A stretch of DNA of 64,000 nt. It comes from Monocercomonoides exilis PA203 (Eukaryota > Protista > Preaxostyla). Of the stretch, positions 1-64,000 are shown one piece after another; within the stretch, counting starts at the first letter, position 1; every line of letters begins with the position of its first letter. Location: contig LSRY02000022.1 of the NCBI GenBank assembly GCA_001643675.2, positions 62,001 to 126,000 on the forward strand. The letters run 5' to 3'. Below the pieces are notes generated by a model. That model was not told the origin of the DNA. It did no database searches and saw only the letters and a list, made by a program, of their open reading frames with translations. A program made the position numbers and the translations under genes.

Positions 1-2225
1 GCTCTCTTTTTGAAAAAACAGGAGATAGCGATCTTTGGCGGCTCAATTTCTTTCTGAATTGAAGTCTTTCATGTCTTTGATTGGTTTCGTTTTCTTCTTT
101 TTCTTCTTTCCTTATTCTTTTTCGACGATTCAGAATCTTTTTCTTCGAAGGATTATTTGAAGAATCCATTAGCTTTTTGAGATCATCATGACTTCGTTTT
201 GAATTTTGTGATGAGCGTTGACTGTTGGAACATTGTGATTCAAATACTTTCATTTGAGAACAAAGAATTGATAGATTGTTTTCAGCTTCCTGTATTTGAT
301 GTTGAATCTCTTTTAATGTGGTCACTTTCGAAGAAAACTGAGACATAAGAGGAGGTGTTTCTTTGGAAGATTTGGATGATTTTGAAGAACGAACAAGTTA
401 TTGTTTGACTGATAATGGCTTTTGCACTTTTAGGAAGTCAGTTGTCACAGATTTGGCTGATTCATGTTCGCTAGCTGTTGGATTTTCGAGATCTTTTTTA
501 AAAGAAAAATCTCCGAATAATTCATTTTTCCATGAATTTGAAGATGCTTTCTTTGCATTTTTCTCACTTGACGAAGAGACAGGAGAACCTGATATTCTTG
601 TTCGAACAGAAGAAGCTGCAATAGGCCACACTCCAGTTTTGACAAATGAAGCTTTCACGGTGGAAAAAGTTATTGCAGCTGCTACAGCATCAGGAAGTGC
701 ATTTGCGAGAGCAGATCGATAAGCACTCAAAGAAAACTTGGAAGGAGGGCAAAACTTGCTGTAGAGTGTGAACTTAAAACGAGAAAATACATAAGAATCA
801 CATGGCTGCAGAAAATGAGTCATGTTTGGAGGAAATTTCAGAATAACAATATTATTCTTTGCGGCTTCCCTTGTCACTAATTCATCATCATGTGATCTGT
901 GATTGTCCATCAGTTGAAGAGCTTTTTTTGTTGAATTCGGTTTAACTTTGGAGGTAATCAGAGAAATCCAGCAGCCAATCATTATTTCTCTGAAAATCTC
1001 TTTCGTTATCCATCCTGATGAAGAATAAATGTTACGAATATCAAAAGCTGACAACGAAGAGAATTCATCTGGAGTTTCTTTTCTGGGCCATAACAAAAAT
1101 CTTGGAAGAGAAGATCCGTCTTCGCATATACACAAGCACAATGTAGCATTTGGAACTTTTGGTGGTTTCGGCGGAGAAGGAGGAATCTGGTTTTTCATTC
1201 AAACCACAAGTTTCATTGATGTTTCACCGCAGCTTAAAGAAGTTTTATCGAAATTGAAGATTGTTGATGAATCAATATTATGCTTTTTGATGACTTCAGC
1301 AAAGTATAAAAACCATTTTCGAACATTTTCCGGGGATTGAGCTGAAATTTTTGACATTTCCATTGGTCTGGATAAAGCCGATTGTGATACTTCACTTCTT
1401 TCAATAAGTTTGTAAGCATATTTGCAGTTTACTGTTTTTGGAATTTGTTTTTCATCACATTCTTTTTCCAGCAGATCAACGCACTAAATTAATATTGAAA
1501 AGAAATCTAATGCAAATTTAAATTGATAATTGAAAAAAACCATCGATTGAATATCTTTAACTCGAACAATCGTATCTTCAGATAACATTGCCATAACCTG
1601 ATTTTCAATGGTTTCAAGCTGACTTTTGGATATCGATAATGGATGACCTTCTTTTCCAACAACTCTACAAGACTTTTCCGCTTTGATTCCCCGATACCAT
1701 GCGCTTTTCGAAATAGCTCCTGATTAAATTGCTGTTTTGAAATTGACAGCATTTTTGCATTTGATTTCGAAAACTTTTTGGCTTGCCGATTTAATATTTC
1801 TATATTCACTTAAGGCAAGTGTACGTCTGAGCTGCAGAGGTGAAAGTTGCTGTTTATTTTCCATGGTTAAGGGTTTCGATCAATAATTCAAAATAAGTTG
1901 CAGATGACTTTAAAATCATGAAGATGTCTTAAACAGCAAATGACTAACGGAAATTTCAAACAATTCGTTTATGACAACAAAATATTCTGCATCTTGTTAA
2001 TTTGCGAAAAAAAGAACAAATTGAAAGAGAAGCATTTGGAGTTGCTAATACTTCTCAATCAAACAAAGATATTTAACTTATCCAACATTTATATCTGGAA
2101 AATGAATTTATGGATTTTATTGTACAAAACAGAAGTGTTTTTGAACAACGAATAAGTTTCTCTGATTTTCAAAAGAATTATTCAGTTCCGGGTTTGGCAC
2201 TGAGTTCCGGGTTTAGCACCAATAG
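1..2225 (-). mobile_element. pogo/Tigger-like (DDE_1) DNA transposon; other end lies outside the window
   Basis: Transposase pseudogene on - strand. Terminal segment 2183-2225 has two tandem AGTTCCGGGTTT(G/A)GCAC motifs followed by TA (2226-2227). No partner TIR in the window. Confidence 0.75.
398..1864 (-). pseudogene. DDE_1 family transposase pseudogene with one intron (~1484-1540)
   Basis: ATG at 1864 (MENKQQLSP...), GT-AG intron, then IFNFDKTS (DET-like first Asp motif), SSGWITKEIF, MDNHRSH, PPNMTHFLQPCDSYVF. In-frame stops (e.g. TGA 1199-1201). A K/S-rich tail runs on past 398. Confidence 0.85.
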
Positions 2226-2229
2226 TATA

Positions 2230-2574
2230 TAGTGTGTCACAAATCCGGGACATGTCACAAATCCGGGAAAGTGCATAAATTTCAGCTTTTATAAAACTTT
2301 TCACACATTCATTTGTTTCAAATTAAATAAAGGATGCATTTGAAGTTATAAGAATTGCTTTTTTAATATTACAGTTTTCGTAAAAACCCTTTTTCTTCTG
2401 ATTTCGTGTTATAAATAAATAATGAAGAAAAAGGGTTTTTACGAAAACTGTAATATTAAAAAAGCAATTCTTATAACTTCAAATGCTTCCTTTATTTAAT
2501 TTGAAACAAATGAATGTGTGAAAAGTTTTATAAAAGCTGAAATTTATGCACTTTCCCGGATTTGTGACACTCTA
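2230..2574. mobile_element. Foldback MITE (~345 bp) with ~145-bp near-perfect arms, TA-flanked
   Basis: 2254-2398 is the reverse complement of ~2424-2569. Termini are TAGTGTGTCACAAATCCGGGA and TCCCGGATTTGTGACACTCTA, with TA on both sides. No coding content. Confidence 0.9.
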
Positions 2575-3691
2575 TATATTTTATTCAAATCAATAAAGTT
2601 TATGTTTTTTATTATGCAAAAAGTTCAACCATAAATTACATCGAACTTGAAAATAACTTGTGAAATAAAAAACACAACTCAAACATTCAGCTCTTATTGA
2701 GAAAACATCCATCATCCTCAACCACAAAAAAAGAACTTATCTCAAAAGTTTTTTTCTCTTTTTTCCATAATTTTGTCATGACCTCACTGTAAATTCTCAC
2801 GAATATTTTAAAAAAAATAAAAATGAAAGAGAGACACGTTGAATGTTTTATAGATATAAACTTTTTCTCTTTGAAAAGTCATTTTTTGCTTCAACGTTTG
2901 AGAATCGAATTCGTTTCATTTCTCCTGGAGATGAATGCTCAAATGAAATTGTGCATCTAATTGAAAAAGCGTTGAAAATCAGATGACTGAATTGATAGAA
3001 TGCAGAAAAAAAGACAGGCTCAATTTGAAACAATGAGTATTGATCTCAATCAATGGATTGTCAAGTGAGAACATCGCCCTTCCAGAGATGGGCTGGAAAA
3101 AAGTGCGAGATAAAAATATAGACAATAACATTTAAACAATAAAAAGTGTATAATAAATTATCCGCTTCACTTCCCCACCGACTTCGCCTTTTGCTATGGT
3201 TGCGAAGAACAAAAGGCAGGGGACTATGCCCTTCGGAGCTGTCTTTTGAAGGCTGCGCAGGGATCCGGTGAGGCGAGAATGTTCATGGAGCAGAAAGAAA
3301 AACCACTCTCTTCCATGTGAGGATTGGAAAAGATAACTGCCTATGCAGGACTCTGCATCCCGCTTCTCTGTTGCATCAGCAGAGCAACCTCAATCGTCAC
3401 CCACTGTATGGACTGCTCTGACTCTTCTGTGTTAAAAACAGTCGTTATCGTGTTGAGGAGAAAGCTTTTTGATTAAAACTGTTTATTCATTCTATTTGTA
3501 TATTTTCAGATCCTAGACGTACACAAATCACTTCGGGCGTTTATTCTTTCTTTCTCTCTTTCTATGTCTCGCCCTTTTTTCTAGCCATCTCCCAACATGC
3601 TTCTGGTTCCACTTCGCACGACTCCGCCTATCGTCTATCCATCCGCATTGCTATTATCTCGGAGCAAACATGTCTCACTGCGTTTTTATTA

Positions 3692-3752
3692 ATTCACAAT
3701 GGAGCGAATCAACAAACGCAAGGAGCAGGTTTGCTCCTCAATAATGAGTCTT
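3692..3752. repeat. 61-bp hairpin-containing repeat, inverted copy at 17499-17559
   Basis: ATTCACAATGGAGCGAATCAACAAACGCAAGGAGCAGGTTTGCTCCTCAATAATGAGTCTT matches the reverse complement of 17499-17559 at 59/61. Contains the stem-loop AGGAGCA-GGTT-TGCTCCT. Confidence 0.9.
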
Positions 3753-4369
3753 GAAGGCCCCTTTTTTATATATTTATTTTGATTAAATTCCACTTTTATT
3801 AATTTATTTATTAATTTATAGTGATCTTAAACCCTCCTGCTTAACACTTTCTCGTGCGGCTGATGAATTGAAGGACTGCGGATGAAGGTGCGGCCCCTGT
3901 CTCTACTCCCTCCCTCTCTTGGAATGTTTTCGGGGTGTTCTCGATCGTGTCTTCTGCGCTTGAACAGTCATGATAATTTGCCCTATGCTTCTCTTTCCGC
4001 GCCTCCTCCGATCAGTTTCAAACTTTTTCTGTGAGGCAATCTGTCTGCTTTCCGTCATTTCCATAATGCTGCGGGGAATTTTGAGGTGTGTTTTCCGATT
4101 CAAGAGTGATCGCGATGGGGAGTTCCGTGACAAAGTTATTTCTCTTTGCATTCTCTCTTCTCAAAGCTATAAGTCTCGTTTCTTTAGCCACTTTCTCCTT
4201 CCTCATATCTTCTTCTCACGCCGTTTCTGATGTCTTTTCAGTACAGTTTTTTATCTCTAAATTTGCTTTCTCGATTCTTATTTCATTCCTTTCTCTATTT
4301 GAATCCAACATTTCTTCTTCTCCACGAGGGGATTCTTGGAAGTCGATCGTCAACAAAATCCATTTCATA

Positions 4370-5650
4370 TCTTGAACAGGTTATATGTATAAAATTTTTG
4401 GGCCACTCTTGATCCTGGCTCCTCTCTTGCGTGCATGTTGCTCGCTTTCCAATCCGAGCCTTCATATCTTGATATGTGTTTTGAAACTTTATATCGAATC
4501 GAGAACACTTTCAAAGTGTCGTGTATTTCAAACTATCTTTGGATAGCTTCTTATTATTCTTTTATTCTCTGCATATTTGCATGCAGATTTTCTCTTATGC
4601 CAACCACACTTGTTCATCCTGAAAAGTTGTCTAGACAAAATTGAACCATCGTTGGAGCGTTTCTTCTGTATTAATGAGTGCGTTTGAATGTGTGTTAATA
4701 TCGATTTTATAGTCTTCCTTAATGTTATCTTTATCTACACTTCTATTAATACAGTATCTTCTTTCAATATAGAACACTCCCTTCTCAATCTCTCCAGCTC
4801 AGCTAGCTCTAAAGTTACAAAATTACAGTGAGGATGAGGGCTCTCCTCTGGAGTGCTTGTGGGTCTGTGAAATTCTTTGTGGCTTTTTTCACTTCAGTAA
4901 TAATTGCAAAATCCCACATTGGTTTACATCATTTGCCCTTTCTCGGCTTTTCTCCAACATAAGTTTTTCTTTTTTCTTTTTCTTTTTTTTTTTTTTTTTT
5001 TTTTGAAATAAATCTATATCTTTCACATTCGTATCAATTTCTCTGAAAAGTTTAACAGACTCGAACACTTTTAGTTCAGCTTTATCAATCTTTCCACTTG
5101 AAACATTTGTTATGGATAGAGTTTCAATAAATTCTTAAACAGTCCACTTGGCATCTTTGGTTGTGAGTGTGTCAGTATCAACCACACTTTCTCTGTCCAA
5201 AAATTGTTAAAATTTGTACAGCGCTCTCCACGTATCCCTTTCGTTCTTTTTATTAGTCAAAATTTCTGCTTATATATCCTTCACTCCAACGTCTTCTCCC
5301 CATGTCTGAAAAAGGTCCCTTCTTCGATATTCTCCTCTCCAGTCTAACACTTATGATTTCTAATGGGGGTAACTTCTAGTCATCATTTCACATCTCTTTA
5401 AAGGTCAATCTGATGTTTCTCAATTACAGATTAGCACTATCTAGTTCAAATACAGCTCAATCACTCTTTCCACCTTCTCAGAGAGGATAGTTTTTTTTAA
5501 TAGTTCCGCAGGGCACAGGAGCAATCGGGTCTGAAATTGAATCAAGTCTTCTCGGTACAATTGTTTCAAATATCTCTGCGACTTTTTCCCACTCTCGGTG
5601 CATTGTCCTGTTTTTTCTAAGTCCGTCTGAGTATGTCTAGCAGCATTTCA
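4370..5650 (-). pseudogene. Decayed tyrosine recombinase (DIRS-like YR), possibly preceded by a remnant of the DIRS methyltransferase-like region
   Basis: Manual - strand translation through stops/frameshifts: ERDTWRALYKF, CKPMWDF, ALQRRALILTVI..(L)AELERL (box I region), VFSIRY (HxxR-like box), NMHAREEPGSRVAQKFY (catalytic Tyr). Upstream KLPPLEI and LLLCPAELLKK fragments are weaker. Confidence 0.65.
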
Positions 5651-5699
5651 GCTGAGATATGCGGAGTCTTCTTCTAATTTCATCACGCCGCAACATACG

Positions 5700-6440
5700 T
5701 CTTATTTCAGTATCCGCCTCTCGCGGTCTTCCGCAGTCTCATGCTCTATCTTCTCCTCGCTATTCTTTGCGGATTTCACTTCTTCAATTTTCTCCCGAAA
5801 TTTCGCTGTTACAATATCTACTCCTGACTCGCGAAAATGCATTGTTCCTCATCTTATTATCGATTCGTAATCTCTCTCACTTTTTTTCTCTATCCTTCTC
5901 TCACAGCAAACTCAGCTTTCTCTTCCTTCAAACCCTTTCGATCAAAAGCAATTTGTCACTCCACTATAACCTCGCGACAATACACAGCAATCTTTTATCT
6001 CTCCGTCCCGTTATATTTCACGGTTTCACTTTTGTAATTATTTCTCTTATATTGAATCGTATCCTATCTTATTATAAATTGATGATATTTCACTCTTTCA
6101 GTTTTGATATGTTGTTGAAATGCAGCTTGTCTCTGTTTCCTTAGCAAAAGTCTATTGATTTTCTGAGCTTTCAATCTCAATTATCATCTCGCTGCGAAGC
6201 GCGGTTCTCTGCTCTATCTCCACTCATGATCTCGTGATTGAACGCGGTTTCTATCTTTCATCTCATGGACTTGCTGCAGAGTGTGGTTCTCTTTTCTCTC
6301 TCTTTTCTCATGATCTCGAAATCAAACGCTGTTTTATTCTCTGTTACTATCTCTCGAATGTGCACAGCTCCGTTAAAAATAATTATCTTTCAACTGTTAT
6401 GAAATGATCCTTCTATTAATGTCTCGCTGCAATCTGTGCC
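5700..6440. repeat. Degenerate ATCTCGCTGCAAT / CATGATCTCG motif-rich tract, related to 16059-17260
   Basis: Recurrent TCTCGCTGC/TCTCG motifs. CTCTCGAATGTGCACAGCTC (~6351) resembles CTCTCGAATATGCACAGCCTC (~16604). Confidence 0.55.
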
Positions 6441-7199
6441 TCGATTTTCAAAAATATCCTTGTTATATGGCTAAATTTTTTTGAAAAGTGACATCAGATC
6501 AAAAATCTGACCCATGGAAGTTATTTTTTAATCATTCCGTTACCATTATACGAATGGATATATCAAACTTTCATAATGATATTTGTTGGTTCATTGCAAA
6601 CCTCTATATAAGGAAAAAATTTTTGAAACAAAAAATAATATATCCAAGATTTGGATCAAAATAAAAATTGAGAATTTTCGATGAATATGCGATAATAATT
6701 TTTGGTATATCATGAAATTGTTGATACATAAAGTTCACAACGTGTTCCTTAATAATTTTTGTTCGAAAAATTTTTATTCTCATGTTATTTAGTAATTTGT
6801 TATATCAGAAGTTTTTTTATGTTCAATCTGTATCTGAACTTTTCTCTGAAATAAAATTTGCCTCCACATGTTCAATGCATATGAAAATTGAATAATTTTA
6901 GTGGTTTTCATTTTGTTTAGACCATAAATTTTATAATTAAATTAATTATTTGAACATATTTTTGAATTGAAAGGTTTGTTGTTAATAGCCAACTTTTGTT
7001 TCATCAATTACGCAACAGACAAAGATATGAATTCGAGCGCATTTCCAGGATGTGGAAGCACAATGAAGTCAAAATGAGGCTTGATGATGTTACGTGCAGG
7101 GAATGAAAACGAAGTGAAAGTGAATGGAGGATCTTTTGATAGCTTCTTTTGTTTGTAATCCAACGGATTTGGGGGATGAATCCTTCTTCGATAATTGAA

Positions 7200-10057
7200 T
7201 AAAAATCTACTTACTTGATAACTTCTTCCTTTGGTACAAACACAAAAGTTTGCACATTGATCAGCTGGGGATACTCTTGCACACACACATCTCACTTCAC
7301 CACTTGCATCTTCACACGCAGGAAACATCACACAATCACTCTCTCAAGCACATTCTTCACATCCATCCGTAACAATTTCATTGAAAATTCCACATCTGCT
7401 CGGTAATAATTCTCCTTTTCCTGATACTTGAAAAAGACTTCCTTCTCTTCCTCCTGCGACAAATATGAGCAGCCTCTTCGAACTTTTTCATCCATTGTTC
7501 CTTCTGTTTCTGCCCTCACTCGGTTCCCTCCCTCTCGTCTGCAACACACGTCATGCTCCCGCATTGACGCACGCACAGGATAGCGCTATACACTTGTCTC
7601 ATTGGAAAAAAGAATTCATACAACGACATCTGCGTACCATACACCTTTAGAACAATGCTCTGTGTTCTTGTCTCGCTGCACATTTGTTGCAGGATCAACT
7701 CTCCTGGCGCTTGTATTTGCACCATCACCGAACTCTATACTCTCATCGTGTTATTCGGAACTGCACCACACACATACTAACCCGGCTCGCATCTTCTCCC
7801 ACTCCACATCCTTCCTCGCCTTCTACCCTCCTCATATACCTCCCACTCTTCGCTCGCATCATACACAAACTCCTTCACAACTACCGACTTCATCTGCAAG
7901 CATTTGCCTGGCACATTTAACCAAAATCTGTGTCACCTTGTTTGCATTTATCATTCTCTCTCTCCTTCCTATCCCACTTCTTCTTTCTTTTCATCAAACG
8001 AATTCATCTACTTCACAAACAGCACAGCTGCTGTTTTCATTCTCCAAATTGAAGAACATCCCCTTCCTCAACTCGTCTCTTATGCCTTCTCCATGCAAAC
8101 CTGCAGCGCACAAACATCTGTCAGTGCGGCTTCAAACGCTGCTGACGTAAACGTATCAGTACCTTCAATCATATTCGCTGACTCAAAAGGAAAAGCCATC
8201 TCCCACTTACACGTATCGCTTACCACCTCTTGTCCCTCACATCCAAGCAGATTCCACAAATAACCCAGACAGAAATGGCTCCACTCAATTAGAGCATTTA
8301 GAAAAGAAGCTACGTGATGATATTATTTCTCCCTCTCCTCCTTCAAATGTTCATCCAACTGAAACTTTGCAATTGGTGCTATCTCTTCTTCTTCCTCAAC
8401 ATCACCTCCACCACCATCTGCAAAAGAGTTAAAAGAAGCAAAACCAAAGTCATAATGCTTATTCTCTGTGACCATATTCAACAACTTCTTAGTACTTAAC
8501 TGAACATCCGCTCAAAAAGAGTGGACAATCTGAAATGCTCTTCGAGGCATCGCTCCTGCTTGCTCATCCTCTGTATTGCATTCGATTGTATCAACGTTAT
8601 CAGCATCAACACTGCCAATACACCTGTTCCTGCCGTCTCAACCATCGACATTGCCATTCAACCACTCAACCTCTCCTCTCTTTCAATCTGCTTCGTCTGC
8701 CTCATCTGCTATTTCGCTTCTGTTGCACCTCCAAGCAGACACAGCATCAGCTTCAGCTCGTCATTGTTCCGAATGTTTCACCCGCCCATTGCGCGCATGT
8801 CACTCAGCTGCACATCGTTGAAAATAATCTTCTGCATGTAAGGCAGAATCCCTTCTTTATTCTGCACAAGCTCCATTAGCTTTATCGTTGCCGTCTCATT
8901 CGAAACGCAAACTCAAATCATCTTCACTTCCATCGTTCTGATATGTACTTTCATCTTGTGACAAAACCCCTCTTTCGTTGAATGCTTGCGCCGATGCTCC
9001 TTTCACACTGCTCTTTCTTCTTTCTTCTTCTTCTTCTGCCTCAATCAACCCCTCAACATCCAATCCCGATCGAAGCACTGTCTCAAACATCTTCTCCTCT
9101 TCTTTCTTATATCTCGCTTGCTTCTTCATCTTCACTTTCACATTCTCCACAAGCGCCACACATTTCCTCACACTCCTCTTTAGTAATTCTTCTCCTCTTC
9201 CTTCTCCTCTTCCTTCTCCTCTTTTCTTCGCCTTCTGCCCCAACTCCACCAGTCTTGCTGGCTCAGGCACCTGCTCCACTGCATTCGGCCCAGCAAACAA
9301 AGCCGGCTCTGAATTATTCCTCAAACAGCCTCACATCATATGCGCCCAGAAAATTGTGGTTAATCATCAACTTCTTTTTCCTTGCCAAACTCAGCTGAAT
9401 GGCTTTCACAGAAAATTTCTAATCCTTTTTGAATTGTAAAACAGTCATCTCCTCACACAAAAATTCGCCGTATCGATCGCCAAGCTCTCAGAATTTCTTC
9501 TTCTTCTTCTTTAAGCAACTTGCTCAACTCCTCAAACACATCTCAACACTCTTCAAATGCTCTCACTTTAGCCTCATGATTCTCCTCCTCATTCTTCTTC
9601 TTCGTCTTCGTCTTCTTCTTCCTCTTCTTCTTCCACTTCTTCTCGTTCTTCTCCTTTTAATTCTTCTTCTTCTTCTTCTTCTTCTTCTTCTTCTGCTTTT
9701 CTCTTACGTGATTATTCAGAAGATTATTCTGGTTCGTTGACTTCACGTTCATTGGACATCGAAGAAAGAAGAAGAAGAAACAAAGAAAGAGAAAGAGAAA
9801 GAAGAAGAAAAACAGAAAGCCAATTTTATCAAATAAAAGGAAGAAATTACAAGAAGGAGAAAAATAATTCGTTACTTTGTCCTTCTTCTTTTTCCTCTTC
9901 TTCCTCTTCCTCTTCTTCTTTTTCTTCTTCTTCCTCTCGAAATTCCTTTCGAAATTCTTCTCCTTCTTCTTCTATCAAATTCTCTAAAAATGATTAAGTT
10001 TCGTTGCAAAAAGAAGGAAAAGAAGGAAAAGAAGCGAAAGAAGGTATAAATCAACAA

Positions 10058-10088
<31 letters not shown>

Positions 10089-11900
10089 CTTCTTCTTCTT
10101 CTTCTTCTTCTTCTTCTTCTTCTTCTCCTCCTCCTCCTCCTCCTCCTCCTCCTCCTTTCTCCTTTTCTTCCATCCGTTTTCGATCTCCCGCCTCACAGAC
10201 TTAGATCCACCTCCACCACCTTCGCCGCCACATGCTCATCGTCTGTCACCACTGAAACAGAATTCCTTACCTTCACTGCAATCACCTCCGTCGAGATAAC
10301 CACACACCTCCTCTTCAATTCCATTGTAGCTTCATTCAACTCAACCGTTGTTGTCTCCACCCAAAAAAAGATGTTCTTCAGTTCTGCGTTCATCCCATTC
10401 CCTCTCCCATCATCCTGTTCATCATCTTATTTCTCTTCATCTCCATCGAGACTGCCATCTTCTCTCCGCTTGCTGCTCCTCCACAGATCGTATCCCCTAC
10501 AACTGTGCTCACCTCCTTCCTCCAAGTCTTCTGCATCACAACCCTATGTATCTGCTCAGACTGCGAATCCATCGTATTTCCCAGCGGCGCTACTGACGAC
10601 TGCCTTCACTGGATGTTTTCTTGCTATATGTCCAGCCTCTATTTTGATGTATTGGACGAAAACTACCCTCTCGCCTTCTGCAACTATGCCTCCATTCCCT
10701 CACCTTGTCATATCTGCTGCGTCTCCGGATCTGGTTCCCCGTCTAACACACTCCCAAACGCATGTACTCACTTCATCACTGCACAATTGGTCAGAATCTT
10801 CTTCACATCACCTACTTCTGCTCCTTCTCTGCTCTGCAGTGAAGCTTCAATCCCCTTCTCCGTTGTGAACTTCACCTTCAGTGAATCATCCATGCGCAAT
10901 ATCCAACGACGCTGTCACTGCACAGCACAGCAGCCGAAGCTTCATCTCAATGTGCGCATTCGCAAGGCGGATCAGCTCATCTTGGCTAGCAAAGATACCA
11001 CAAGCAGGCTCGCACTCCTCTGCTTTGTTCCTGAAACGTTCGACACTAACACAAAACTGGTCTTCCTAGTCTTCTTCAATAGTCTTCTTCATCCATGCCA
11101 CCCCCCTGTTGCATATGGAACCAAAATCTCGCAAGGCTCCAGAAACGACTACTTCTTCGGTGTTGTGCTTATGCTGCATTTCCGTTCGTTGATTCACGAC
11201 GCTGCACGACTTCTTGGAAGCAGCATGTTCAGTTCGTCCGGTACAGTCACAGGCCTCTTATCCGCTAAACACACGTCTCATTCGCTGACTGCCTTGTTGG
11301 ATCAGAACACTTCTCTTCGGCTTACCACCAGATTAAACAACAACGAGTATTCTGCTCTTCCGCTTGAATTCTTCTTCCACTCCAACTTCCTCCGCCTTTT
11401 CTCGCTCTTCCAGTTATGCAAATACAATTGTCACTGACGATAATGATATATCCTTTTTCCTTATCTCAGCAGTCACTAGCGCCTTCCTCACTTCTTCTTT
11501 CTCTCTTTCTCTCTCTCCCACTTTGCATACTGCAGCATTTCGCCCTATCACTTAGTTGAACAGCTTCTCCACCACACGCCTCAACTGCAGCGATCGTGAA
11601 ACCAACAGCTCATTCGCCTTCCACAGCAGCGACAAGTCAAACAGATCGAAGATCAACTGAAACGCAATCACATCCACAACTGTAAAGATCCTCTTACTCC
11701 CCGACATTATGCCCTTCAATGCAACAAGCTACAGAAGCGACTCCACTTGCGGAACAGAAAGCATCGCCCACCGCGCTATTGCAATAACATTTGCTATGTA
11801 TGCACGCAAGCAACATCAGGCATCTCGATCCCTTAGCACATCTCAGCATCATTGTCAGACTCTAATTCCAATTAATTTGTCTCGGCTGTAACAGAAGCAT
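7200..11900 (-). pseudogene. Decayed coding-like sequence(s) of unrecognised family, with trinucleotide tracts
   Basis: Higher GC; - strand frames give E/K/R/V-rich protein-like stretches broken by many stops. No recognisable domain. Confidence 0.4.
10059..10155. repeat. (CTT)n followed by (CCT)n microsatellite
   Basis: Directly visible. Confidence 0.95.
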
Positions 11901-12569
11901 CTGAAAGATCAATCAGTTATTTATCAACCAATGTCAAAATAACAGCGAAAATAAATGTGACTCAAGAAAAGAATTTTTATTACAAAAAATGAGTAATCTT
12001 TTAAACCTTCATAATTTAAATGTTACATCAGTTAAATATAATATTCTGTCTGATATTTTTGTTATTGGATTTTTAATTGTTTTTTGAACACACCTGTTTA
12101 AATCTAGAGCAATTTTTCCTTCCATGAATTGATATATTTTTTTAATGAAAAACGCAAGGAAAAAAACAAAACAAGCAACTTTTCATCTATTCTTATTCCA
12201 ACAAGTATAAATGATAAAATTTTCGTTATATTTTTAAAAATCAAACGAATATTCAAACGAATGCAATGAAAAAGATGAAAACAAAGACAAATAATAAATT
12301 AAAAACAAATGAACAGAAAAATGATATTTATCAACGCTAAAACGACGAAAAATATAAATGTTGACGAAATATTTGCATATTAGAAACTCAATTATTGTTG
12401 ATAGGAGCAAAAAAAGATGACACAATAATAAATTTAATATAAAATGGGAACGGAATGATCGAAATCTTGTGATCTTTTTTGATCTTTTGTGGGACAAAAT
12501 TAAAGTCATGGAACTTTTCAAAAAAATTTTGCCATATATGTGTGTGTATGTTTTCTTGCTGCATTTATC

Positions 12570-12634
12570 TAAACCTGTGTGACGTGATAAAGATTTTGTC
12601 TTCACGTCCGTCACTAAATTTTTTTCACGTCAGT

Positions 12635-12666
<32 letters not shown>

Positions 12667-15600
12667 GTTACAAATACGAATAAATAATAGAATGTGCGTT
12701 TATTATTTTTTTCATAAAGACAATATTTAGGGCAAATTTTTTGCTATTGAGAAAAAAACTGAGATTTGTTCCAAACTTTTTCATCAATCTTTTCATTATA
12801 AATCAACCAAAACAATGCAAAAAATTACAGAAAAATTCAAAAATTGAAAAAATATGTGGAGAATATCGAATGGAACAAAATTCATAAAGCGAAAAATATC
12901 GTCCCATTTTGATAACAATGTCCCATAATGAAATTATATCTTTAATGAAACTTGATTTTGCTTTGAAATTCCTATATTATTTTGATCATCCTCAATATAA
13001 TGAATAATCAATGATTTTGTCACGAACGTTTTGAGTTTTTGTTGCTCGAAAATTTTTTTCATCGATGCATAACCGAATTCAATGTGAAAGGCTAAATGTC
13101 CCATTGTCAGAATGTTTTATTCCTTCGAAAATTCAGTCAAAGATAGCAACTTGAAAAACTCAAAGGTTTGCAAGCATTTATGAATCGAAATTCTTGATTG
13201 TATCTTATGTATCTAAATATATGTTTATGAATTTGAACGCTGTGATGAGGAAGAGCAGAAACAGAACATTGAATGAAATGAATAAAGAACAATTCATTTC
13301 ATTTTTCACAGAAGAAGTAATCAATGAAACGTGCAAACTGATTACAGAAAAGAAGCTATCAACAGAAAATACCATTTTGCTGTTGAAGTCCATTGGATAT
13401 TGTAGTGAATTGAAAAATGCTTATAATCTGCACTTGAAGAAACTGCATTGTGCGAAAGATATGAGAATATTATAGTTGAAGAGATAAGAAAAGAAGAGAA
13501 GAATGAAAAACTTCTTTTGTTCATTGCGAATGCTTCCTTATGCCTTATCAGAGGTTTTTATCAAAATCATTTTCAATCTGTGAGCCCCATCTTCTGAAAG
13601 TTTATTCAGACAAAGAGTGAAAGATTGAAATTCTTAAAGAAGTTGAAATGAATTACTAGCATTGAGATATATTGGATGTTGTGTTCAAGCATTTCTTTCT
13701 CATTTTTGATATTAATTATTGATTTTTTTTTTAATTCTGACTCAGAAATCTTAAAAAAGCCATATTTGAATTAGAGAATAGATATCACCGAATATTGTCA
13801 GGAGCATCCCAATCTTTCACGACTCGCCTATCAATCTGCGTGGTAGTTTTTGATAAACCAACTTCGGGTTTACAGAAGCTTGAAGGGAGAGGTTGTGAAT
13901 ATGCTGCATTTTGAGAAAAAGGTTGAAAGAGAATTGGATGAGTTGAAGAAATGTGTTAATTTTATGAGAAAAGAAGAAAGAGCAGGAGAAAAAGAAACGA
14001 AAAAAGTGCTTATTATATTGAGATGGATCCAAACATTGAATTCTTATTTTTTCAAAGTGCGGATTATGGAATGAATAATTCACTGAGCTTTTCAGCAGAG
14101 TTGTTCAGATGTTTCGTGCAGCTGAGAATAATTACTGAGATATTGGCAAGGAATACATTGATTTCTTTAGCGAGGCTGTGAATAACAGTGCAATGAAGTT
14201 TGAAACTTTGTTGAAGGGAGAAGCTATCGATCATTTTCGGATGAGATACAGAGGGCAACGTTGGATGACAAGATGTTATATGATGACTTTGTATTTTTTT
14301 AGAATTTTTTGAGGCAATTGAAAGGAAAGGATATTTGTGGGAGGAAGAAGCAAAAACAAAAGTGTTGACATGGAAGGAATTTGAAAAGATAAATGAAGAA
14401 GGATCTGAAAATGTCATTCTAAATTTAAAAAGGAATGAATTTTCATTTTCACATAGAAAATGATGATGAAGAGTTTTCATTTTATTTTTTTTTGATTTTT
14501 TGCGAATATTTCAGCAAATGATGACCATTTCATTCAATAACTTAAATTTGATATTTTTATCAACCATTTCGAAATATGGAAAATAGGAATTGATTGGATT
14601 TTTGGATGCTTCTGTTTTTAACAACTTTGTAATAAAACGAATAAAAAAAAAAAAAGAACCTTCAACTGTTCACAAAGAAGAGAGAAATGGAGATTCTGGT
14701 TCTGTTTGATTGAAGAGTAGCTTTTCTGTTAAAACGGCCTCTTCAATTTCTCAAGCAAGCTTATGATAATTAACTGGTTAAGGGAACACCAAAATATTCA
14801 CTTCAAAAGTTTTGCTCCACGTTTTCGTGCATTTGTATAATTCCTTTTCTAAAACTGTTGGTAAATATCTGGTTTAGAAAAAATATTTCTGAACAAGCAA
14901 GATCAATAAAGAAATTTATCTGCAAATTTTATTTCTTTCTTTGTTTTGATATGCTTTCTTGTTAAAATCACTACCGCGGCCAGGCCTTCTGACTCATATG
15001 GGCTGAGTTGATAATAAGTTTTTGACTGAAAGAAGAGTTATAAAGATAAGATGATGATGAATGGACTCTCTGACAATATGGTTATTTGCATGGCGCTGTG
15101 AAAAGAAACTGAAATATTAAACTCTGTATTTTCTGTGTTGAAAATCTATTGTTTGCTGTAATTTAAGGAATTAGATATTTCAATATCTCATGAAGAAAGT
15201 CTCTCAATCGATTCATCTTTCACAATCAAAATTGGAAACATTAAATACTTAGGATGGATCGGTTTTATTCTTTTCGCATAACAACTATCTGAGCTTTGTG
15301 CTCCATGAAAAATGAATTTTCACAAATATTGAAGCAAAGAAAATTCTTGGAATAAAAATTTATGTTTTTATATTTTATAAATAATTGTGCGAACCTCTAC
15401 GACTCTTCATTGCTTCCATTGCAAACGTGTCAAACAGATAGTTCTCTTCTGACAGAAACATTTAACTTACAGTTAAGAACAAAAATACATGAGATATTTA
15501 AATCAAAAATTAACTGCAATTTAATAAATACCAAGTTTGTATTTCATTTCACAATATTTGCTTAGTCATATGAAACGTAATTTTGTATTATCTTATTGTA

Positions 15601-16050
15601 TTAGAAAATTATTGTTTGCTTTCTTTGAAAAAAGGAGAAAAAAATAGAAAAATTAAAAAGTTATGGTTGAATCCAATCTTAAACGAGAATCTAGGTAATT
15701 TTGTTATAAAATAATGGACATTTTCATTTTGGTTCTATTTCCAACAGAATAACTTCTCTGACTTCATGTGACGTCAGTGACTGAGCGATGTCAGTGACTT
15801 ATCAAAATTCCGATTTTGATGTTCACGTCAGTGAAATTTTCATAATGGAAATATTAATGAATGAATAAAAACTTTTTTATTTGATTATTCAGAAAAGAAT
15901 CGCAATAATATTAATAAAAAAATTAATTTTGAACTAATATGTAACAATTACAATTTTTTTAAGGAATTGTTATCACAGACGCAAACATTTTTTTACGTCC
16001 GTCAGTATTGAAATTTTTCACGTCAGTGGTCATTACGTCACACAGGTTTA
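12570..16050 (+). mobile_element. Non-autonomous hAT-like element, copy 1 (3481 bp), carrying a gene-family cargo
   Basis: 16-bp TIR TAAACCTGTGTGACGT / ACGTCACACAGGTTTA. 8-bp TSD CATTTATC (12562-12569 and 16051-16058). Subterminal ACGTCA/ACGTCCGTCA repeats at both ends. No transposase seen. Confidence 0.9.
13100..14470 (+). pseudogene. Cargo pseudogene of an expanded helical (ARM-like) unknown gene family
   Basis: Fragments EMNKEQFISFFTEE..KLITEKKLSTENTILLLKSIGY, KEEKNEKLL..CECF, QEHPNLSRLAYQSAW, LHFEKKVERELDELKKCV. Many stops/frameshifts. A related decayed copy lies at ~57050-58050. Confidence 0.7.
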
Positions 16051-16058
16051 CATTTATC

Positions 16059-17559
16059 AATATCTCACGAAGCTGCGCATCATTTTTCCCTAATACACTT
16101 CCTTTTGTTTAAGTTGATTCTCTTTTTATCCCTATCTCGCTGCAATACGTTGCTCTTCTATTTTAAAACAAGTCATGATCTCGCGGCAAAGCGCTGCTCT
16201 CTCTTTTCTCTTTGCTTCGCAATAGAACTTGAATATATATAAATTTATATAATTTTGATTGCAGCATATTAACAAAATTTTGTATTTAAACAATTATCTT
16301 TAGGAAAGTCGCAGCTTCATGATAAGTTAGTATCACTTTATTGTGATTAAATTCTTCCTCAATAATAATCTCGCTGCAATGTGTGTATATATCCTCCATT
16401 ATTCCAGTGATATCAAGCGATTTATAATTATTTTTTAGATTTAACTGCATCTCGCTATTCTTCACGGCACTTGTTCCTGATAAATTCTATCAATATTAAG
16501 TTGTTTCAATGTTATATTATATTTCCACTCTATGCGCGGCACTTCTTACTTTGTTCGGCATATATATTTTGATAGTTTTTGTTATTTCATTTTTTGGAAT
16601 AATCTCTCGAATATGCACAGCCTCATTTCTATTGATCATTTTTCAGCTGCAATATAATTATCCTTAGACTTGCGATTTACAAATGAATATGTTTTGCTGA
16701 TGCAATTATCCATATCTTGTGGAACCGCGCTATTCCTCACACTTATTATCTTCCTTTAATATTTAGCAAATTATCTATTTATCCCTATTTCGCTGCAATA
16801 TGGTGCTCTTTTTCCCTTTAAGTCCGCGTAAATATATTTCTTTCTTCTGTTTGTTCATTCTCTGAAATAATCCCTTGAGAATGCATGTCTTCATTTCAAT
16901 TAATTATATCTTTCTTAAAAAGAGATTCTTTCTCTATTACAATCTCCCTGCAATATATGGATATATCTTCTATTATTCTTGAAATATCTTGCGATTTCTA
17001 AATTTTCCAATATCTCGCGGAATGTATGGCTCATTTTCCTTATAAATGAACAAAATATTTTGTTGTTTCTTTCTCTTTTAAAAATCAATTGAAATGCATT
17101 TCTTTTTTCTGTTTAATAATCTCTCGATTTTTCATGAATTCTGTTTTTGAAATTGTCTCGTAGAACAACGCTGTAATATTTCCAATAATTATCGCACGAT
17201 GCATTGTGGCTTCTGTTCTTGATATTGTCTCTTTACAATGCACGGCTTTCCTTTCTGTTTAATCAGCTGCACGCAGTATTTTGTTCCGAATGGTGCATTT
17301 CGCACTCAGATCCAGGAAAATTCTTCAATAGTAATTTTCTCTCTTTCCAGTTTCAAAAATAAATCTAATTCTTCTCCATCGCCGTCTCTGTATTTTTTCA
17401 AAACAGGTTGCTGCTTCCTTTTAATTGCGGACAATAAAGATCTTCTTGAATTTAAAAATTGGCGAAGTTAGATCTTAAACCGCACATAAATCGTGATGAA
17501 GACTCATTATTGAGGAGCAAACCTGCTCCTTGCGTTCGTTGATTCGCTCCATTGCGAAT
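16059..17559. repeat. Degenerate TCTCGCTGCAAT-motif tract ending in the inverted 61-bp repeat; probable other end of a YR-type element
   Basis: Motif similarity to 5700-6440. 17499-17559 is the inverted copy of 3692-3752. Confidence 0.55.
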
Positions 17560-17858
17560 AAGCCATATCAAAAAAATCACCCATATTGAAATATTCAAAA
17601 ATACTTTTGTTCATTAAATAAAATGATAAACATCAAAAATGATATAAATTCATTTATTTCACAATAATATGAACAAACTATAGTTGGAGTTAATAATGGT
17701 GGACACTTTCAATAACTGTGGACAGTAGCTTTATCTCAACAACCTTTGATAGTTGCTTTTTGACAATTAACCCATTTATTCCCTCATTGAATATGAACTT
17801 ATATATCTTTCAAAAATGAATCTTTCTTTATTCCTGGGAGCAAGTTGTAACATTACAG

Positions 17859-20800
17859 TAAACCTGTGTGACGTAATGACCACTGACGTGAAAAATTTCA
17901 ATACTGACGGACGTAAAAAAATGTTTGCGTCTGTGATAACAATTCCTTAAAAAAATTGTAATTGTTACATATTAGTTCAAAATTAATTTTTTTATTAATA
18001 TTATTGCGATTCTTTTCTGAATAATCAAATAAAAAAGTTTTTATTCATTCATTAATATTTCCATTATGAAAATTTCACTGACGTGAACATCAAAATCGGA
18101 ATTTTGATAAGTCACTGACATCGCTCAGTCACTGACGTCACATGAAGTCAGAGAAGTTATTCTGTTGGAAATAGAACCAAAATGAAAATGTCCATTATTT
18201 TATAACAAAATTACCTAGATTCTCGTTTAAGATTGGATTCAACCATAACTTTTTAATTTTTCTATTTTTTTCTCCTTTTTTCAAAGAAAGCAAACAATAA
18301 TTTTCTAATACAATAAGATAATACAAAATTACGTTTCATATGACTAAGCAAATATTGTGAAATGAAATACAAACTTGGTATTTATTAAATTGCAGTTAAT
18401 TTTTGATTTAAATATCTCATGTATTTTTGTTCTTAACTGTAAGTTAAATGTTTCTGTCAGAAGAGAACTATCTGTTTGACACGTTTGCAATGGAAGCAAT
18501 GAAGAGTCGTAGAGGTTCGCACAATTATTTATAAAATATAAAAACATAAATTTTTATTCCAAGAATTTTCTTTGCTTCAATATTTGTGAAAATTCATTTT
18601 TCATGGAGCACAAAGCTCAGATAGTTGTTATGCGAAAAGAATAAAACCGATCCATCCTAAGTATTTAATGTTTCCAATTTTGATTGTGAAAGATGAATCG
18701 ATTGAGAGACTTTCTTCATGAGATATTGAAATATCTAATTCCTTAAATTACAGCAAACAATAGATTTTCAACACAGAAAATACAGAGTTTAATATTTCAG
18801 TTTCTTTTCACAGCGCCATGCAAATAACCATATTGTCAGAGAGTCCATTCATCATCATCTTATCTTTATAACTCTTCTTTCAGTCAAAAACTTATTATCA
18901 ACTCAGCCCATATGAGTCAGAAGGCCTGGCCGCGGTAGTGATTTTAACAAGAAAGCATATCAAAACAAAGAAAGAAATAAAATTTGCAGATAAATTTCTT
19001 TATTGATCTTGCTTGTTCAGAAATATTTTTTCTAAACCAGATATTTACCAACAGTTTTAGAAAAGGAATTATACAAATGCACGAAAACGTGGAGCAAAAC
19101 TTTTGAAGTGAATATTTTGGTGTTCCCTTAACCAGTTAATTATCATAAGCTTGCTTGAGAAATTGAAGAGGCCGTTTTAACAGAAAAGCTACTCTTCAAT
19201 CAAACAGAACCAGAATCTCCATTTCTCTCTTCTTTGTGAACAGTTGAAGGTTCTTTTTTTTTTTTTATTCGTTTTATTACAAAGTTGTTAAAAACAGAAG
19301 CATCCAAAAATCCAATCAATTCCTATTTTCCATATTTCGAAATGGTTGATAAAAATATCAAATTTAAGTTATTGAATGAAATGGTCATCATTTGCTGAAA
19401 TATTCGCAAAAAATCAAAAAAAAAAATAAAATGAAAACTCTTCATCATCATTTTCTATGTGAAAATGAAAATTCATTCCTTTTTAAATTTAGAATGACAT
19501 TTTCAGATCCTTCTTCATTTATCTTTTCAAATTCCTTCCATGTCAACACTTTTGTTTTTGCTTCTTCCTCCCACAAATATCCTTTCCTTTCAATTGCCTC
19601 AAAAAATTCTAAAAAAATACAAAGTCATCATATAACATCTTGTCATCCAACGTTGCCCTCTGTATCTCATCCGAAAATGATCGATAGCTTCTCCCTTCAA
19701 CAAAGTTTCAAACTTCATTGCACTGTTATTCACAGCCTCGCTAAAGAAATCAATGTATTCCTTGCCAATATCTCAGTAATTATTCTCAGCTGCACGAAAC
19801 ATCTGAACAACTCTGCTGAAAAGCTCAGTGAATTATTCATTCCATAATCCGCACTTTGAAAAAATAAGAATTCAATGTTTGGATCCATCTCAATATAATA
19901 AGCACTTTTTTCGTTTCTTTTTCTCCTGCTCTTTCTTCTTTTCTCATAAAATTAACACATTTCTTCAACTCATCCAATTCTCTTTCAACCTTTTTCTCAA
20001 AATGCAGCATATTCACAACCTCTCCCTTCAAGCTTCTGTAAACCCGAAGTTGGTTTATCAAAAACTACCACGCAGATTGATAGGCGAGTCGTGAAAGATT
20101 GGGATGCTCCTGACAATATTCGGTGATATCTATTCTCTAATTCAAATATGGCTTTTTTAAGATTTCTGAGTCAGAATTAAAAAAAAAAATCAATAATTAA
20201 TATCAAAAATGAGAAAGAAATGCTTGAACACAACATCCAATATATCTCAATGCTAGTAATTCATTTCAACTTCTTTAAGAATTTCAATCTTTCACTCTTT
20301 GTCTGAATAAACTTTCAGAAGATGGGGCTCACAGATTGAAAATGATTTTGATAAAAACCTCTGATAAGGCATAAGGAAGCATTCGCAATGAACAAAAGAA
20401 GTTTTTCATTCTTCTCTTCTTTTCTTATCTCTTCAACTATAATATTCTCATATCTTTCGCACAATGCAGTTTCTTCAAGTGCAGATTATAAGCATTTTTC
20501 AATTCACTACAATATCCAATGGACTTCAACAGCAAAATGGTATTTTCTGTTGATAGCTTCTTTTCTGTAATCAGTTTGCACGTTTCATTGATTACTTCTT
20601 CTGTGAAAAATGAAATGAATTGTTCTTTATTCATTTCATTCAATGTTCTGTTTCTGCTCTTCCTCATCACAGCGTTCAAATTCATAAACATATATTTAGA
20701 TACATAAGATACAATCAAGAATTTCGATTCATAAATGCTTGCAAACCTTTGAGTTTTTCAAGTTGCTATCTTTGACTGAATTTTCGAAGGAATAAAACAT

Positions 20801-21340
20801 TCTGACAATGGGACATTTAGCCTTTCACATTGAATTCGGTTATGCATCGATGAAAAAAATTTTCGAGCAACAAAAACTCAAAACGTTCGTGACAAAATCA
20901 TTGATTATTCATTATATTGAGGATGATCAAAATAATATAGGAATTTCAAAGCAAAATCAAGTTTCATTAAAGATATAATTTCATTATGGGACATTGTTAT
21001 CAAAATGGGACGATATTTTTCGCTTTATGAATTTTGTTCCATTCGATATTCTCCACATATTTTTTCAATTTTTGAATTTTTCTGTAATTTTTTGCATTGT
21101 TTTGGTTGATTTATAATGAAAAGATTGATGAAAAAGTTTGGAACAAATCTCAGTTTTTTTCTCAATAGCAAAAAATTTGCCCTAAATATTGTCTTTATGA
21201 AAAAAATAATAAACGCACATTCTATTATTTATTCGTATTTGTAACTTAAAAAAAAAAAAAAAAAAAAAAAAATCTACTGACGTGAAAAAAATTTAGTGAC
21301 GGACGTGAAGACAAAATCTTTATCACGTCACACAGGTTTA
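17859..21340 (-). mobile_element. Non-autonomous hAT-like element, copy 2 (3482 bp), inverted relative to copy 1
   Basis: Same 16-bp TIRs and a different 8-bp TSD, CATTACAG (17851-17858 and 21341-21348). Near-identical to the reverse complement of 12570-16050 (identical ORF-track peptides; visible differences are homopolymer lengths). Confidence 0.9.
19440..20810 (-). pseudogene. Cargo pseudogene (mirror of 13100-14470)
   Basis: ORFs 19837-20061 and 20437-20718 give the same peptides as 13850-14074 and 13194-13475. Confidence 0.7.
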
Positions 21341-21423
21341 CATTACAGTACGTCTCATAAGTTCATATTCAATGAGGGAATAATTGGGTTAATTGTCAAA
21401 AAGCAACTGTCAACGATTGTTAA

Positions 21424-24193
21424 TAGTTAGGGAAAAAACCCTTTTCAGGGAAAAAGCCAATTCACATTGGCGAAAATGTTTCTTCTTATATAAGTGATAA
21501 ATGAAATAGTACTCATTTGTTAAAAAACGATTCGTTTTAAGGTGATTTTTGCATTTTTTATGAAAAAAATTTCGTAAATGGTTAAATCGATCAGTTGATT
21601 TGTATTTTTCAGAATAACATCAAATTTCAAGTGAAAAGATGTGTAAAAATGTTTATATAATAATTATTATTTTATTCATAGAAAATCTATCTCATTTCAT
21701 TTCAAATAATAATTATTTTTAAATCTTGTATTGAAATGCAAAAATAGATATTGATGTGTAAAATGAATTCGAAATAATCGTTTGATCATGATCATTAAGT
21801 TATTGGTCCAAGGAAATTTCAAAGTTTATGAAGAATTCAAAGAAAAACGATATAACAACATTGATGAATATAAATCATTTGGATCCTGAATGAATTCAGT
21901 TGTGAATAGCAAAATAAAATACGAAACATATTAATAATAATTGACTCAAACTAAATTGCTCAAGTTCTTATGAAAAAAATTTTTTTTTCAAAGAAAATGC
22001 AACTAGAGAACAACGAAAAAGTGTCATTTGTTATTAATGGTTCTGAATCCCATTATTAATATCAAAATCTGCAAAATAGAAAAACAAATGCTTTCTTTTT
22101 TTGCAAATTACTTTTGGACGCTGAAAATAGTTGTTGTCAATTTTTATTTATGTTTTAAATTAAATACGAAATATATAAGTTTGATTTTGTTCTTTGACAC
22201 AAATTTGTATTTTAATATTAACTTTGAATTTTTAACTCTTCATTTCAACAATATGATACAATGCTATGAAAATAGATCGATAACCAATAATACTGAAAGT
22301 TATTGCTCAGTACATTTCCAACTTTGTTCACATTCTAATTCAAAAATAGCAATAGATAATAACGATAAATTTTAATTTGGATTATGTTGGTGTTCATTTT
22401 CGTTATGTTCAATAAACAATCCTGTAATCGAAACATTGATTTCTTCAAACAAAAAGGCTCAAATAACACAAATGTTATTTTGAAAGAAGTGACAACAAAA
22501 TTGTATTGGGAGGAAGACTTTTTTATTTATTTGAAGAGAGCAACGATTGAATTGCGAAAGAAACAAAAATTCGTTATCTGATAACTGCCACATAAACATC
22601 GGATGATATCGAGGAGCAGTAAATGTTGGTGATAATCGACTTAAGAATGTGACGAATTTCTTATGCAGAAGCCGAAGCAAGATTCCAAATGAAATTCGCA
22701 TGCACATTTCGAAGGAATTTGTTTTTATTGAAAAAATGACAGGATTCCTGTTTGCAACACTGAAAGGAAGTTCGTGTTTCAGTCAGATACGAACAAACAG
22801 TTGATTGCCAATTGGATTTGAAGGGCTTCCAATTTTTCTTGAACACATCATGATCAAAAAAGCAGAAGATATAGAAATTCTAGATAAAGCCGAGAAGTTT
22901 GATCGCTTTGTTGAAAAATAATCTGAGATAGATGCTATTGTCGATTACAAAAATGATTCAAAAATATTAACTGCTGATCAAACATGTTGTTGAGATAAAT
23001 AAGAATCCTGAAAAGGAATCTGAAGTTCAAGTTTTTCACGTATAATTAGAAAAAGTGGTGCTTTGTTCATTTGAAGAAAGGATTTCGAAGTCAATTCACT
23101 TGATGATAAATTCCAGCATTAATCAAGTTTTGCTTTTAAAAGTCAGAACATTTTCGAGAATGCAAGAATCAAAATCAAAAATCGTTTGATAATAATACTG
23201 TGGGATTTCAACAATGGATTTATTTTAAATCAATAAAAAACGGGCAAAAAGCAGGAACTCTCTGTTGTTTGAAGTGACATTCGAAAGACATTTAGCAGTT
23301 TTAGCTTATTGTGAATAAAAGGATGACATGCTTTTCAAAGATAAAAATGAAAAATGAAAATGATGTATTTTGATAAGGATGCACGATGGAGACAATTATT
23401 TCAACAAAATGTTCTGTGGAAATATGAAATAACTATTTTTTGTGCTTCTTTGATGTTTCTTTTTTGTTGAGTGTTTTAATGGTGTGGAATAAATATGATG
23501 CATTGTTATAATAAAAATTTTGAAACATTAGAAAAATTTCTTTTTATTAATAATCAATTTTTTAACTCAAACATTTGTTTTGTTTTCACAAAACAATTAT
23601 TTTTGCAAAATTTTGAAAATCTTTGCAGAATAAAATCAATAGTTATATCGAACAAAATCACCAAAGTGAAGGATCTTCGTTTTATATCAAGTGGAAAACT
23701 CATTCAAAATTCGAAAATAAATATTACAAGAGAATTATATCTTCAAAAATATAACATATAAATAACATTTTATAATATGAATTCACTTTATTTTCATTAT
23801 TCTCTTTTGACGTGTGAAAAGCAATGCAGATGATAATGAAAATGTGAAGAACAAAAAAGAAATATTAAACACATCATTTTTATAATTCTTCAGAAAAACA
23901 CTCAATTGAATGGATAATAATAAAACAATCAAACAATTTCTTTCTCTGAATATATCAAGACATTTCTTTTTGCTCAAAAGCAAGACAATATTATTTTACA
24001 AATGTGATTTATGGAAATCATAAAGGGAGAGAACCCATATTGGAATGAAAATTATGAAAAAATAGAAAAAATATACCGAAAAGAAAAAGAATCGAACAGT
24101 TTGAATTATGTTTTGATGATGCACATGATGTTATATAATTTCTTAGCCCATGTGCATAAGTTTCGTATTTTGTGCGGGTTTTTTCCCTAACTA
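21424..24193. mobile_element. 2.77-kb TIR element with 3-bp TAA TSD (PIF/Harbinger-like target signature), decayed interior
   Basis: 18-bp perfect TIR TAGTTAGGGAAAAAACCC / GGGTTTTTTCCCTAACTA. TAA at 21421-21423 and 24194-24196. Removing the element and one TAA restores an ungapped match to the host MITE's other arm. Confidence 0.85.
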
Positions 24194-25620
24194 TAAGATA
24201 ATGCAACTGTCCACAGTTATTGAAAGTGTCCACCATTATTAACTCTAACTATATATAAAAATAATTGTTAAATTTACATAAACAATTATCTGATGCTCAA
24301 AATCTATTATTAAATACTAATATCAATAAAGAAACAGGGTTTTATGCAAAAGAATTATCTGAAGAAATCCGAAATGTTTTCAAAATATATTATGCATTAA
24401 TGTTCAGAATAATTCATTTAATTATTTTTTAACTTCAATTTATTGTTAATTATTAGTGAGTGAGATCAAATGGATATAATAAGAAATTGTTTGAAAAGAA
24501 TTTCTTTTTGAATCTCAGGTGATTGTCAAGATTACTCAAAAATCTCAAAACAAAAATAATCCTGTTCCCTGTTGATTTTTATTGAAAAAGAAAAGAATGA
24601 TTCATTATTTAGATTTTAAACAATTAATTTCATCTTTTTTTATTTCAAATAAAAACTGAAGATCAGAAAGGAATATTATTCAATTTTTTTGATGTTATTG
24701 AATTTTTTTCAATAATTCAGATGACACTGGCACAATTGAAAGTTTGATATTTCTTTATTGTCGTATTTTGTATGATTATATGATTGTATGAAATTTTTGA
24801 ATATTTTCTAAGCTTGAATCAACAGCAGATTTCAAATAAGGTCTTTTTGGATTGTTGAGGAGCCAATGCACCGCAAAAAGAAATGAAAAACAACACAACC
24901 CAAACTTTGGTGGAACAAACAAATCATGATGAAAAAGAAAAAGAACATTTTTTTTGAGAGAGATTGATGAAAATGTGGAATTATTTAAAGAAAAAGAAAC
25001 AAATAATATCCATGAAGTTGAAATGTAAAAATGCGAATATCATTTTTATATGAAGAAACGCATCTTACGAGACAATCTGTGAAGTTTGGGGAGAAGATGG
25101 ACACAGCCAAACGATTGTCTTTTGAAAAAAAAAGAACGTGAAAGCTTAACTCTTCGATGAAAATTCAGTTGAAATGACAAATGCATATTGAGAATGAAAG
25201 AAGGATTTAGTGGAAGCACATGGATATCATTTATCTGATTGATCACATTTGGAAAGGTATTCTGATTGTTTCACATCATTTTTTAAATATTATTGCTTTT
25301 CAATTTATTCTTTATTCTTTTTTGTTAAAAATTTATTCTTTAGCAATTCTTGCTCAATTTATCAATAAAGAAAACTTTTTCTCATTCACTCACAACTTCA
25401 ATTCCCTCTTCCTTTTCCTCTTCATTCAATGACTCATCGCCCTTCTTCAATGTGCCTCACTTTCTTCCACTTCCAGTTCTCCTGCTTCCGTCGAAAAGGC
25501 CATCACCCATCCAAATTGAGAGGCACCAGCTGGAGACGATCTTTTCAGAGAAGTTCAAAGTGACTCTATCAAGCAAATCTTTCACGCCCACCACACATTG
25601 GTCAGCTTCGATCGGCTTCT

Positions 25621-28578
25621 TTGTTGTTGTTGTTTGGCAAGCATAATGCGAGGCTCCAACCAAAGTCTCCTTCCTCTTCCTCTTCCTCTTCATCATATTC
25701 TTCTTCTTCTTCTTCTGTTTCTTCATCTCCCATTGCTACCTCCTCCTCATGTTCAGCATTCAGCCATATGAAGAGGAAGAGACAAATGGAGTCTCAACCC
25801 AAGCAAACACACAAATCTAATAAGTCTGACAACGCTCACGAAGCTCACGAAGCTCACGAAGCTCACAAGGTTCGTAAGGTACAGAAATCACGTGCGCATC
25901 GAAGCCATCGGAGCCATCATCGATCTCCTCATTCGCACAGAAGCCATCGCAATTGCAGAAGACATTTGCCCTTGAAGTATTACACAAGCCAACAGCAACG
26001 CAAGGCACATTCGATTGGGCCATCTGTGGGGATTGGATATTCCAGCAGGGAATCAACGTCATCGGTGGCAGGTGTGGGGAAGGGGGAAGGCAGCACAGGA
26101 GAGGGGATAATGCGAAATGTTTTGGAGGGACAGAAGCAGAGAGGCCGTGCAAGGGAGATGGAAATGAGCAGCATGAGGTTTGCGGCACACGAGAGGGGAG
26201 ATAAACACACTTCTCTATTTCGTTCAGATGGCCAGAAAAAGAGAAAGAATTCATCAAGAAATATGAATGGGAAAAGAAAGAAGGAGAAGGATGAAAGGAC
26301 AAGGAGAGACGAGAGGGATCAGAAAGGGTTGCATTCGTCTTATTCTTCGATTTCTTCATCGCCATTGCCTGTTCCTCGTTCACCCAGCTCTTTTTTTGGA
26401 ACAACCATTTCGCGTTCTTCTTTCTCTCCTTCTATTTCGTTCTGCTCTATTGGCAAGCAGTCTACGAGCAGTGTGAGCAAAAGTCGTAGGCGCAGCAGAT
26501 TGTTGGGGGATCTTGAGCATTCACACAAATCCTATCAGAGCAAACACAGACACAGACATGGGCACAGACGCAGACGCAGACACAGACACAAGCATCGCGG
26601 TGGCGATTCAGATGGTGGCAGAACGGAGCACATGGACGAGGGCCTTCGGCATGGACACATCGGCAGGCGTCAAAAGCGAAAAGAAAAGAAAGAAGAGGAA
26701 AGCGATTCATCATGTCATGGTAAAAGAAGAAAGGAGAAAAGAGGGGGAAAGGAAGGAAGAAGGAAGAGGGAAGAGGGAAAAGAGGATGAAAGCGATCGAA
26801 ATGAGCAGTCAAAATGCGATTTGCGGTTTGATTCAAGAAAGTTGCCAACTCCTTGGTCTCAGCATCATCTGCAGCAAAAATTGCTCTCCTCTCAAAGTTC
26901 TTTTTCCCCAACACCTTCAGCACCTTCAGCACCTTCAGCACCTTCAGCACCTTCAGCACCTTCAGCACCTTCAGCACCTTCAGCACCTTCAGCACCTTCA
27001 GCTCCTCCGGCTCCTCCGGCACTTCCGCCACTGCCTCCGTATCCGCCTCTTCCTCTTCCGCCTCCTCCTTCTTTCAACCTGCCAAATTCCTCATCTTCAA
27101 CAATTCCAGCAGCTGAACAAAATTCTTTCTCTTTTTCTCCTTCTTCAGATAGTCCTGTTGGAATGGAGCGCTTCCCTTTCCACACGCCGTCTGTTCGCTC
27201 ACAGACCTTCTCCTATCTTTCGCGCATGGGAGAGGGCACTTCGCTGAACATGGGGATTGTTCCGCTAGGGAAGACAAAGATGCGTTCTACAACATCACAG
27301 CTTCGAGTGAGGAGCGTAGAGGGAAAAGGAAAGGAAGGAGGGCAGATGGCCACGGTGGGATCTGCAGACGATGCGAATGGCGATAAAGAGAAAAACGAAG
27401 AGGAAGAGGAAAGGCGGAGAAGAAGGTGTGGGAAGACGGAAATGGAGGATAGAGGTTGCAATGGAGGAGAAAGGAGCAGACGAGATGAGACAGAAGAAGG
27501 TGTCTCTGGTTGTGTTCGTGAATCACAATCATCAGCATCATCGGGTTCATCTGCATCGAGTGGTGTTCAGGCAGACATGGCATCAGCAGCAAGTGTGCCA
27601 TCTGCTGGCAACACCACAAACACCACCACACAAAGCGTGTCGGCTGCTTCGGCGTGCCTTCCATTTGGCTCGACAACATCCCCAAAGGCAGGTGATGCGG
27701 CATTCGGCTCTCGTCCCGATGCATTGCACCATCTGGATGCACTTTCTGAGCCCACGAGTGTTGCCAACACATCCACCCATCCCCTTTCACCTTCTCCGTC
27801 TTCTTCTGTCTCTCCTGTGTAGCTTGCATCACCAATGTCGCCTGTGTCTCCTGTGTCTCCGCGCTCTCCTCCGTTTTCTCCTTCGCCTTTATCACCGACA
27901 TCATCCCTTCCATCCACAGCTGTTCTGGGTGCATCGCATTATTTCTATTCCTCTCAACTGTCCCCTTCTTCGTCTTCTTCGTCTTCTTCGTCTTCTTCGT
28001 CTTCTTCGTCTTCTTCATCTTCCTCCTCCTCATCCAACTCGTCTTCTTTGCTCCCGGCAGCGTCTGCCTCGTATTTCTCGACGTCGTTCATTCCGTCTAT
28101 TTCGTCGACGTCGTTCATCATGTCTTCGCATCAGATGTCGACATTCAGCACGACTTTTGCTCCGTCGTCGTCAAGTTCGTCCTTTCCCAGCTCATCTTTT
28201 TCGTCTCTTGTATCATCTTCGACGCTGCCGCAGTATTCTTCATCGTCTTCTTCGATTGGTGCGAGCACGCCATCCTAAACATCGCCTGCAGCGCTGGAGA
28301 TCACATCAGACTCGTCAGTTGGCAACATGCTTCCATCAGAGAAGCAAACAACAACCGCTTCCTCTTCCTTTTCTTCCTCCTCCTTATCCTCTTCATCCTC
28401 TTCATCCTCTTCATCTTTCCCTTCCTCATTCACTTCATCAGCGTCTGACTCCTCGAGTAACTCGCCAAAAGACACATTTCACCCATCCTTTCCACCTGGC
28501 ACCCCTTCAGAGACTTTTCATAAGAAAATTGCATTTGGGAATGAAACTTGCTTTCGGAATGCTCTAACACAGTTTTAA
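25621..28578 (+). pseudogene. Low-complexity Ser/Arg/His/Pro-rich reading frame interrupted by two in-frame stops
   Basis: ORFs 25621-27822, 27835-28278 and 28327-28578 share one frame, separated by TAG and TAA. No recognisable domain; start uncertain. Confidence 0.45.
26912..27000. repeat. 9-bp minisatellite (CACCTTCAG)n encoding APS repeats
   Basis: About 10 tandem copies, directly visible. Confidence 0.95.
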
Positions 28579-28777
28579 AGGCTCTAAACACACACAGTGC
28601 ACCAAACAATTCAAATAAATTTAAATGAAAAAGATAAAAAAAACCAAAGTCATTTGAACCAAAAAAAATTTATTTTTGAGCGAAACAATTATGAAACCTT
28701 AATTCAACAACAATGAAATAGAAATAAATCACAAATTGATCTTCATGTTTAAAGAAGAGATGAAACAATTAAAAATT

Positions 28778-31700
28778 ATGAATTTTATACTTTATTTGTT
28801 TCTATTCCGAATAATCAGTCATACCAATTGTAATATTCTAAATAATGCACAACATTCACAAAACTATAATGTATATGTGCAAAGTGGAGAGGAAATGGAA
28901 ACGCCAGATGGAACAAAAGCAAAACCATATAGATCTATGAAAACTGCTTATGAGCAGCTTACAGGAGATGAAGAAACAGGAGGATATGTCATTAAAGTTA
29001 TAACAGCAGCTGGATTGCTTACAGTGGAAGCCAATACGTTTGCAAAAAAGACAGGAATTACGATAGAAGGAGTGGACAATGCAGCAGTAGAAGAAGAAAC
29101 AAACACAAAAGTGGAGATCAACTACGGCGCTACTCTTGAAACAGATCTGTTCACATGCAAAGAAATGGTGACATTCAAGCATTTGGTGTTTGGCTTCTCA
29201 GCAACATCTGGACAAACTGAAGGCGTATTCGCTCTTATTCATGCTGCTGAGGGATCGGTTTCTCTAACAATTGAGACCTGCGAGTTTAAGCGACCTGGAT
29301 CTGGGGACAATATTGGAATCCATCTTGTGAGAGTGAGTGCAGGTTCATTGACAATGACTGGAGTTGGTTGTGCAGATGAGGAAAATGTGGCTTCATTCAC
29401 AGCAACGCCATTTTTAGTTGACGGAACAACATCAACAGTAACATTGACCGGATTGAATCTGGAGAAGATTACATCAAGTTCAAGTGCTGTGATGAAAATC
29501 ACAAGTACAAGTGAGGTTGAGATTTCATTGAATAAATGCACATTTACAGAATGTACTTCAAGCGATACTACAACAGCGACAAGTGGAGCACTTTATGTTG
29601 AAAGCGAAAATGCTGGAAGCACTTTTACTATTGGAGGCACAGACAAAACGACATTTACTTCGTGCACTTGTACCAATGGGAAATCAGGTGGGATATATCT
29701 GAAAATGACAGGAATTGCAGGTGAGAAACAATTGAGCTGGGGCACTGGTGTAAAATTGGAGTTTAGTGAGTGCACTGCAACAGGGTCAAAGAGTACAGGA
29801 TTGTATCTTGAAGTACCCGTTAATCTTCATGAGAACATAGCCGCAACCATGAAATCAAGTTTTGCACAAAATTACAAACGAACTAGCCATGAGAGTGTTG
29901 TTGTTGCAAAAGGAGAAAATAATATCGAAGTTGATTTCACTGCAAAATATTTCGATCCAGAAGAACCGCCAGCATCTCCTTCAACAATGGCATATGTGCA
30001 AAGTGGAGAGGAAATGGAAACGCCAGATGGAACAAAAGCAAAACCATATAGATCTATGAAAACTGCTTATGAGCAGCTTACAGGAGATGAAGAAACAGGA
30101 GGATATGTCATTAAAGTTATAACAGCAGCTGGATTGCTTACAGTGGAAGCCAATACGTTTGCAAAAAAAGACAGGAATTACGATAGAAGGAGTGGACAAT
30201 GCAGCAGTAGAAGAAGAAACAAACACAAAAGTGGAGATCAACTACGGCGCTACTCTTGAAACAGATCTGTTCACATGCAAAGAAATGGTGACATTCAAGC
30301 ATTTGGTGTTTGGCTTCTCAGCAACATCTGGACAAACTGAAGGCGTATTCGCTCTTATTCATGCTGCTGAGGGATCGGTTTCTCTAACAATTGAGACCTG
30401 CGAGTTTAAGCGACCTGGATCTGGGGACAATATTGGAATCCATCTTGTGAGAGTGAGTGCAGGTTCATTGACAATGACTGGAGTTGGTTGTGCAGATGAG
30501 GAAAATGTGGCTTCATTCACAGCAACGCCATTTTTAGTTGACGGAACAACATCAACAGTAACATTGACCGGATTGAATCTGGAGAAGATTACATCAAGTT
30601 CAAGTGCTGTGATGAAAATCACAAGTACAAGTGAGGTTGAGATTTCATTGAATAAATGCACATTTACAGAATGTACTTCAAGCGATACTACAACAGCGAC
30701 AAGTGGAGCACTTTATGTTGAAAGCGAAAATGCTGGAAGCACTTTTACTATTGGAGGCACAGACAAAACGACATTTACTTCGTGCACTTGTACCAATGGG
30801 AAATCAGGTGGGATATATCTGAAAATGACAGGAATTGCAGGTGAGAAACAATTGAGCTGGGGCACTGGTGTAAAATTGGAGTTTAGTGAGTGCACTGCAA
30901 CAGGGTCAAAGAGTACAGGATTGTATCTTGAAGTACCCGTTAATCTTCATGAGAACATAGCCGCAACCATGAAATCAAGTTTTGCACAAAATTACAAACG
31001 AACTAGCCATGAGAGTGTTGTTGTTGCAAAAGGAGAAAATAATATCGAAGTTGATTTCACTGCAAAATATTTCGATCCAGAAGAACCGCCAGCATCTCCT
31101 TCAACAATGGCATATGTGCAAAGTGGAGAGGAAATGGAAACGCCAGATGGAACAAAAGCAAAACCATATAGATCTATGAAAACTGCTTATGAGCAGCTTA
31201 CAGGAGATGAAGAAACAGGAGGATATGTCATTAAAGTTATAACAGCAGCTGGATTGCTTACAGTGGAAGCCAATACGTTTGCAAAAAAAGACAGGAATTA
31301 CGATAGAAGGAGTGGACAATGCAGCAGTAGAAGAAGAAACAAACACAAAAGTGGAGATCAACTACGGCGCTACTCTTGAAACAGATCTGTTCACATGCAA
31401 AGAAATGGTGACATTCAAGCATTTGGTGTTTGGCTTCTCAGCAACATCTGGACAAACTGAAGGCGTATTCGCTCTTATTCATGCTGCTGAGGGATCGGTT
31501 TCTCTAACAATTGAGACCTGCGAGTTTAAGCGACCTGGATCTGGGGACAATATTGGAATCCATCTTGTGAGAGTGAGTGCAGGTTCATTGACAATGACTG
31601 GAGTTGGTTGTGCAGATGAGGAAAATGTGGCTTCATTCACAGCAACGCCATTTTTAGTTGACGGAACAACATCAACAGTAACATTGACCGGATTGAATCT

Positions 31701-34700
31701 GGAGAAGATTACATCAAGTTCAAGTGCTGTGATGAAAATCACAAGTACAAGTGAGGTTGAGATTTCATTGAATAAATGCACATTTACAGAATGTACTTCA
31801 AGCGATACTACAACAGCGACAAGTGGAGCACTTTATGTTGAAAGCGAAAATGCTGGAAGCACTTTTACTATTGGAGGCACAGACAAAACGACATTTACTT
31901 CGTGCACTTGTACCAATGGGAAATCAGGTGGGATATATCTGAAAATGACAGGAATTGCAGGTGAGAAACAATTGAGCTGGGGCACTGGTGTAAAATTGGA
32001 GTTTAGTGAGTGCACTGCAACAGGGTCAAAGAGTACAGGATTGTATCTTGAAGTACCCGTTAATCTTCATGAGAACATAGCCGCAACCATGAAATCAAGT
32101 TTTGCACAAAATTACAAACGAACTAGCCATGAGAGTGTTGTTGTTGCAAAAGGAGAAAATAATATCGAAGTTGATTTCACTGCAAAATATTTCGATCCAG
32201 AAGAACCGCCAGCATCTCCTTCAACAATGGCATATGTGCAAAGTGGAGAGGAAATGGAAACGCCAGATGGAACAAAAGCAAAACCATATAGATCTATGAA
32301 AACTGCTTATGAGCAGCTTACAGGAGATGAAGAAACAGGAGGATATGTCATTAAAGTTATAACAGCAGCTGGATTGCTTACAGTGGAAGCCAATACGTTT
32401 GCAAAAAAAGACAGGAATTACGATAGAAGGAGTGGACAATGCAGCAGTAGAAGAAGAAACAAACACAAAAGTGGAGATCAACTACGGCGCTACTCTTGAA
32501 ACAGATCTGTTCACATGCAAAGAAATGGTGACATTCAAGCATTTGGTGTTTGGCTTCTCAGCAACATCTGGACAAACTGAAGGCGTATTCGCTCTTATTC
32601 ATGCTGCTGAGGGATCGGTTTCTCTAACAATTGAGACCTGCGAGTTTAAGCGACCTGGATCTGGGGACAATATTGGAATCCATCTTGTGAGAGTGAGTGC
32701 AGGTTCATTGACAATGACTGGAGTTGGTTGTGCAGATGAGGAAAATGTGGCTTCATTCACAGCAACGCCATTTTTAGTTGACGGAACAACATCAACAGTA
32801 ACATTGACCGGATTGAATCTGGAGAAGATTACATCAAGTTCAAGTGCTGTGATGAAAATCACAAGTACAAGTGAGGTTGAGATTTCATTGAATAAATGCA
32901 CATTTACAGAATGTACTTCAAGCGATACTACAACAGCGACAAGTGGAGCACTTTATGTTGAAAGCGAAAATGCTGGAAGCACTTTTACTATTGGAGGCAC
33001 AGACAAAACGACATTTACTTCGTGCACTTGTACCAATGGGAAATCAGGTGGGATATATCTGAAAATGACAGGAATTGCAGGTGAGAAACAATTGAGCTGG
33101 GGCACTGGTGTAAAATTGGAGTTTAGTGAGTGCACTGCAACAGGGTCAAAGAGTACAGGATTGTATCTTGAAGTACCCGTTAATCTTCATGAGAACATAG
33201 CCGCAACCATGAAATCAAGTTTTGCACAAAATTACAAACGAACTAGCCATGAGAGTGTTGTTGTTGCAAAAGGAGAAAATAATATCGAAGTTGATTTCAC
33301 TGCAAAATATTTCGATCCAGAAGAACCGCCAGCATCTCCTTCAACAATGGCATATGTGCAAAGTGGAGAGGAAATGGAAACGCCAGATGGAACAAAAGCA
33401 AAACCATATAGATCTATGAAAACTGCTTATGAGCAGCTTACAGGAGATGAAGAAACAGGAGGATATGTCATTAAAGTTATAACAGCAGCTGGATTGCTTA
33501 CAGTGGAAGCCAATACGTTTGCAAAAAAAGACAGGAATTACGATAGAAGGAGTGGACAATGCAGCAGTAGAAGAAGAAACAAACACAAAAGTGGAGATCA
33601 ACTACGGCGCTACTCTTGAAACAGATCTGTTCACATGCAAAGAAATGGTGACATTCAAGCATTTGGTGTTTGGCTTCTCAGCAACATCTGGACAAACTGA
33701 AGGCGTATTCGCTCTTATTCATGCTGCTGAGGGATCGGTTTCTCTAACAATTGAGACCTGCGAGTTTAAGCGACCTGGATCTGGGGACAATATTGGAATC
33801 CATCTTGTGAGAGTGAGTGCAGGTTCATTGACAATGACTGGAGTTGGTTGTGCAGATGAGGAAAATGTGGCTTCATTCACAGCAACGCCATTTTTAGTTG
33901 ACGGAACAACATCAACAGTAACATTGACCGGATTGAATCTGGAGAAGATTACATCAAGTTCAAGTGCTGTGATGAAAATCACAAGTACAAGTGAGGTTGA
34001 GATTTCATTGAATAAATGCACATTTACAGAATGTACTTCAAGCGATACTACAACAGCGACAAGTGGAGCACTTTATGTTGAAAGCGAAAATGCTGGAAGC
34101 ACTTTTACTATTGGAGGCACAGACAAAACGACATTTACTTCGTGCACTTGTACCAATGGGAAATCAGGTGGGATATATCTGAAAATGACAGGAATTGCAG
34201 GTGAGAAACAATTGAGCTGGGGCACTGGTGTAAAATTGGAGTTTAGTGAGTGCACTGCAACAGGGTCAAAGAGTACAGGATTGTATCTTGAAGTACCCGT
34301 TAATCTTCATGAGAACATAGCCGCAACCATGAAATCAAGTTTTGCACAAAATTACAAACGAACTAGCCATGAGAGTGTTGTTGTTGCAAAAGGAGAAAAT
34401 AATATCGAAGTTGATTTCACTGCAAAATATTTCGATCCAGAAGAACCGCCAGCATCTCCTTCAACAATGGCATATGTGCAAAGTGGAGAGGAAATGGAAA
34501 CGCCAGATGGAACAAAAGCAAAACCATATAGATCTATGAAAACTGCTTATGAGCAGCTTACAGGAGATGAAGAAACAGGAGGATATGTCATTAAAGTTAT
34601 AACAGCAGCTGGATTGCTTACAGTGGAAGCCAATACGTTTGCAAAAAAGACAGGAATTACGATAGAAGGAGTGGACAATGCAGCAGTAGAAGAAGAAACA

Positions 34701-37700
34701 AACACAAAAGTGGAGATCAACTACGGCGCTACTCTTGAAACAGATCTGTTCACATGCAAAGAAATGGTGACATTCAAGCATTTGGTGTTTGGCTTCTCAG
34801 CAACATCTGGACAAACTGAAGGCGTATTCGCTCTTATTCATGCTGCTGAGGGATCGGTTTCTCTAACAATTGAGACCTGCGAGTTTAAGCGACCTGGATC
34901 TGGGGACAATATTGGAATCCATCTTGTGAGAGTGAGTGCAGGTTCATTGACAATGACTGGAGTTGGTTGTGCAGATGAGGAAAATGTGGCTTCATTCACA
35001 GCAACGCCATTTTTAGTTGACGGAACAACATCAACAGTAACATTGACCGGATTGAATCTGGAGAAGATTACATCAAGTTCAAGTGCTGTGATGAAAATCA
35101 CAAGTACAAGTGAGGTTGAGATTTCATTGAATAAATGCACATTTACAGAATGTACTTCAAGCGATACTACAACAGCGACAAGTGGAGCACTTTATGTTGA
35201 AAGCGAAAATGCTGGAAGCACTTTTACTATTGGAGGCACAGACAAAACGACATTTACTTCGTGCACTTGTACCAATGGGAAATCAGGTGGGATATATCTG
35301 AAAATGACAGGAATTGCAGGTGAGAAACAATTGAGCTGGGGCACTGGTGTAAAATTGGAGTTTAGTGAGTGCACTGCAACAGGGTCAAAGAGTACAGGAT
35401 TGTATCTTGAAGTACCCGTTAATCTTCATGAGAACATAGCCGCAACCATGAAATCAAGTTTTGCACAAAATTACAAACGAACTAGCCATGAGAGTGTTGT
35501 TGTTGCAAAAGGAGAAAATAATATCGAAGTTGATTTCACTGCAAAATATTTCGATCCAGAAGAACCGCCAGCATCTCCTTCAACAATGGCATATGTGCAA
35601 AGTGGAGAGGAAATGGAAACGCCAGATGGAACAAAAGCAAAACCATATAGATCTATGAAAACTGCTTATGAGCAGCTTACAGGAGATGAAGAAACAGGAG
35701 GATATGTCATTAAAGTTATAACAGCAGCTGGATTGCTTACAGTGGAAGCCAATACGTTTGCAAAAAAGACAGGAATTACGATAGAAGGAGTGGACAATGC
35801 AGCAGTAGAAGAAGAAACAAACACAAAAGTGGAGATCAACTACGGCGCTACTCTTGAAACAGATCTGTTCACATGCAAAGAAATGGTGACATTCAAGCAT
35901 TTGGTGTTTGGCTTCTCAGCAACATCTGGACAAACTGAAGGCGTATTCGCTCTTATTCATGCTGCTGAGGGATCGGTTTCTCTAACAATTGAGACCTGCG
36001 AGTTTAAGCGACCTGGATCTGGGGACAATATTGGAATCCATCTTGTGAGAGTGAGTGCAGGTTCATTGACAATGACTGGAGTTGGTTGTGCAGATGAGGA
36101 AAATGTGGCTTCATTCACAGCAACGCCATTTTTAGTTGACGGAACAACATCAACAGTAACATTGACCGGATTGAATCTGGAGAAGATTACATCAAGTTCA
36201 AGTGCTGTGATGAAAATCACAAGTACAAGTGAGGTTGAGATTTCATTGAATAAATGCACATTTACAGAATGTACTTCAAGCGATACTACAACAGCGACAA
36301 GTGGAGCACTTTATGTTGAAAGCGAAAATGCTGGAAGCACTTTTACTATTGGAGGCACAGACAAAACGACATTTACTTCGTGCACTTGTACCAATGGGAA
36401 ATCAGGTGGGATATATCTGAAAATGACAGGAATTGCAGGTGAGAAACAATTGAGCTGGGGCACTGGTGTAAAATTGGAGTTTAGTGAGTGCACTGCAACA
36501 GGGTCAAAGAGTACAGGATTGTATCTTGAAGTACCCGTTAATCTTCATGAGAACATAGCCGCAACCATGAAATCAAGTTTTGCACAAAATTACAAACGAA
36601 CTAGCCATGAGAGTGTTGTTGTTGCAAAAGGAGAAAATAATATCGAAGTTGATTTCACTGCAAAATATTTCGATCCAGAAGAACCGCCAGCATCTCCTTC
36701 AACAATGGCATATGTGCAAAGTGGAGAGGAAATGGAAACGCCAGATGGAACAAAAGCAAAACCATATAGATCTATGAAAACTGCTTATGAGCAGCTTACA
36801 GGAGATGAAGAAACAGGAGGATATGTCATTAAAGTTATAACAGCAGCTGGATTGCTTACAGTGGAAGCCAATACGTTTGCAAAAAAGACAGGAATTACGA
36901 TAGAAGGAGTGGACAATGCAGCAGTAGAAGAAGAAACAAACACAAAAGTGGAGATCAACTACGGCGCTACTCTTGAAACAGATCTGTTCACATGCAAAGA
37001 AATGGTGACATTCAAGCATTTGGTGTTTGGCTTCTCAGCAACATCTGGACAAACTGAAGGCGTATTCGCTCTTATTCATGCTGCTGAGGGATCGGTTTCT
37101 CTAACAATTGAGACCTGCGAGTTTAAGCGACCTGGATCTGGGGACAATATTGGAATCCATCTTGTGAGAGTGAGTGCAGGTTCATTGACAATGACTGGAG
37201 TTGGTTGTGCAGATGAGGAAAATGTGGCTTCATTCACAGCAACGCCATTTTTAGTTGACGGAACAACATCAACAGTAACATTGACCGGATTGAATCTGGA
37301 GAAGATTACATCAAGTTCAAGTGCTGTGATGAAAATCACAAGTACAAGTGAGGTTGAGATTTCATTGAATAAATGCACATTTACAGAATGTACTTCAAGC
37401 GATACTACAACAGCGACAAGTGGAGCACTTTATGTTGAAAGCGAAAATGCTGGAAGCACTTTTACTATTGGAGGCACAGACAAAACGACATTTACTTCGT
37501 GCACTTGTACCAATGGGAAATCAGGTGGGATATATCTGAAAATGACAGGAATTGCAGGTGAGAAACAATTGAGCTGGGGCACTGGTGTAAAATTGGAGTT
37601 TAGTGAGTGCACTGCAACAGGGTCAAAGAGTACAGGATTGTATCTTGAAGTACCCGTTAATCTTCATGAGAACATAGCCGCAACCATGAAATCAAGTTTT

Positions 37701-40700
37701 GCACAAAATTACAAACGAACTAGCCATGAGAGTGTTGTTGTTGCAAAAGGAGAAAATAATATCGAAGTTGATTTCACTGCAAAATATTTCGATCCAGAAG
37801 AACCGCCAGCATCTCCTTCAACAATGGCATATGTGCAAAGTGGAGAGGAAATGGAAACGCCAGATGGAACAAAAGCAAAACCATATAGATCTATGAAAAC
37901 TGCTTATGAGCAGCTTACAGGAGATGAAGAAACAGGAGGATATGTCATTAAAGTTATAACAGCAGCTGGATTGCTTACAGTGGAAGCCAATACGTTTGCA
38001 AAAAAGACAGGAATTACGATAGAAGGAGTGGACAATGCAGCAGTAGAAGAAGAAACAAACACAAAAGTGGAGATCAACTACGGCGCTACTCTTGAAACAG
38101 ATCTGTTCACATGCAAAGAAATGGTGACATTCAAGCATTTGGTGTTTGGCTTCTCAGCAACATCTGGACAAACTGAAGGCGTATTCGCTCTTATTCATGC
38201 TGCTGAGGGATCGGTTTCTCTAACAATTGAGACCTGCGAGTTTAAGCGACCTGGATCTGGGGACAATATTGGAATCCATCTTGTGAGAGTGAGTGCAGGT
38301 TCATTGACAATGACTGGAGTTGGTTGTGCAGATGAGGAAAATGTGGCTTCATTCACAGCAACGCCATTTTTAGTTGACGGAACAACATCAACAGTAACAT
38401 TGACCGGATTGAATCTGGAGAAGATTACATCAAGTTCAAGTGCTGTGATGAAAATCACAAGTACAAGTGAGGTTGAGATTTCATTGAATAAATGCACATT
38501 TACAGAATGTACTTCAAGCGATACTACAACAGCGACAAGTGGAGCACTTTATGTTGAAAGCGAAAATGCTGGAAGCACTTTTACTATTGGAGGCACAGAC
38601 AAAACGACATTTACTTCGTGCACTTGTACCAATGGGAAATCAGGTGGGATATATCTGAAAATGACAGGAATTGCAGGTGAGAAACAATTGAGCTGGGGCA
38701 CTGGTGTAAAATTGGAGTTTAGTGAGTGCACTGCAACAGGGTCAAAGAGTACAGGATTGTATCTTGAAGTACCCGTTAATCTTCATGAGAACATAGCCGC
38801 AACCATGAAATCAAGTTTTGCACAAAATTACAAACGAACTAGCCATGAGAGTGTTGTTGTTGCAAAAGGAGAAAATAATATCGAAGTTGATTTCACTGCA
38901 AAATATTTCGATCCAGAAGAACCGCCAGCATCTCCTTCAACAATGGCATATGTGCAAAGTGGAGAGGAAATGGAAACGCCAGATGGAACAAAAGCAAAAC
39001 CATATAGATCTATGAAAACTGCTTATGAGCAGCTTACAGGAGATGAAGAAACAGGAGGATATGTCATTAAAGTTATAACAGCAGCTGGATTGCTTACAGT
39101 GGAAGCCAATACGTTTGCAAAAAAAGACAGGAATTACGATAGAAGGAGTGGACAATGCAGCAGTAGAAGAAGAAACAAACACAAAAGTGGAGATCAACTA
39201 CGGCGCTACTCTTGAAACAGATCTGTTCACATGCAAAGAAATGGTGACATTCAAGCATTTGGTGTTTGGCTTCTCAGCAACATCTGGACAAACTGAAGGC
39301 GTATTCGCTCTTATTCATGCTGCTGAGGGATCGGTTTCTCTAACAATTGAGACCTGCGAGTTTAAGCGACCTGGATCTGGGGACAATATTGGAATCCATC
39401 TTGTGAGAGTGAGTGCAGGTTCATTGACAATGACTGGAGTTGGTTGTGCAGATGAGGAAAATGTGGCTTCATTCACAGCAACGCCATTTTTAGTTGACGG
39501 AACAACATCAACAGTAACATTGACCGGATTGAATCTGGAGAAGATTACATCAAGTTCAAGTGCTGTGATGAAAATCACAAGTACAAGTGAGGTTGAGATT
39601 TCATTGAATAAATGCACATTTACAGAATGTACTTCAAGCGATACTACAACAGCGACAAGTGGAGCACTTTATGTTGAAAGCGAAAATGCTGGAAGCACTT
39701 TTACTATTGGAGGCACAGACAAAACGACATTTACTTCGTGCACTTGTACCAATGGGAAATCAGGTGGGATATATCTGAAAATGACAGGAATTGCAGGTGA
39801 GAAACAATTGAGCTGGGGCACTGGTGTAAAATTGGAGTTTAGTGAGTGCACTGCAACAGGGTCAAAGAGTACAGGATTGTATCTTGAAGTACCCGTTAAT
39901 CTTCATGAGAACATAGCCGCAACCATGAAATCAAGTTTTGCACAAAATTACAAACGAACTAGCCATGAGAGTGTTGTTGTTGCAAAAGGAGAAAATAATA
40001 TCGAAGTTGATTTCACTGCAAAATATTTCGATCCAGAACAACCACCTAAACCACCTACTCAAATTTCAATTGTTTATGTTAAGTATAATGCTGAAAGCTC
40101 TGGTTTATCATTCAATGAACCAATTGGAAGTTTAATGAGTGCATACAATTTATTCTCTTTCTCATCAAATTTGAAGATGTATTCGATGAGAATAATTGCT
40201 AACGATGATATGATAAAGGCTGAAACAATATCTTTTGAGAGAAGTGAACAATTGACAATTGAAGGAATTATTAATGCTGAAGGAAAGAATGAAATTGCAA
40301 AGATGGATTGCAAGATTAATTCAGGAAGTAATTTGTTCACATGCAAAAAGAGTGTTACTTTCAAATACCTGTCATTTGCTTTTCCATTGTCATTGAAATC
40401 AAACGGAAAGAGTCAGTTTAATGAGGTGACAGATTCGCTGGCATTGATTGTCTCAGAGGGTGGAGATTCAAAGCTCACAATAAATGATTGTGTATTTGTT
40501 CGACCAAATGCAAAGGCAAATGAGGGAGAGAACATTGCAGACATTCATCTTGTGAAGGTGAAAGCAGGAGATGTGAGTTTGGAAACAGTGAGCTGTGTTG
40601 ATGGGGAAAGCAAAGCTTCATTCCAAAAGCCTCTGATAGATATTGAAGGAGCGAAAAGAGTGATACTGAAGGGAGTAAAGGTGAGCAATGTTGAAGTTGA

Positions 40701-41763
40701 AGATGGGGCGGCCATCAGCATCGCTGATGGAAGTGGAGAGGCCTCGAGTGTGGTGATTGATGGGCTGAACATGGAAAGTGTTGAATCGAAGAATTCAGAA
40801 ACCGCAGCGCTGATGATCAAGATGACATCAGAAACTTCATCAGTGGAGTTGGGAAGAGAAGAGAAATGCTCGTTCAAATCGTGCAAAGCACCACAAGGGA
40901 AGTCGGGGGCTGCGTTCATAGAGATGAAAAACTCAGTAACGAATCTGAAACTTCCAGCAGAGGGCAAGCTGGATATTGATGAGACAAACACTGGGAGTGG
41001 ATCTAAATCAACATCGCTGTGCATTGTTGCCCCAGACTTTGAGGAGTTCAGCAAGCAGGATGGGGCGTTTGAGTTTGCGAAGGATTACAAAGATGAAAAC
41101 TCAGGGTGGATTGTGGGAGCCAAGGATGAGACATCCAAACCGGTTGATGTGTATGAGAATTATCTGAAAAAAGAAGAACCCGCTGTAGATCCTGAACCAG
41201 ATCCACTTGAAAAAGCAGACAATAAAAAATCAAATGGAGGAGTGATTGCGGTTGCGATTGTGGTGCCGATTGTGTTTGTGGCAGTGGTTGTTGCAGTGGT
41301 TATTATTTACACAATTCAAGTGAGGAAAAGAAGATCAAAGTACATGAATGACTCGGAAGATGAACAAAGCTTAAGGTCTGGAATTCGAATATATTCAAAG
41401 GAGGAAAAGAGGAATGAAGTGGAAATGAGTGAATTCCACGAGAACGAAAAGCAAAGTGAAGAGCAAATGCATCCTGTTTCAAATGAAAATGTTCAGGTGG
41501 TTTCTTCTGGCAATCAACAGTCTGGGAGCAACGAAAGAGTTATGAGTGCGAATGAAACAGTGACAAATGAAACCAACCAGAATTCGAGTGATGTTAATGC
41601 AGGTGTGAATAACGAAAAGAGAGAAGTTTCGGATTCATCTGCAAATTCTTCAGAAGAAAACAACGAAATGATTTCAGCTCCATCAACAAACACACCAGAA
41701 GAAACTAACGCTCTGAATAATTTGCAAACTGAAGATCAAAAAATTAGCACACAAAACAAATAA
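28778..41763 (+). CDS. Giant type I membrane/surface protein (~4,326 aa if five +1 A slips are removed) with ten 373-aa beta-helix/pectin-lyase-like repeats
   Basis: Hydrophobic N-terminus MNFILYLFLFRII. Repeats contain GTKAKPYRSMKTA, CxFxxC, TSGALYV and KSGGIYL motifs. A divergent 11th domain follows, then TM GVIAVAIVVPIVFVAVVVAVVIIY + RKRRSK and an acidic N/S/E-rich tail. The frame breaks only at an A6/A7 run. Confidence 0.85.
28873..40038 (+). repeat. Ten tandem 1119/1120-bp repeats
   Basis: Unit starts at 28873, 29992, 31112, 32232, 33352, 34472, 35591, 36710, 37829 and 38948. Units 2-5 and 10 have GC-A7-G; units 1 and 6-9 have GC-A6-G. Encoded peptides are otherwise identical. Confidence 0.95.
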
Positions 41764-42760
41764 GATTCATTTCATGGATAGCTATTCACAAGATTTCATG
41801 TGAACAACACATAAAGTTAAAAAACTCTCATTGTACTTATTTTATGAGAGCATTCGTTTTCCAATTTGTGACTCAATTTATTATTGTATATTCATCATTA
41901 TAATTTTGTTTTTCGTTTCTTTTTGTGTTCATTAGAAGCGATACACTCTGTTTATGAATTAAGCAGATTTTTTATTTTATTTTTTTCAAATACAGTATTT
42001 TTTTGATTGTTTGTTGATCCATTTGGCAAAATGGAAGTTATACCGATTTTTAACATCATTTTCAGTTGAAAAAGTTACACCTTTAAAAACACATCATTTT
42101 TTTATCTAACTATTGTAGTTATTTCAATCGAAATAGGTGATTCCTTTTTGGAACTCATATTCTGAACTGTTTGAATTTTTTGTTATTTGCTTTCATAGTT
42201 TTTTTTTGTTCATTTTCTTTCTCATTTTTTTTTTATTTTAAAATTCTTTCGAAAGGAGCTTTCTTTTGTACAAAAGATATTCAGTTTTTGGATATTCTTC
42301 GCTAGAATAAAGAGCTTTGCAGTTTTTTTTATATTTCTTCAAGAGATTTTTTTAAATGCGAAATGAAAGAAATATTATCAATTTTCTTATTTTTTCATAT
42401 TTTTATCATCTCAAAAACCATTAATTTACTCAATCAAATTTGAAAAGAAAAATCCTAATTGCAAACAAAAAAACACAAAAACATTCATCTGCGATGTTTG
42501 AAAAGCAAAAATTGAACAATTTGAAAAGCTCATTTTCGTTGAATAAATTAAACAACATGAATAATAATCATTTGTGAAACAAAAAAATATTTATTATTGA
42601 GAAATTTATAACTTTATTTTGAAAAATTCATTTTCTGAAAATTTCAACATTTTGAGAAGAATTTCAGAATATTTGGCAAAAGCATATTATTGGGGAACTC
42701 GAATTTTTCAAAAATATTAAAAACAAATGGACATAATAAAGTATTAGAATCATTTATTTA

Positions 42761-44965
42761 AAGACATGGACAAAACCCGGGAAAGTCTAATGAATAACTC
42801 AAAAAAGAAAAAGTGAATAAAGGAAATTGATATTGAAAATAACAAACGCTTTCATATTGCTCTTCAATTATTCGATGCTATCTTTTTTTGAAAATATGTA
42901 ATTTCGAAATTTTTTTTTAGAATGTTTGGATCATAAAGCTATTATGTTTGCTTTTTCTTGCAATATGTCTTCTTTTCTTTCTTCATCGGAACTTTCAAAG
43001 GTTTTAGCCACTGCAGAATTTTGAAGATTTAATTCAAAAGTTGAAAAAATTAATTTTCTTCTTTCAAGAAAAGAGATTACACACAAAAGCATTATTTCAT
43101 CTGGCTTAGTTTCTTCTTCAGCTCTATATTGACATATATCTTCTTTAAATCAGGGAAGAGATCCCCAACACAATGGCAGACCGAATTTGTTCAACAAAGA
43201 TGAACAAGAAGAAATAGAAGACTGTGCCAAATCTCTTTTTCTTTCAACGGATAAAATTACATTCAAAGACATCATTAAAATAGTTTTGTTTTTGTTTAAA
43301 AATATATATTAACTTTTTTGATGTTGTATTTTCAGGCTGAACACGTCTTGCAATGAAAAAACCGAAACAAGTATGACAACAGCGAATTGGCAGAAATTTA
43401 TGAAAAATGGGCAAGATGGTTCATAAAAAGAAGCAATGCCTTGCAAATGGTAAAACCAAAATCCATTGATGTGAAAAGGTTGTTTGCATTTTCAACGGAA
43501 AACATTTCAGCGTGGTTTTCATTGCTGGGGGAAACAATAAGAACAAACAAAATTTGCGCCGATCTGATATTAAATATAGACGAAACAGGAGTCAGTTTGT
43601 GTCAATCCGATAACGATTTCGTTATCAAACGATCAGATCAAGAAGATCCAATGTTGCACTCTCAACAACATCAGCCCAACGCAACATTGGTTTTCAGAGT
43701 TTTTGCAGATGGATCTTCTATTAATCCAGTGATGATTTGGCCCTCAAAAACTGTACCTAAAGATCTTGCAGTATTAAAATATCATCGACTAGAAATAGTG
43801 GCCAACGGAAGCGGGTGGATGACAAAAAATGACTTTGAAGAAATCATGATAAAAAACATATTACCTACAGTTAACAAAAAAAGAATTGAACTTCATGGTT
43901 CGGAAGCGTCGGCGCTTATAATAATGGATGGGCATTCATCGAGGCTTTGCTGGCCTGTTATCACATGGTGTCGTGAACATTCAATCGAAATTATTATTCT
44001 TCCTTCGCACACCGCACATTTGACACAACCGCTTGATCGCTATGTGCTTGCGCAATTCAAAAAAAGACTGAATTCATCTTTTCATCCTCCAACCGAAAGC
44101 GGAATATCGTCATATCGAAAAGCTCTTGTGCCAGCATTGGCAGATGCAGTGAGTGCTGCGTTAGAATGTAGAACTATCAAAAAATCGTTCTACGCTTGCG
44201 GGATTGAGCCATTTGATCCGTCAGTTGTTTTAGACCGACTGCCCAATCAGTCTTCAATTACAAAAATATCTTCAATTAGTTCATCGGCCCATGCTTAAAA
44301 TGGAGTATTTAACATGAAAGTTTTAACAAGTGATGATTTTATTCAGGAGAACGAACTAAGAAAAGAAGGTTTGAATATTTTCATTAAATTTGAATGAAAT
44401 AATTATCTAATTTATTCTTATTTTATTGTTCCGAGAAAAAGATGAAAGGATATTGTGTAACTTGAAAGACAGTCTGAAAAAGCAAATATCAGAGAGGAAA
44501 GCAAACGAGGATAAATGCGATGGGAAAACAAAATGCAAGATATCAGAACAAACTCGTGAAGAAGAAATAGATGTATCTTCTTTGTTTTCAGGAGAAAAAC
44601 GAAAAAGAAAACAAGTGTCTGAAACAAAATGGGGAAAACTATTCTATTTCAGCTGTAAGTGACTTATCTTTTCAAACAATTTTGTTTTGCCACTTGATGA
44701 TAGAATTTTTTTTATTTTGTTCGATTATTTTCATATAGTCTCATATCAGCCAATGTTTCTTTTCGATAGTGATTTTGGATGCTCGTTTCATTTGTAATCA
44801 AGAAAAACATATTAAAAAAACATCGTATGATCATTTTTCAAATAAATATTTATTTTTGTTTATTTAAAAAAAAGAAATTAGGAAGTGGAGTCAATTGTTA
44901 AAAAACTTTTCAATTGATTGGACATTCCCGGGTTTTGTCCCTTTCCCGGGTTTTGTCCATGTCTT
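42761..44965 (+). mobile_element. Complete pogo/Tigger-like DDE_1 transposon (~2.2 kb), TA TSD
   Basis: 25-bp perfect TIR AAGACATGGACAAAACCCGGGAAAG (42761-42785) / 44941-44965, with a tandem inner TTCCCGGGTTTTGTCC copy at the right end. TA at 42759-42760 and 44966-44967. Confidence 0.9.
42965..44298 (+). pseudogene. DDE_1 transposase pseudogene with intron 43283-43335
   Basis: ATG 42965 and an N-terminal putative DNA-binding region with TGA stops. Catalytic motifs LNIDETG, GSGWMTK, IIMDGHSSR, LPSHTAHLTQPLDRYV. TAA at 44296 is probably premature. Confidence 0.88.
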
Positions 44966-45598
44966 TATATATGAAAATTTGAGATCATCAATCATTTATA
45001 TTCATTTTCGAAATCAAAGCAGTTTTATATGACACAGTTTTTTTTATTAAAAGTTATATACTAAAAAAACTCTGCATTTATAGATTGGAATAGGTTCGAA
45101 GGTTAACGTGACAGACCTTGAGTTAAGGGTTTTGTTCCCATTCTTTTTTCAGAGCTTGAACTCTTAAAAGTGACAAAATATTCAGCTCTGTAAATTATGT
45201 TCCACACAGTTCTTTCAAAAATATTATTCGATTTTTGATATTTTCAAATTGATTATTGCACAATAATGTCAGAATAATTATCATAATATAGCAAAAAAAG
45301 TCTGGAACAAATCTTTGTTTTTTTCATAAATGAATGAATTTCGCTCCATTAGCTCAATCTTTAAAAAATTCAGTGTTTCGTTTAAAAAAATATGGTTGAT
45401 AAGTCCATAAATGTTGTTAATCATTAAGTTTATAATTAGAGTCTTTCAGAGATAAATGTCATTTAAATAATCCAAAGAACTTTATGAAAACTTTGATTGT
45501 TCAAGAAAGTTATCTAATATTTGTCAAAATGATAAATATTCATGTTTTCGAATGATCCAATTGTTTACAAGAGATATAATATATTAATCACAAATTCT

Positions 45599-46385
45599 TC
45601 TCGATAAAAGATCAATCAATATTATCTATTTATGTATGTCTGATGGTAGTTGTTATTTTGTATAATAAGTTAGAATAAGCAGTGTGGAGAGATAGATGAT
45701 CGACACTTATTGCCAATAGAATTATCGATGACTATGAAGGCAGTGATGTTCTATAAAGAAGGAGTTATTGATAGGTGTAATCGAGATATATCTATAGCCG
45801 ACATACCATATCTCCAAGGAGGAGATTAGCTGAAAGATTCGTTTGAGGCGTTCAAGTTGGTGAAATTAGCGGGTAAATAAGTGTGAAAATTGGTGAAATC
45901 GTTTGTGAAATCGTAAATAAAAATAATTGATTTTGTTTTTTGTTTTATAGTAAATGGGTCGGAAGAAGATATACACGACTGTGGAAGAAGCGAAAGCTGC
46001 TCAACAGAAACAAATTAAACAGTATCAGGAAAAACGTAAGGAAGAAACAAAGTATTACAACGAACATGTATCTGACAAACAGAAGAAGAAGATTAATATA
46101 TTGAGGAGAAAGCTTATCGAAAGTGATGAGCTGTTAGATGAGTTGATGGAAAAAGTTAGTGAGTAAGGTGGACACGATTATATTTTTGGTTGAATGTGTT
46201 AACTGTTTTGCCTGCACAGGGTGGACAGGTTGAGCTGTACAGGTAACAAGTGTGTGCTATGGTGTGGAAATATTGGGTTAAATCTCCGTGCTGGAAGTGT
46301 GGACAGGTGAACCGGGTGGACCGGGTCAATTATATTCCAGAAATTATGTGTTCAAACGGGTTAACTGAGCAAAGTCGGAATAATA
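45599..46385 (+). repeat. Left TIR (787 bp)
   Basis: Reverse complement of 49311-50097; no mismatch seen by eye. Confidence 0.93.
45954..46166 (+). CDS. 70-aa basic helical protein within left TIR (putative DNA/terminus-binding)
   Basis: Intact ATG-TAA ORF MGRKKIYTTVEEAKAAQQKQIKQY..., preceded by a T-rich/AT-rich leader; identical in the right TIR. Function inferred. Confidence 0.75.
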   Translation: MGRKKIYTTVEEAKAAQQKQIKQYQEKRKEETKYYNEHVSDKQKKKINILRRKLIESDELLDELMEKVSE

Positions 46386-46513
46386 CATTTAATGTGAAAA
46401 TTAACTGTTATCATTGACTTTCGACGTTAACCCCGACGTCATCTTCCCCGTATATTACCGTTTCAAAAATAAATATGTTTAAAAAAAATTTTGTTTTTTT
46501 AATTTTTTTTAAA

Positions 46514-48856
46514 ATGACAAACCCCTAAACAGACTCTGACAACGTAATCCAACAATTAATTGATTCAATGTCAACAGAACAATAAACGCTGGGAGAATGA
46601 ATAAAAGATCACCTTGTTGACATGTTCGACTTCAAGATATACTCTGACAAGAAACGGGGCCAAAGACACACTGGAACAGCTGTCGATATCAGAAAATGAG
46701 AGGATTTCCGTGTTGTTGATGTTGATATTAACAAATCCCTTCAAGCTGAACAAACGAAAACCATCAGGAATTCCATTCTCGAGAAACTTCCATGAAATGT
46801 CGGACTTGTTCAAACAGCTCATGGTTGTCTTCACATTTATTGTGAGCTGTGTGGTTATCCCCTCAAATGTTCTTCACAAATCAAAGTGTTCACGAGTTGG
46901 CAGTTCGAAATCGACATTTTTGCAGGTATTGGAGATGGTTAACAGAGGCTTGTTGTTCAAGATGACTTTTCATTTAGAGAGATGAAAGATGGCAAGAGAT
47001 TCATCACCAAATACATTCCCCTCAACAATTCCAGAGAGCTCAGATATCTATCATCACTTGAGAGTGTTCTTGACATTTTCGGTATTAATCATAAAACCGA
47101 GAATACATCAGCGATAATTGCAGCTGAACCACACAATCTTCTCACACAAGATGGTGTCGTTGATATGTCTCCAACTGTCGCTCTTGCTCTTGTCGATGGA
47201 CTCAAAGATGTTGAAATACATAACGATACAAGTTCTCTGTTTCTTAATTCTGAGTTAACTCTTTTGCCGTTATTTGCAGCTCTCAACTTTCTCGTCAACA
47301 TTGACGGTTTCGACAACCAATCGATAGATTTTCTTAACACTCAAATCAAAGACTCAGCTGCTCAAACAGCAAATGCAATCACTCACCATGAAGAGAAACA
47401 AAACATATACAGAGATAACAAGTCACATCCATTTGTTCTACAAAAGATTGTCAAGAGATGGAATCCAACATATTGCAACGGTGTGATTATTCCACTTCTC
47501 AGAAAAGAGAATGAGAAAAAAAAAGAACCTCCACGAGAGATCACTGTTCATTAAATCGATCTCAACTCATCGTTCTCGTTCTCTGAAATCAGGGATAAAG
47601 CTTGTCGAAAACAATACTCCACACTGTCTGAAGTCGCTGAAGATCTCACAAAAGTTCAGAGTTTTATTGAAGCAAGGATGGAATTCATTGTGAAAGAGTT
47701 TGACATTCACTCCTCTAATTATTCAATTTCAATAAAGACAAAATCAGCAATGTGTGAATCGTTCAAAACAATAAAACTCTGGCATGATGATAATAAGACT
47801 CTCACAGTTGAGACAGCTTTCCAACAACACTCTCATGTTCTATCGATCGATAGGGTGAAGTTCTTCTCAGACAACCCTCGAATATTCTCTCTGTTCCATG
47901 GGTTCAAATACCAAATGGCAAACGAACAAAACGAAGAAATCATCAAACCATTCCTTGATTTCACACGAGAAGTTATCGCCAACAACAACGATGAACTCTG
48001 TCAATACATCCTCTGTTGTATTGAGTCAATTGTTCAAAATCCTGGTCATAAAGCAGAAACATCACTTGTTTTCAAAGGTTTGCAGGGTATTGGATAGAAT
48101 GTCTGGACAAATGTTCTTGCTGAACTGTTGGCAGGATATTCATGTCCGAATGTCACAGAGATTGCAGAACTGTCAGGACAGTTCAACTCCATCGTCGAAG
48201 GGAAAATGTTGATTGTACTTAATGAATTGAAGAATGTTGGAGATGATCGAACAGCTAACTTTGACGCATTGAAGAGTTCAATCACAAATTCAACAATCAG
48301 AATTAATGAGAAGAATCAGCCAAGAAGAACAGCTGAAAACGTTGCTAATTTCATATTTGTGACAAATCACACGTACCCTGTTAAGATTGAGATTGGTGAC
48401 AGAAGATATGTTGTTTGTGATTGTGACTCAAAATATATGAACAATCTCACATTCTTCAAGGATTTCACAAACTCTTTCAACAATGAATTCTATTAACGAC
48501 TTCTCTGTTATTTCATCATCAAAGATCTCACCAATTTCAACACTATGGCTATTCCAACAAATGAGGCAAAGGAAGATATCATTGCAGCATCACTCTCTGT
48601 CATCGATGTGTTCTGTCAGGAGCATTTCAATAAACTCAAAGAAGGGTGGAGATGTTCTGAAGCACTATGTTTCAGACCAGTTGAATACAAGAACGATCGC
48701 TCATTCCAACTGGTAATTAAAGACAAATGTGAGAGAATACGAGTAGATGGAAGGGGAGATCAAGTGTGGTGTTATAAACTTAATCCAGAGAATGAACAAC
48801 TCCTCAAACGACGAGAAGATGAAGATGACACGGACTGTTCTGTGGAAATTACCTAA
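46514..48856 (+). pseudogene. AEP (Prim-Pol type) primase-polymerase fused to D5-like/DUF5906-type SF3 helicase; 780 codons with 9 in-frame stops
   Basis: One frame with no indels. AEP motifs RVVDVD, QTAHGCLHIY and EIDIF. Helicase motifs FSLFHGF, KGLQGIG*N (Walker A, Lys codon now TAG), LIVLNE (Walker B), FIFVTN (sensor) and GDRRY. Stops at 46526, 46583, 46598, 46697, 46793, 46940, 47552, 48095 and 48494. Confidence 0.88.
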
Positions 48857-49310
48857 ACATATTCGTTTTTTTGAAAATCATTGATTCACCAACTATGCAA
48901 CTTGTGTGTGACACCTGTTATATTCCACCAACGATTCCATGTGGCAATGTGGCAAAATGATAACACTCATAAAAAACAAAAATATCTCAAAATCATACCA
49001 AATTAAGGGGAAAATGCTCATGTTGGCAGAAATGGCATGTTGGCAGCTCTTTTCAGATGAAATTAAAAGATCCGGACTGCCGGACTACCGGACTACGCTT
49101 CCAGCACGGAGATTTTAGCCAATATTTCCCTTCCCCAAGTATCTCGATATTTCCACAATTCGGTGTCCGGTTCACCGATTGACACTTTTTCAAACAAAAA
49201 TATATATGTTGACAATCAACTATAACGTCATCGTGACTACTGTTTGATACAATCTATAATACAACAAACGCGATTAGTCTGTTATATTTCGTCAATTTTC
49301 ACATAAAATA

Positions 49311-50097
49311 TATTATTCCGACTTTGCTCAGTTAACCCGTTTGAACACATAATTTCTGGAATATAATTGACCCGGTCCACCCGGTTCACCTGTCCACACT
49401 TCCAGCACGGAGATTTAACCCAATATTTCCACACCATAGCACACACTTGTTACCTGTACAGCTCAACCTGTCCACCCTGTGCAGGCAAAACAGTTAACAC
49501 ATTCAACCAAAAATATAATCGTGTCCACCTTACTCACTAACTTTTTCCATCAACTCATCTAACAGCTCATCACTTTCGATAAGCTTTCTCCTCAATATAT
49601 TAATCTTCTTCTTCTGTTTGTCAGATACATGTTCGTTGTAATACTTTGTTTCTTCCTTACGTTTTTCCTGATACTGTTTAATTTGTTTCTGTTGAGCAGC
49701 TTTCGCTTCTTCCACAGTCGTGTATATCTTCTTCCGACCCATTTACTATAAAACAAAAAACAAAATCAATTATTTTTATTTACGATTTCACAAACGATTT
49801 CACCAATTTTCACACTTATTTACCCGCTAATTTCACCAACTTGAACGCCTCAAACGAATCTTTCAGCTAATCTCCTCCTTGGAGATATGGTATGTCGGCT
49901 ATAGATATATCTCGATTACACCTATCAATAACTCCTTCTTTATAGAACATCACTGCCTTCATAGTCATCGATAATTCTATTGGCAATAAGTGTCGATCAT
50001 CTATCTCTCCACACTGCTTATTCTAACTTATTATACAAAATAACAACTACCATCAGACATACATAAATAGATAATATTGATTGATCTTTTATCGAGA
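49311..50097 (-). repeat. Right TIR (787 bp)
   Basis: Reverse complement of 45599-46385. Confidence 0.93.
49530..49742 (-). CDS. 70-aa basic protein, identical copy in right TIR
   Basis: Same peptide as 45954-46166. Confidence 0.75.
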   Translation of the reverse strand: MGRKKIYTTVEEAKAAQQKQIKQYQEKRKEETKYYNEHVSDKQKKKINILRRKLIESDELLDELMEKVSE

Positions 50098-50475
50098 TGG
50101 ATCTATAGGTGATATTCCATATCTCTCACATTAGGATTGCTTTTTCCACATTTTTGAATAAATGGAATTTGTGACTTTAGTTTATTTTAAAAGAAAATTT
50201 TAATTTTCAATTTTTTTTTTGAAGAACTGAAAAGAAAATAATGAAACTTTGAATGAAAAAGTTGGAAACAAACTCATTTTTGTTTCTTCAATAATGAAGT
50301 TGACTTTGAATGATTATGAAAACAATTTTTGAAATTAAAACTATGTGTGATTCATTAAAAATAAACCTGCGAAAATATAACACCACACCATTAAGAATGA
50401 AGCATTCTTTCAGCAGATAATCTCAATATCCTTTTCAGAACTAGTATTGATTCTTTTCAACAATAATTGAATATA

Positions 50476-50852
50476 CAGTTTGTACAAAAAATTTCTGACA
50501 AGATCGATATCTCAATAACTGCATAAGGAATAATTCTGACAATTTTCCTCAAAATACATCTCATCAACGCAAACTCATTTGATATACAAATCTTTCAAAG
50601 CAGCTTCATTTGTGCTCAGAAATAATTATTTTTGAAATTTCGGAAAAATTCAAAATCCTATTTCTCCGAGAATTCAAATATCATTTTTTCTGAGCACAAA
50701 TGAAGCTGCTTTGAAAGATTTGTATATCAAATGAGTTTGTATTGATGAGATATATTTTGAGGAAAATTATCAGAATTATTCCTCTTGCAGTTATTGTGAA
50801 ATCGATCTTGTCCGGTATTTTTTGCGATGTCCTGTATTTTTAGCATAAACTG
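50476..50852. mobile_element. Tc1/mariner-pogo-type foldback MITE (CAGTTT...AAACTG, TA TSD)
   Basis: TA|CAGTTT at 50474-50481 and AAACTG|TA at 50847-50854. Internal arms ~50497-50622 and ~50687-50812 are inverted with scattered mismatches. Confidence 0.8.
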
Positions 50853-51019
50853 TATATCAATTTATTCATAAAAATTATTGCAAAAGTTTTTTTATTTAAT
50901 ATTATTAGCATTTATGAAGCAGATGAGATAATTTATCTTCCACTGCTTTTATTTCATTTTATTTTTTTATTTATTTATTTTTTTTTTTTATTTTGCTTTT
51001 TCGAAAAGCTGATTGAAAG

Positions 51020-51065
51020 TGGCTTCAGTGAAGCGTGACGTCAATGACGTGACAAAATTCCGATT
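51020..51065 (+). promoter_or_regulatory. CRE-like TGACGTCA/TGACGT cluster upstream of the kinase
   Basis: GCGTGACGTCAATGACGTGACAAAATTCCGATT ~290 bp before the ATG; function inferred. Confidence 0.35.
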
Positions 51066-51335
51066 ACCGCTAATCCATCTGTGAAAAATGTGATATGGAA
51101 AAGAAACAATTAAATCAACAATAAGGTTTTATTTGCGAAGTGGAAATGCTTATCACGACCACAAGAAATCAAAAAGTTTGCATCGGAATTCTGTGCGTTA
51201 CCCAAAGCAAATTCAGTTAGAAAATTGAATCCAACAAACAATTGTGAGAAAAATAAAGAAAAGAACTTTTTATAATAATAAACAAAATGTTAAGGGTTAA
51301 GAATAATTTTTTGAAAGTTTTGTTTTTCGATTAAA

Positions 51336-52142
51336 ATGACTGCAACTGCTGATTGTTTGGAAATTTTGTTATGAACATTTCTGTTTTATTGCATATTTTT
51401 TTTTCCTTTTATTTTTAAAATCAAAATTGATTGAAAAGACAAGGAAGATCTTGTGCTTGGAACAGGCACTTCTGGAACAGTTATTCGAGTTATTCGTAAG
51501 TCAGACAAAAAGATATTTGCGTGGAAGAAATCGAAGCTAGAACGCGGAAGAATGAAGCGAGATCAAGAGGCCGAAGCAACTCTTCTAAAGAAGCAATACA
51601 ATTCTCCATTCCTAGTGCATATGCATGACTTAATATTTACTGCGAATACTCTTTTTATTGTTATGGATTATTGTGGAGGGGGTTCTCTTCGAGACAAACT
51701 TTTAAAACGAAAATCTACAACGCAACGTCCATTTTCAGAACCTGTTTGAAGAAATTTATGAATTAAATTAATATGCTTTATCTTGTGCATATTTTAGGAA
51801 GTTTATCTATATCTTACGCAACTGTTGCATGGAGTTGCAGCACTTCATCACGAGAATGTTTGCCACAGGGATCTGAAGCCTGAAAACCTTTTGTTTCATG
51901 AAGATGGATCAATAAGAATAAGTTTGTAACTTTTTCTAATAAATGATTTTTCATGTCTGTTTCGCAAGCCGATTTTGGGACGGCACAGCAACTTGAGCAT
52001 CCATCTTCAACAATGACCACATTTTGCGGAACAGGTCCTTATATTGCACCCGAGATTTTGAAAAAGGAAAAGTTTGCTTTTTCTTTTAAAAATTGCTGTT
52101 AAAATTGTTAATATATTATTTTGTATATTTATTTTATTTTTG

Positions 52143-52175
<33 letters not shown>

Positions 52176-55068
52176 GATTTTTATCATCAATTTATTAATT
52201 TGCGCTGTCAATTTCCAATTATTAATCAAAAATAATTATAAAAAACATAATAAATAATTAATAATTTCCACATCCGATTGCACTTTTCGCATGCCCCCCT
52301 CAGCTACACAAAGGCTGTGGACATCTGGAGTGTGGGTGTGGTGGCGTATGAGATGCTGACACTGAGATGGCCCTATCAAAAAGCAGATGGCTCAGTTGAT
52401 GTGGCAGCAGCAATAGAAAACAGGCCCATCGAATTCCCTTCTTCGTCTACGCAGAGCATCGTGACTGTGATCAGTGCAATGCTCAATGGGGTGTGTTTGT
52501 GTGTGGAAGAGATAAAGGAGAGAGAAGGAGAGAGAGAGAGAGAAGAATTGATGAATTGTGAGGTTTTTTCTTATTTTTGTTGAAAGTTTATGTTTTTCAA
52601 TTCTCAAAATTTTGATGATTATCATTATTATTGATCTATTTATTTATTCTCGTTATGAAATAATTTCTTTCTCTTATTAACTTTCTATTTCTTTTTCTTT
52701 CTTTCTCTCTCTCTCTCTCTTTTTTTTTTTTTTCACGCTTTCACAGTCCCCCTCACTCCGCCCATCTGCGGGTGAGCTCTTGGAGCTCCAGTTTTTCAAG
52801 CGCATTTCTTTCTCTCTCCAAAAGCGGCACAGCGGGATGTGCTGCAATCCTGACACGCCTTCCTTCTTTTCGGCTGCTCTGTGCAAAATATCTGACTCGT
52901 TTGAGAGTTTGAAGTCGAATAATAATAACAATAGCAGTAATAGTAATAATAGTAATAATAGTAATAATAGCAGTAATGATAATGATAATGATAGATATAA
53001 TGATAATAGCAGCAGTTGTTGTAGCAAAGGAGAATATTCAAATGAAAGGGCAACTTGCTCAAATAAACAGATTATAACTTCTTCTTCTTCTTCTTCTACT
53101 TCTTCTTCTTCAATTCCTCCAACACATCCGTCGCAACCTCCTCCTCTTCCTCCGTTTTCTTCTTCCTCCTCTTCTTCTCCTTCTTCCTCTTCCTCCTCCT
53201 CCTCTTCTTTCTCCTCTTCTTCTCTTTCTCCTTCTCCTTCGTCTTCTCTCGTTTCTGTTTGCGGACGCTTCGTCTTCCCCACAAAATGGCTTCCTTCTTC
53301 TGTTCCTCCTCATCCTTCTCTTTCTTCTTCCTCTTCTTCTTCCTTTTCTTCTTCCTCTTCTTCTTCCTTTTCTTCTTCTTCTCTTTCTCTTTCATCATCA
53401 TCATCATCTTCTTCTTCTTCTTCCAAACGTATTTTTCTTTGTCTTCTCAAACGCCCTCAAAATTCCTCTTTTCTTCTTCCTCTTCGCGAAACAATTCCAA
53501 TTCCTGGCTTAATCTTCAACAAAACTCATTTTGGATCGAATTTCAATGAAAGTGAAAGAGAAAGAGGAGAAAGAGGAGGAGGAGGAGGAGTAGGAGGAAG
53601 ATACATAAATATTATTTCTTCTTCTTCTTCTTCATTAAATAGTCAACAAAATCCCTTTTCTCCTTCTCTTTCTTCTCTTTCTTCTCTTTCTTCTTCTTCT
53701 TCTTCTTCTTCTTCTTCTTCATCATCCTCCTCTTATCAATCGTATCAACACCATCGTTCTCACACAATTGCTGACATTCATTCACAAACACCCCAATTCA
53801 CTCAACATCTGCCTTCTTCTTCCTTTTCGTCTTCTTCTTCTCCTCTTTCTCCTCTTTCTTCTTCTTCCTCCTCTTCCTCCTCCTCCTCCTCTTCTCCATT
53901 CTCTTCCATCTCTCCTCGTTATTCGATTTCTCGTGCTCCTTCTCGCCCTCCTCCGCCTCCTCCTCCTTCTCTTCCTTCTTCTGATTCCTTTTCTCCTCAT
54001 TCAGTGAAACATCCTAATTCTTCTTCTCTTTCTTCCTCTTCTCTTTCTTCCTCTTCTCTTTCTTCTTCTTCTCTTTCTTCCTCTTCCTCTTCTTCTGCTT
54101 CATCTTCTCCCCTTTTATCTTCTTCTTCTTCTTCTTCAGAAAATTCATCTTCCTCTTCAATATCAACATCTTCATCATCATCATCTTCTTCTTCTTCTTC
54201 CTCCTCCTCCTCTTTTCCTTCTCTTCCTCCGCCAAACAAACCACCAAAAACTCCTCCTGCCCTTCCTCGTTCTCATCCTCCTCCTTCTCTTCTTTCTTTG
54301 CATCCTTCTTCTTCTTCTCTTTCTTCCTCTTCCTCTTCTCCTTCTTTTTCTTTTACTTCTTCTTCTTCTTCTCTTCCGTTGCAATCATCATCATCTTCAT
54401 CATTTTCTTCTTCTCAGCCTTCTTCCTCTTCTTCTTCCTCTCCTTCATCTTCATCTTCATCTTCCTCCTTCTCTTCCTCTTCCACAGCACAATCAAACAA
54501 TCCTCTTTGTTTCCAATCAGAAAACGATTCGGCTAATCCTCTTCTTCCACACCCTGATGATATGAAGGAGAGGGAGAAGGAGATGGAGAATATAAAGCAA
54601 GAAGAAGAAGAAGAAGAAGAAGAAATTTTTAATCACAATAAACTTGAAACAAAATCAAATACAGAAATAATTTCAATGAGTTTTATAGCTTCATCGCCAT
54701 CATCCTCATCCTCACCTTCTTCTTCTTCTCCTTCTTCTCATCTTCCTCAATCAAACCCTTCAATACCATCACAACCTCCTCCTTTTAAACCCGAAATTCC
54801 ATCATCATCAGCTTTTTCATCAACATCTTCTTCTCCTTCTTCCTATAATTCTTCTTCTTCCTCTTCTTCTTCTTCCTCTTCTTCACCCTCTTTTCCCTCT
54901 TCCCCCTCCCCCTTCTCCCCACTCACCCTGTCTTCAGCTGTTGAGGCTGATCCCTTTGCGAGTCATTTGCAGTTTAATCAGAAAAGAAGCAGAGCTCAAA
55001 CATTTGCGTCTCTTCCTTCAAAACCTCCTCCACCTCTGCCGAAGAAGATGGATAAGAGGAAGGAATAA
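51336..55068 (+). CDS. Ser/Thr protein kinase (NEK-like) with a long Ser/Pro-rich C-terminal tail; 6 exons
   Basis: Exons 51336-51354, 51439-51743, 51798-51921, 51969-52071, 52304-52490 and 52747-55068 splice in frame at GT-AG. They give LGTGTSGTV, FAWKK, MDYCGGGSL, HRDLKPEN, TDFG, FCGTGPYIAPE, DIWSVG and LRPSAGELL. Confidence 0.9.
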
Positions 55069-57049
55069 ATAGGAAAGAAAAGTTTGAAAAGAATAAAATG
55101 AAAAAGAGAAATCAAAAGGAAAATATTAAAAGAAAGAAATAAAGTAATAATAATGAGAAAATTTTGATTGGATAGAAGGATGAATTGAGTGATGGAGAAG
55201 GAAAAGGAGAAGGAGAAGGAGAAGGGGATTTATTTCATATTTGTTTGAAATTTGTTTTATTTAATATTTTTAATTGGTTTGATTCTATTTTATGAAGATA
55301 TTTTCTTTTGAAATTTCATTTTATTTTTTTCTTTTTTTTTTCTTTTGAGCATACGAAGAGAATAAAGAGAAATATTATTTATTTTTCTTTTTTCTTTTTA
55401 TTTTATTTAATTATCGGTTATGTTGTTGCCCTGTTTATGTTTTTCGTTTGTTTTCTTTTTTTTTTAAGTTTTAAATATTTTCCAATAATTTAGTAAAAGA
55501 AAGTTTATTTTTGAGTTTATTTATTTCTGTTGAAATTTTAAAATTGCCTCTTTATTGTTATTTCCTTTTTTTTTTGAAAAGATGAAAAGTTTGTTCGAAG
55601 TTGTTTTCAATCGGTTGGATGAGAAAGAGAAAGAGATAGAGAAAAGATATTTTATTTTTTTGTTTTTGTTTTTTATTTTATTGATATCTGCAACGTATTT
55701 GCTGTATTCGTAAGAGTTCTGTTGGATCCCCTTTTGAGAACGAAAGATATTTTGGAGTTATGTTTTTGTTTTCCTTTGTTTAAATTTTTATTTTATTTTA
55801 TTCCAATGTTATGTTTTATTTTTCTTTTAATGAATAAATTTATTTTATGTTTGTAAAAACCTTCAATATTTTATTTGATTGCAAAGTTATTTACTGAAAA
55901 TTGCATTTATTATTTTCTTTTTCTTTTTCTTTTTCTTATTTGGATCAAATAATCATTTAGTGATTGTTAAACATTTCAAATTGTTCCTTTGAATTGAAAA
56001 AGATTCTGGTTTATTTCTTCTTGTTCAAAAATGATTATTTTTATTGCTATTTACACAATATTTTGAACACTATATTTGATTTAATCGTGTTTATTTTTTT
56101 ATGAAAATATATTGTTGGTTTTTCGCTCTTAAACATTTTCCACATATTTTTAAAAGAGAAAATCAAAATTTCACATTTATTTTCTCCCCTTTTTCATCCT
56201 CTTCATCCTCTTCATCCTCTTCATCCTCTTCATCCTCTTCTTTTGTTTAAAATTTTTCTTTTTCCAGATTTTGATTTATTGATTAATTTATTAAATTGTT
56301 ATTGATTCCAGTCCATTTTGGTAATTCCAATGGTGCTTTTTCATTCTTCTTTGCGTTTGAAAGGTCAATTAAAAAAAAAAAAGCTGTTTTTGCGAACGGC
56401 GTTGACTCATTATTCTGTCTTATGTATATCCTTCGTGTTGAGTAATATTTTATCCTCATCTCGTTGTTTTATTAATTGAAAAATGAATAAAATATATGGA
56501 GAATTCGAAATTAGTTAATTATTTATTTTTATTTTTTGATCAAATTTTTGTTCTTCAAAATTCAGGAATGAATAGATAAATTGTTAAAAAAAAAATATTT
56601 CAAAATAAACCGTTTATTTCAAGATCCCCCAGTAATTTTAAATAAAAGGCAGTGTTTTTTAAGAAAAACCAGTTTTTTTCAATTGTGACCTGAAAGTCTT
56701 CCACTTGTCAAAAAACAATATTTTGAGGGTGGAAGTCAAAAATGCATCAATAACAAATATTATGTAATATTTAAAACAAATAAAGCATTTTTATGAGTTT
56801 TATTACAATTTCGATCAATTTCCATCGAATGGGAAAATGAATCATTTTTAAAAAAAGATGAATTCAAACATGAAGACAAATGTTATGCAAACAATTGAAT
56901 CCATTTAAAAGTGAGTTTGTACTAATTTATGTTGAAATACACATTTTTTGAATTCAAAAATTTCAGTTTTTAATTGTGACAATAAAATATACAAAAACGA
57001 TTGATTCTGTTTTAATCAACAAACAATATAAAACAATACTATATATTTC

Positions 57050-58050
57050 TTAGTTATATTCTGAGTTATTCTGATTGAATAACATGAAGTTATGCAAATG
57101 ATCAAAAATATTTTCTTAATTATCCGGTGTATATTGTATGAAAACAAAAATATATTCAGAAACTTCATTATAACAAATGTTAATATCTGTTGTTAATATT
57201 TTCTAATAATATCATTTTCATTCTTTTAAAGTTTCTCTCATTCAGATTTTTTCAATGAGTATTGAATTTTTCTGAATGCAACGTTTTTGCTAAAAATTAA
57301 AGAAATTCAAAAAGATAAATATTTGGATGGTTTGACATAGTCATTGAAAGAATTCTTGAGTTTAACATATATTTCTTTCTTTTTTTTCGATAACAATAAC
57401 TATTTATGTTTGAACTCTGAAATCAGAAACAGCAGAAACAGAAAGTTATAAGAATGAAAAGACTGATTGATCTTTGTGAATGTTTCATTTATCTGAGCTC
57501 CATATTCAAATCAATATTACTTTTGATTTGAGGTGTTTGTCTTTTGAAAGTTGCGTTTGAAGAAAGAAGAAAATAATCAAGCTCAAAATGAAGTGGAATT
57601 GTCTAAGCTGATGTTGAGCAACGTTTATATGTGGAAAGTTTGTTATTGAATTATTTTTGTTTATTTATTGATTTCTTTCTCGCTGTTTGAAAACATGCTG
57701 AACAAGTATTGTATTTGAAGGAGATGACAGAAATCATTCAAAATCTTCAAGAACATCATAACAAAAAACGCCTTATTAATCAGTTTGTTTGACAGTTTTT
57801 GATAAGCAGTTTTGTTGGTAATGAGATTTCAATAATGTGATTTGGAAATGTTTCGTATTTTAGAAGAGAGGCAAAGGTTGAACAATCAGAGTTTGTGAAA
57901 AACGCGAATTGGAAGAAGAAGTGAAAAATAAAAGAGAGAAAAGAAGACAGAGCGATTTTTTGTTGGCTTATTGCGTTGAAGTTTAATCTCGACTATTTAC
58001 TTGAAGAATGAAGAATTCGAATGGTTTGTGGTCAACTTTTGAATGGGACT
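57050..58050 (+). pseudogene. Heavily decayed member of the family carried by the hAT-like elements
   Basis: Fragments KNEK..IDLCECF, LLKVA..KEENN, KEMTEIIQNLQEHHN and NANWKKK parallel the cargo at 13100-14470. Confidence 0.6.
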
Positions 58051-58704
58051 TTTTTCATTATTGGTTCTTTTTTTATTTTTGCATGCCAATCATTCAATAA
58101 AGCTAGATGGACCTCAACACTCGGATGAGGGTGTTTATAAAACAAAGACATTAAATTACAGGTTTGTTTTTTAAATTTTGTTTATTTTTCGTAGAGATAC
58201 AGCAAATTTTTTTATTTTTAAGTGACTTTTTTCAGCCGAGGAAGCATCTATCTATAATAATACTTTGAAACATGCATTTGGCTCCACATCTCAGATTTTT
58301 TTAATATTTTGTGCATGTGCTGTTCCCCATGTGTTGACCCCATATTCGACCCTTATTCCGCCTCATGCTCCCCACCTGGATGGATATAATTCAAAAAAGT
58401 CGAAAAAGACCAAAAATGTGACCCACAAATCTGGACTCCCAGAAGGCTCTGCAACTTTCTTTTATTTTTATTTTGAAAATTGGATTTTTCCCACACCTAA
58501 TACCAAATATTTCTGGAATCGCTTCAGCCGTTGTTTTTCTGTGATTTTTTCAACACGATTTTTTTATCATTTTTGACAAGAAAATAGATTTTCATTGAAC
58601 GAGTTTTTCATTAACTATTAACATGTATATCATGTGTTATTCTCCAAAATAATGTCAAATATTCTTTATTGAATCATATTCAATCATTCTGATGGTATTG
58701 ATAT

Positions 58705-61700
58705 GGGTCATTATTTTTCATATCGTAACTTTGTTCGAAGAAAGATCTTTTTTTTCATAATTGTGGTATGAGCAATAAAAAGCTCAAATATGTGTTAATA
58801 GGTGAAATGAAAAGGAAGTGTGAAGGAATTATTGAAAAATAAGTGAAATTGAGAAAATCTTGAAAATACCATTACAACATTTATTTTTTGGCAATTTTTA
58901 ATAAATGAATTATTTAGTATTACAACACCCAACAAGAGCAATTGTTGTTTGAAAATAATTATAATTTGAGTATGAATTAGTGTTATTACTTTTTTTTGTG
59001 ATTTGAATTAAACAACATCTGAAAATAAATGATTGATTGATTTATTACATTTTTGTGTAAAATAGCAAGGTTTATAATTTTTGTGGTTATCTTTTTGATG
59101 AAATAATTAATGTTATTAACGATGTATTTCTATTTTGAGCGATTTGAGATATTTATGCGAAGCATTGATAAACAAATATTCCATAAAAAAAGGAAAATCG
59201 AATTCGAAGCGAAGTCGAATATGCAGTTATTTGTGATTAATGTTGATTGATTTTAAAAATTGAATGAAGGATGAAGAGCTTGGGGATTGCAATCTTTTAT
59301 TGTATTGTGTTGTTGTTTCTCGTTGTTTTTTTTATTTGTTATTCGTTCCAAACATTGTGCATTATTTTATTTATTGAAATGGTTATTGTTTTTTTAAATA
59401 AATTCTTTTCTTATGTTAGAAAAAATCAATCTTTTCACTGAATTTTATAGAGATTTATCTTTTTTTTGAAAAGGTGAAATGATAAAATAAAAATCGAAAC
59501 ACTTGAATATGATGCCTCATTTCACATATGACACGGTTACGAAAAACAATGTTTTGTATTTTTTGAAGGCAGTGAACATATGAAATGAGAGAAAAAAACG
59601 AAACAGATAAAACAAATAAAAAATTCAAAGAAAAGCTCTAGAAATCATTGAAAGAAAAAAAGATTCAATAATGCTGTTTTGTTTCTTTTTTAATCAATTT
59701 GCAGCAATTTTTTGACAGAATAATTTCATGTTGCTCTGTTGTTTTGAACTTCATAGCGCTTTTTGAAAAGTTAAAACTCAGAAAAGAAAATGCTGAATTT
59801 GATTTATTTCTGATTTGCGACGCTTTTTAAGAATGGATCACAACATGAAACAATAAACAAAAAAGCCATAAAAAAACTAATATCAAATGAGATTCTACGG
59901 TTAATCTGATATCAAACGTGTGCTTTTGCAGCTTTTGTATTTTTCAGCAGAGCTTATTATTCCACTCACTTTCATTTTTCTTTCCTTTTATTCTCACTCC
60001 ATCATTCTCGCTTCCTCCTCTTTCTCTTTCTTTCCTCTTCTTGATTCTGCAGCTCAATAATTATGTCCTGCTCCAATTTCTTTTGCCACTCCCATTCCTC
60101 TTCTTCTCTTTGCTTCTCCCTTTTGTCCTCCCCTTATTTCGTTATGAACTTCTACAGGTTGCCTTGAAGCACTTTTCTCTTTTCCAGCTTCAGTGAATGC
60201 TTCACTGTCTGCTCTCTCGCAATGCACCACGCCTGGACCCCTTCTCTGAGAGTGATCTTCTCAAACACATCCTTCGCAACTTCAATTGAAAGATCAATTA
60301 TTACCGGCCTTTTTTTCATCTTCTCCTCATCTTTCATCCATCCTGCTCAGCTCCTCGACTGCCTCCTTTTCCAATGCTCCGAAATTTCCTCGTGTCCCTC
60401 AGTGACCTCTTCTCTCCTTCTGAGCTTATCGAACCAGATGTCCCATCGAGAGAAGATGACAAAGAATTGAAAAAAGCTGCCTGTGACAAAGCAGTTGAAG
60501 CTGGATGCTTCTGCTTCATCAGCCCCTGGTGCAGCATCAGATACACTTCCCTCATGCGCTTGATGCGCTTAAAGATGAATGCTGAATTCTTGGCCTCTGG
60601 TGCTTCTGCAGCTCCTTTGAGCTCCTTCTCTTTCTCTTCTTTGCATGCCTTCTTGCTCCATTTCTGCTCCAACTCCTTCCTTTTCTCCTCTTTCTCCTTC
60701 CTGATTCTTGAATACGACTTTTCTTCCATCTTGAACGTGCGTGTGAAGAACGGCAGAAGCTCCTCGTCTGACGTGAGAAGGTTCATCACAGACATCGACG
60801 GGTTTGCCTTCTACCCTGCTGCTGCTTTCCCCTGTGATGCACGATTCTGAGACACGTTGCCTTGCTGGCTCTGGTTCTAGCTCCGGCTCAGCTGCCCCAC
60901 TCCCTCTTCAGCACTTCCTTCGCTCTTCTCTTTATCATTTGCTGCCATCTTCTCGTTTTCTCCTCTTTCGGAGTCTGTCTGTTGGCTTCGTGGCTGTCCT
61001 GCTGTGTTTGTTTCGTTGACGGGATCAACTGCTCAATCTCATTGCTGTTTGCTTCATCAGCCTTCAGCATCGTCTGCTGCTGAATGAGAATATTCAGCTC
61101 ATCCTGCTCACTTTCCTCCTGCGAATCGCTCTCTCCCTCTGAACTCTCTTCTCTTTTTGCTTGTCTTCGTATTTTTGAAGCTTTTCAGAATTTTGCTGGC
61201 TTCCTTCGCTGCAACTGTCAGATGACGAGGCTTTCTGTACTGCTTCTTCATTCGCTTAGTCGCTTGCTCCACTTTCGCTTGCGTTCCCTTCTCCTTTCTA
61301 AGCTTTCCCTTTCTCCTTCAACTTCTCTTTTCTCCTTCTTTCCACGTCTTCTGGTGTGACGCTCGGAACCGATGCAATGAAAGATGAGATCTCCAACGGC
61401 TTCCCGCCAACATCTTCTTTGCCACAGATATTTTGTGCAGCTCTTCCTCTTCTTTCTCCCTTCTTTTTATCTCCTGCTGCTCTTTAAACTTCTTCATCTC
61501 ATCGTCGATCGCCTTCTGCCCAATCAACCTGATCGATGTGGGCTTTGCATTTCCATCTCTTCCTTTCTTCTTCAGAAACTCGTTCCTCTTCTTCTCATCC
61601 TGCTTCTCCAGTCTCTTCTTCTTCTTCTCTTTTCATTCTGTTTCATTTTCATAAACGCTGTCTTGTGTTTAATTCATCTGGCGATCCTTCTTCAAAGCTC

Positions 61701-62806
61701 TCAATCTATCAACAATTCCTTCAACAGCCTCAAAAAACTCACTTTTTGGCTTTCTCCATTTTCTCTTCTTCGCTTTCCTCCTCCTCTTCCTCCTCCACAT
61801 TCTCTTTCACTCCCCGTCTGCCCCATCCTCCCATTTCCTCCAAACAGTTTCCCACACACATTTCCACCCCTTCAAACCCCTTTCTGCGTGATGTTCCAAA
61901 ATGTCCCTCTGCACCCACCCAGCTCAAACACCCCCACCTCCTTGCCTCTCCCGATCTCCACACCACATCCCCTCACCACAACCACACTCCCCCTCAAATA
62001 AAACGCACTCCTCCCAATCATATCTTCAAACAGCTCAATCCATACCAACTCAACTGTCGTGTTCCTTAATTCCCTCATTTAAAAATGTTCATCTTCTTCC
62101 TTTTTCTTCATTTCATGGTGCCAATTGGCTGAAAACATCTAAAGAATAATCCTAATATCTAAATAATAAAACTGAAAAAAAAGTTAAATCCTTTTCAACA
62201 ATAGAAAAAGAAAAAAACAAACACCTCTGATTGTTTTTGTCCTTTAGAATTTTTCATTTTCGTCCATTTTCGTCTTAAAAAATATCAAAAATCCTTATAT
62301 AAATCCGTCAGCTCCGTTTTACATAATATTCCATTTGTTGTTTCATTACTTCGCATAAATATCTCAAATCGCTCAAAATAGAAATACATCGTTAATAACA
62401 TTAATTATTTCATCAAAAAGATAACCACAAAAATTATAAACCTTGCTATTTTACACAAAAATGTAATAAATCAATCAATCATTTATTTTCAGATGTTGTT
62501 TAATTCAAATCACAAAAAAAAGTAATAACACTAATTCATACTCAAATTATAATTATTTTCAAACAACAATTGCTCTTGTTGGGTGTTGTAATACTAAATA
62601 ATTCATTTATTAAAAATTGCCAAAAAATAAATGTTGTAATGGTATTTTCAAGATTTTCTCAATTTCACTTATTTTTCAATAATTCCTTCACACTTCCTTT
62701 TCATTTCACCTATTAACACATATTTGAGCTTTTTATTGCTCATACCACAATTATGAAAAAAAAGATCTTTCTTCGAACAAAGTTACGATATGAAAAATAA
62801 TGACCC
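58705..62806. mobile_element. 4.1-kb element with ~460-bp perfect TIRs, GGG...CCC termini flanked by AT(AT), carrying a decayed gene
   Basis: 58701-59162 is the reverse complement of 62349-62810. Junctions ATAT|GGGTCA and TGACCC|ATAT. No transposase recognised. Confidence 0.8.
59900..62270 (-). pseudogene. Decayed K/E-rich coiled-coil cargo gene of unknown function
   Basis: - strand ORF fragments 60152-60337, 60334-60795, 60888-61070, 61318-61527 and 61739-62078, separated by stops/frameshifts. A putative first exon (ATGGACGAAAATG...) near 62267 is followed by a GT-AG intron. Confidence 0.5.
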
Positions 62807-63411
62807 ATATAAATTTTATTTGAAGTTCAAAATTAGGCCTCTGCGACACACTTTTTTTGAGTGCAATTTGTCGGTCGAGAAATTATTCATTTGTCGAAAA
62901 TTTTGAAATGATTGTTTTTTCCCTAATTTTGCAATTCTTGAAAATATCTGACTTTCCTCAACTTCGCTGTTCCTATGTTTTTTTTTTTTTTCTTTTCTTT
63001 TTTTTTTCCTCACCATAATAATTATATTTTATGTGTTTTGAAAACAAATGAGAAATTTTTGAAAAAACTGGAGAAGATATATGAAAGGAATCAAACAGAT
63101 TGTTGTGTTCAAAAAAATACAATGATTTGGAATGGAAGTTTTTTAGGATATCATTGCTGCTGATGTGGATTTGATTAATAGAGATAATTTTAACGTTGTT
63201 ATTTTAAATGCTCTAAGAAAATTTTCTCATGAATAAGAATTGTTCTATTCATCATCTTCTTCTTCTTCCTCTTCCATTTCACCAGAACCTTTGCTTCCGC
63301 CCACTTCAACATGGCCATCTTCCATTGACACTCAATATCCATTTCGTACCACTTCATCAAAGCATCTCACATTACTCTCCACAACTCTATCTTTCATATT
63401 ACAAGTGCCTT

Positions 63412-63555
<144 letters not shown>

Positions 63556-64000
63556 TCCAGTCCGCAGATCCCTCTTCTCCCAGCAGGTGCGCCGGATGAT
63601 TCTTCTCCTCCGCTTTATGCGTGTTTTGGGGCAAGGCTCCATCCTCAGCCGCAAATTAGCCTCAAATTCATCACCTCTTCTGTCTTCTGATGACCCCCAC
63701 TTAGTCACAGCCTCTCATTCGTCTATTCCCTTTTTGAGACCTCTGGCTGCATTTACACAGAAAATAATAATTATAAAAGTTATGGTAATTATAAAAATTT
63801 TGCAGGCAGAAAAATTGTTTCTGGAAGGATAAAAAGAGAAAGTTCGGGGGAATATTGGATGATTGATCCACAATTCAAAGGAGTTTATGAAGGAGGCAAT
63901 GAATTAAGATCAGTTTCCTTAAATAATACTGAAATCACTTCACTTTCATCACAATCAATGTCATCATCATCATCATCCTCATCGTCGTCATCATCATCAT

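Follow-up and report, generated by a model that had tools for sequence, protein, structure and literature searches.

A dispersed family of primase-helicase elements with long inverted arms and Maverick-type ends in Monocercomonoides exilis

Background

A stretch of 4,557 bp in the genome of the protist Monocercomonoides exilis PA203 consists of two long inverted arms around one large replication gene, and it raises the question of what kind of mobile unit this is and how it spreads. It occupies positions 45570..50126 of the window, i.e., of the whole stretch of 64,000 nucleotides that was analysed (contig LSRY02000022.1, positions 62,001 to 126,000 of the forward strand). All coordinates below refer to the window. 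A preliminary description, made from the sequence alone, regarded the stretch as a new minimal self-replicating linear element, that is, a linear plasmid or a satellite of a virus or Polinton-like helper.

Primase-helicase genes of polinton-like viruses may move independently, which would explain swaps of replication modules; this suggestion is based on single contigs (PMC11296320; 10.64898/2026.10.13.758929). The AEP-SF3 replication module of these viruses has been described (10.64898/2026.06.19.733378). Stand-alone AEP-SF3 replicases were already proposed in papers of 2024 and 2026. Our literature search found no multi-copy family of such replicases, and a published list of virus-derived M. 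exilis genes may already name the genes studied here.

Results

Arms and termini

The element is bounded by two inverted arms of 836 nt each (45570..46405, plus strand; 49291..50126, minus strand) that are 98% identical. The 787-bp perfect repeats reported earlier form the core of these arms (45599-46385 and 49311-50097). The left arm begins with AGAGATAT and the right arm terminates with ATATCTCT; the end motif AGAGATAT lies at 45570..45577 on the plus strand and is mirrored at 50119-50126.

The limits of the element were set by contig depth and loose ends. Beyond 50126 the summed contig depth drops to single-copy level, and at this family terminus seven contigs of sequencing run X1 and five of X2 have loose ends with unlike flanks. 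The left junction is crossed by exact contigs from both runs (X1, 45386-45628; X2, 45303-45628) and the right junction by an exact X2 contig (50068-50375), all with no other letters. A DDE_1 transposase gene at 43387-44298 was considered as a part of the element and rejected, as single-copy DNA separates the two.

The ends read 5'-AGAGAT//ATCTCT-3' and agree in five of six letters with a known Maverick end motif, 5'-(AG)3//(CT)3-3', the other known form being (AGT)2 (PMC8097293). The preliminary description overlooked this link to Polintons. The arms also fall inside the 500-900 bp TIR range of TvMav1/2, and vertebrate Maverick TIRs span 46-1,447 bp (PMC8097293). Insertion of Mavericks by their integrase is expected to leave a 6-bp TSD (PMC8097293). 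In agreement with the earlier observation, none was found at the family terminus, where one of six letters matches in one old copy; four of six match if the end is shifted inward by one base (77 offset/length pairs tried).

Perfect arms are no sign of recent activity of this copy, since about 5% of its ORF has decayed. Two other long inverted repeats of the window are also 99-99.8% identical.

Each arm carries the same Lys/Glu-rich ORF of 70 aa (45954..46166, plus strand; 49530..49742, minus strand). Both copies point inward, as had been noticed, but their product, previously called basic, is only mildly so (pI 9.3; 18 K+R versus 14 D+E). An 86% identical relative, KAH7819006, is numbered adjacent to the helicase paralog KAH7819005 on one shared contig. 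Neither the arms nor the small ORF had a match among 123 loci or in viral contigs, and single-protein scans with P0001 gave no match. Farther inside the arms the 35-bp terminal motif recurs in inverted orientation (45780..45814, plus strand, mirrored at 49882-49916; 83% like 50091-50125), as a candidate binding site. In the 3' spacer, part of a 50-bp inner-arm sequence occurs a third time (49080..49129, plus strand; 82% like 49381-49430).

The primase-helicase gene

The frame between the arms (46514..48856, plus strand; 780 codons) matches DUF5906 (E 9e-18). It was described as a single frame, and indeed no frameshift breaks it, but it is a pseudogene with nine internal stops (five TAA, three TGA, one TAG). 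An alternative genetic code was rejected because all three stop codons are used and the paralogs show several different residues opposite them. The gene of this copy is dead and decays neutrally. The motifs pointed out earlier indicate the protein class correctly, but TAHGCLHIY represents an invariant GG motif that is damaged in this copy, and a stop replaces the codon of the Walker A lysine.

At the family level, an AEP fold with DxD and H motifs and a fused SF3 helicase with Walker A/B and an arginine finger are present. In an alignment of 60 rows D69 and D71 are invariant, while H107, K528, E571 and R630 are conserved at 97-98%. The Prim-Pol domain (46586..47101, plus strand; residues about 25-196, including the conserved D69, D71 and H107) was assigned by models of intact paralogs, which resemble pRN1 (3m1m; Z 10.1, rmsd 3.3, 151 aligned) and NrS-1 (6a9w; Z 8.3); its ESM atlas score is 0.97. 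Structure comparison, Foldseek and DUF5906 define the helicase with the C-terminal region (47612..48784, plus strand; residues 367-757), which resembles NrS-1 (6k9c; Z 26.9, rmsd 4.6, 367 aligned; Foldseek E 8e-20). For intact relatives the predicted fold is a primase-polymerase of the pRN1/NrS-1 type joined to an SF3 helicase of the NrS-1/D5 type, which upholds the fusion proposed from the motifs. In the models, domain order and folds are those of NrS-1 polymerase, pRN1 ORF904, the SaPI5 primase-helicase (Z 18.9) and poxvirus D5 (Z 16.4); in contrast to these proteins, with which it shares less than 20% sequence identity, the element's protein is encoded in a eukaryotic chromosome and its activity is a predicted one.

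The AEP-SF3 replicase corresponds to a replication module of polinton-like viruses. Their major capsid protein, integrase and tyrosine recombinase are absent from the element (ORF list, Pfam frames). There is neither room nor a match for pPolB and RVE integrase (ORF list, 12 frames against Pfam, tblastn with 12 ORFs of loci L120, L003 and L004). A packaging ATPase and capsid proteins were likewise not found in the ORF list, in the read-through frames against Pfam or by tblastn with ORFs of these loci. The earlier statement that pPolB, integrase, ATPase and capsid genes are lacking holds, and the Pfam scan of the element's 12 remaining read-through frames gave no further gene family.

Copies in M. 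exilis

Nine distinct M. exilis gene models on eight contigs are paralogs of the gene. The named ones are 80-87% identical, and together they form one clade (SH-aLRT 100, quick tree). The copies descend from an intact gene, with every catalytic position conserved. A diverged contig found in both X1 and X2 links the 3' flank of the ORF (48945-49068) to the inner right arm (49381-49558), and at 46426, immediately inward of the left arm's inner end, 12 X1 contigs have a variant. A whole second copy is spanned by no X1 or X2 contig. The element belongs to a dispersed multi-copy family of about 4.5 kb, in which two long arms with a small gene enclose a single primase-helicase gene; its mobile nature, suggested before, is supported, and other copies end at the same base with differing flanks.

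The full-length paralog P0095 has changes at 2 of 144 conserved sites versus 32 of 559 sites elsewhere (p 0.029, uncorrected, one of 10 copies). Pooled over nine paralogs, the test gives p 0.063, with ratios of 0.85-1.47 in five of the nine. The substitution pattern of P0095 is a weak sign that the gene mattered.

Relatives in Mavericks

The element's protein is 40% identical to a T. vaginalis cluster of 198 members. One of the 123 loci, L120, has a full-length relative (40% identity) in long context; it belongs to a parabasalid-like clade, not to the oxymonad clade. We read L120 as a Trichomonas-type Maverick because a pPolB-like gene, an A32-like ATPase and DUF4108 adjoin the relative, i.e., the relative sits in such a Maverick. 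The pPolB-like ORF was recognized from motifs by eye and the ESM atlas and has no sequence match in Pfam, PHROGs or PDB. Helicase-only relatives at L002 and L004 also adjoin A32 ATPases. In 8.6% of TvMav3 the listed genes include a "Poxvirus D5 protein", which, to judge from names only, may be of the same family as P0031.

Contigs with helicase genes extend beyond the ORF by a median of 556 bp (62 metagenome rows of at least 700 aa, out of 94) versus 1,547 bp for ATPase contigs (the best 120 of 582 rows). Such shortness was considered as a sign of TIR-flanked relatives and rejected, because contigs are equally short in the cluster closest to the L120 gene, which is Maverick-borne, and the samples are unmatched.

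Discussion

The source of the family is likely a metamonad Maverick or polinton-like virus, and the integrase of a helper element likely inserted the copies. We give an even chance to the reading that the element is a Maverick-derived unit cut down to its ends and a replicase, and inserted with the integrase of its helper. The satellite of a Polinton-like helper, one of the options considered originally, matches this reading. The term "self-replicating new linear element" is an overstatement, since the copy at 45570-50126 is dead and its ends and gene trace to metamonad Mavericks or polinton-like viruses.

Under such a scheme, the primase-helicase of an active copy would start at an origin in the arms, unwind and prime the DNA, and so amplify an excised linear unit. 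Displaced strands could pair their own arms and restore a duplex end. A co-resident Maverick would supply integration at AG//CT ends. It would probably also complete the ends by protein priming, and it might package the unit. The unit would act as a replication-competent satellite without an integrase of its own, for which the primase-helicases of SaPI and P4 are a comparison case. After insertion the ORF decayed neutrally, while conversion likely kept the arms alike. The M. exilis assembly has six listed viral capsid genes, and it is possible that a helper exists there. No Maverick sequence of M. exilis was seen, and the best 120 of 582 ATPase matches, which say little on this point, include no M. 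exilis row.

The strongest competitor, to which we assign roughly half the weight of the satellite reading, is a non-autonomous deletion derivative of a full Maverick, with arms mobilised in trans and the primase-helicase as a passenger without a role. The Maverick-type ends and arm length, the related gene inside the L120 Maverick and the decay of most copies without detectable selection all agree with it, and Maverick families consist mostly of degraded elements (PMC8097293). However, the copies go back to an intact gene whose catalytic positions are all conserved, the nine helicase gene models outnumber the six listed capsid genes, and the window holds no remnant of other Maverick genes. 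If longer copies exist, the element is an ordinary deleted Maverick of little importance.

The absence of both integrase and TSD would suit a helper-independent unit, either an autonomous linear plasmid of the nucleus or a mobile replicase, whose entry into chromosomes takes place at DNA breaks by self-copying or capture. AEP-SF3 proteins with the pRN1 and NrS-1 folds alone drive plasmid and phage replication, and this kind of mobility has been proposed (10.64898/2026.10.13.758929). We nevertheless consider this improbable: one exact end base and the Maverick end motif suit ends made by an enzyme. A primase alone does not solve the copying of linear ends, and a terminal hairpin scored no better than shuffles (five sequences, best z -0.93).

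Still less probable is a cut-and-paste transposon with long TIRs (Pack-MULE or Foldback type) in which a primase-helicase gene of viral origin was captured. The long arms with internal repeats would fit, MULEs are abundant in Trichomonas, and Mutator ends start with GAGATA. Mutator elements and Pack-MULEs have a 9-11-bp TSD and share their ends with an element that encodes the MULE transposase. Against this origin, no 8-11-bp TSD was found at seven end offsets (best 5/10, one old copy), and every copy seen has the same single, originally intact cargo gene. An assembly artefact or local inverted duplication is very unlikely. In its favour, the two other long inverted repeats of the window are also nearly identical, and the right-arm interior has no separate contig confirmation. 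An artefact could account for the 100% arm identity, but not for the layout, as exact contigs cross both junctions and other copies link the ORF flank to the arm and have fixed ends with unlike flanks.

The preferred satellite reading allows a wider and more tentative suggestion, which we regard as rather doubtful: the family might be a distinct class of eukaryotic mobile elements, a replicon without capsid or integrase, reduced to ends and an AEP-SF3 replicase, that spreads through oxymonads and trichomonads as a hyperparasite of Mavericks. In polinton-like viruses, a mobile replicase has been proposed as the cause of replicase turnover; the family would represent this replicase in free-standing form. 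With a dispersed fixed-end family in a protist that is in culture and has a long-read genome, the mobile-replicase idea becomes testable, since copy sizes, target sites, helper ends and enzyme activity can be read there. Unclassified repeats constitute 35% of the M. exilis genome (PMC8767320), and the family would put a name on part of them.

Among known systems, TvMav1-3 and the Metamonada Maverick and polinton-like virus group (PMC12289875; PMC10120064) share long TIRs, AG//CT-type ends and a related primase-helicase with the element. They are 10-28 kb long and have 10-20 genes, whereas the element has 4.5 kb and one large gene, is devoid of pPolB, integrase, ATPase and capsid genes, and shows no 6-bp TSD in the copy studied. 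The proposed mobile AEP-SF3 replicases, or "end modules", of polinton-like viruses (PMC11296320; 10.64898/2026.10.13.758929) were seen inside viruses or on single contigs and stated as a hypothesis; the element, in contrast, belongs to a chromosomal family that is dispersed, has long TIRs and fixed ends, and carries a small gene in its arms. Transpovirons are also small capsid-less linear elements with TIRs that rely on a virus, but they are associated with mimiviruses and have a pPolB-SF1 helicase fusion and 6-8 genes, while the element has two genes and an AEP-SF3 protein.

Dispersed copies of the element

The element at 45570-50126 (4,557 bp) is a member of a real, dispersed multi-copy family, as seen in the contigs of four sequencing runs from one sample (X1-X4). 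Both junctions between the element and its flanks are bridged by exact contigs. Behind 50126, seven contigs of X1 and five of X2 depart from the sequence into unlike flanks, and two contigs in each of X3 and X4 depart behind 50125; at this right end the depth falls from 2,223 to 31 across 50114-50146. The preliminary description had considered that other copies might be lacking; copies with a fixed end and different flanks were found. The summed contig depth, which by the caveat of the depth tool is not a copy number, is 1,795-3,195 in X1 and 1,646-4,164 in X2 over the ORF, and that of the junction contigs is 31-43 and 91-102, respectively. The family probably numbers tens of copies. The layout of the other copies was read from local joints, no contig spanning a whole copy: a contig of about 12% divergence links the 3' flank of the ORF to the inner right arm, further joints bridge indels inside the arms, and a variant at 46426, by the inner end of the left arm, occurs in 12 X1 contigs.

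Arms, ends and target site

The left (45570-46405, forward strand) and right (49291-50126, reverse strand) inverted arms are 836 nt long and 98% identical. All 14 mismatches are confined to the edges: the outer 29 bases hold 11 of them and the inner 20 hold three. The perfect 787-bp TIRs reported initially are the core of longer arms; this core has no differences in the assembled sequence, where the right-arm interior is without separate contig support. The intact inward-pointing 70-aa ORF, also reported, is present and identical in both arms. The termini are 5'-AGAGAT//ATCTCT-3', five of six letters agreeing with the Maverick end motif (AG)3//(CT)3 given in PMC8097293. A target site duplication (TSD) was sought at the flanks over 77 offset/length pairs and none was found, as the preliminary description had it. 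The flanks match at one of six letters at the true end, plus a 2-bp CA, and at four of six if the end is shifted by one base. Directly inside the 8-bp end motif (45578-45598), 11 of 21 bases are unlike between the left and right ends; this divergence far exceeds the general decay of the window copy, and the stretch is variable in other copies too.

Decay of the window copy

The frame 46514-48856 does run through 780 codons without a frameshift, but it is interrupted by nine internal stops (five TAA, three TGA and one TAG). They are nonsense decay, because the paralogs carry several different residues at these positions, one of which is the Walker A lysine. Compared with the majority of its paralogs, the window copy is changed at 89 of 758 positions, which corresponds to about 5% in DNA. 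Nine stops are observed against about 4.6 expected, and its changes are equally frequent at conserved (16/146) and other (67/561) sites. At this level of decay the probability of finding no differences in 787 bp is below 1e-17. Since, in addition, the letters at 50042 and 50058 are common to both arms and unlike nearly all other copies, and two unrelated long inverted repeats of the window likewise have identical cores, the arm identity reflects conversion between the arms or assembly polishing and does not point to recent activity. In short, the window holds a fossil copy whose arms have been homogenised.

The unrelated repeats lie at 12567-21343 (3,488 bp, 99.8%) and 58697-62814 (482 bp, 99%); their mismatches are mostly at edges or in homopolymers, a pattern suggestive either of conversion acting across the genome on inverted arms that lie close together or of polishing of the assembly.

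In P0095, a full-length M. exilis paralog, changes affect 2/144 conserved and 32/559 other sites (p 0.029, in one test out of 10); the paralogs taken together give p 0.063. These counts are a weak hint that the replicase may be needed for spread.

The encoded protein

The proposed fusion of a primase-polymerase (AEP) domain to a D5-like superfamily 3 (SF3) helicase was borne out when natural paralogs were modelled (pLDDT 86 and 84) and compared with known structures. Residues 25-196 match the pRN1 primase-polymerase (3m1m with Z 10.1, rmsd 3.3 and 151 aligned; 1ro2 with Z 9.8) as well as the NrS-1 Prim-Pol (Z 8.3), and each of the best 13 rows of this search is a primase or an AEP polymerase. 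For residues 367-757 the NrS-1 C-terminal region ranks first (Z 26.9, rmsd 4.6, 367 aligned), followed by the SaPI5, ASFV and vaccinia D5 helicases. The ESM atlas assigns the N-terminus to Prim-Pol with very high confidence; Pfam detects the helicase alone, in 59 of 60 rows. Catalytic positions are kept across the family. Twelve further read-through frames, six from the region of the left arm and six from the 3' spacer, gave no Pfam match, in keeping with the reported lack of Polinton genes.

A protein search with the element frame gave 94 matches, of which the top five are M. exilis proteins annotated "Poxvirus D5". With cluster members, the M. exilis paralogs comprise nine distinct gene models on eight contigs, 80-87% identical to the window copy; one of them, P0095 (804 aa), is full length. 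This similarity points to M. exilis, or a species close to it, as the host. The 70-aa ORF has one relative, KAH7819006 (86% identical), which shares a contig with the helicase paralog KAH7819005, the accession numbers being consecutive. Relatives at 29-45% identity come from Trichomonas vaginalis (a 198-member cluster), Histomonas, Streblomastix and metagenomes, and a profile search gave 3,423 representatives at E < 1e-30. A quick tree, computed on 58 rows, shows the M. exilis sequences as a star (support 100) nested with Streblomastix and two metagenome proteins (support 100); Trichomonas, Histomonas and the locus L120 form a separate clade (support 96). Two loci, L006 (133-2571) and L007 (605-3145), carry the same helicase with another N-terminal domain, which suggests primase-domain swapping within the family.

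Link to Mavericks and origin

L120 is the only one of 123 fetched loci with a full-length close relative in a long context. Upstream of the relative are genes for DUF4108 (E 6e-6, just under the cut-off), a marker of the T. vaginalis Maverick TvMav3 according to PMC12289875, and for an A32-like ATPase (E 0.002, weak on its own), most relatives of which bear PF04665. An 837-aa upstream ORF is assigned to pPolB by the ESM atlas, again very confidently; it had no match by Pfam, PHROGs or PDB sequence search. This Trichomonas-type Maverick fragment (1-9384) lies within a bacterial genome bin, probably as a binning contaminant. A T-rich stretch ending in AAATG is common to most L120 genes and both ORFs of the window element. 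PMC12289875 reports a "Poxvirus D5 protein" in 8.6% of 1,705 TvMav3 copies; judging by the names, it would belong to the family of the protein P0031. The helicase-only relatives in L002 and L004 adjoin A32 ATPases and HNH genes; the gut-metagenome relatives L001-L004 all have no primase domain and lie beside HNH endonuclease and A32 ATPase genes. PMC10120064 describes a Metamonada capsid group and lists six for the M. exilis assembly, which we read as a capsid-gene count.

By their defining genes the element is outside Mavericks, PLVs and transpovirons, yet it is made of Maverick-lineage parts. The reading that we favour, at about even odds, is a Maverick-derived unit cut down to its ends and replicase. 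An enzyme-made insertion is favoured because the copies share an exact end with the motif, and disfavoured because a TSD is absent, though the window copy is old. That the element is a passive deletion derivative seems rather unlikely, and a helper-free replicon is distinctly improbable. For a Maverick-derived unit, the primase-helicase would amplify an excised linear form, starting from an origin in the arms, and a co-resident Maverick would provide the integrase, probably end completion and perhaps the capsid.

Mobile helicases and "end modules" have been proposed in PMC11296320, and autonomous movement of AEP replicases in 10.64898/2026.10.13.758929, where one contig is noted that bears an element consisting of an AEP gene and nothing else. 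Metamonad elements are left ungrouped in 10.64898/2026.06.19.733378. Unclassified repeats make up 35% of the M. exilis genome according to PMC8767320; the M. exilis genome papers give 196 genes derived from transposition or viruses, and the text available from them held no description of the element. Searches of an open-access library turned up no account of a family that is dispersed, bounded by TIRs and limited to an AEP-SF3 gene.

Other features of the window

A tandem array (28700-41800) of ten near-identical units of 1,119-1,120 bp encodes a Thr/Glu-rich repeat protein with a weak beta-helix match (E 3e-4); the 1,119-bp units form one open frame of 1,910 codons and the 1,120-bp units shift the frame. 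DDE_1 (pogo-like) transposase ORFs lie at 43387-44298 (forward strand) and 398-1198 (reverse strand). Short fold-back elements occupy 2253-2569 (146-bp arms) and 50485-50824 (165-bp arms), the latter within a very high-copy repeat with a summed X1 depth of about 30,000 at 50548-50995.

Follow-up and report, generated by a model that had tools for sequence, protein, structure and literature searches.

Do the short sites with inverted arms around a primase-helicase gene of Monocercomonoides exilis form the ends of a mobile element, or are they places at which the element recombines with its target? A sequence-only reading of the window (the whole 64-kb stretch of DNA that was analysed; G+C 35%, eukaryotic sequence) had placed four 32-bp GAGATAT-N18-ATATCTC sites at 45571-45602, 45783-45814, 49882-49913, and 50094-50125. 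It took them to define the ends of the element, possibly as att/lox-like recombination sites or as terminal-resolution sites, the outer pair being hybrids of element and target. We found all four sites at these positions. The element to which they belong has the following parts.

45570..50126, no strand: whole element of 4,557 bp, belonging to a multi-copy family and delimited by its arms and by contig depth falling to single copy beyond 50126; termini 5'-AGAGATAT...ATATCTCT-3'
45570..45605, plus strand: left outer site (terminus), a degenerate variant peculiar to the studied copy
45606..45779, no strand: left loop, ~175 bp, non-coding, between outer and inner site
45780..45814, minus strand: left inner site, the terminal site inverted and facing the interior, also kept in other copies
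45954..46166, plus strand: 70-aa ORF of the left arm, basic, predicted to be all-helical
46514..48856, plus strand: primase-D5/SF3 helicase gene with nine in-frame stops and no frameshift
49051..49204, plus strand: direct duplicate of arm segment 49353-49517, older and gapped (score 77 vs a shuffled maximum of 48, n = 200)
49530..49742, minus strand: 70-aa ORF of the right arm, an identical copy
49882..49916, plus strand: right inner site, 32/32 identical to the left inner site
49917..50090, no strand: right loop, in the window an identical mirror of the left loop
50091..50126, minus strand: right outer site (terminus), near the family form, with predicted pairing to the right inner site

At each end an outer site was followed, 180 bp further in, by an inner copy in inverted orientation, and both ends lay in inverted arms of 836 bp (45570-46405 / 49291-50126) that were 98% identical. 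The primase-helicase and the 70-aa ORF made up the entire gene content; the ORFs and Pfam matches of the element included no pPolB, integrase, capsid, recombinase, or nuclease gene, and Rfam gave no match within 45400-50900. The left and right flanks of the element showed no likeness to each other beyond that of shuffled sequences. A small imperfect palindrome was present in the middle of the loop (45692-45736), with a score of 32 against a shuffled maximum of 29 in a weak control.

The exact pattern GAGATAT-N18-ATATCTC occurred twice in the 64-kb window (45783 and 49882) and was absent from 100 shuffles; since the two matches are mirror copies inside the arms, they amount to one independent occurrence. 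The right outer site agreed with the inner site at 26 of 32 positions, the same count as in the sequence-only reading. This likeness was inverted (26/32, compared to 13/32 in direct orientation) and extended ~15 bp into the loop beyond the 32 bp. The left outer site, which had been described as a degenerate variant, agreed with the inner site at 19/32 positions, a level that was not above background by itself, as eight further positions in the window likewise reached 19/32. However, 11 of its 13 differences were transitions (P ~1e-4) and it mirrored the right outer site in position, both of which support its being a variant. The two outer sites matched each other at 21/32 positions, with transitions at eight of the 11 differences. 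Palindromy was confined to the 7-bp arms, giving 14/32 self-complementary positions and none in the spacer. A 35-letter pattern of the site had no match in viral contigs, and the 7+18+7 pattern with one mismatch allowed had none in seven relative loci, none of which reaches an element end. A single match to a 19-letter site pattern in locus L008 was taken as chance, the rest of the site being absent there.

Other copies of the element were seen via contigs of four public runs from one sample, possibly the window's own source. For the right end, 38 contigs of run X2 were placed on 50035-50215 at 80% likeness. Their summed depth was 2838 at 50119-50125, 459 at 50126-50132, and 91.8, from one contig, starting at 50133. 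The excess at 50126-50132 corresponds to about one extra matched base, and depth here does not equal copy number and counts inner sites too. At least five X2 contigs continued behind 50126 into unrelated flanks (agreement 0.48), and at least two continued behind 50125 with interior-like sequence, as inner sites do. For the outer spacers of other copies, seen in three contigs (45608, mirror 50088), a hand count on the consensus letters gave agreement with the right outer site at 16-17 of 21 positions. Because other copies match the full outer site and diverge at its outer edge, the whole outer site is element sequence, and the element ends in 5'-AGAGAT.

The contigs therefore bear out the part of the sequence-only reading in which the sites mark the element's ends and are conserved, outer and inner alike, among other copies. 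They speak against its two further proposals, that the outer sites are hybrids of element and target and that the motif contains the breakpoints, since the site is matched over its full length by other copies, which diverge at its outer edge, 50126. Judged by contig depth, the family has tens of ends. The left outer variant had single-copy depth (45555-45595, at 88% likeness); no other copy matches it at 88%, so it is peculiar to the studied copy. One exact contig bridged each junction, and no empty allele was present among the contigs. A solo 245-bp unit was found neither within the window nor among the listed loose ends of the contigs.

Integration without a target-site duplication (TSD) had also been proposed, and the studied copy indeed shows no clear TSD. 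At the AG termini its flanks read TTTACA and CACATT, with only a 2-bp CA repeat, and with the termini moved inward by one base the flanks matched at 4/6 positions (chance 0.05). A TSD of Maverick length, 5-8 bp, was absent at this one old copy, where it would have been lost through decay or when copies recombined. Flanks of other copies had no fixed target in common (agreement 0.48), and no fixed TA was seen at the flanks of the studied copy or in the contigs of other copies. Sola3 elements have GAG ends and a TTAA target, and an assignment to them was rejected, the flanks lacking TTAA. A Helitron-like A/T insertion was set aside too, as the TC and CTRR ends given in the available part of PMC2817418 were missing. 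The right flank holds a palindromic, MITE-like sequence (50485-50824; 165-nt arms at 90% identity) at a distance of 360 bp from the element; it bears no relation to the terminal unit.

Arm identity was perfect over 787 bp (45599-46385 / 49311-50097), and mismatches flanked this tract at both its ends. Three arm differences lay close to the inner boundary. On the outer side the arms differed at 11 of the 21 positions of the outer spacer (45578-45598) and were identical again over the outermost 8 bp (45570-45577 / 50119-50126). The earlier statement that arm identity stops inside the outer sites was thus right about the break but not about the outermost 8 bp, where identity resumes. The divergence of the left outer spacer exceeded the expectation from 10% decay (P = 6e-5; P = 0.02 at 20%). 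Since the perfect arms adjoin a dead gene with nine stops, they were made alike recently. The simplest reading is that gene conversion between the arms, with this old copy in place, probably made them alike; conversion that stopped short, rather than a crossover in the motif, would then account for the identity break 29 bp from the ends. The left-spacer divergence and the missing TSD would both follow if two different insertions had recombined.

In favour of conversion, an exact arm contig had a depth of 190 in X2, ~2x single copy, and both X2 junction contigs ended 30 bases into the shared tract; against it, exact arm contigs had only 1.1x and 1.5x single-copy depth in X1 and X3, respectively. 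The loop middle was covered in X1 and X2 only by a contig with 15 differences and in X3 by a flank-anchored contig with 12. Such contigs could be mosaics put together from near copies; alternatively, the arms could have been merged at this place in the assembly. Because the contig coverage of the loop differs from the window, arm identity in the loop is not backed by contigs. Conversion also agrees with the survival of the older duplicate at 49051-49204, which resembled other copies' loose ends at 46266 and 46308, and with an identity of 99-99.8% between the arms of two further long inverted repeats in the window.

The primase-D5-helicase frame comprised 780 codons with nine stops and no frameshift and matched PF19263 and PF05272; one of the nine stops sits in the Walker A motif. 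It matched MONOS_12125, an intact M. exilis protein, at 84%, and a 198-member T. vaginalis cluster and gut-metagenome proteins at ~40% (36 matches, 7995 candidates scored). At least 15 of 40 members of the T. vaginalis cluster were named as Prim-pol domain family. The N-terminal primase domain had no Pfam match of its own, and the name primase comes from these source names and from whole-protein PHROG primase matches that lie over the helicase part.

Of TvMav3 elements, the class-3 Mavericks of Trichomonas vaginalis, 91.8% have a primase gene, which is accompanied by DUF4108, A32 ATPase, pPolB, and integrase, and in many cases by HNH, according to the available part of supplementary tables 4-5 of PMC12289875. 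In locus L007, a 40% identical primase-helicase homolog had DUF4108 (26.7 bits, cut-off 27), an A32-like ATPase, and pPolB (PF03175) as neighbours, and the homologs in L002 and L003 had A32 and HNH neighbours. Positions 1-9384 of L007, a contig filed in a bacterial MAG, form a class-3-Maverick-like element that is probably from a gut protist. Cluster P0017 is tied to TvMav3 by names and by this gene context of L007. From this one gene, we infer that the element's sole enzyme gene would come from the class-3 Maverick lineage.

Features of the ends are consistent with such an ancestry to different degrees. Vertebrate Mavericks end in (AG)3 or (AGT)2, as given in the available part of PMC8097293; the element begins AGAGAT, which is (AG)2 and not the full (AG)3, and the motif compared is a vertebrate, not a protist, one. 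The 836-bp arms fall within the Maverick TIR range of 100-1500 bp (available part of 10.1101/2023.08.22.554363), while TvMav3 TIRs are 100-130 bp in the accessible text of PMC12289875. For M. exilis, six capsid genes are listed in the portion of PMC10120064 table S1 at hand, the accessible part of the PMC10748475 supplement gave no match, and M. exilis was absent from the best 120 of 527 protein matches to the L002 ATPase. Lacking pPolB and an rve integrase, the element is at most a non-autonomous Maverick derivative. Because of its gene content and the absence of a TSD, we do not file it as a Maverick, though in its working it is like a Maverick derivative.

The 70-aa ORF matched MONOS_17995 at 86%. 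It had five distant relatives, and a set of 1.84 billion representatives gave six relatives with E values up to 0.001, none of them with a function. The protein belonged to no Pfam or PHROG family. Its predicted structure has three helices (pLDDT 74.6), and its best Atlas match of 0.87 is a lead only. Three viral loci matched only its first 30-41 residues, and L005, one of these, had no layout in common with the element. The highest contig depth of the left end was found at 45924-46170, the region of the 70-aa gene, with up to ~250x single copy in X2, which suggests that this region exists in more copies than the terminal unit.

The reading that we favour, at about an even chance, takes the outer sites as the termini of an element that is non-autonomous, derives from class-3 Mavericks/Polintons, and would depend on an integrase supplied in trans. 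This integrase would cut and join where the outer site has its outer edge. For an end-binding protein, the inverted inner copy, 180 bp further in, would be a putative second binding site, and this arrangement would work like the two-site ends of Sleeping Beauty, the element itself lying outside that family. Arm-to-arm gene conversion would later homogenise the arms, halting 29 bp short of the ends.

Other explanations turn on how the ends fold and on what the 245-bp unit is. Each end had been expected to form a ~245-nt imperfect hairpin, which the predictions supported on the right but not on the left. The right terminal 245 nt gave a predicted fold-back (z = -3.0, 0/200 shuffles as good) with a predicted end-to-end pair probability of 0.79-0.89, and its outer-inner duplex had -25.7 kcal/mol, a strength reached by 0/1868 random 35-mers. 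The left terminal end had no predicted fold-back (z = +0.27; pair probability 0.05-0.07). It is possible, if unlikely, that the terminal site pairs with the inner site in a displaced strand and that the 3' end primes copying, with the primase-helicase assisting, which would make the sites replication origins or terminal-resolution sites of parvovirus-type replicons. Such self-priming agrees with the fold and duplex of the right end, with outer and inner sites being inverted and not direct, and with an element that has a helicase-primase and no protein-primed polymerase. It also agrees with the commonest base of other copies at 45799, which brings inner and outer sites closer together (some of these contigs may be outer sites). 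It fits poorly with the left end, with the very last base of the element, which would face a G in the inner site, and with an element without a nuclease gene, and it leaves integration unexplained. In a flip/flop check over four runs, 0/6 listed joints changed strand, a weak point against it as the contigs are short and drop variants. We regard it as rather unlikely that the element is a minimal linear replicon, the natural complete form of an undescribed family, whose 245-nt fold-back ends would self-prime and whose Maverick integrase would be borrowed. Such a replicon would hold a primase-helicase and one small arm-encoded putative end-binding protein, without a protein-primed polymerase, and would amount to a transpoviron-like Maverick satellite that is integrated in the genome of an amitochondriate protist.

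The 245-bp unit might instead be a MITE of an unrelated DDE family, two inverted copies of which carry Maverick-derived cargo, much as IS pairs carry cargo in Tn5 and Tn10. We consider this quite unlikely. The unit does have ~50-bp imperfect terminal inverted repeats, no ORF, and the size of a MITE, there are DDE_1 transposase genes in the window, and a 2-bp CA repeat flanks the element. However, the listed loose ends past the inner sites (45825; 50125) were interior-like and not unrelated flanks, the inverted arms reach 590 bp past the unit and take in the 70-aa gene, and the flanks of other copies have no common fixed target (agreement 0.48). As for att/lox-like sites, the hybrid form of that proposal fails because of the boundary, which lies outside the site, and because of the geometry, 7-bp arms and an 18-bp spacer being a misfit; no recombinase is encoded. 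A modified form, in which a recombinase would insert the core at the inner edge of the outer site, in already present, element-derived palindromic footprints whose outer 29 bp would be older than the core, appears very improbable to us. The sharp identity boundary at 45599/50097, the outer spacers being more variable than the arms, and the lack of a TSD would suit it, but gene conversion explains the boundary too, the element has no recombinase gene, the site geometry is unlike att/lox, and no listed loose end at 50097-50098 marks an empty footprint.

The rest of the window holds further repeats. An 8.8-kb structure without a long ORF (12567-21343) has arms of 3,488 nt that are 99.8% identical, and parts of the sequence around it are found again at 3692-3752, 21357-21421, and 24196-24253. 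At 58697-62814, inverted arms of 482 nt (99%) enclose 3.2 kb resembling an intron-split host gene on the minus strand, a possible Pack-type element. A short palindromic, MITE-like element with 146-nt arms at 99% lies at 2253-2569. ORFs for DDE_1 (pogo-like) transposases were found at 43387-44298 (plus strand) and 398-1198 (minus strand), the former with short inverted ends near 42760 and 44960, of which the right one is doubled in tandem. A surface-protein-like gene with a C-terminal membrane anchor contains ten near-identical tandem units of 1119/1120 nt (~29000-40200); these lengths are not divisible by three, which suggests frameshifts or assembly errors.

Unclassified repeats account for ~35% of the M. 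exilis assembly (available part of PMC8767320). The element family would name some of them, and it supplies an exact terminal signature for mining. A small derivative reduced to the ends, a primase-helicase, and one small protein points to the cis-signals important for the excision and replication of Maverick-type elements. Should replication be primed from the inner site, the mode would be one not described for Maverick-type elements; should the inner site be no more than a second binding site, as in the reading that we favour, and the element a decayed derivative, its value would be modest and mostly a matter of annotation. Our search of openly accessible papers found no literature on the element family.

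Among known systems, att/lox sites are alike in having ~32 bp with short inverted arms. Core sites of tyrosine recombinases have arms of ~11-13 bp and a spacer of 6-8 bp, whereas the element has 7-bp arms, an 18-bp spacer, a family boundary outside the site, and no recombinase. Parvoviruses and AAV have hairpin termini, flip/flop, an HUH nuclease, and an SF3 helicase. The element shares with them an SF3 helicase and an end-to-inner-site complementarity able to fold back; it differs in having no HUH nuclease, a long unpaired loop, no flip/flop in the listed joints, and a decayed left end. Transpovirons and Tlr1, as described in the available part of PMC3671162, are likewise small and linear, encode a helicase, belong to the Polinton network, and rely on other elements. 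They have an SF1 helicase, and transpovirons are tied to giant viruses, whereas the element has an SF3 primase-helicase and many chromosomal copies. The IR/DR ends of Sleeping Beauty (available part of PMC7827188) also carry two similar ~30-bp sites per end within ~220-245 bp, the outer one terminal. Those sites are direct repeats bound by a Tc1 transposase and have a TA target, whereas the element's sites are inverted, with no transposase encoded and no fixed TA at the flanks. With TvMav3 and other Polintons, as far as the accessible part of PMC12289875 describes them, the element has in common the primase-D5 helicase family (40%), TIRs, a 5'-AG terminus, and many decayed chromosomal copies. 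Compared to their 15-26 kb, it is 4.5 kb long and lacks pPolB, integrase, ATPase, and capsid genes, and it has gene-holding 836-bp arms, a second inverted end site, and no 5-8-bp TSD. An inverted second copy of the end site at each end is an unusual arrangement, and the element is likely a variant on the Maverick-type theme.

Follow-up and report, generated by a model that had tools for sequence, protein, structure and literature searches.

In a stretch of 64,000 nucleotides of Monocercomonoides exilis PA203 DNA (the window), a 4,557-bp element (45570..50126, + strand) carries two identical inverted arms, which form most of its terminal inverted repeats (TIRs), around a replication gene that has decayed into a pseudogene. 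This situation is best explained, with a probability estimated at about 65%, by gene conversion from one arm to the other, which made the two identical in place, in an element that was already dead. The left arm (45599..46385, + strand) and the right arm (49311..50097, - strand) agree at 787 of 787 positions, whereas 88-93 differences would be expected at the decay rate of the centre (P < 1e-38). Both arms carry the same non-family letters at nine distinct positions, among the 40 rows displayed out of 1,697, and the density of such private letters, about 11 per kb, is that of the gene (26 rows in 2,343 bp), a rough figure given that the displayed rows were not chosen by the analyst. The absence of arm differences, combined with private changes common to both arms, indicates that the arms aged and were homogenised late. 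The initial annotation had argued that neutral decay should have diverged the arms and that they were homogenised after it, and both arguments are borne out. Arm-to-arm conversion of inverted repeats is a known process; the TIR family concerned is apparently undescribed.

Architecture and relatives of the element

The element, which represents a single decayed copy within a multi-copy TIR family, was delimited on the basis of the TIR pair and of contigs ending at its border. The full TIR measures 836 bp (45570-46405 and 49291-50126), and its 14 mismatches all fall in the outer 29 bp (11) and the inner 20 bp (3), with none in the middle 787 bp; the borders of the identical tract are sharp and lie inside the TIR. 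Perfect TIRs with identical arms and a small ORF had initially been described at 46514..48856. The identity of the arms stands, the TIRs as a whole are imperfect, and the arms lie outside this interval. Beyond the identical tract are found a degenerate left tip (45570..45598, + strand), which starts with AGAGATAT, a family-like right tip (50098..50126, - strand), close to the loose-end consensus of run X1 at 50084 and to the internal copy of the tip, and the inner end of the left TIR (46386..46405, + strand; 3/20 mismatches), which would have escaped conversion. This internal inverted copy of the 35-bp tip is located at 45780..45814 (- strand, 83% identity, E 1e-4), with its mirror at 49882-49916, and could serve as a hairpin origin or represent a nested MITE-like unit. 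A small basic ORF of 70 codons occupies 45954..46166 (+ strand) in the left arm and, in an identical copy, 49530..49742 (- strand) in the right arm. Read contigs of other copies stop at 50126 with mixed flanks (seven records in run X1, five in run X2), which identifies this position as the end of the family. Between the TIRs there is only one long frame, the primase-helicase, and no integrase, PolB, ATPase, protease or capsid gene; the spacers on either side of it (108 and 434 bp) have no long frame, and the right one (48857..49290) includes a degenerate 43-bp copy of an arm segment at 49087-49129.

Target duplications of more than three bases were not detected at the element, the best candidates being two to three bases (CA/ACA) within four bases of the ends. 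The same scan recovers 8-bp target duplications at two young elements within the window; the original duplication of the element could have been erased by decay. Two 3.48-kb copies in opposite orientation (12570-16050 and 17859-21340), differing only in homopolymer lengths, each have their own short TIRs and 8-bp target duplication and look like young insertions, presumably of the hAT type given the length of the duplication.

The central gene (46514..48856, + strand, 780 codons) is a primase-polymerase/SF3 (D5-like, NrS-1-like) helicase pseudogene. When its protein was used as query with X at the stops, the best five of 94 matches were Monocercomonoides exilis proteins with 71-87% identity, followed by full-length matches at 28-45% from metagenomes, Trichomonas, Histomonas and Streblomastix. 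Pfam assigns DUF5906 and VapE-like domains to the pseudogene protein. The structure predicted for a stop-free sister gene, P0096 (mean pLDDT 83), matches the fold of the NrS-1 helicase region (E 3e-19) and of the full-length AsfvPrimPol (E 7e-13), and the helicase part also matches NrS-1 by sequence (E 3e-16). These matches to the NrS-1 primase-polymerase-helicase and to the ASFV PrimPol are at about 12-20% identity and, unlike these enzymes, the copy of the window is untranslatable. P0096 itself has 42/763 differences and reads through the end of the family. Four other annotated sister proteins (P0003-P0006) show large internal gaps resembling predicted introns that skip lesions, so that their divergence figures are likely underestimates. 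The summed depth of gene contigs in run X1, about 1,400-3,400 against 30-43 for single-copy contigs, suggests that the family numbers dozens of copies, even if depth is not a copy number.

The pseudogene is 40% identical over its full length to a Trichomonas vaginalis protein whose cluster, of 198 members, is named Prim-pol domain family. The T. vaginalis Maverick Tv1.6, in the published account consulted in part, has a primase-domain ORF and was analysed in 2,716 copies (PMC7845603); we infer that the 198-member cluster corresponds to this ORF. Close relatives among 77 metagenome loci are limited to L009 and L010; five of 85 loci were examined. L009 adjoins an A32 ATPase ORF (E 2e-6, above the Pfam cut-off) and L010 an rve integrase-like ORF (E 2e-4, under the Pfam cut-off), and both neighbours are Maverick hallmarks. 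No TIRs were seen at either locus, both sequences being short. In L010 (12-4079), the primase-helicase relative and the adjacent integrase-like ORF each require table 6 (TAA/TAG = Gln) to be read as open frames. Among viral contigs no close relative was identified (0/13 candidates), eight loci matching the helicase only, at 27-32%. From sequence similarity and gene context, the element likely belongs to a multi-copy family related to, or derived from, Mavericks.

Mavericks follow an AG...CT terminus rule, and the element shares these termini with the Mavericks/Polintons of metamonads (T. vaginalis Tv1.6 and the Streblomastix elements). Its TIRs are long, as are those of Mavericks/Polintons, for which 100-1,000 bp is given in the part of the source consulted (PMC4196379). 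Mavericks are 15-30 kb in size, in contrast to 4.56 kb here, which leaves no room for an integrase, PolB, ATPase, protease and capsid. Autonomous Mavericks have a gene for a protein-primed PolB and a retroviral-like integrase, whereas the element has neither, its single long frame being the primase-helicase and an integrase-like ORF being found only beside the relative L010. Their target-site duplication is of 6 bp (5 bp in Trichomonas Mavericks), against at most two to three bases here. The small ORF inside each TIR is a further difference from Mavericks/Polintons. A Maverick-derived non-autonomous element should have a gene related to Maverick-borne genes, and such a gene is present, as judged from the context of the two close relatives. 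The element works like a non-autonomous Maverick derivative and not like an autonomous Maverick.

No description of the TIR family was found in the literature; supplementary repeat libraries or Repbase may already list it. The assembly paper of the species reports 35% unclassified repeats and, in the part of it available, does not contain the term poxvirus (PMC8767320), and Monocercomonoides is not named in the available portion of the main text of a survey of protist endogenous viruses (PMC10120064).

Decay of the replication gene

The frame 46514-48856 contains nine internal stops, in agreement with the initial annotation: five TAA (46526, 46583, 46940, 47552 and 48494), three TGA (46598, 46697 and 46793) and one TAG (48095). 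The TAG lies within GLQGIG*N, which we take to be the Walker A motif, at the site of the Lys of the relatives, as had been noted; it is the eighth stop by position, and not the last, since the TAA at 48494 follows. Stop 46940 falls in a 301-base contig of run X4 without any difference, which indicates that the stops there are not assembly errors.

The pseudogene differs from the leave-one-out family majority at 94/769 residues (about 12%), while the other nine annotated copies are off the majority at 3.9-9.8% of residues; the decay of the pseudogene at the DNA level works out at 5.6-5.9%. With the codons that it uses, stops should make up 5.7-7.1% of amino-acid-changing substitutions, so that 5.4-6.7 stops are expected for the nine seen (P(>=9) = 0.09-0.22), and an excess of stops was rejected. 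The earlier count of zero indels is confirmed by a gap-free alignment with the majority of the nine other copies. About three indels were predicted (P(0) = 0.03-0.06), from six gaps per 257 substitutions in eight de-duplicated in-gene contig pieces, drawn from the ten in-gene pieces with differences in a table of 32; the absence of indels is at most a mild oddity. The 86 single-step changes of the centre are spread over the mutation classes with none dominant (A>T 18, G>A 14, G>T 10, C>T 10, A>G 8), and RIP-like or single-class hypermutation was rejected. These comparisons attribute the stops to an ordinary, neutral-like decay.

The stops could in principle also represent sense codons, in a variant code like that of Streblomastix where TAA and TAG encode Gln, or result from programmed mutation. 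According to the portion of the survey consulted, a related oxymonad does use TAA/TAG = Gln (PMC10120064), and the metagenome relative L010 has an open frame only with table 6. At the nine stops, the family nevertheless has Q, Q, R, C, R, K, E, K and E, with Gln at only two of the six TAA/TAG sites, and the gene terminates with a TAA, while the scatter of changes over all mutation classes speaks against a programmed process. Recoding of the stops is ruled out by this family alignment, and the whole explanation deserves practically no credence.

The decayed haplotype looks private to this locus, with little sign of amplification, judging from the derived residues of the centre, of which only 8/71 are common to any of the nine other copies. 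The residual depth of non-family letters in run X1, over 26 gene rows (16 computed, 10 read off the table), is single-copy for ten (22-40, flank 43), zero or near zero for seven and higher for nine.

Origin of the identical arms

An identity of this kind might also arise from the assembly itself, if the genomic arms differ and short-read polishing drove both to one sequence. For the published long-read assembly of the species, which may be the source of the window, polishing consisted of Nanopolish and ten rounds of Pilon; its authors report, in the part of the paper available, an uneven polishing of multi-copy regions (PMC8767320). The identical tract is moreover the portion that lies beyond short-read anchoring, and a contig of run X3 (record 15, depth 5.9), which runs from the left flank through 45381-45810, shows 12 differences whose positions are not displayed; it could reflect an arm difference, an allele, a paralogue or a chimeric contig. 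Against such an artefact, single-copy-depth contigs with zero differences cross the left junction in runs X1 and X2 and the right junction in run X2, and they end just where identity starts, at 45628 (X1, X2) and 50068 (X2). These stops are exactly 30 bases into the identical tract, the merging point of a 31-mer graph (k=31 being taken from the description of the tool), and support a real identity at the outer border. In run X2, the depth at three arm-private letters is about twofold, with a residual non-family depth of 225 at 46351-46352 and 253 at 45638 for 91-92 in single-copy flank contigs. Arms that are 11-12% apart would moreover be mapped uniquely. Polishing may have erased a few arm-specific SNPs, yet homogenisation would still be needed. 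None of the short contigs of the four runs spans an arm. The letter of the window at 46097/49599 occurs in no contig of the four runs, an absence that is not diagnostic since the letter of the window is likewise absent from run X1 for 6/26 gene rows. On this evidence an assembly artefact is judged unlikely.

The tips of the element bear on how the arms became identical. Left and right tips differ at 11/29 positions (G+C 5 on the left, 10 on the right) and, with the internal tip copy as third sequence, the left tip is the derived one, its divergence exceeding the prediction from decay (P 2-3e-4). The presence in each arm of an inverted copy of the tip of that arm allows the outer 246 bases to fold back on the right, a capacity lost on the left (hairpin z of -2.76 and -0.13, respectively). 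This excess divergence of the left tip, the sharp outer border at 45599 and the absence of a target duplication would all suit a variant mechanism, in which, after loss or replacement of the left end, the left arm was rebuilt once from the right arm by inverted-duplication repair; the left tip would then be older or foreign DNA, and repeated conversion would be unnecessary. The left tip nevertheless resembles a decayed homologue of the right one, with which it is in ungapped register and shares its first eight bases, 6/11 of its differences being G>A or C>T. Contigs of other copies also have arm sequence upstream of the gene (rows 46376-46426). Such a single rebuilding is regarded as improbable.

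Arm-to-arm gene conversion could have proceeded as follows. The family would have spread once, borrowing the integrase of a full Maverick, and each copy would then have decayed independently, to about 6% of bases at the present locus. Later, one arm would have broken and been repaired with the other arm, at a distance of 2.9 kb, as template, through a single long tract or repeated ones; 45599-46385 or its mirror would thereby have been overwritten, with the outer 29 bases and the inner 20 left untouched. To judge by its degenerate tip, the left arm may be the overwritten one, and the small ORF would have stayed open by chance, without selection.

The arms of human Y palindromes, which are spaced inverted repeats, reportedly undergo gene conversion. 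As in the gene-converted inverted repeats of the human Y and of Caenorhabditis, the arms of the element are more alike than their age predicts and share private changes; unlike them, they are the TIRs of a dead transposon-like element of a protist and show no sign of function. Arm-to-arm conversion between inverted repeats is documented in Caenorhabditis in the part of the report consulted (PMC1803023). For Galileo, a foldback-like element of Drosophila mojavensis, the portion of the study consulted gives TIRs that are 98-100% identical within one copy and on average 92-97% between copies, and proposes repair of one TIR from another together with conversion (PMC3573991). Galileo is an element with a P-superfamily transposase, possibly still active, whereas the present element has a primase-helicase and an internal clock (about 6% decay).

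The small ORF is, by its sequence relationships, a real gene of the family. It is 86% identical to MONOS_17995, whose accession adjoins that of a sister primase lying on a contig of equal length, has five distant relatives (E 2e-5 to 9e-4) and retains 10/10 invariant columns; Pfam and Atlas searches returned nothing firm. Selection on it was not detected, either from its residue differences or from the chance of its being open. It differs from its sister at 10/69 residues, against 13-20% for the dead gene versus nine sisters (for the matching pair, Fisher p 0.33), and the probability that it lacks stops by chance alone is 0.28-0.45. Two arm-private positions fall within it, and both alter a residue for which the sister protein has the family residue. 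In run X1, the depth over the small-ORF part at 45984-46154 is about four times that of the centre, before the mirror arm is added, and shorter derivatives or other families may carry this segment.

The initial annotation had further proposed that the element is non-autonomous and may still be mobilised by a helper, with correction of its arms via a panhandle intermediate and retention of only the small protein. A racket-like single-stranded intermediate has been proposed for Polintons, in the part of the source consulted (PMC4196379). There is one sister gene free of stops; the small ORF retains all its invariant columns, in addition to having real relatives, and the greater depth of its part of the arm may reflect numerous shorter derivatives. 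The stop-free sister is nevertheless itself altered, as described above, and the small ORF is as diverged as the dead gene and open with a probability expected from chance. Racket-like replication and integration would both depend on the very ends of an element, and it is precisely the termini that are least alike here. A target duplication of 5-6 bp is absent, and the residual depths at the 26 private letters of the gene (ten single-copy, seven lower and nine higher) also count against this reading. Mobility of this kind is therefore considered very improbable. Of the two routes of homogenisation put forward at the outset, intramolecular gene conversion remains the best fit, and panhandle correction is disfavoured by a tract that excludes the termini. 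The degenerate left tip, the lack of a long target duplication and the few derived residues shared with other copies argue against continued mobility, and the absence of detectable constraint against retention of the small protein. The arms are roughly as far from the family as the centre and the small ORF appears unconstrained, which counts against a mobile parasite and leaves the homogenisation of the arms standing.

A second element and the meaning of TIR identity

An unrelated element located 9 kb away (58701-62810) displays the same pattern, with 462-bp identical inverted arms and a weak similarity just past the tract. Its centre is K/E-rich and coding-like on the minus strand, and is broken into frames of at most 158 residues. 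A homologue search with this centre found none, so that its decay is deduced from the broken frames only. The recurrence of the pattern in an unrelated element points to the host rather than to the machinery of the TIR family.

The window contains other repeated structures. A 1,119-bp coding unit is repeated in tandem about ten times at 28873-40046, in a likely surface-protein gene, the copies being 99.9% identical, with single-base frame changes between some of them. DDE_1 transposase frames are found at 401-1198 (E 6e-14) and at 43387-44298 (E 4e-12), the latter flanked by 31-bp inverted repeats at 42755 and 44971, and imperfect MITE-like palindromes at 2253-2569 (317 bp) and 50485-50824 (340 bp).

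A broader proposal combines two ideas and is doubtful as a whole, even if worth considering. This protist would overwrite spaced inverted repeats genome-wide, long-dead and unrelated elements keeping perfect TIRs on either side of decayed centres, and the family would represent an undescribed class of primase-helicase-only mini-Mavericks, with hairpin-forming ends and a small gene in each TIR, replicated without PolB and using a borrowed integrase. If overwriting is indeed genome-wide, TIR identity would be no guide to the age of an element.

The element provides no evidence of a living parasite. It offers instead a clean case with an internal clock, in which the age of the copy can be read from the dead gene (about 6% decay) while the TIRs look brand new, and it warns against dating elements, or calling them active, from TIR identity. 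The family adds a reduced, primase-only relative to the Mavericks of metamonads, and its dozens of sister copies in one genome would allow the length and the rate of conversion tracts to be measured in a protist.
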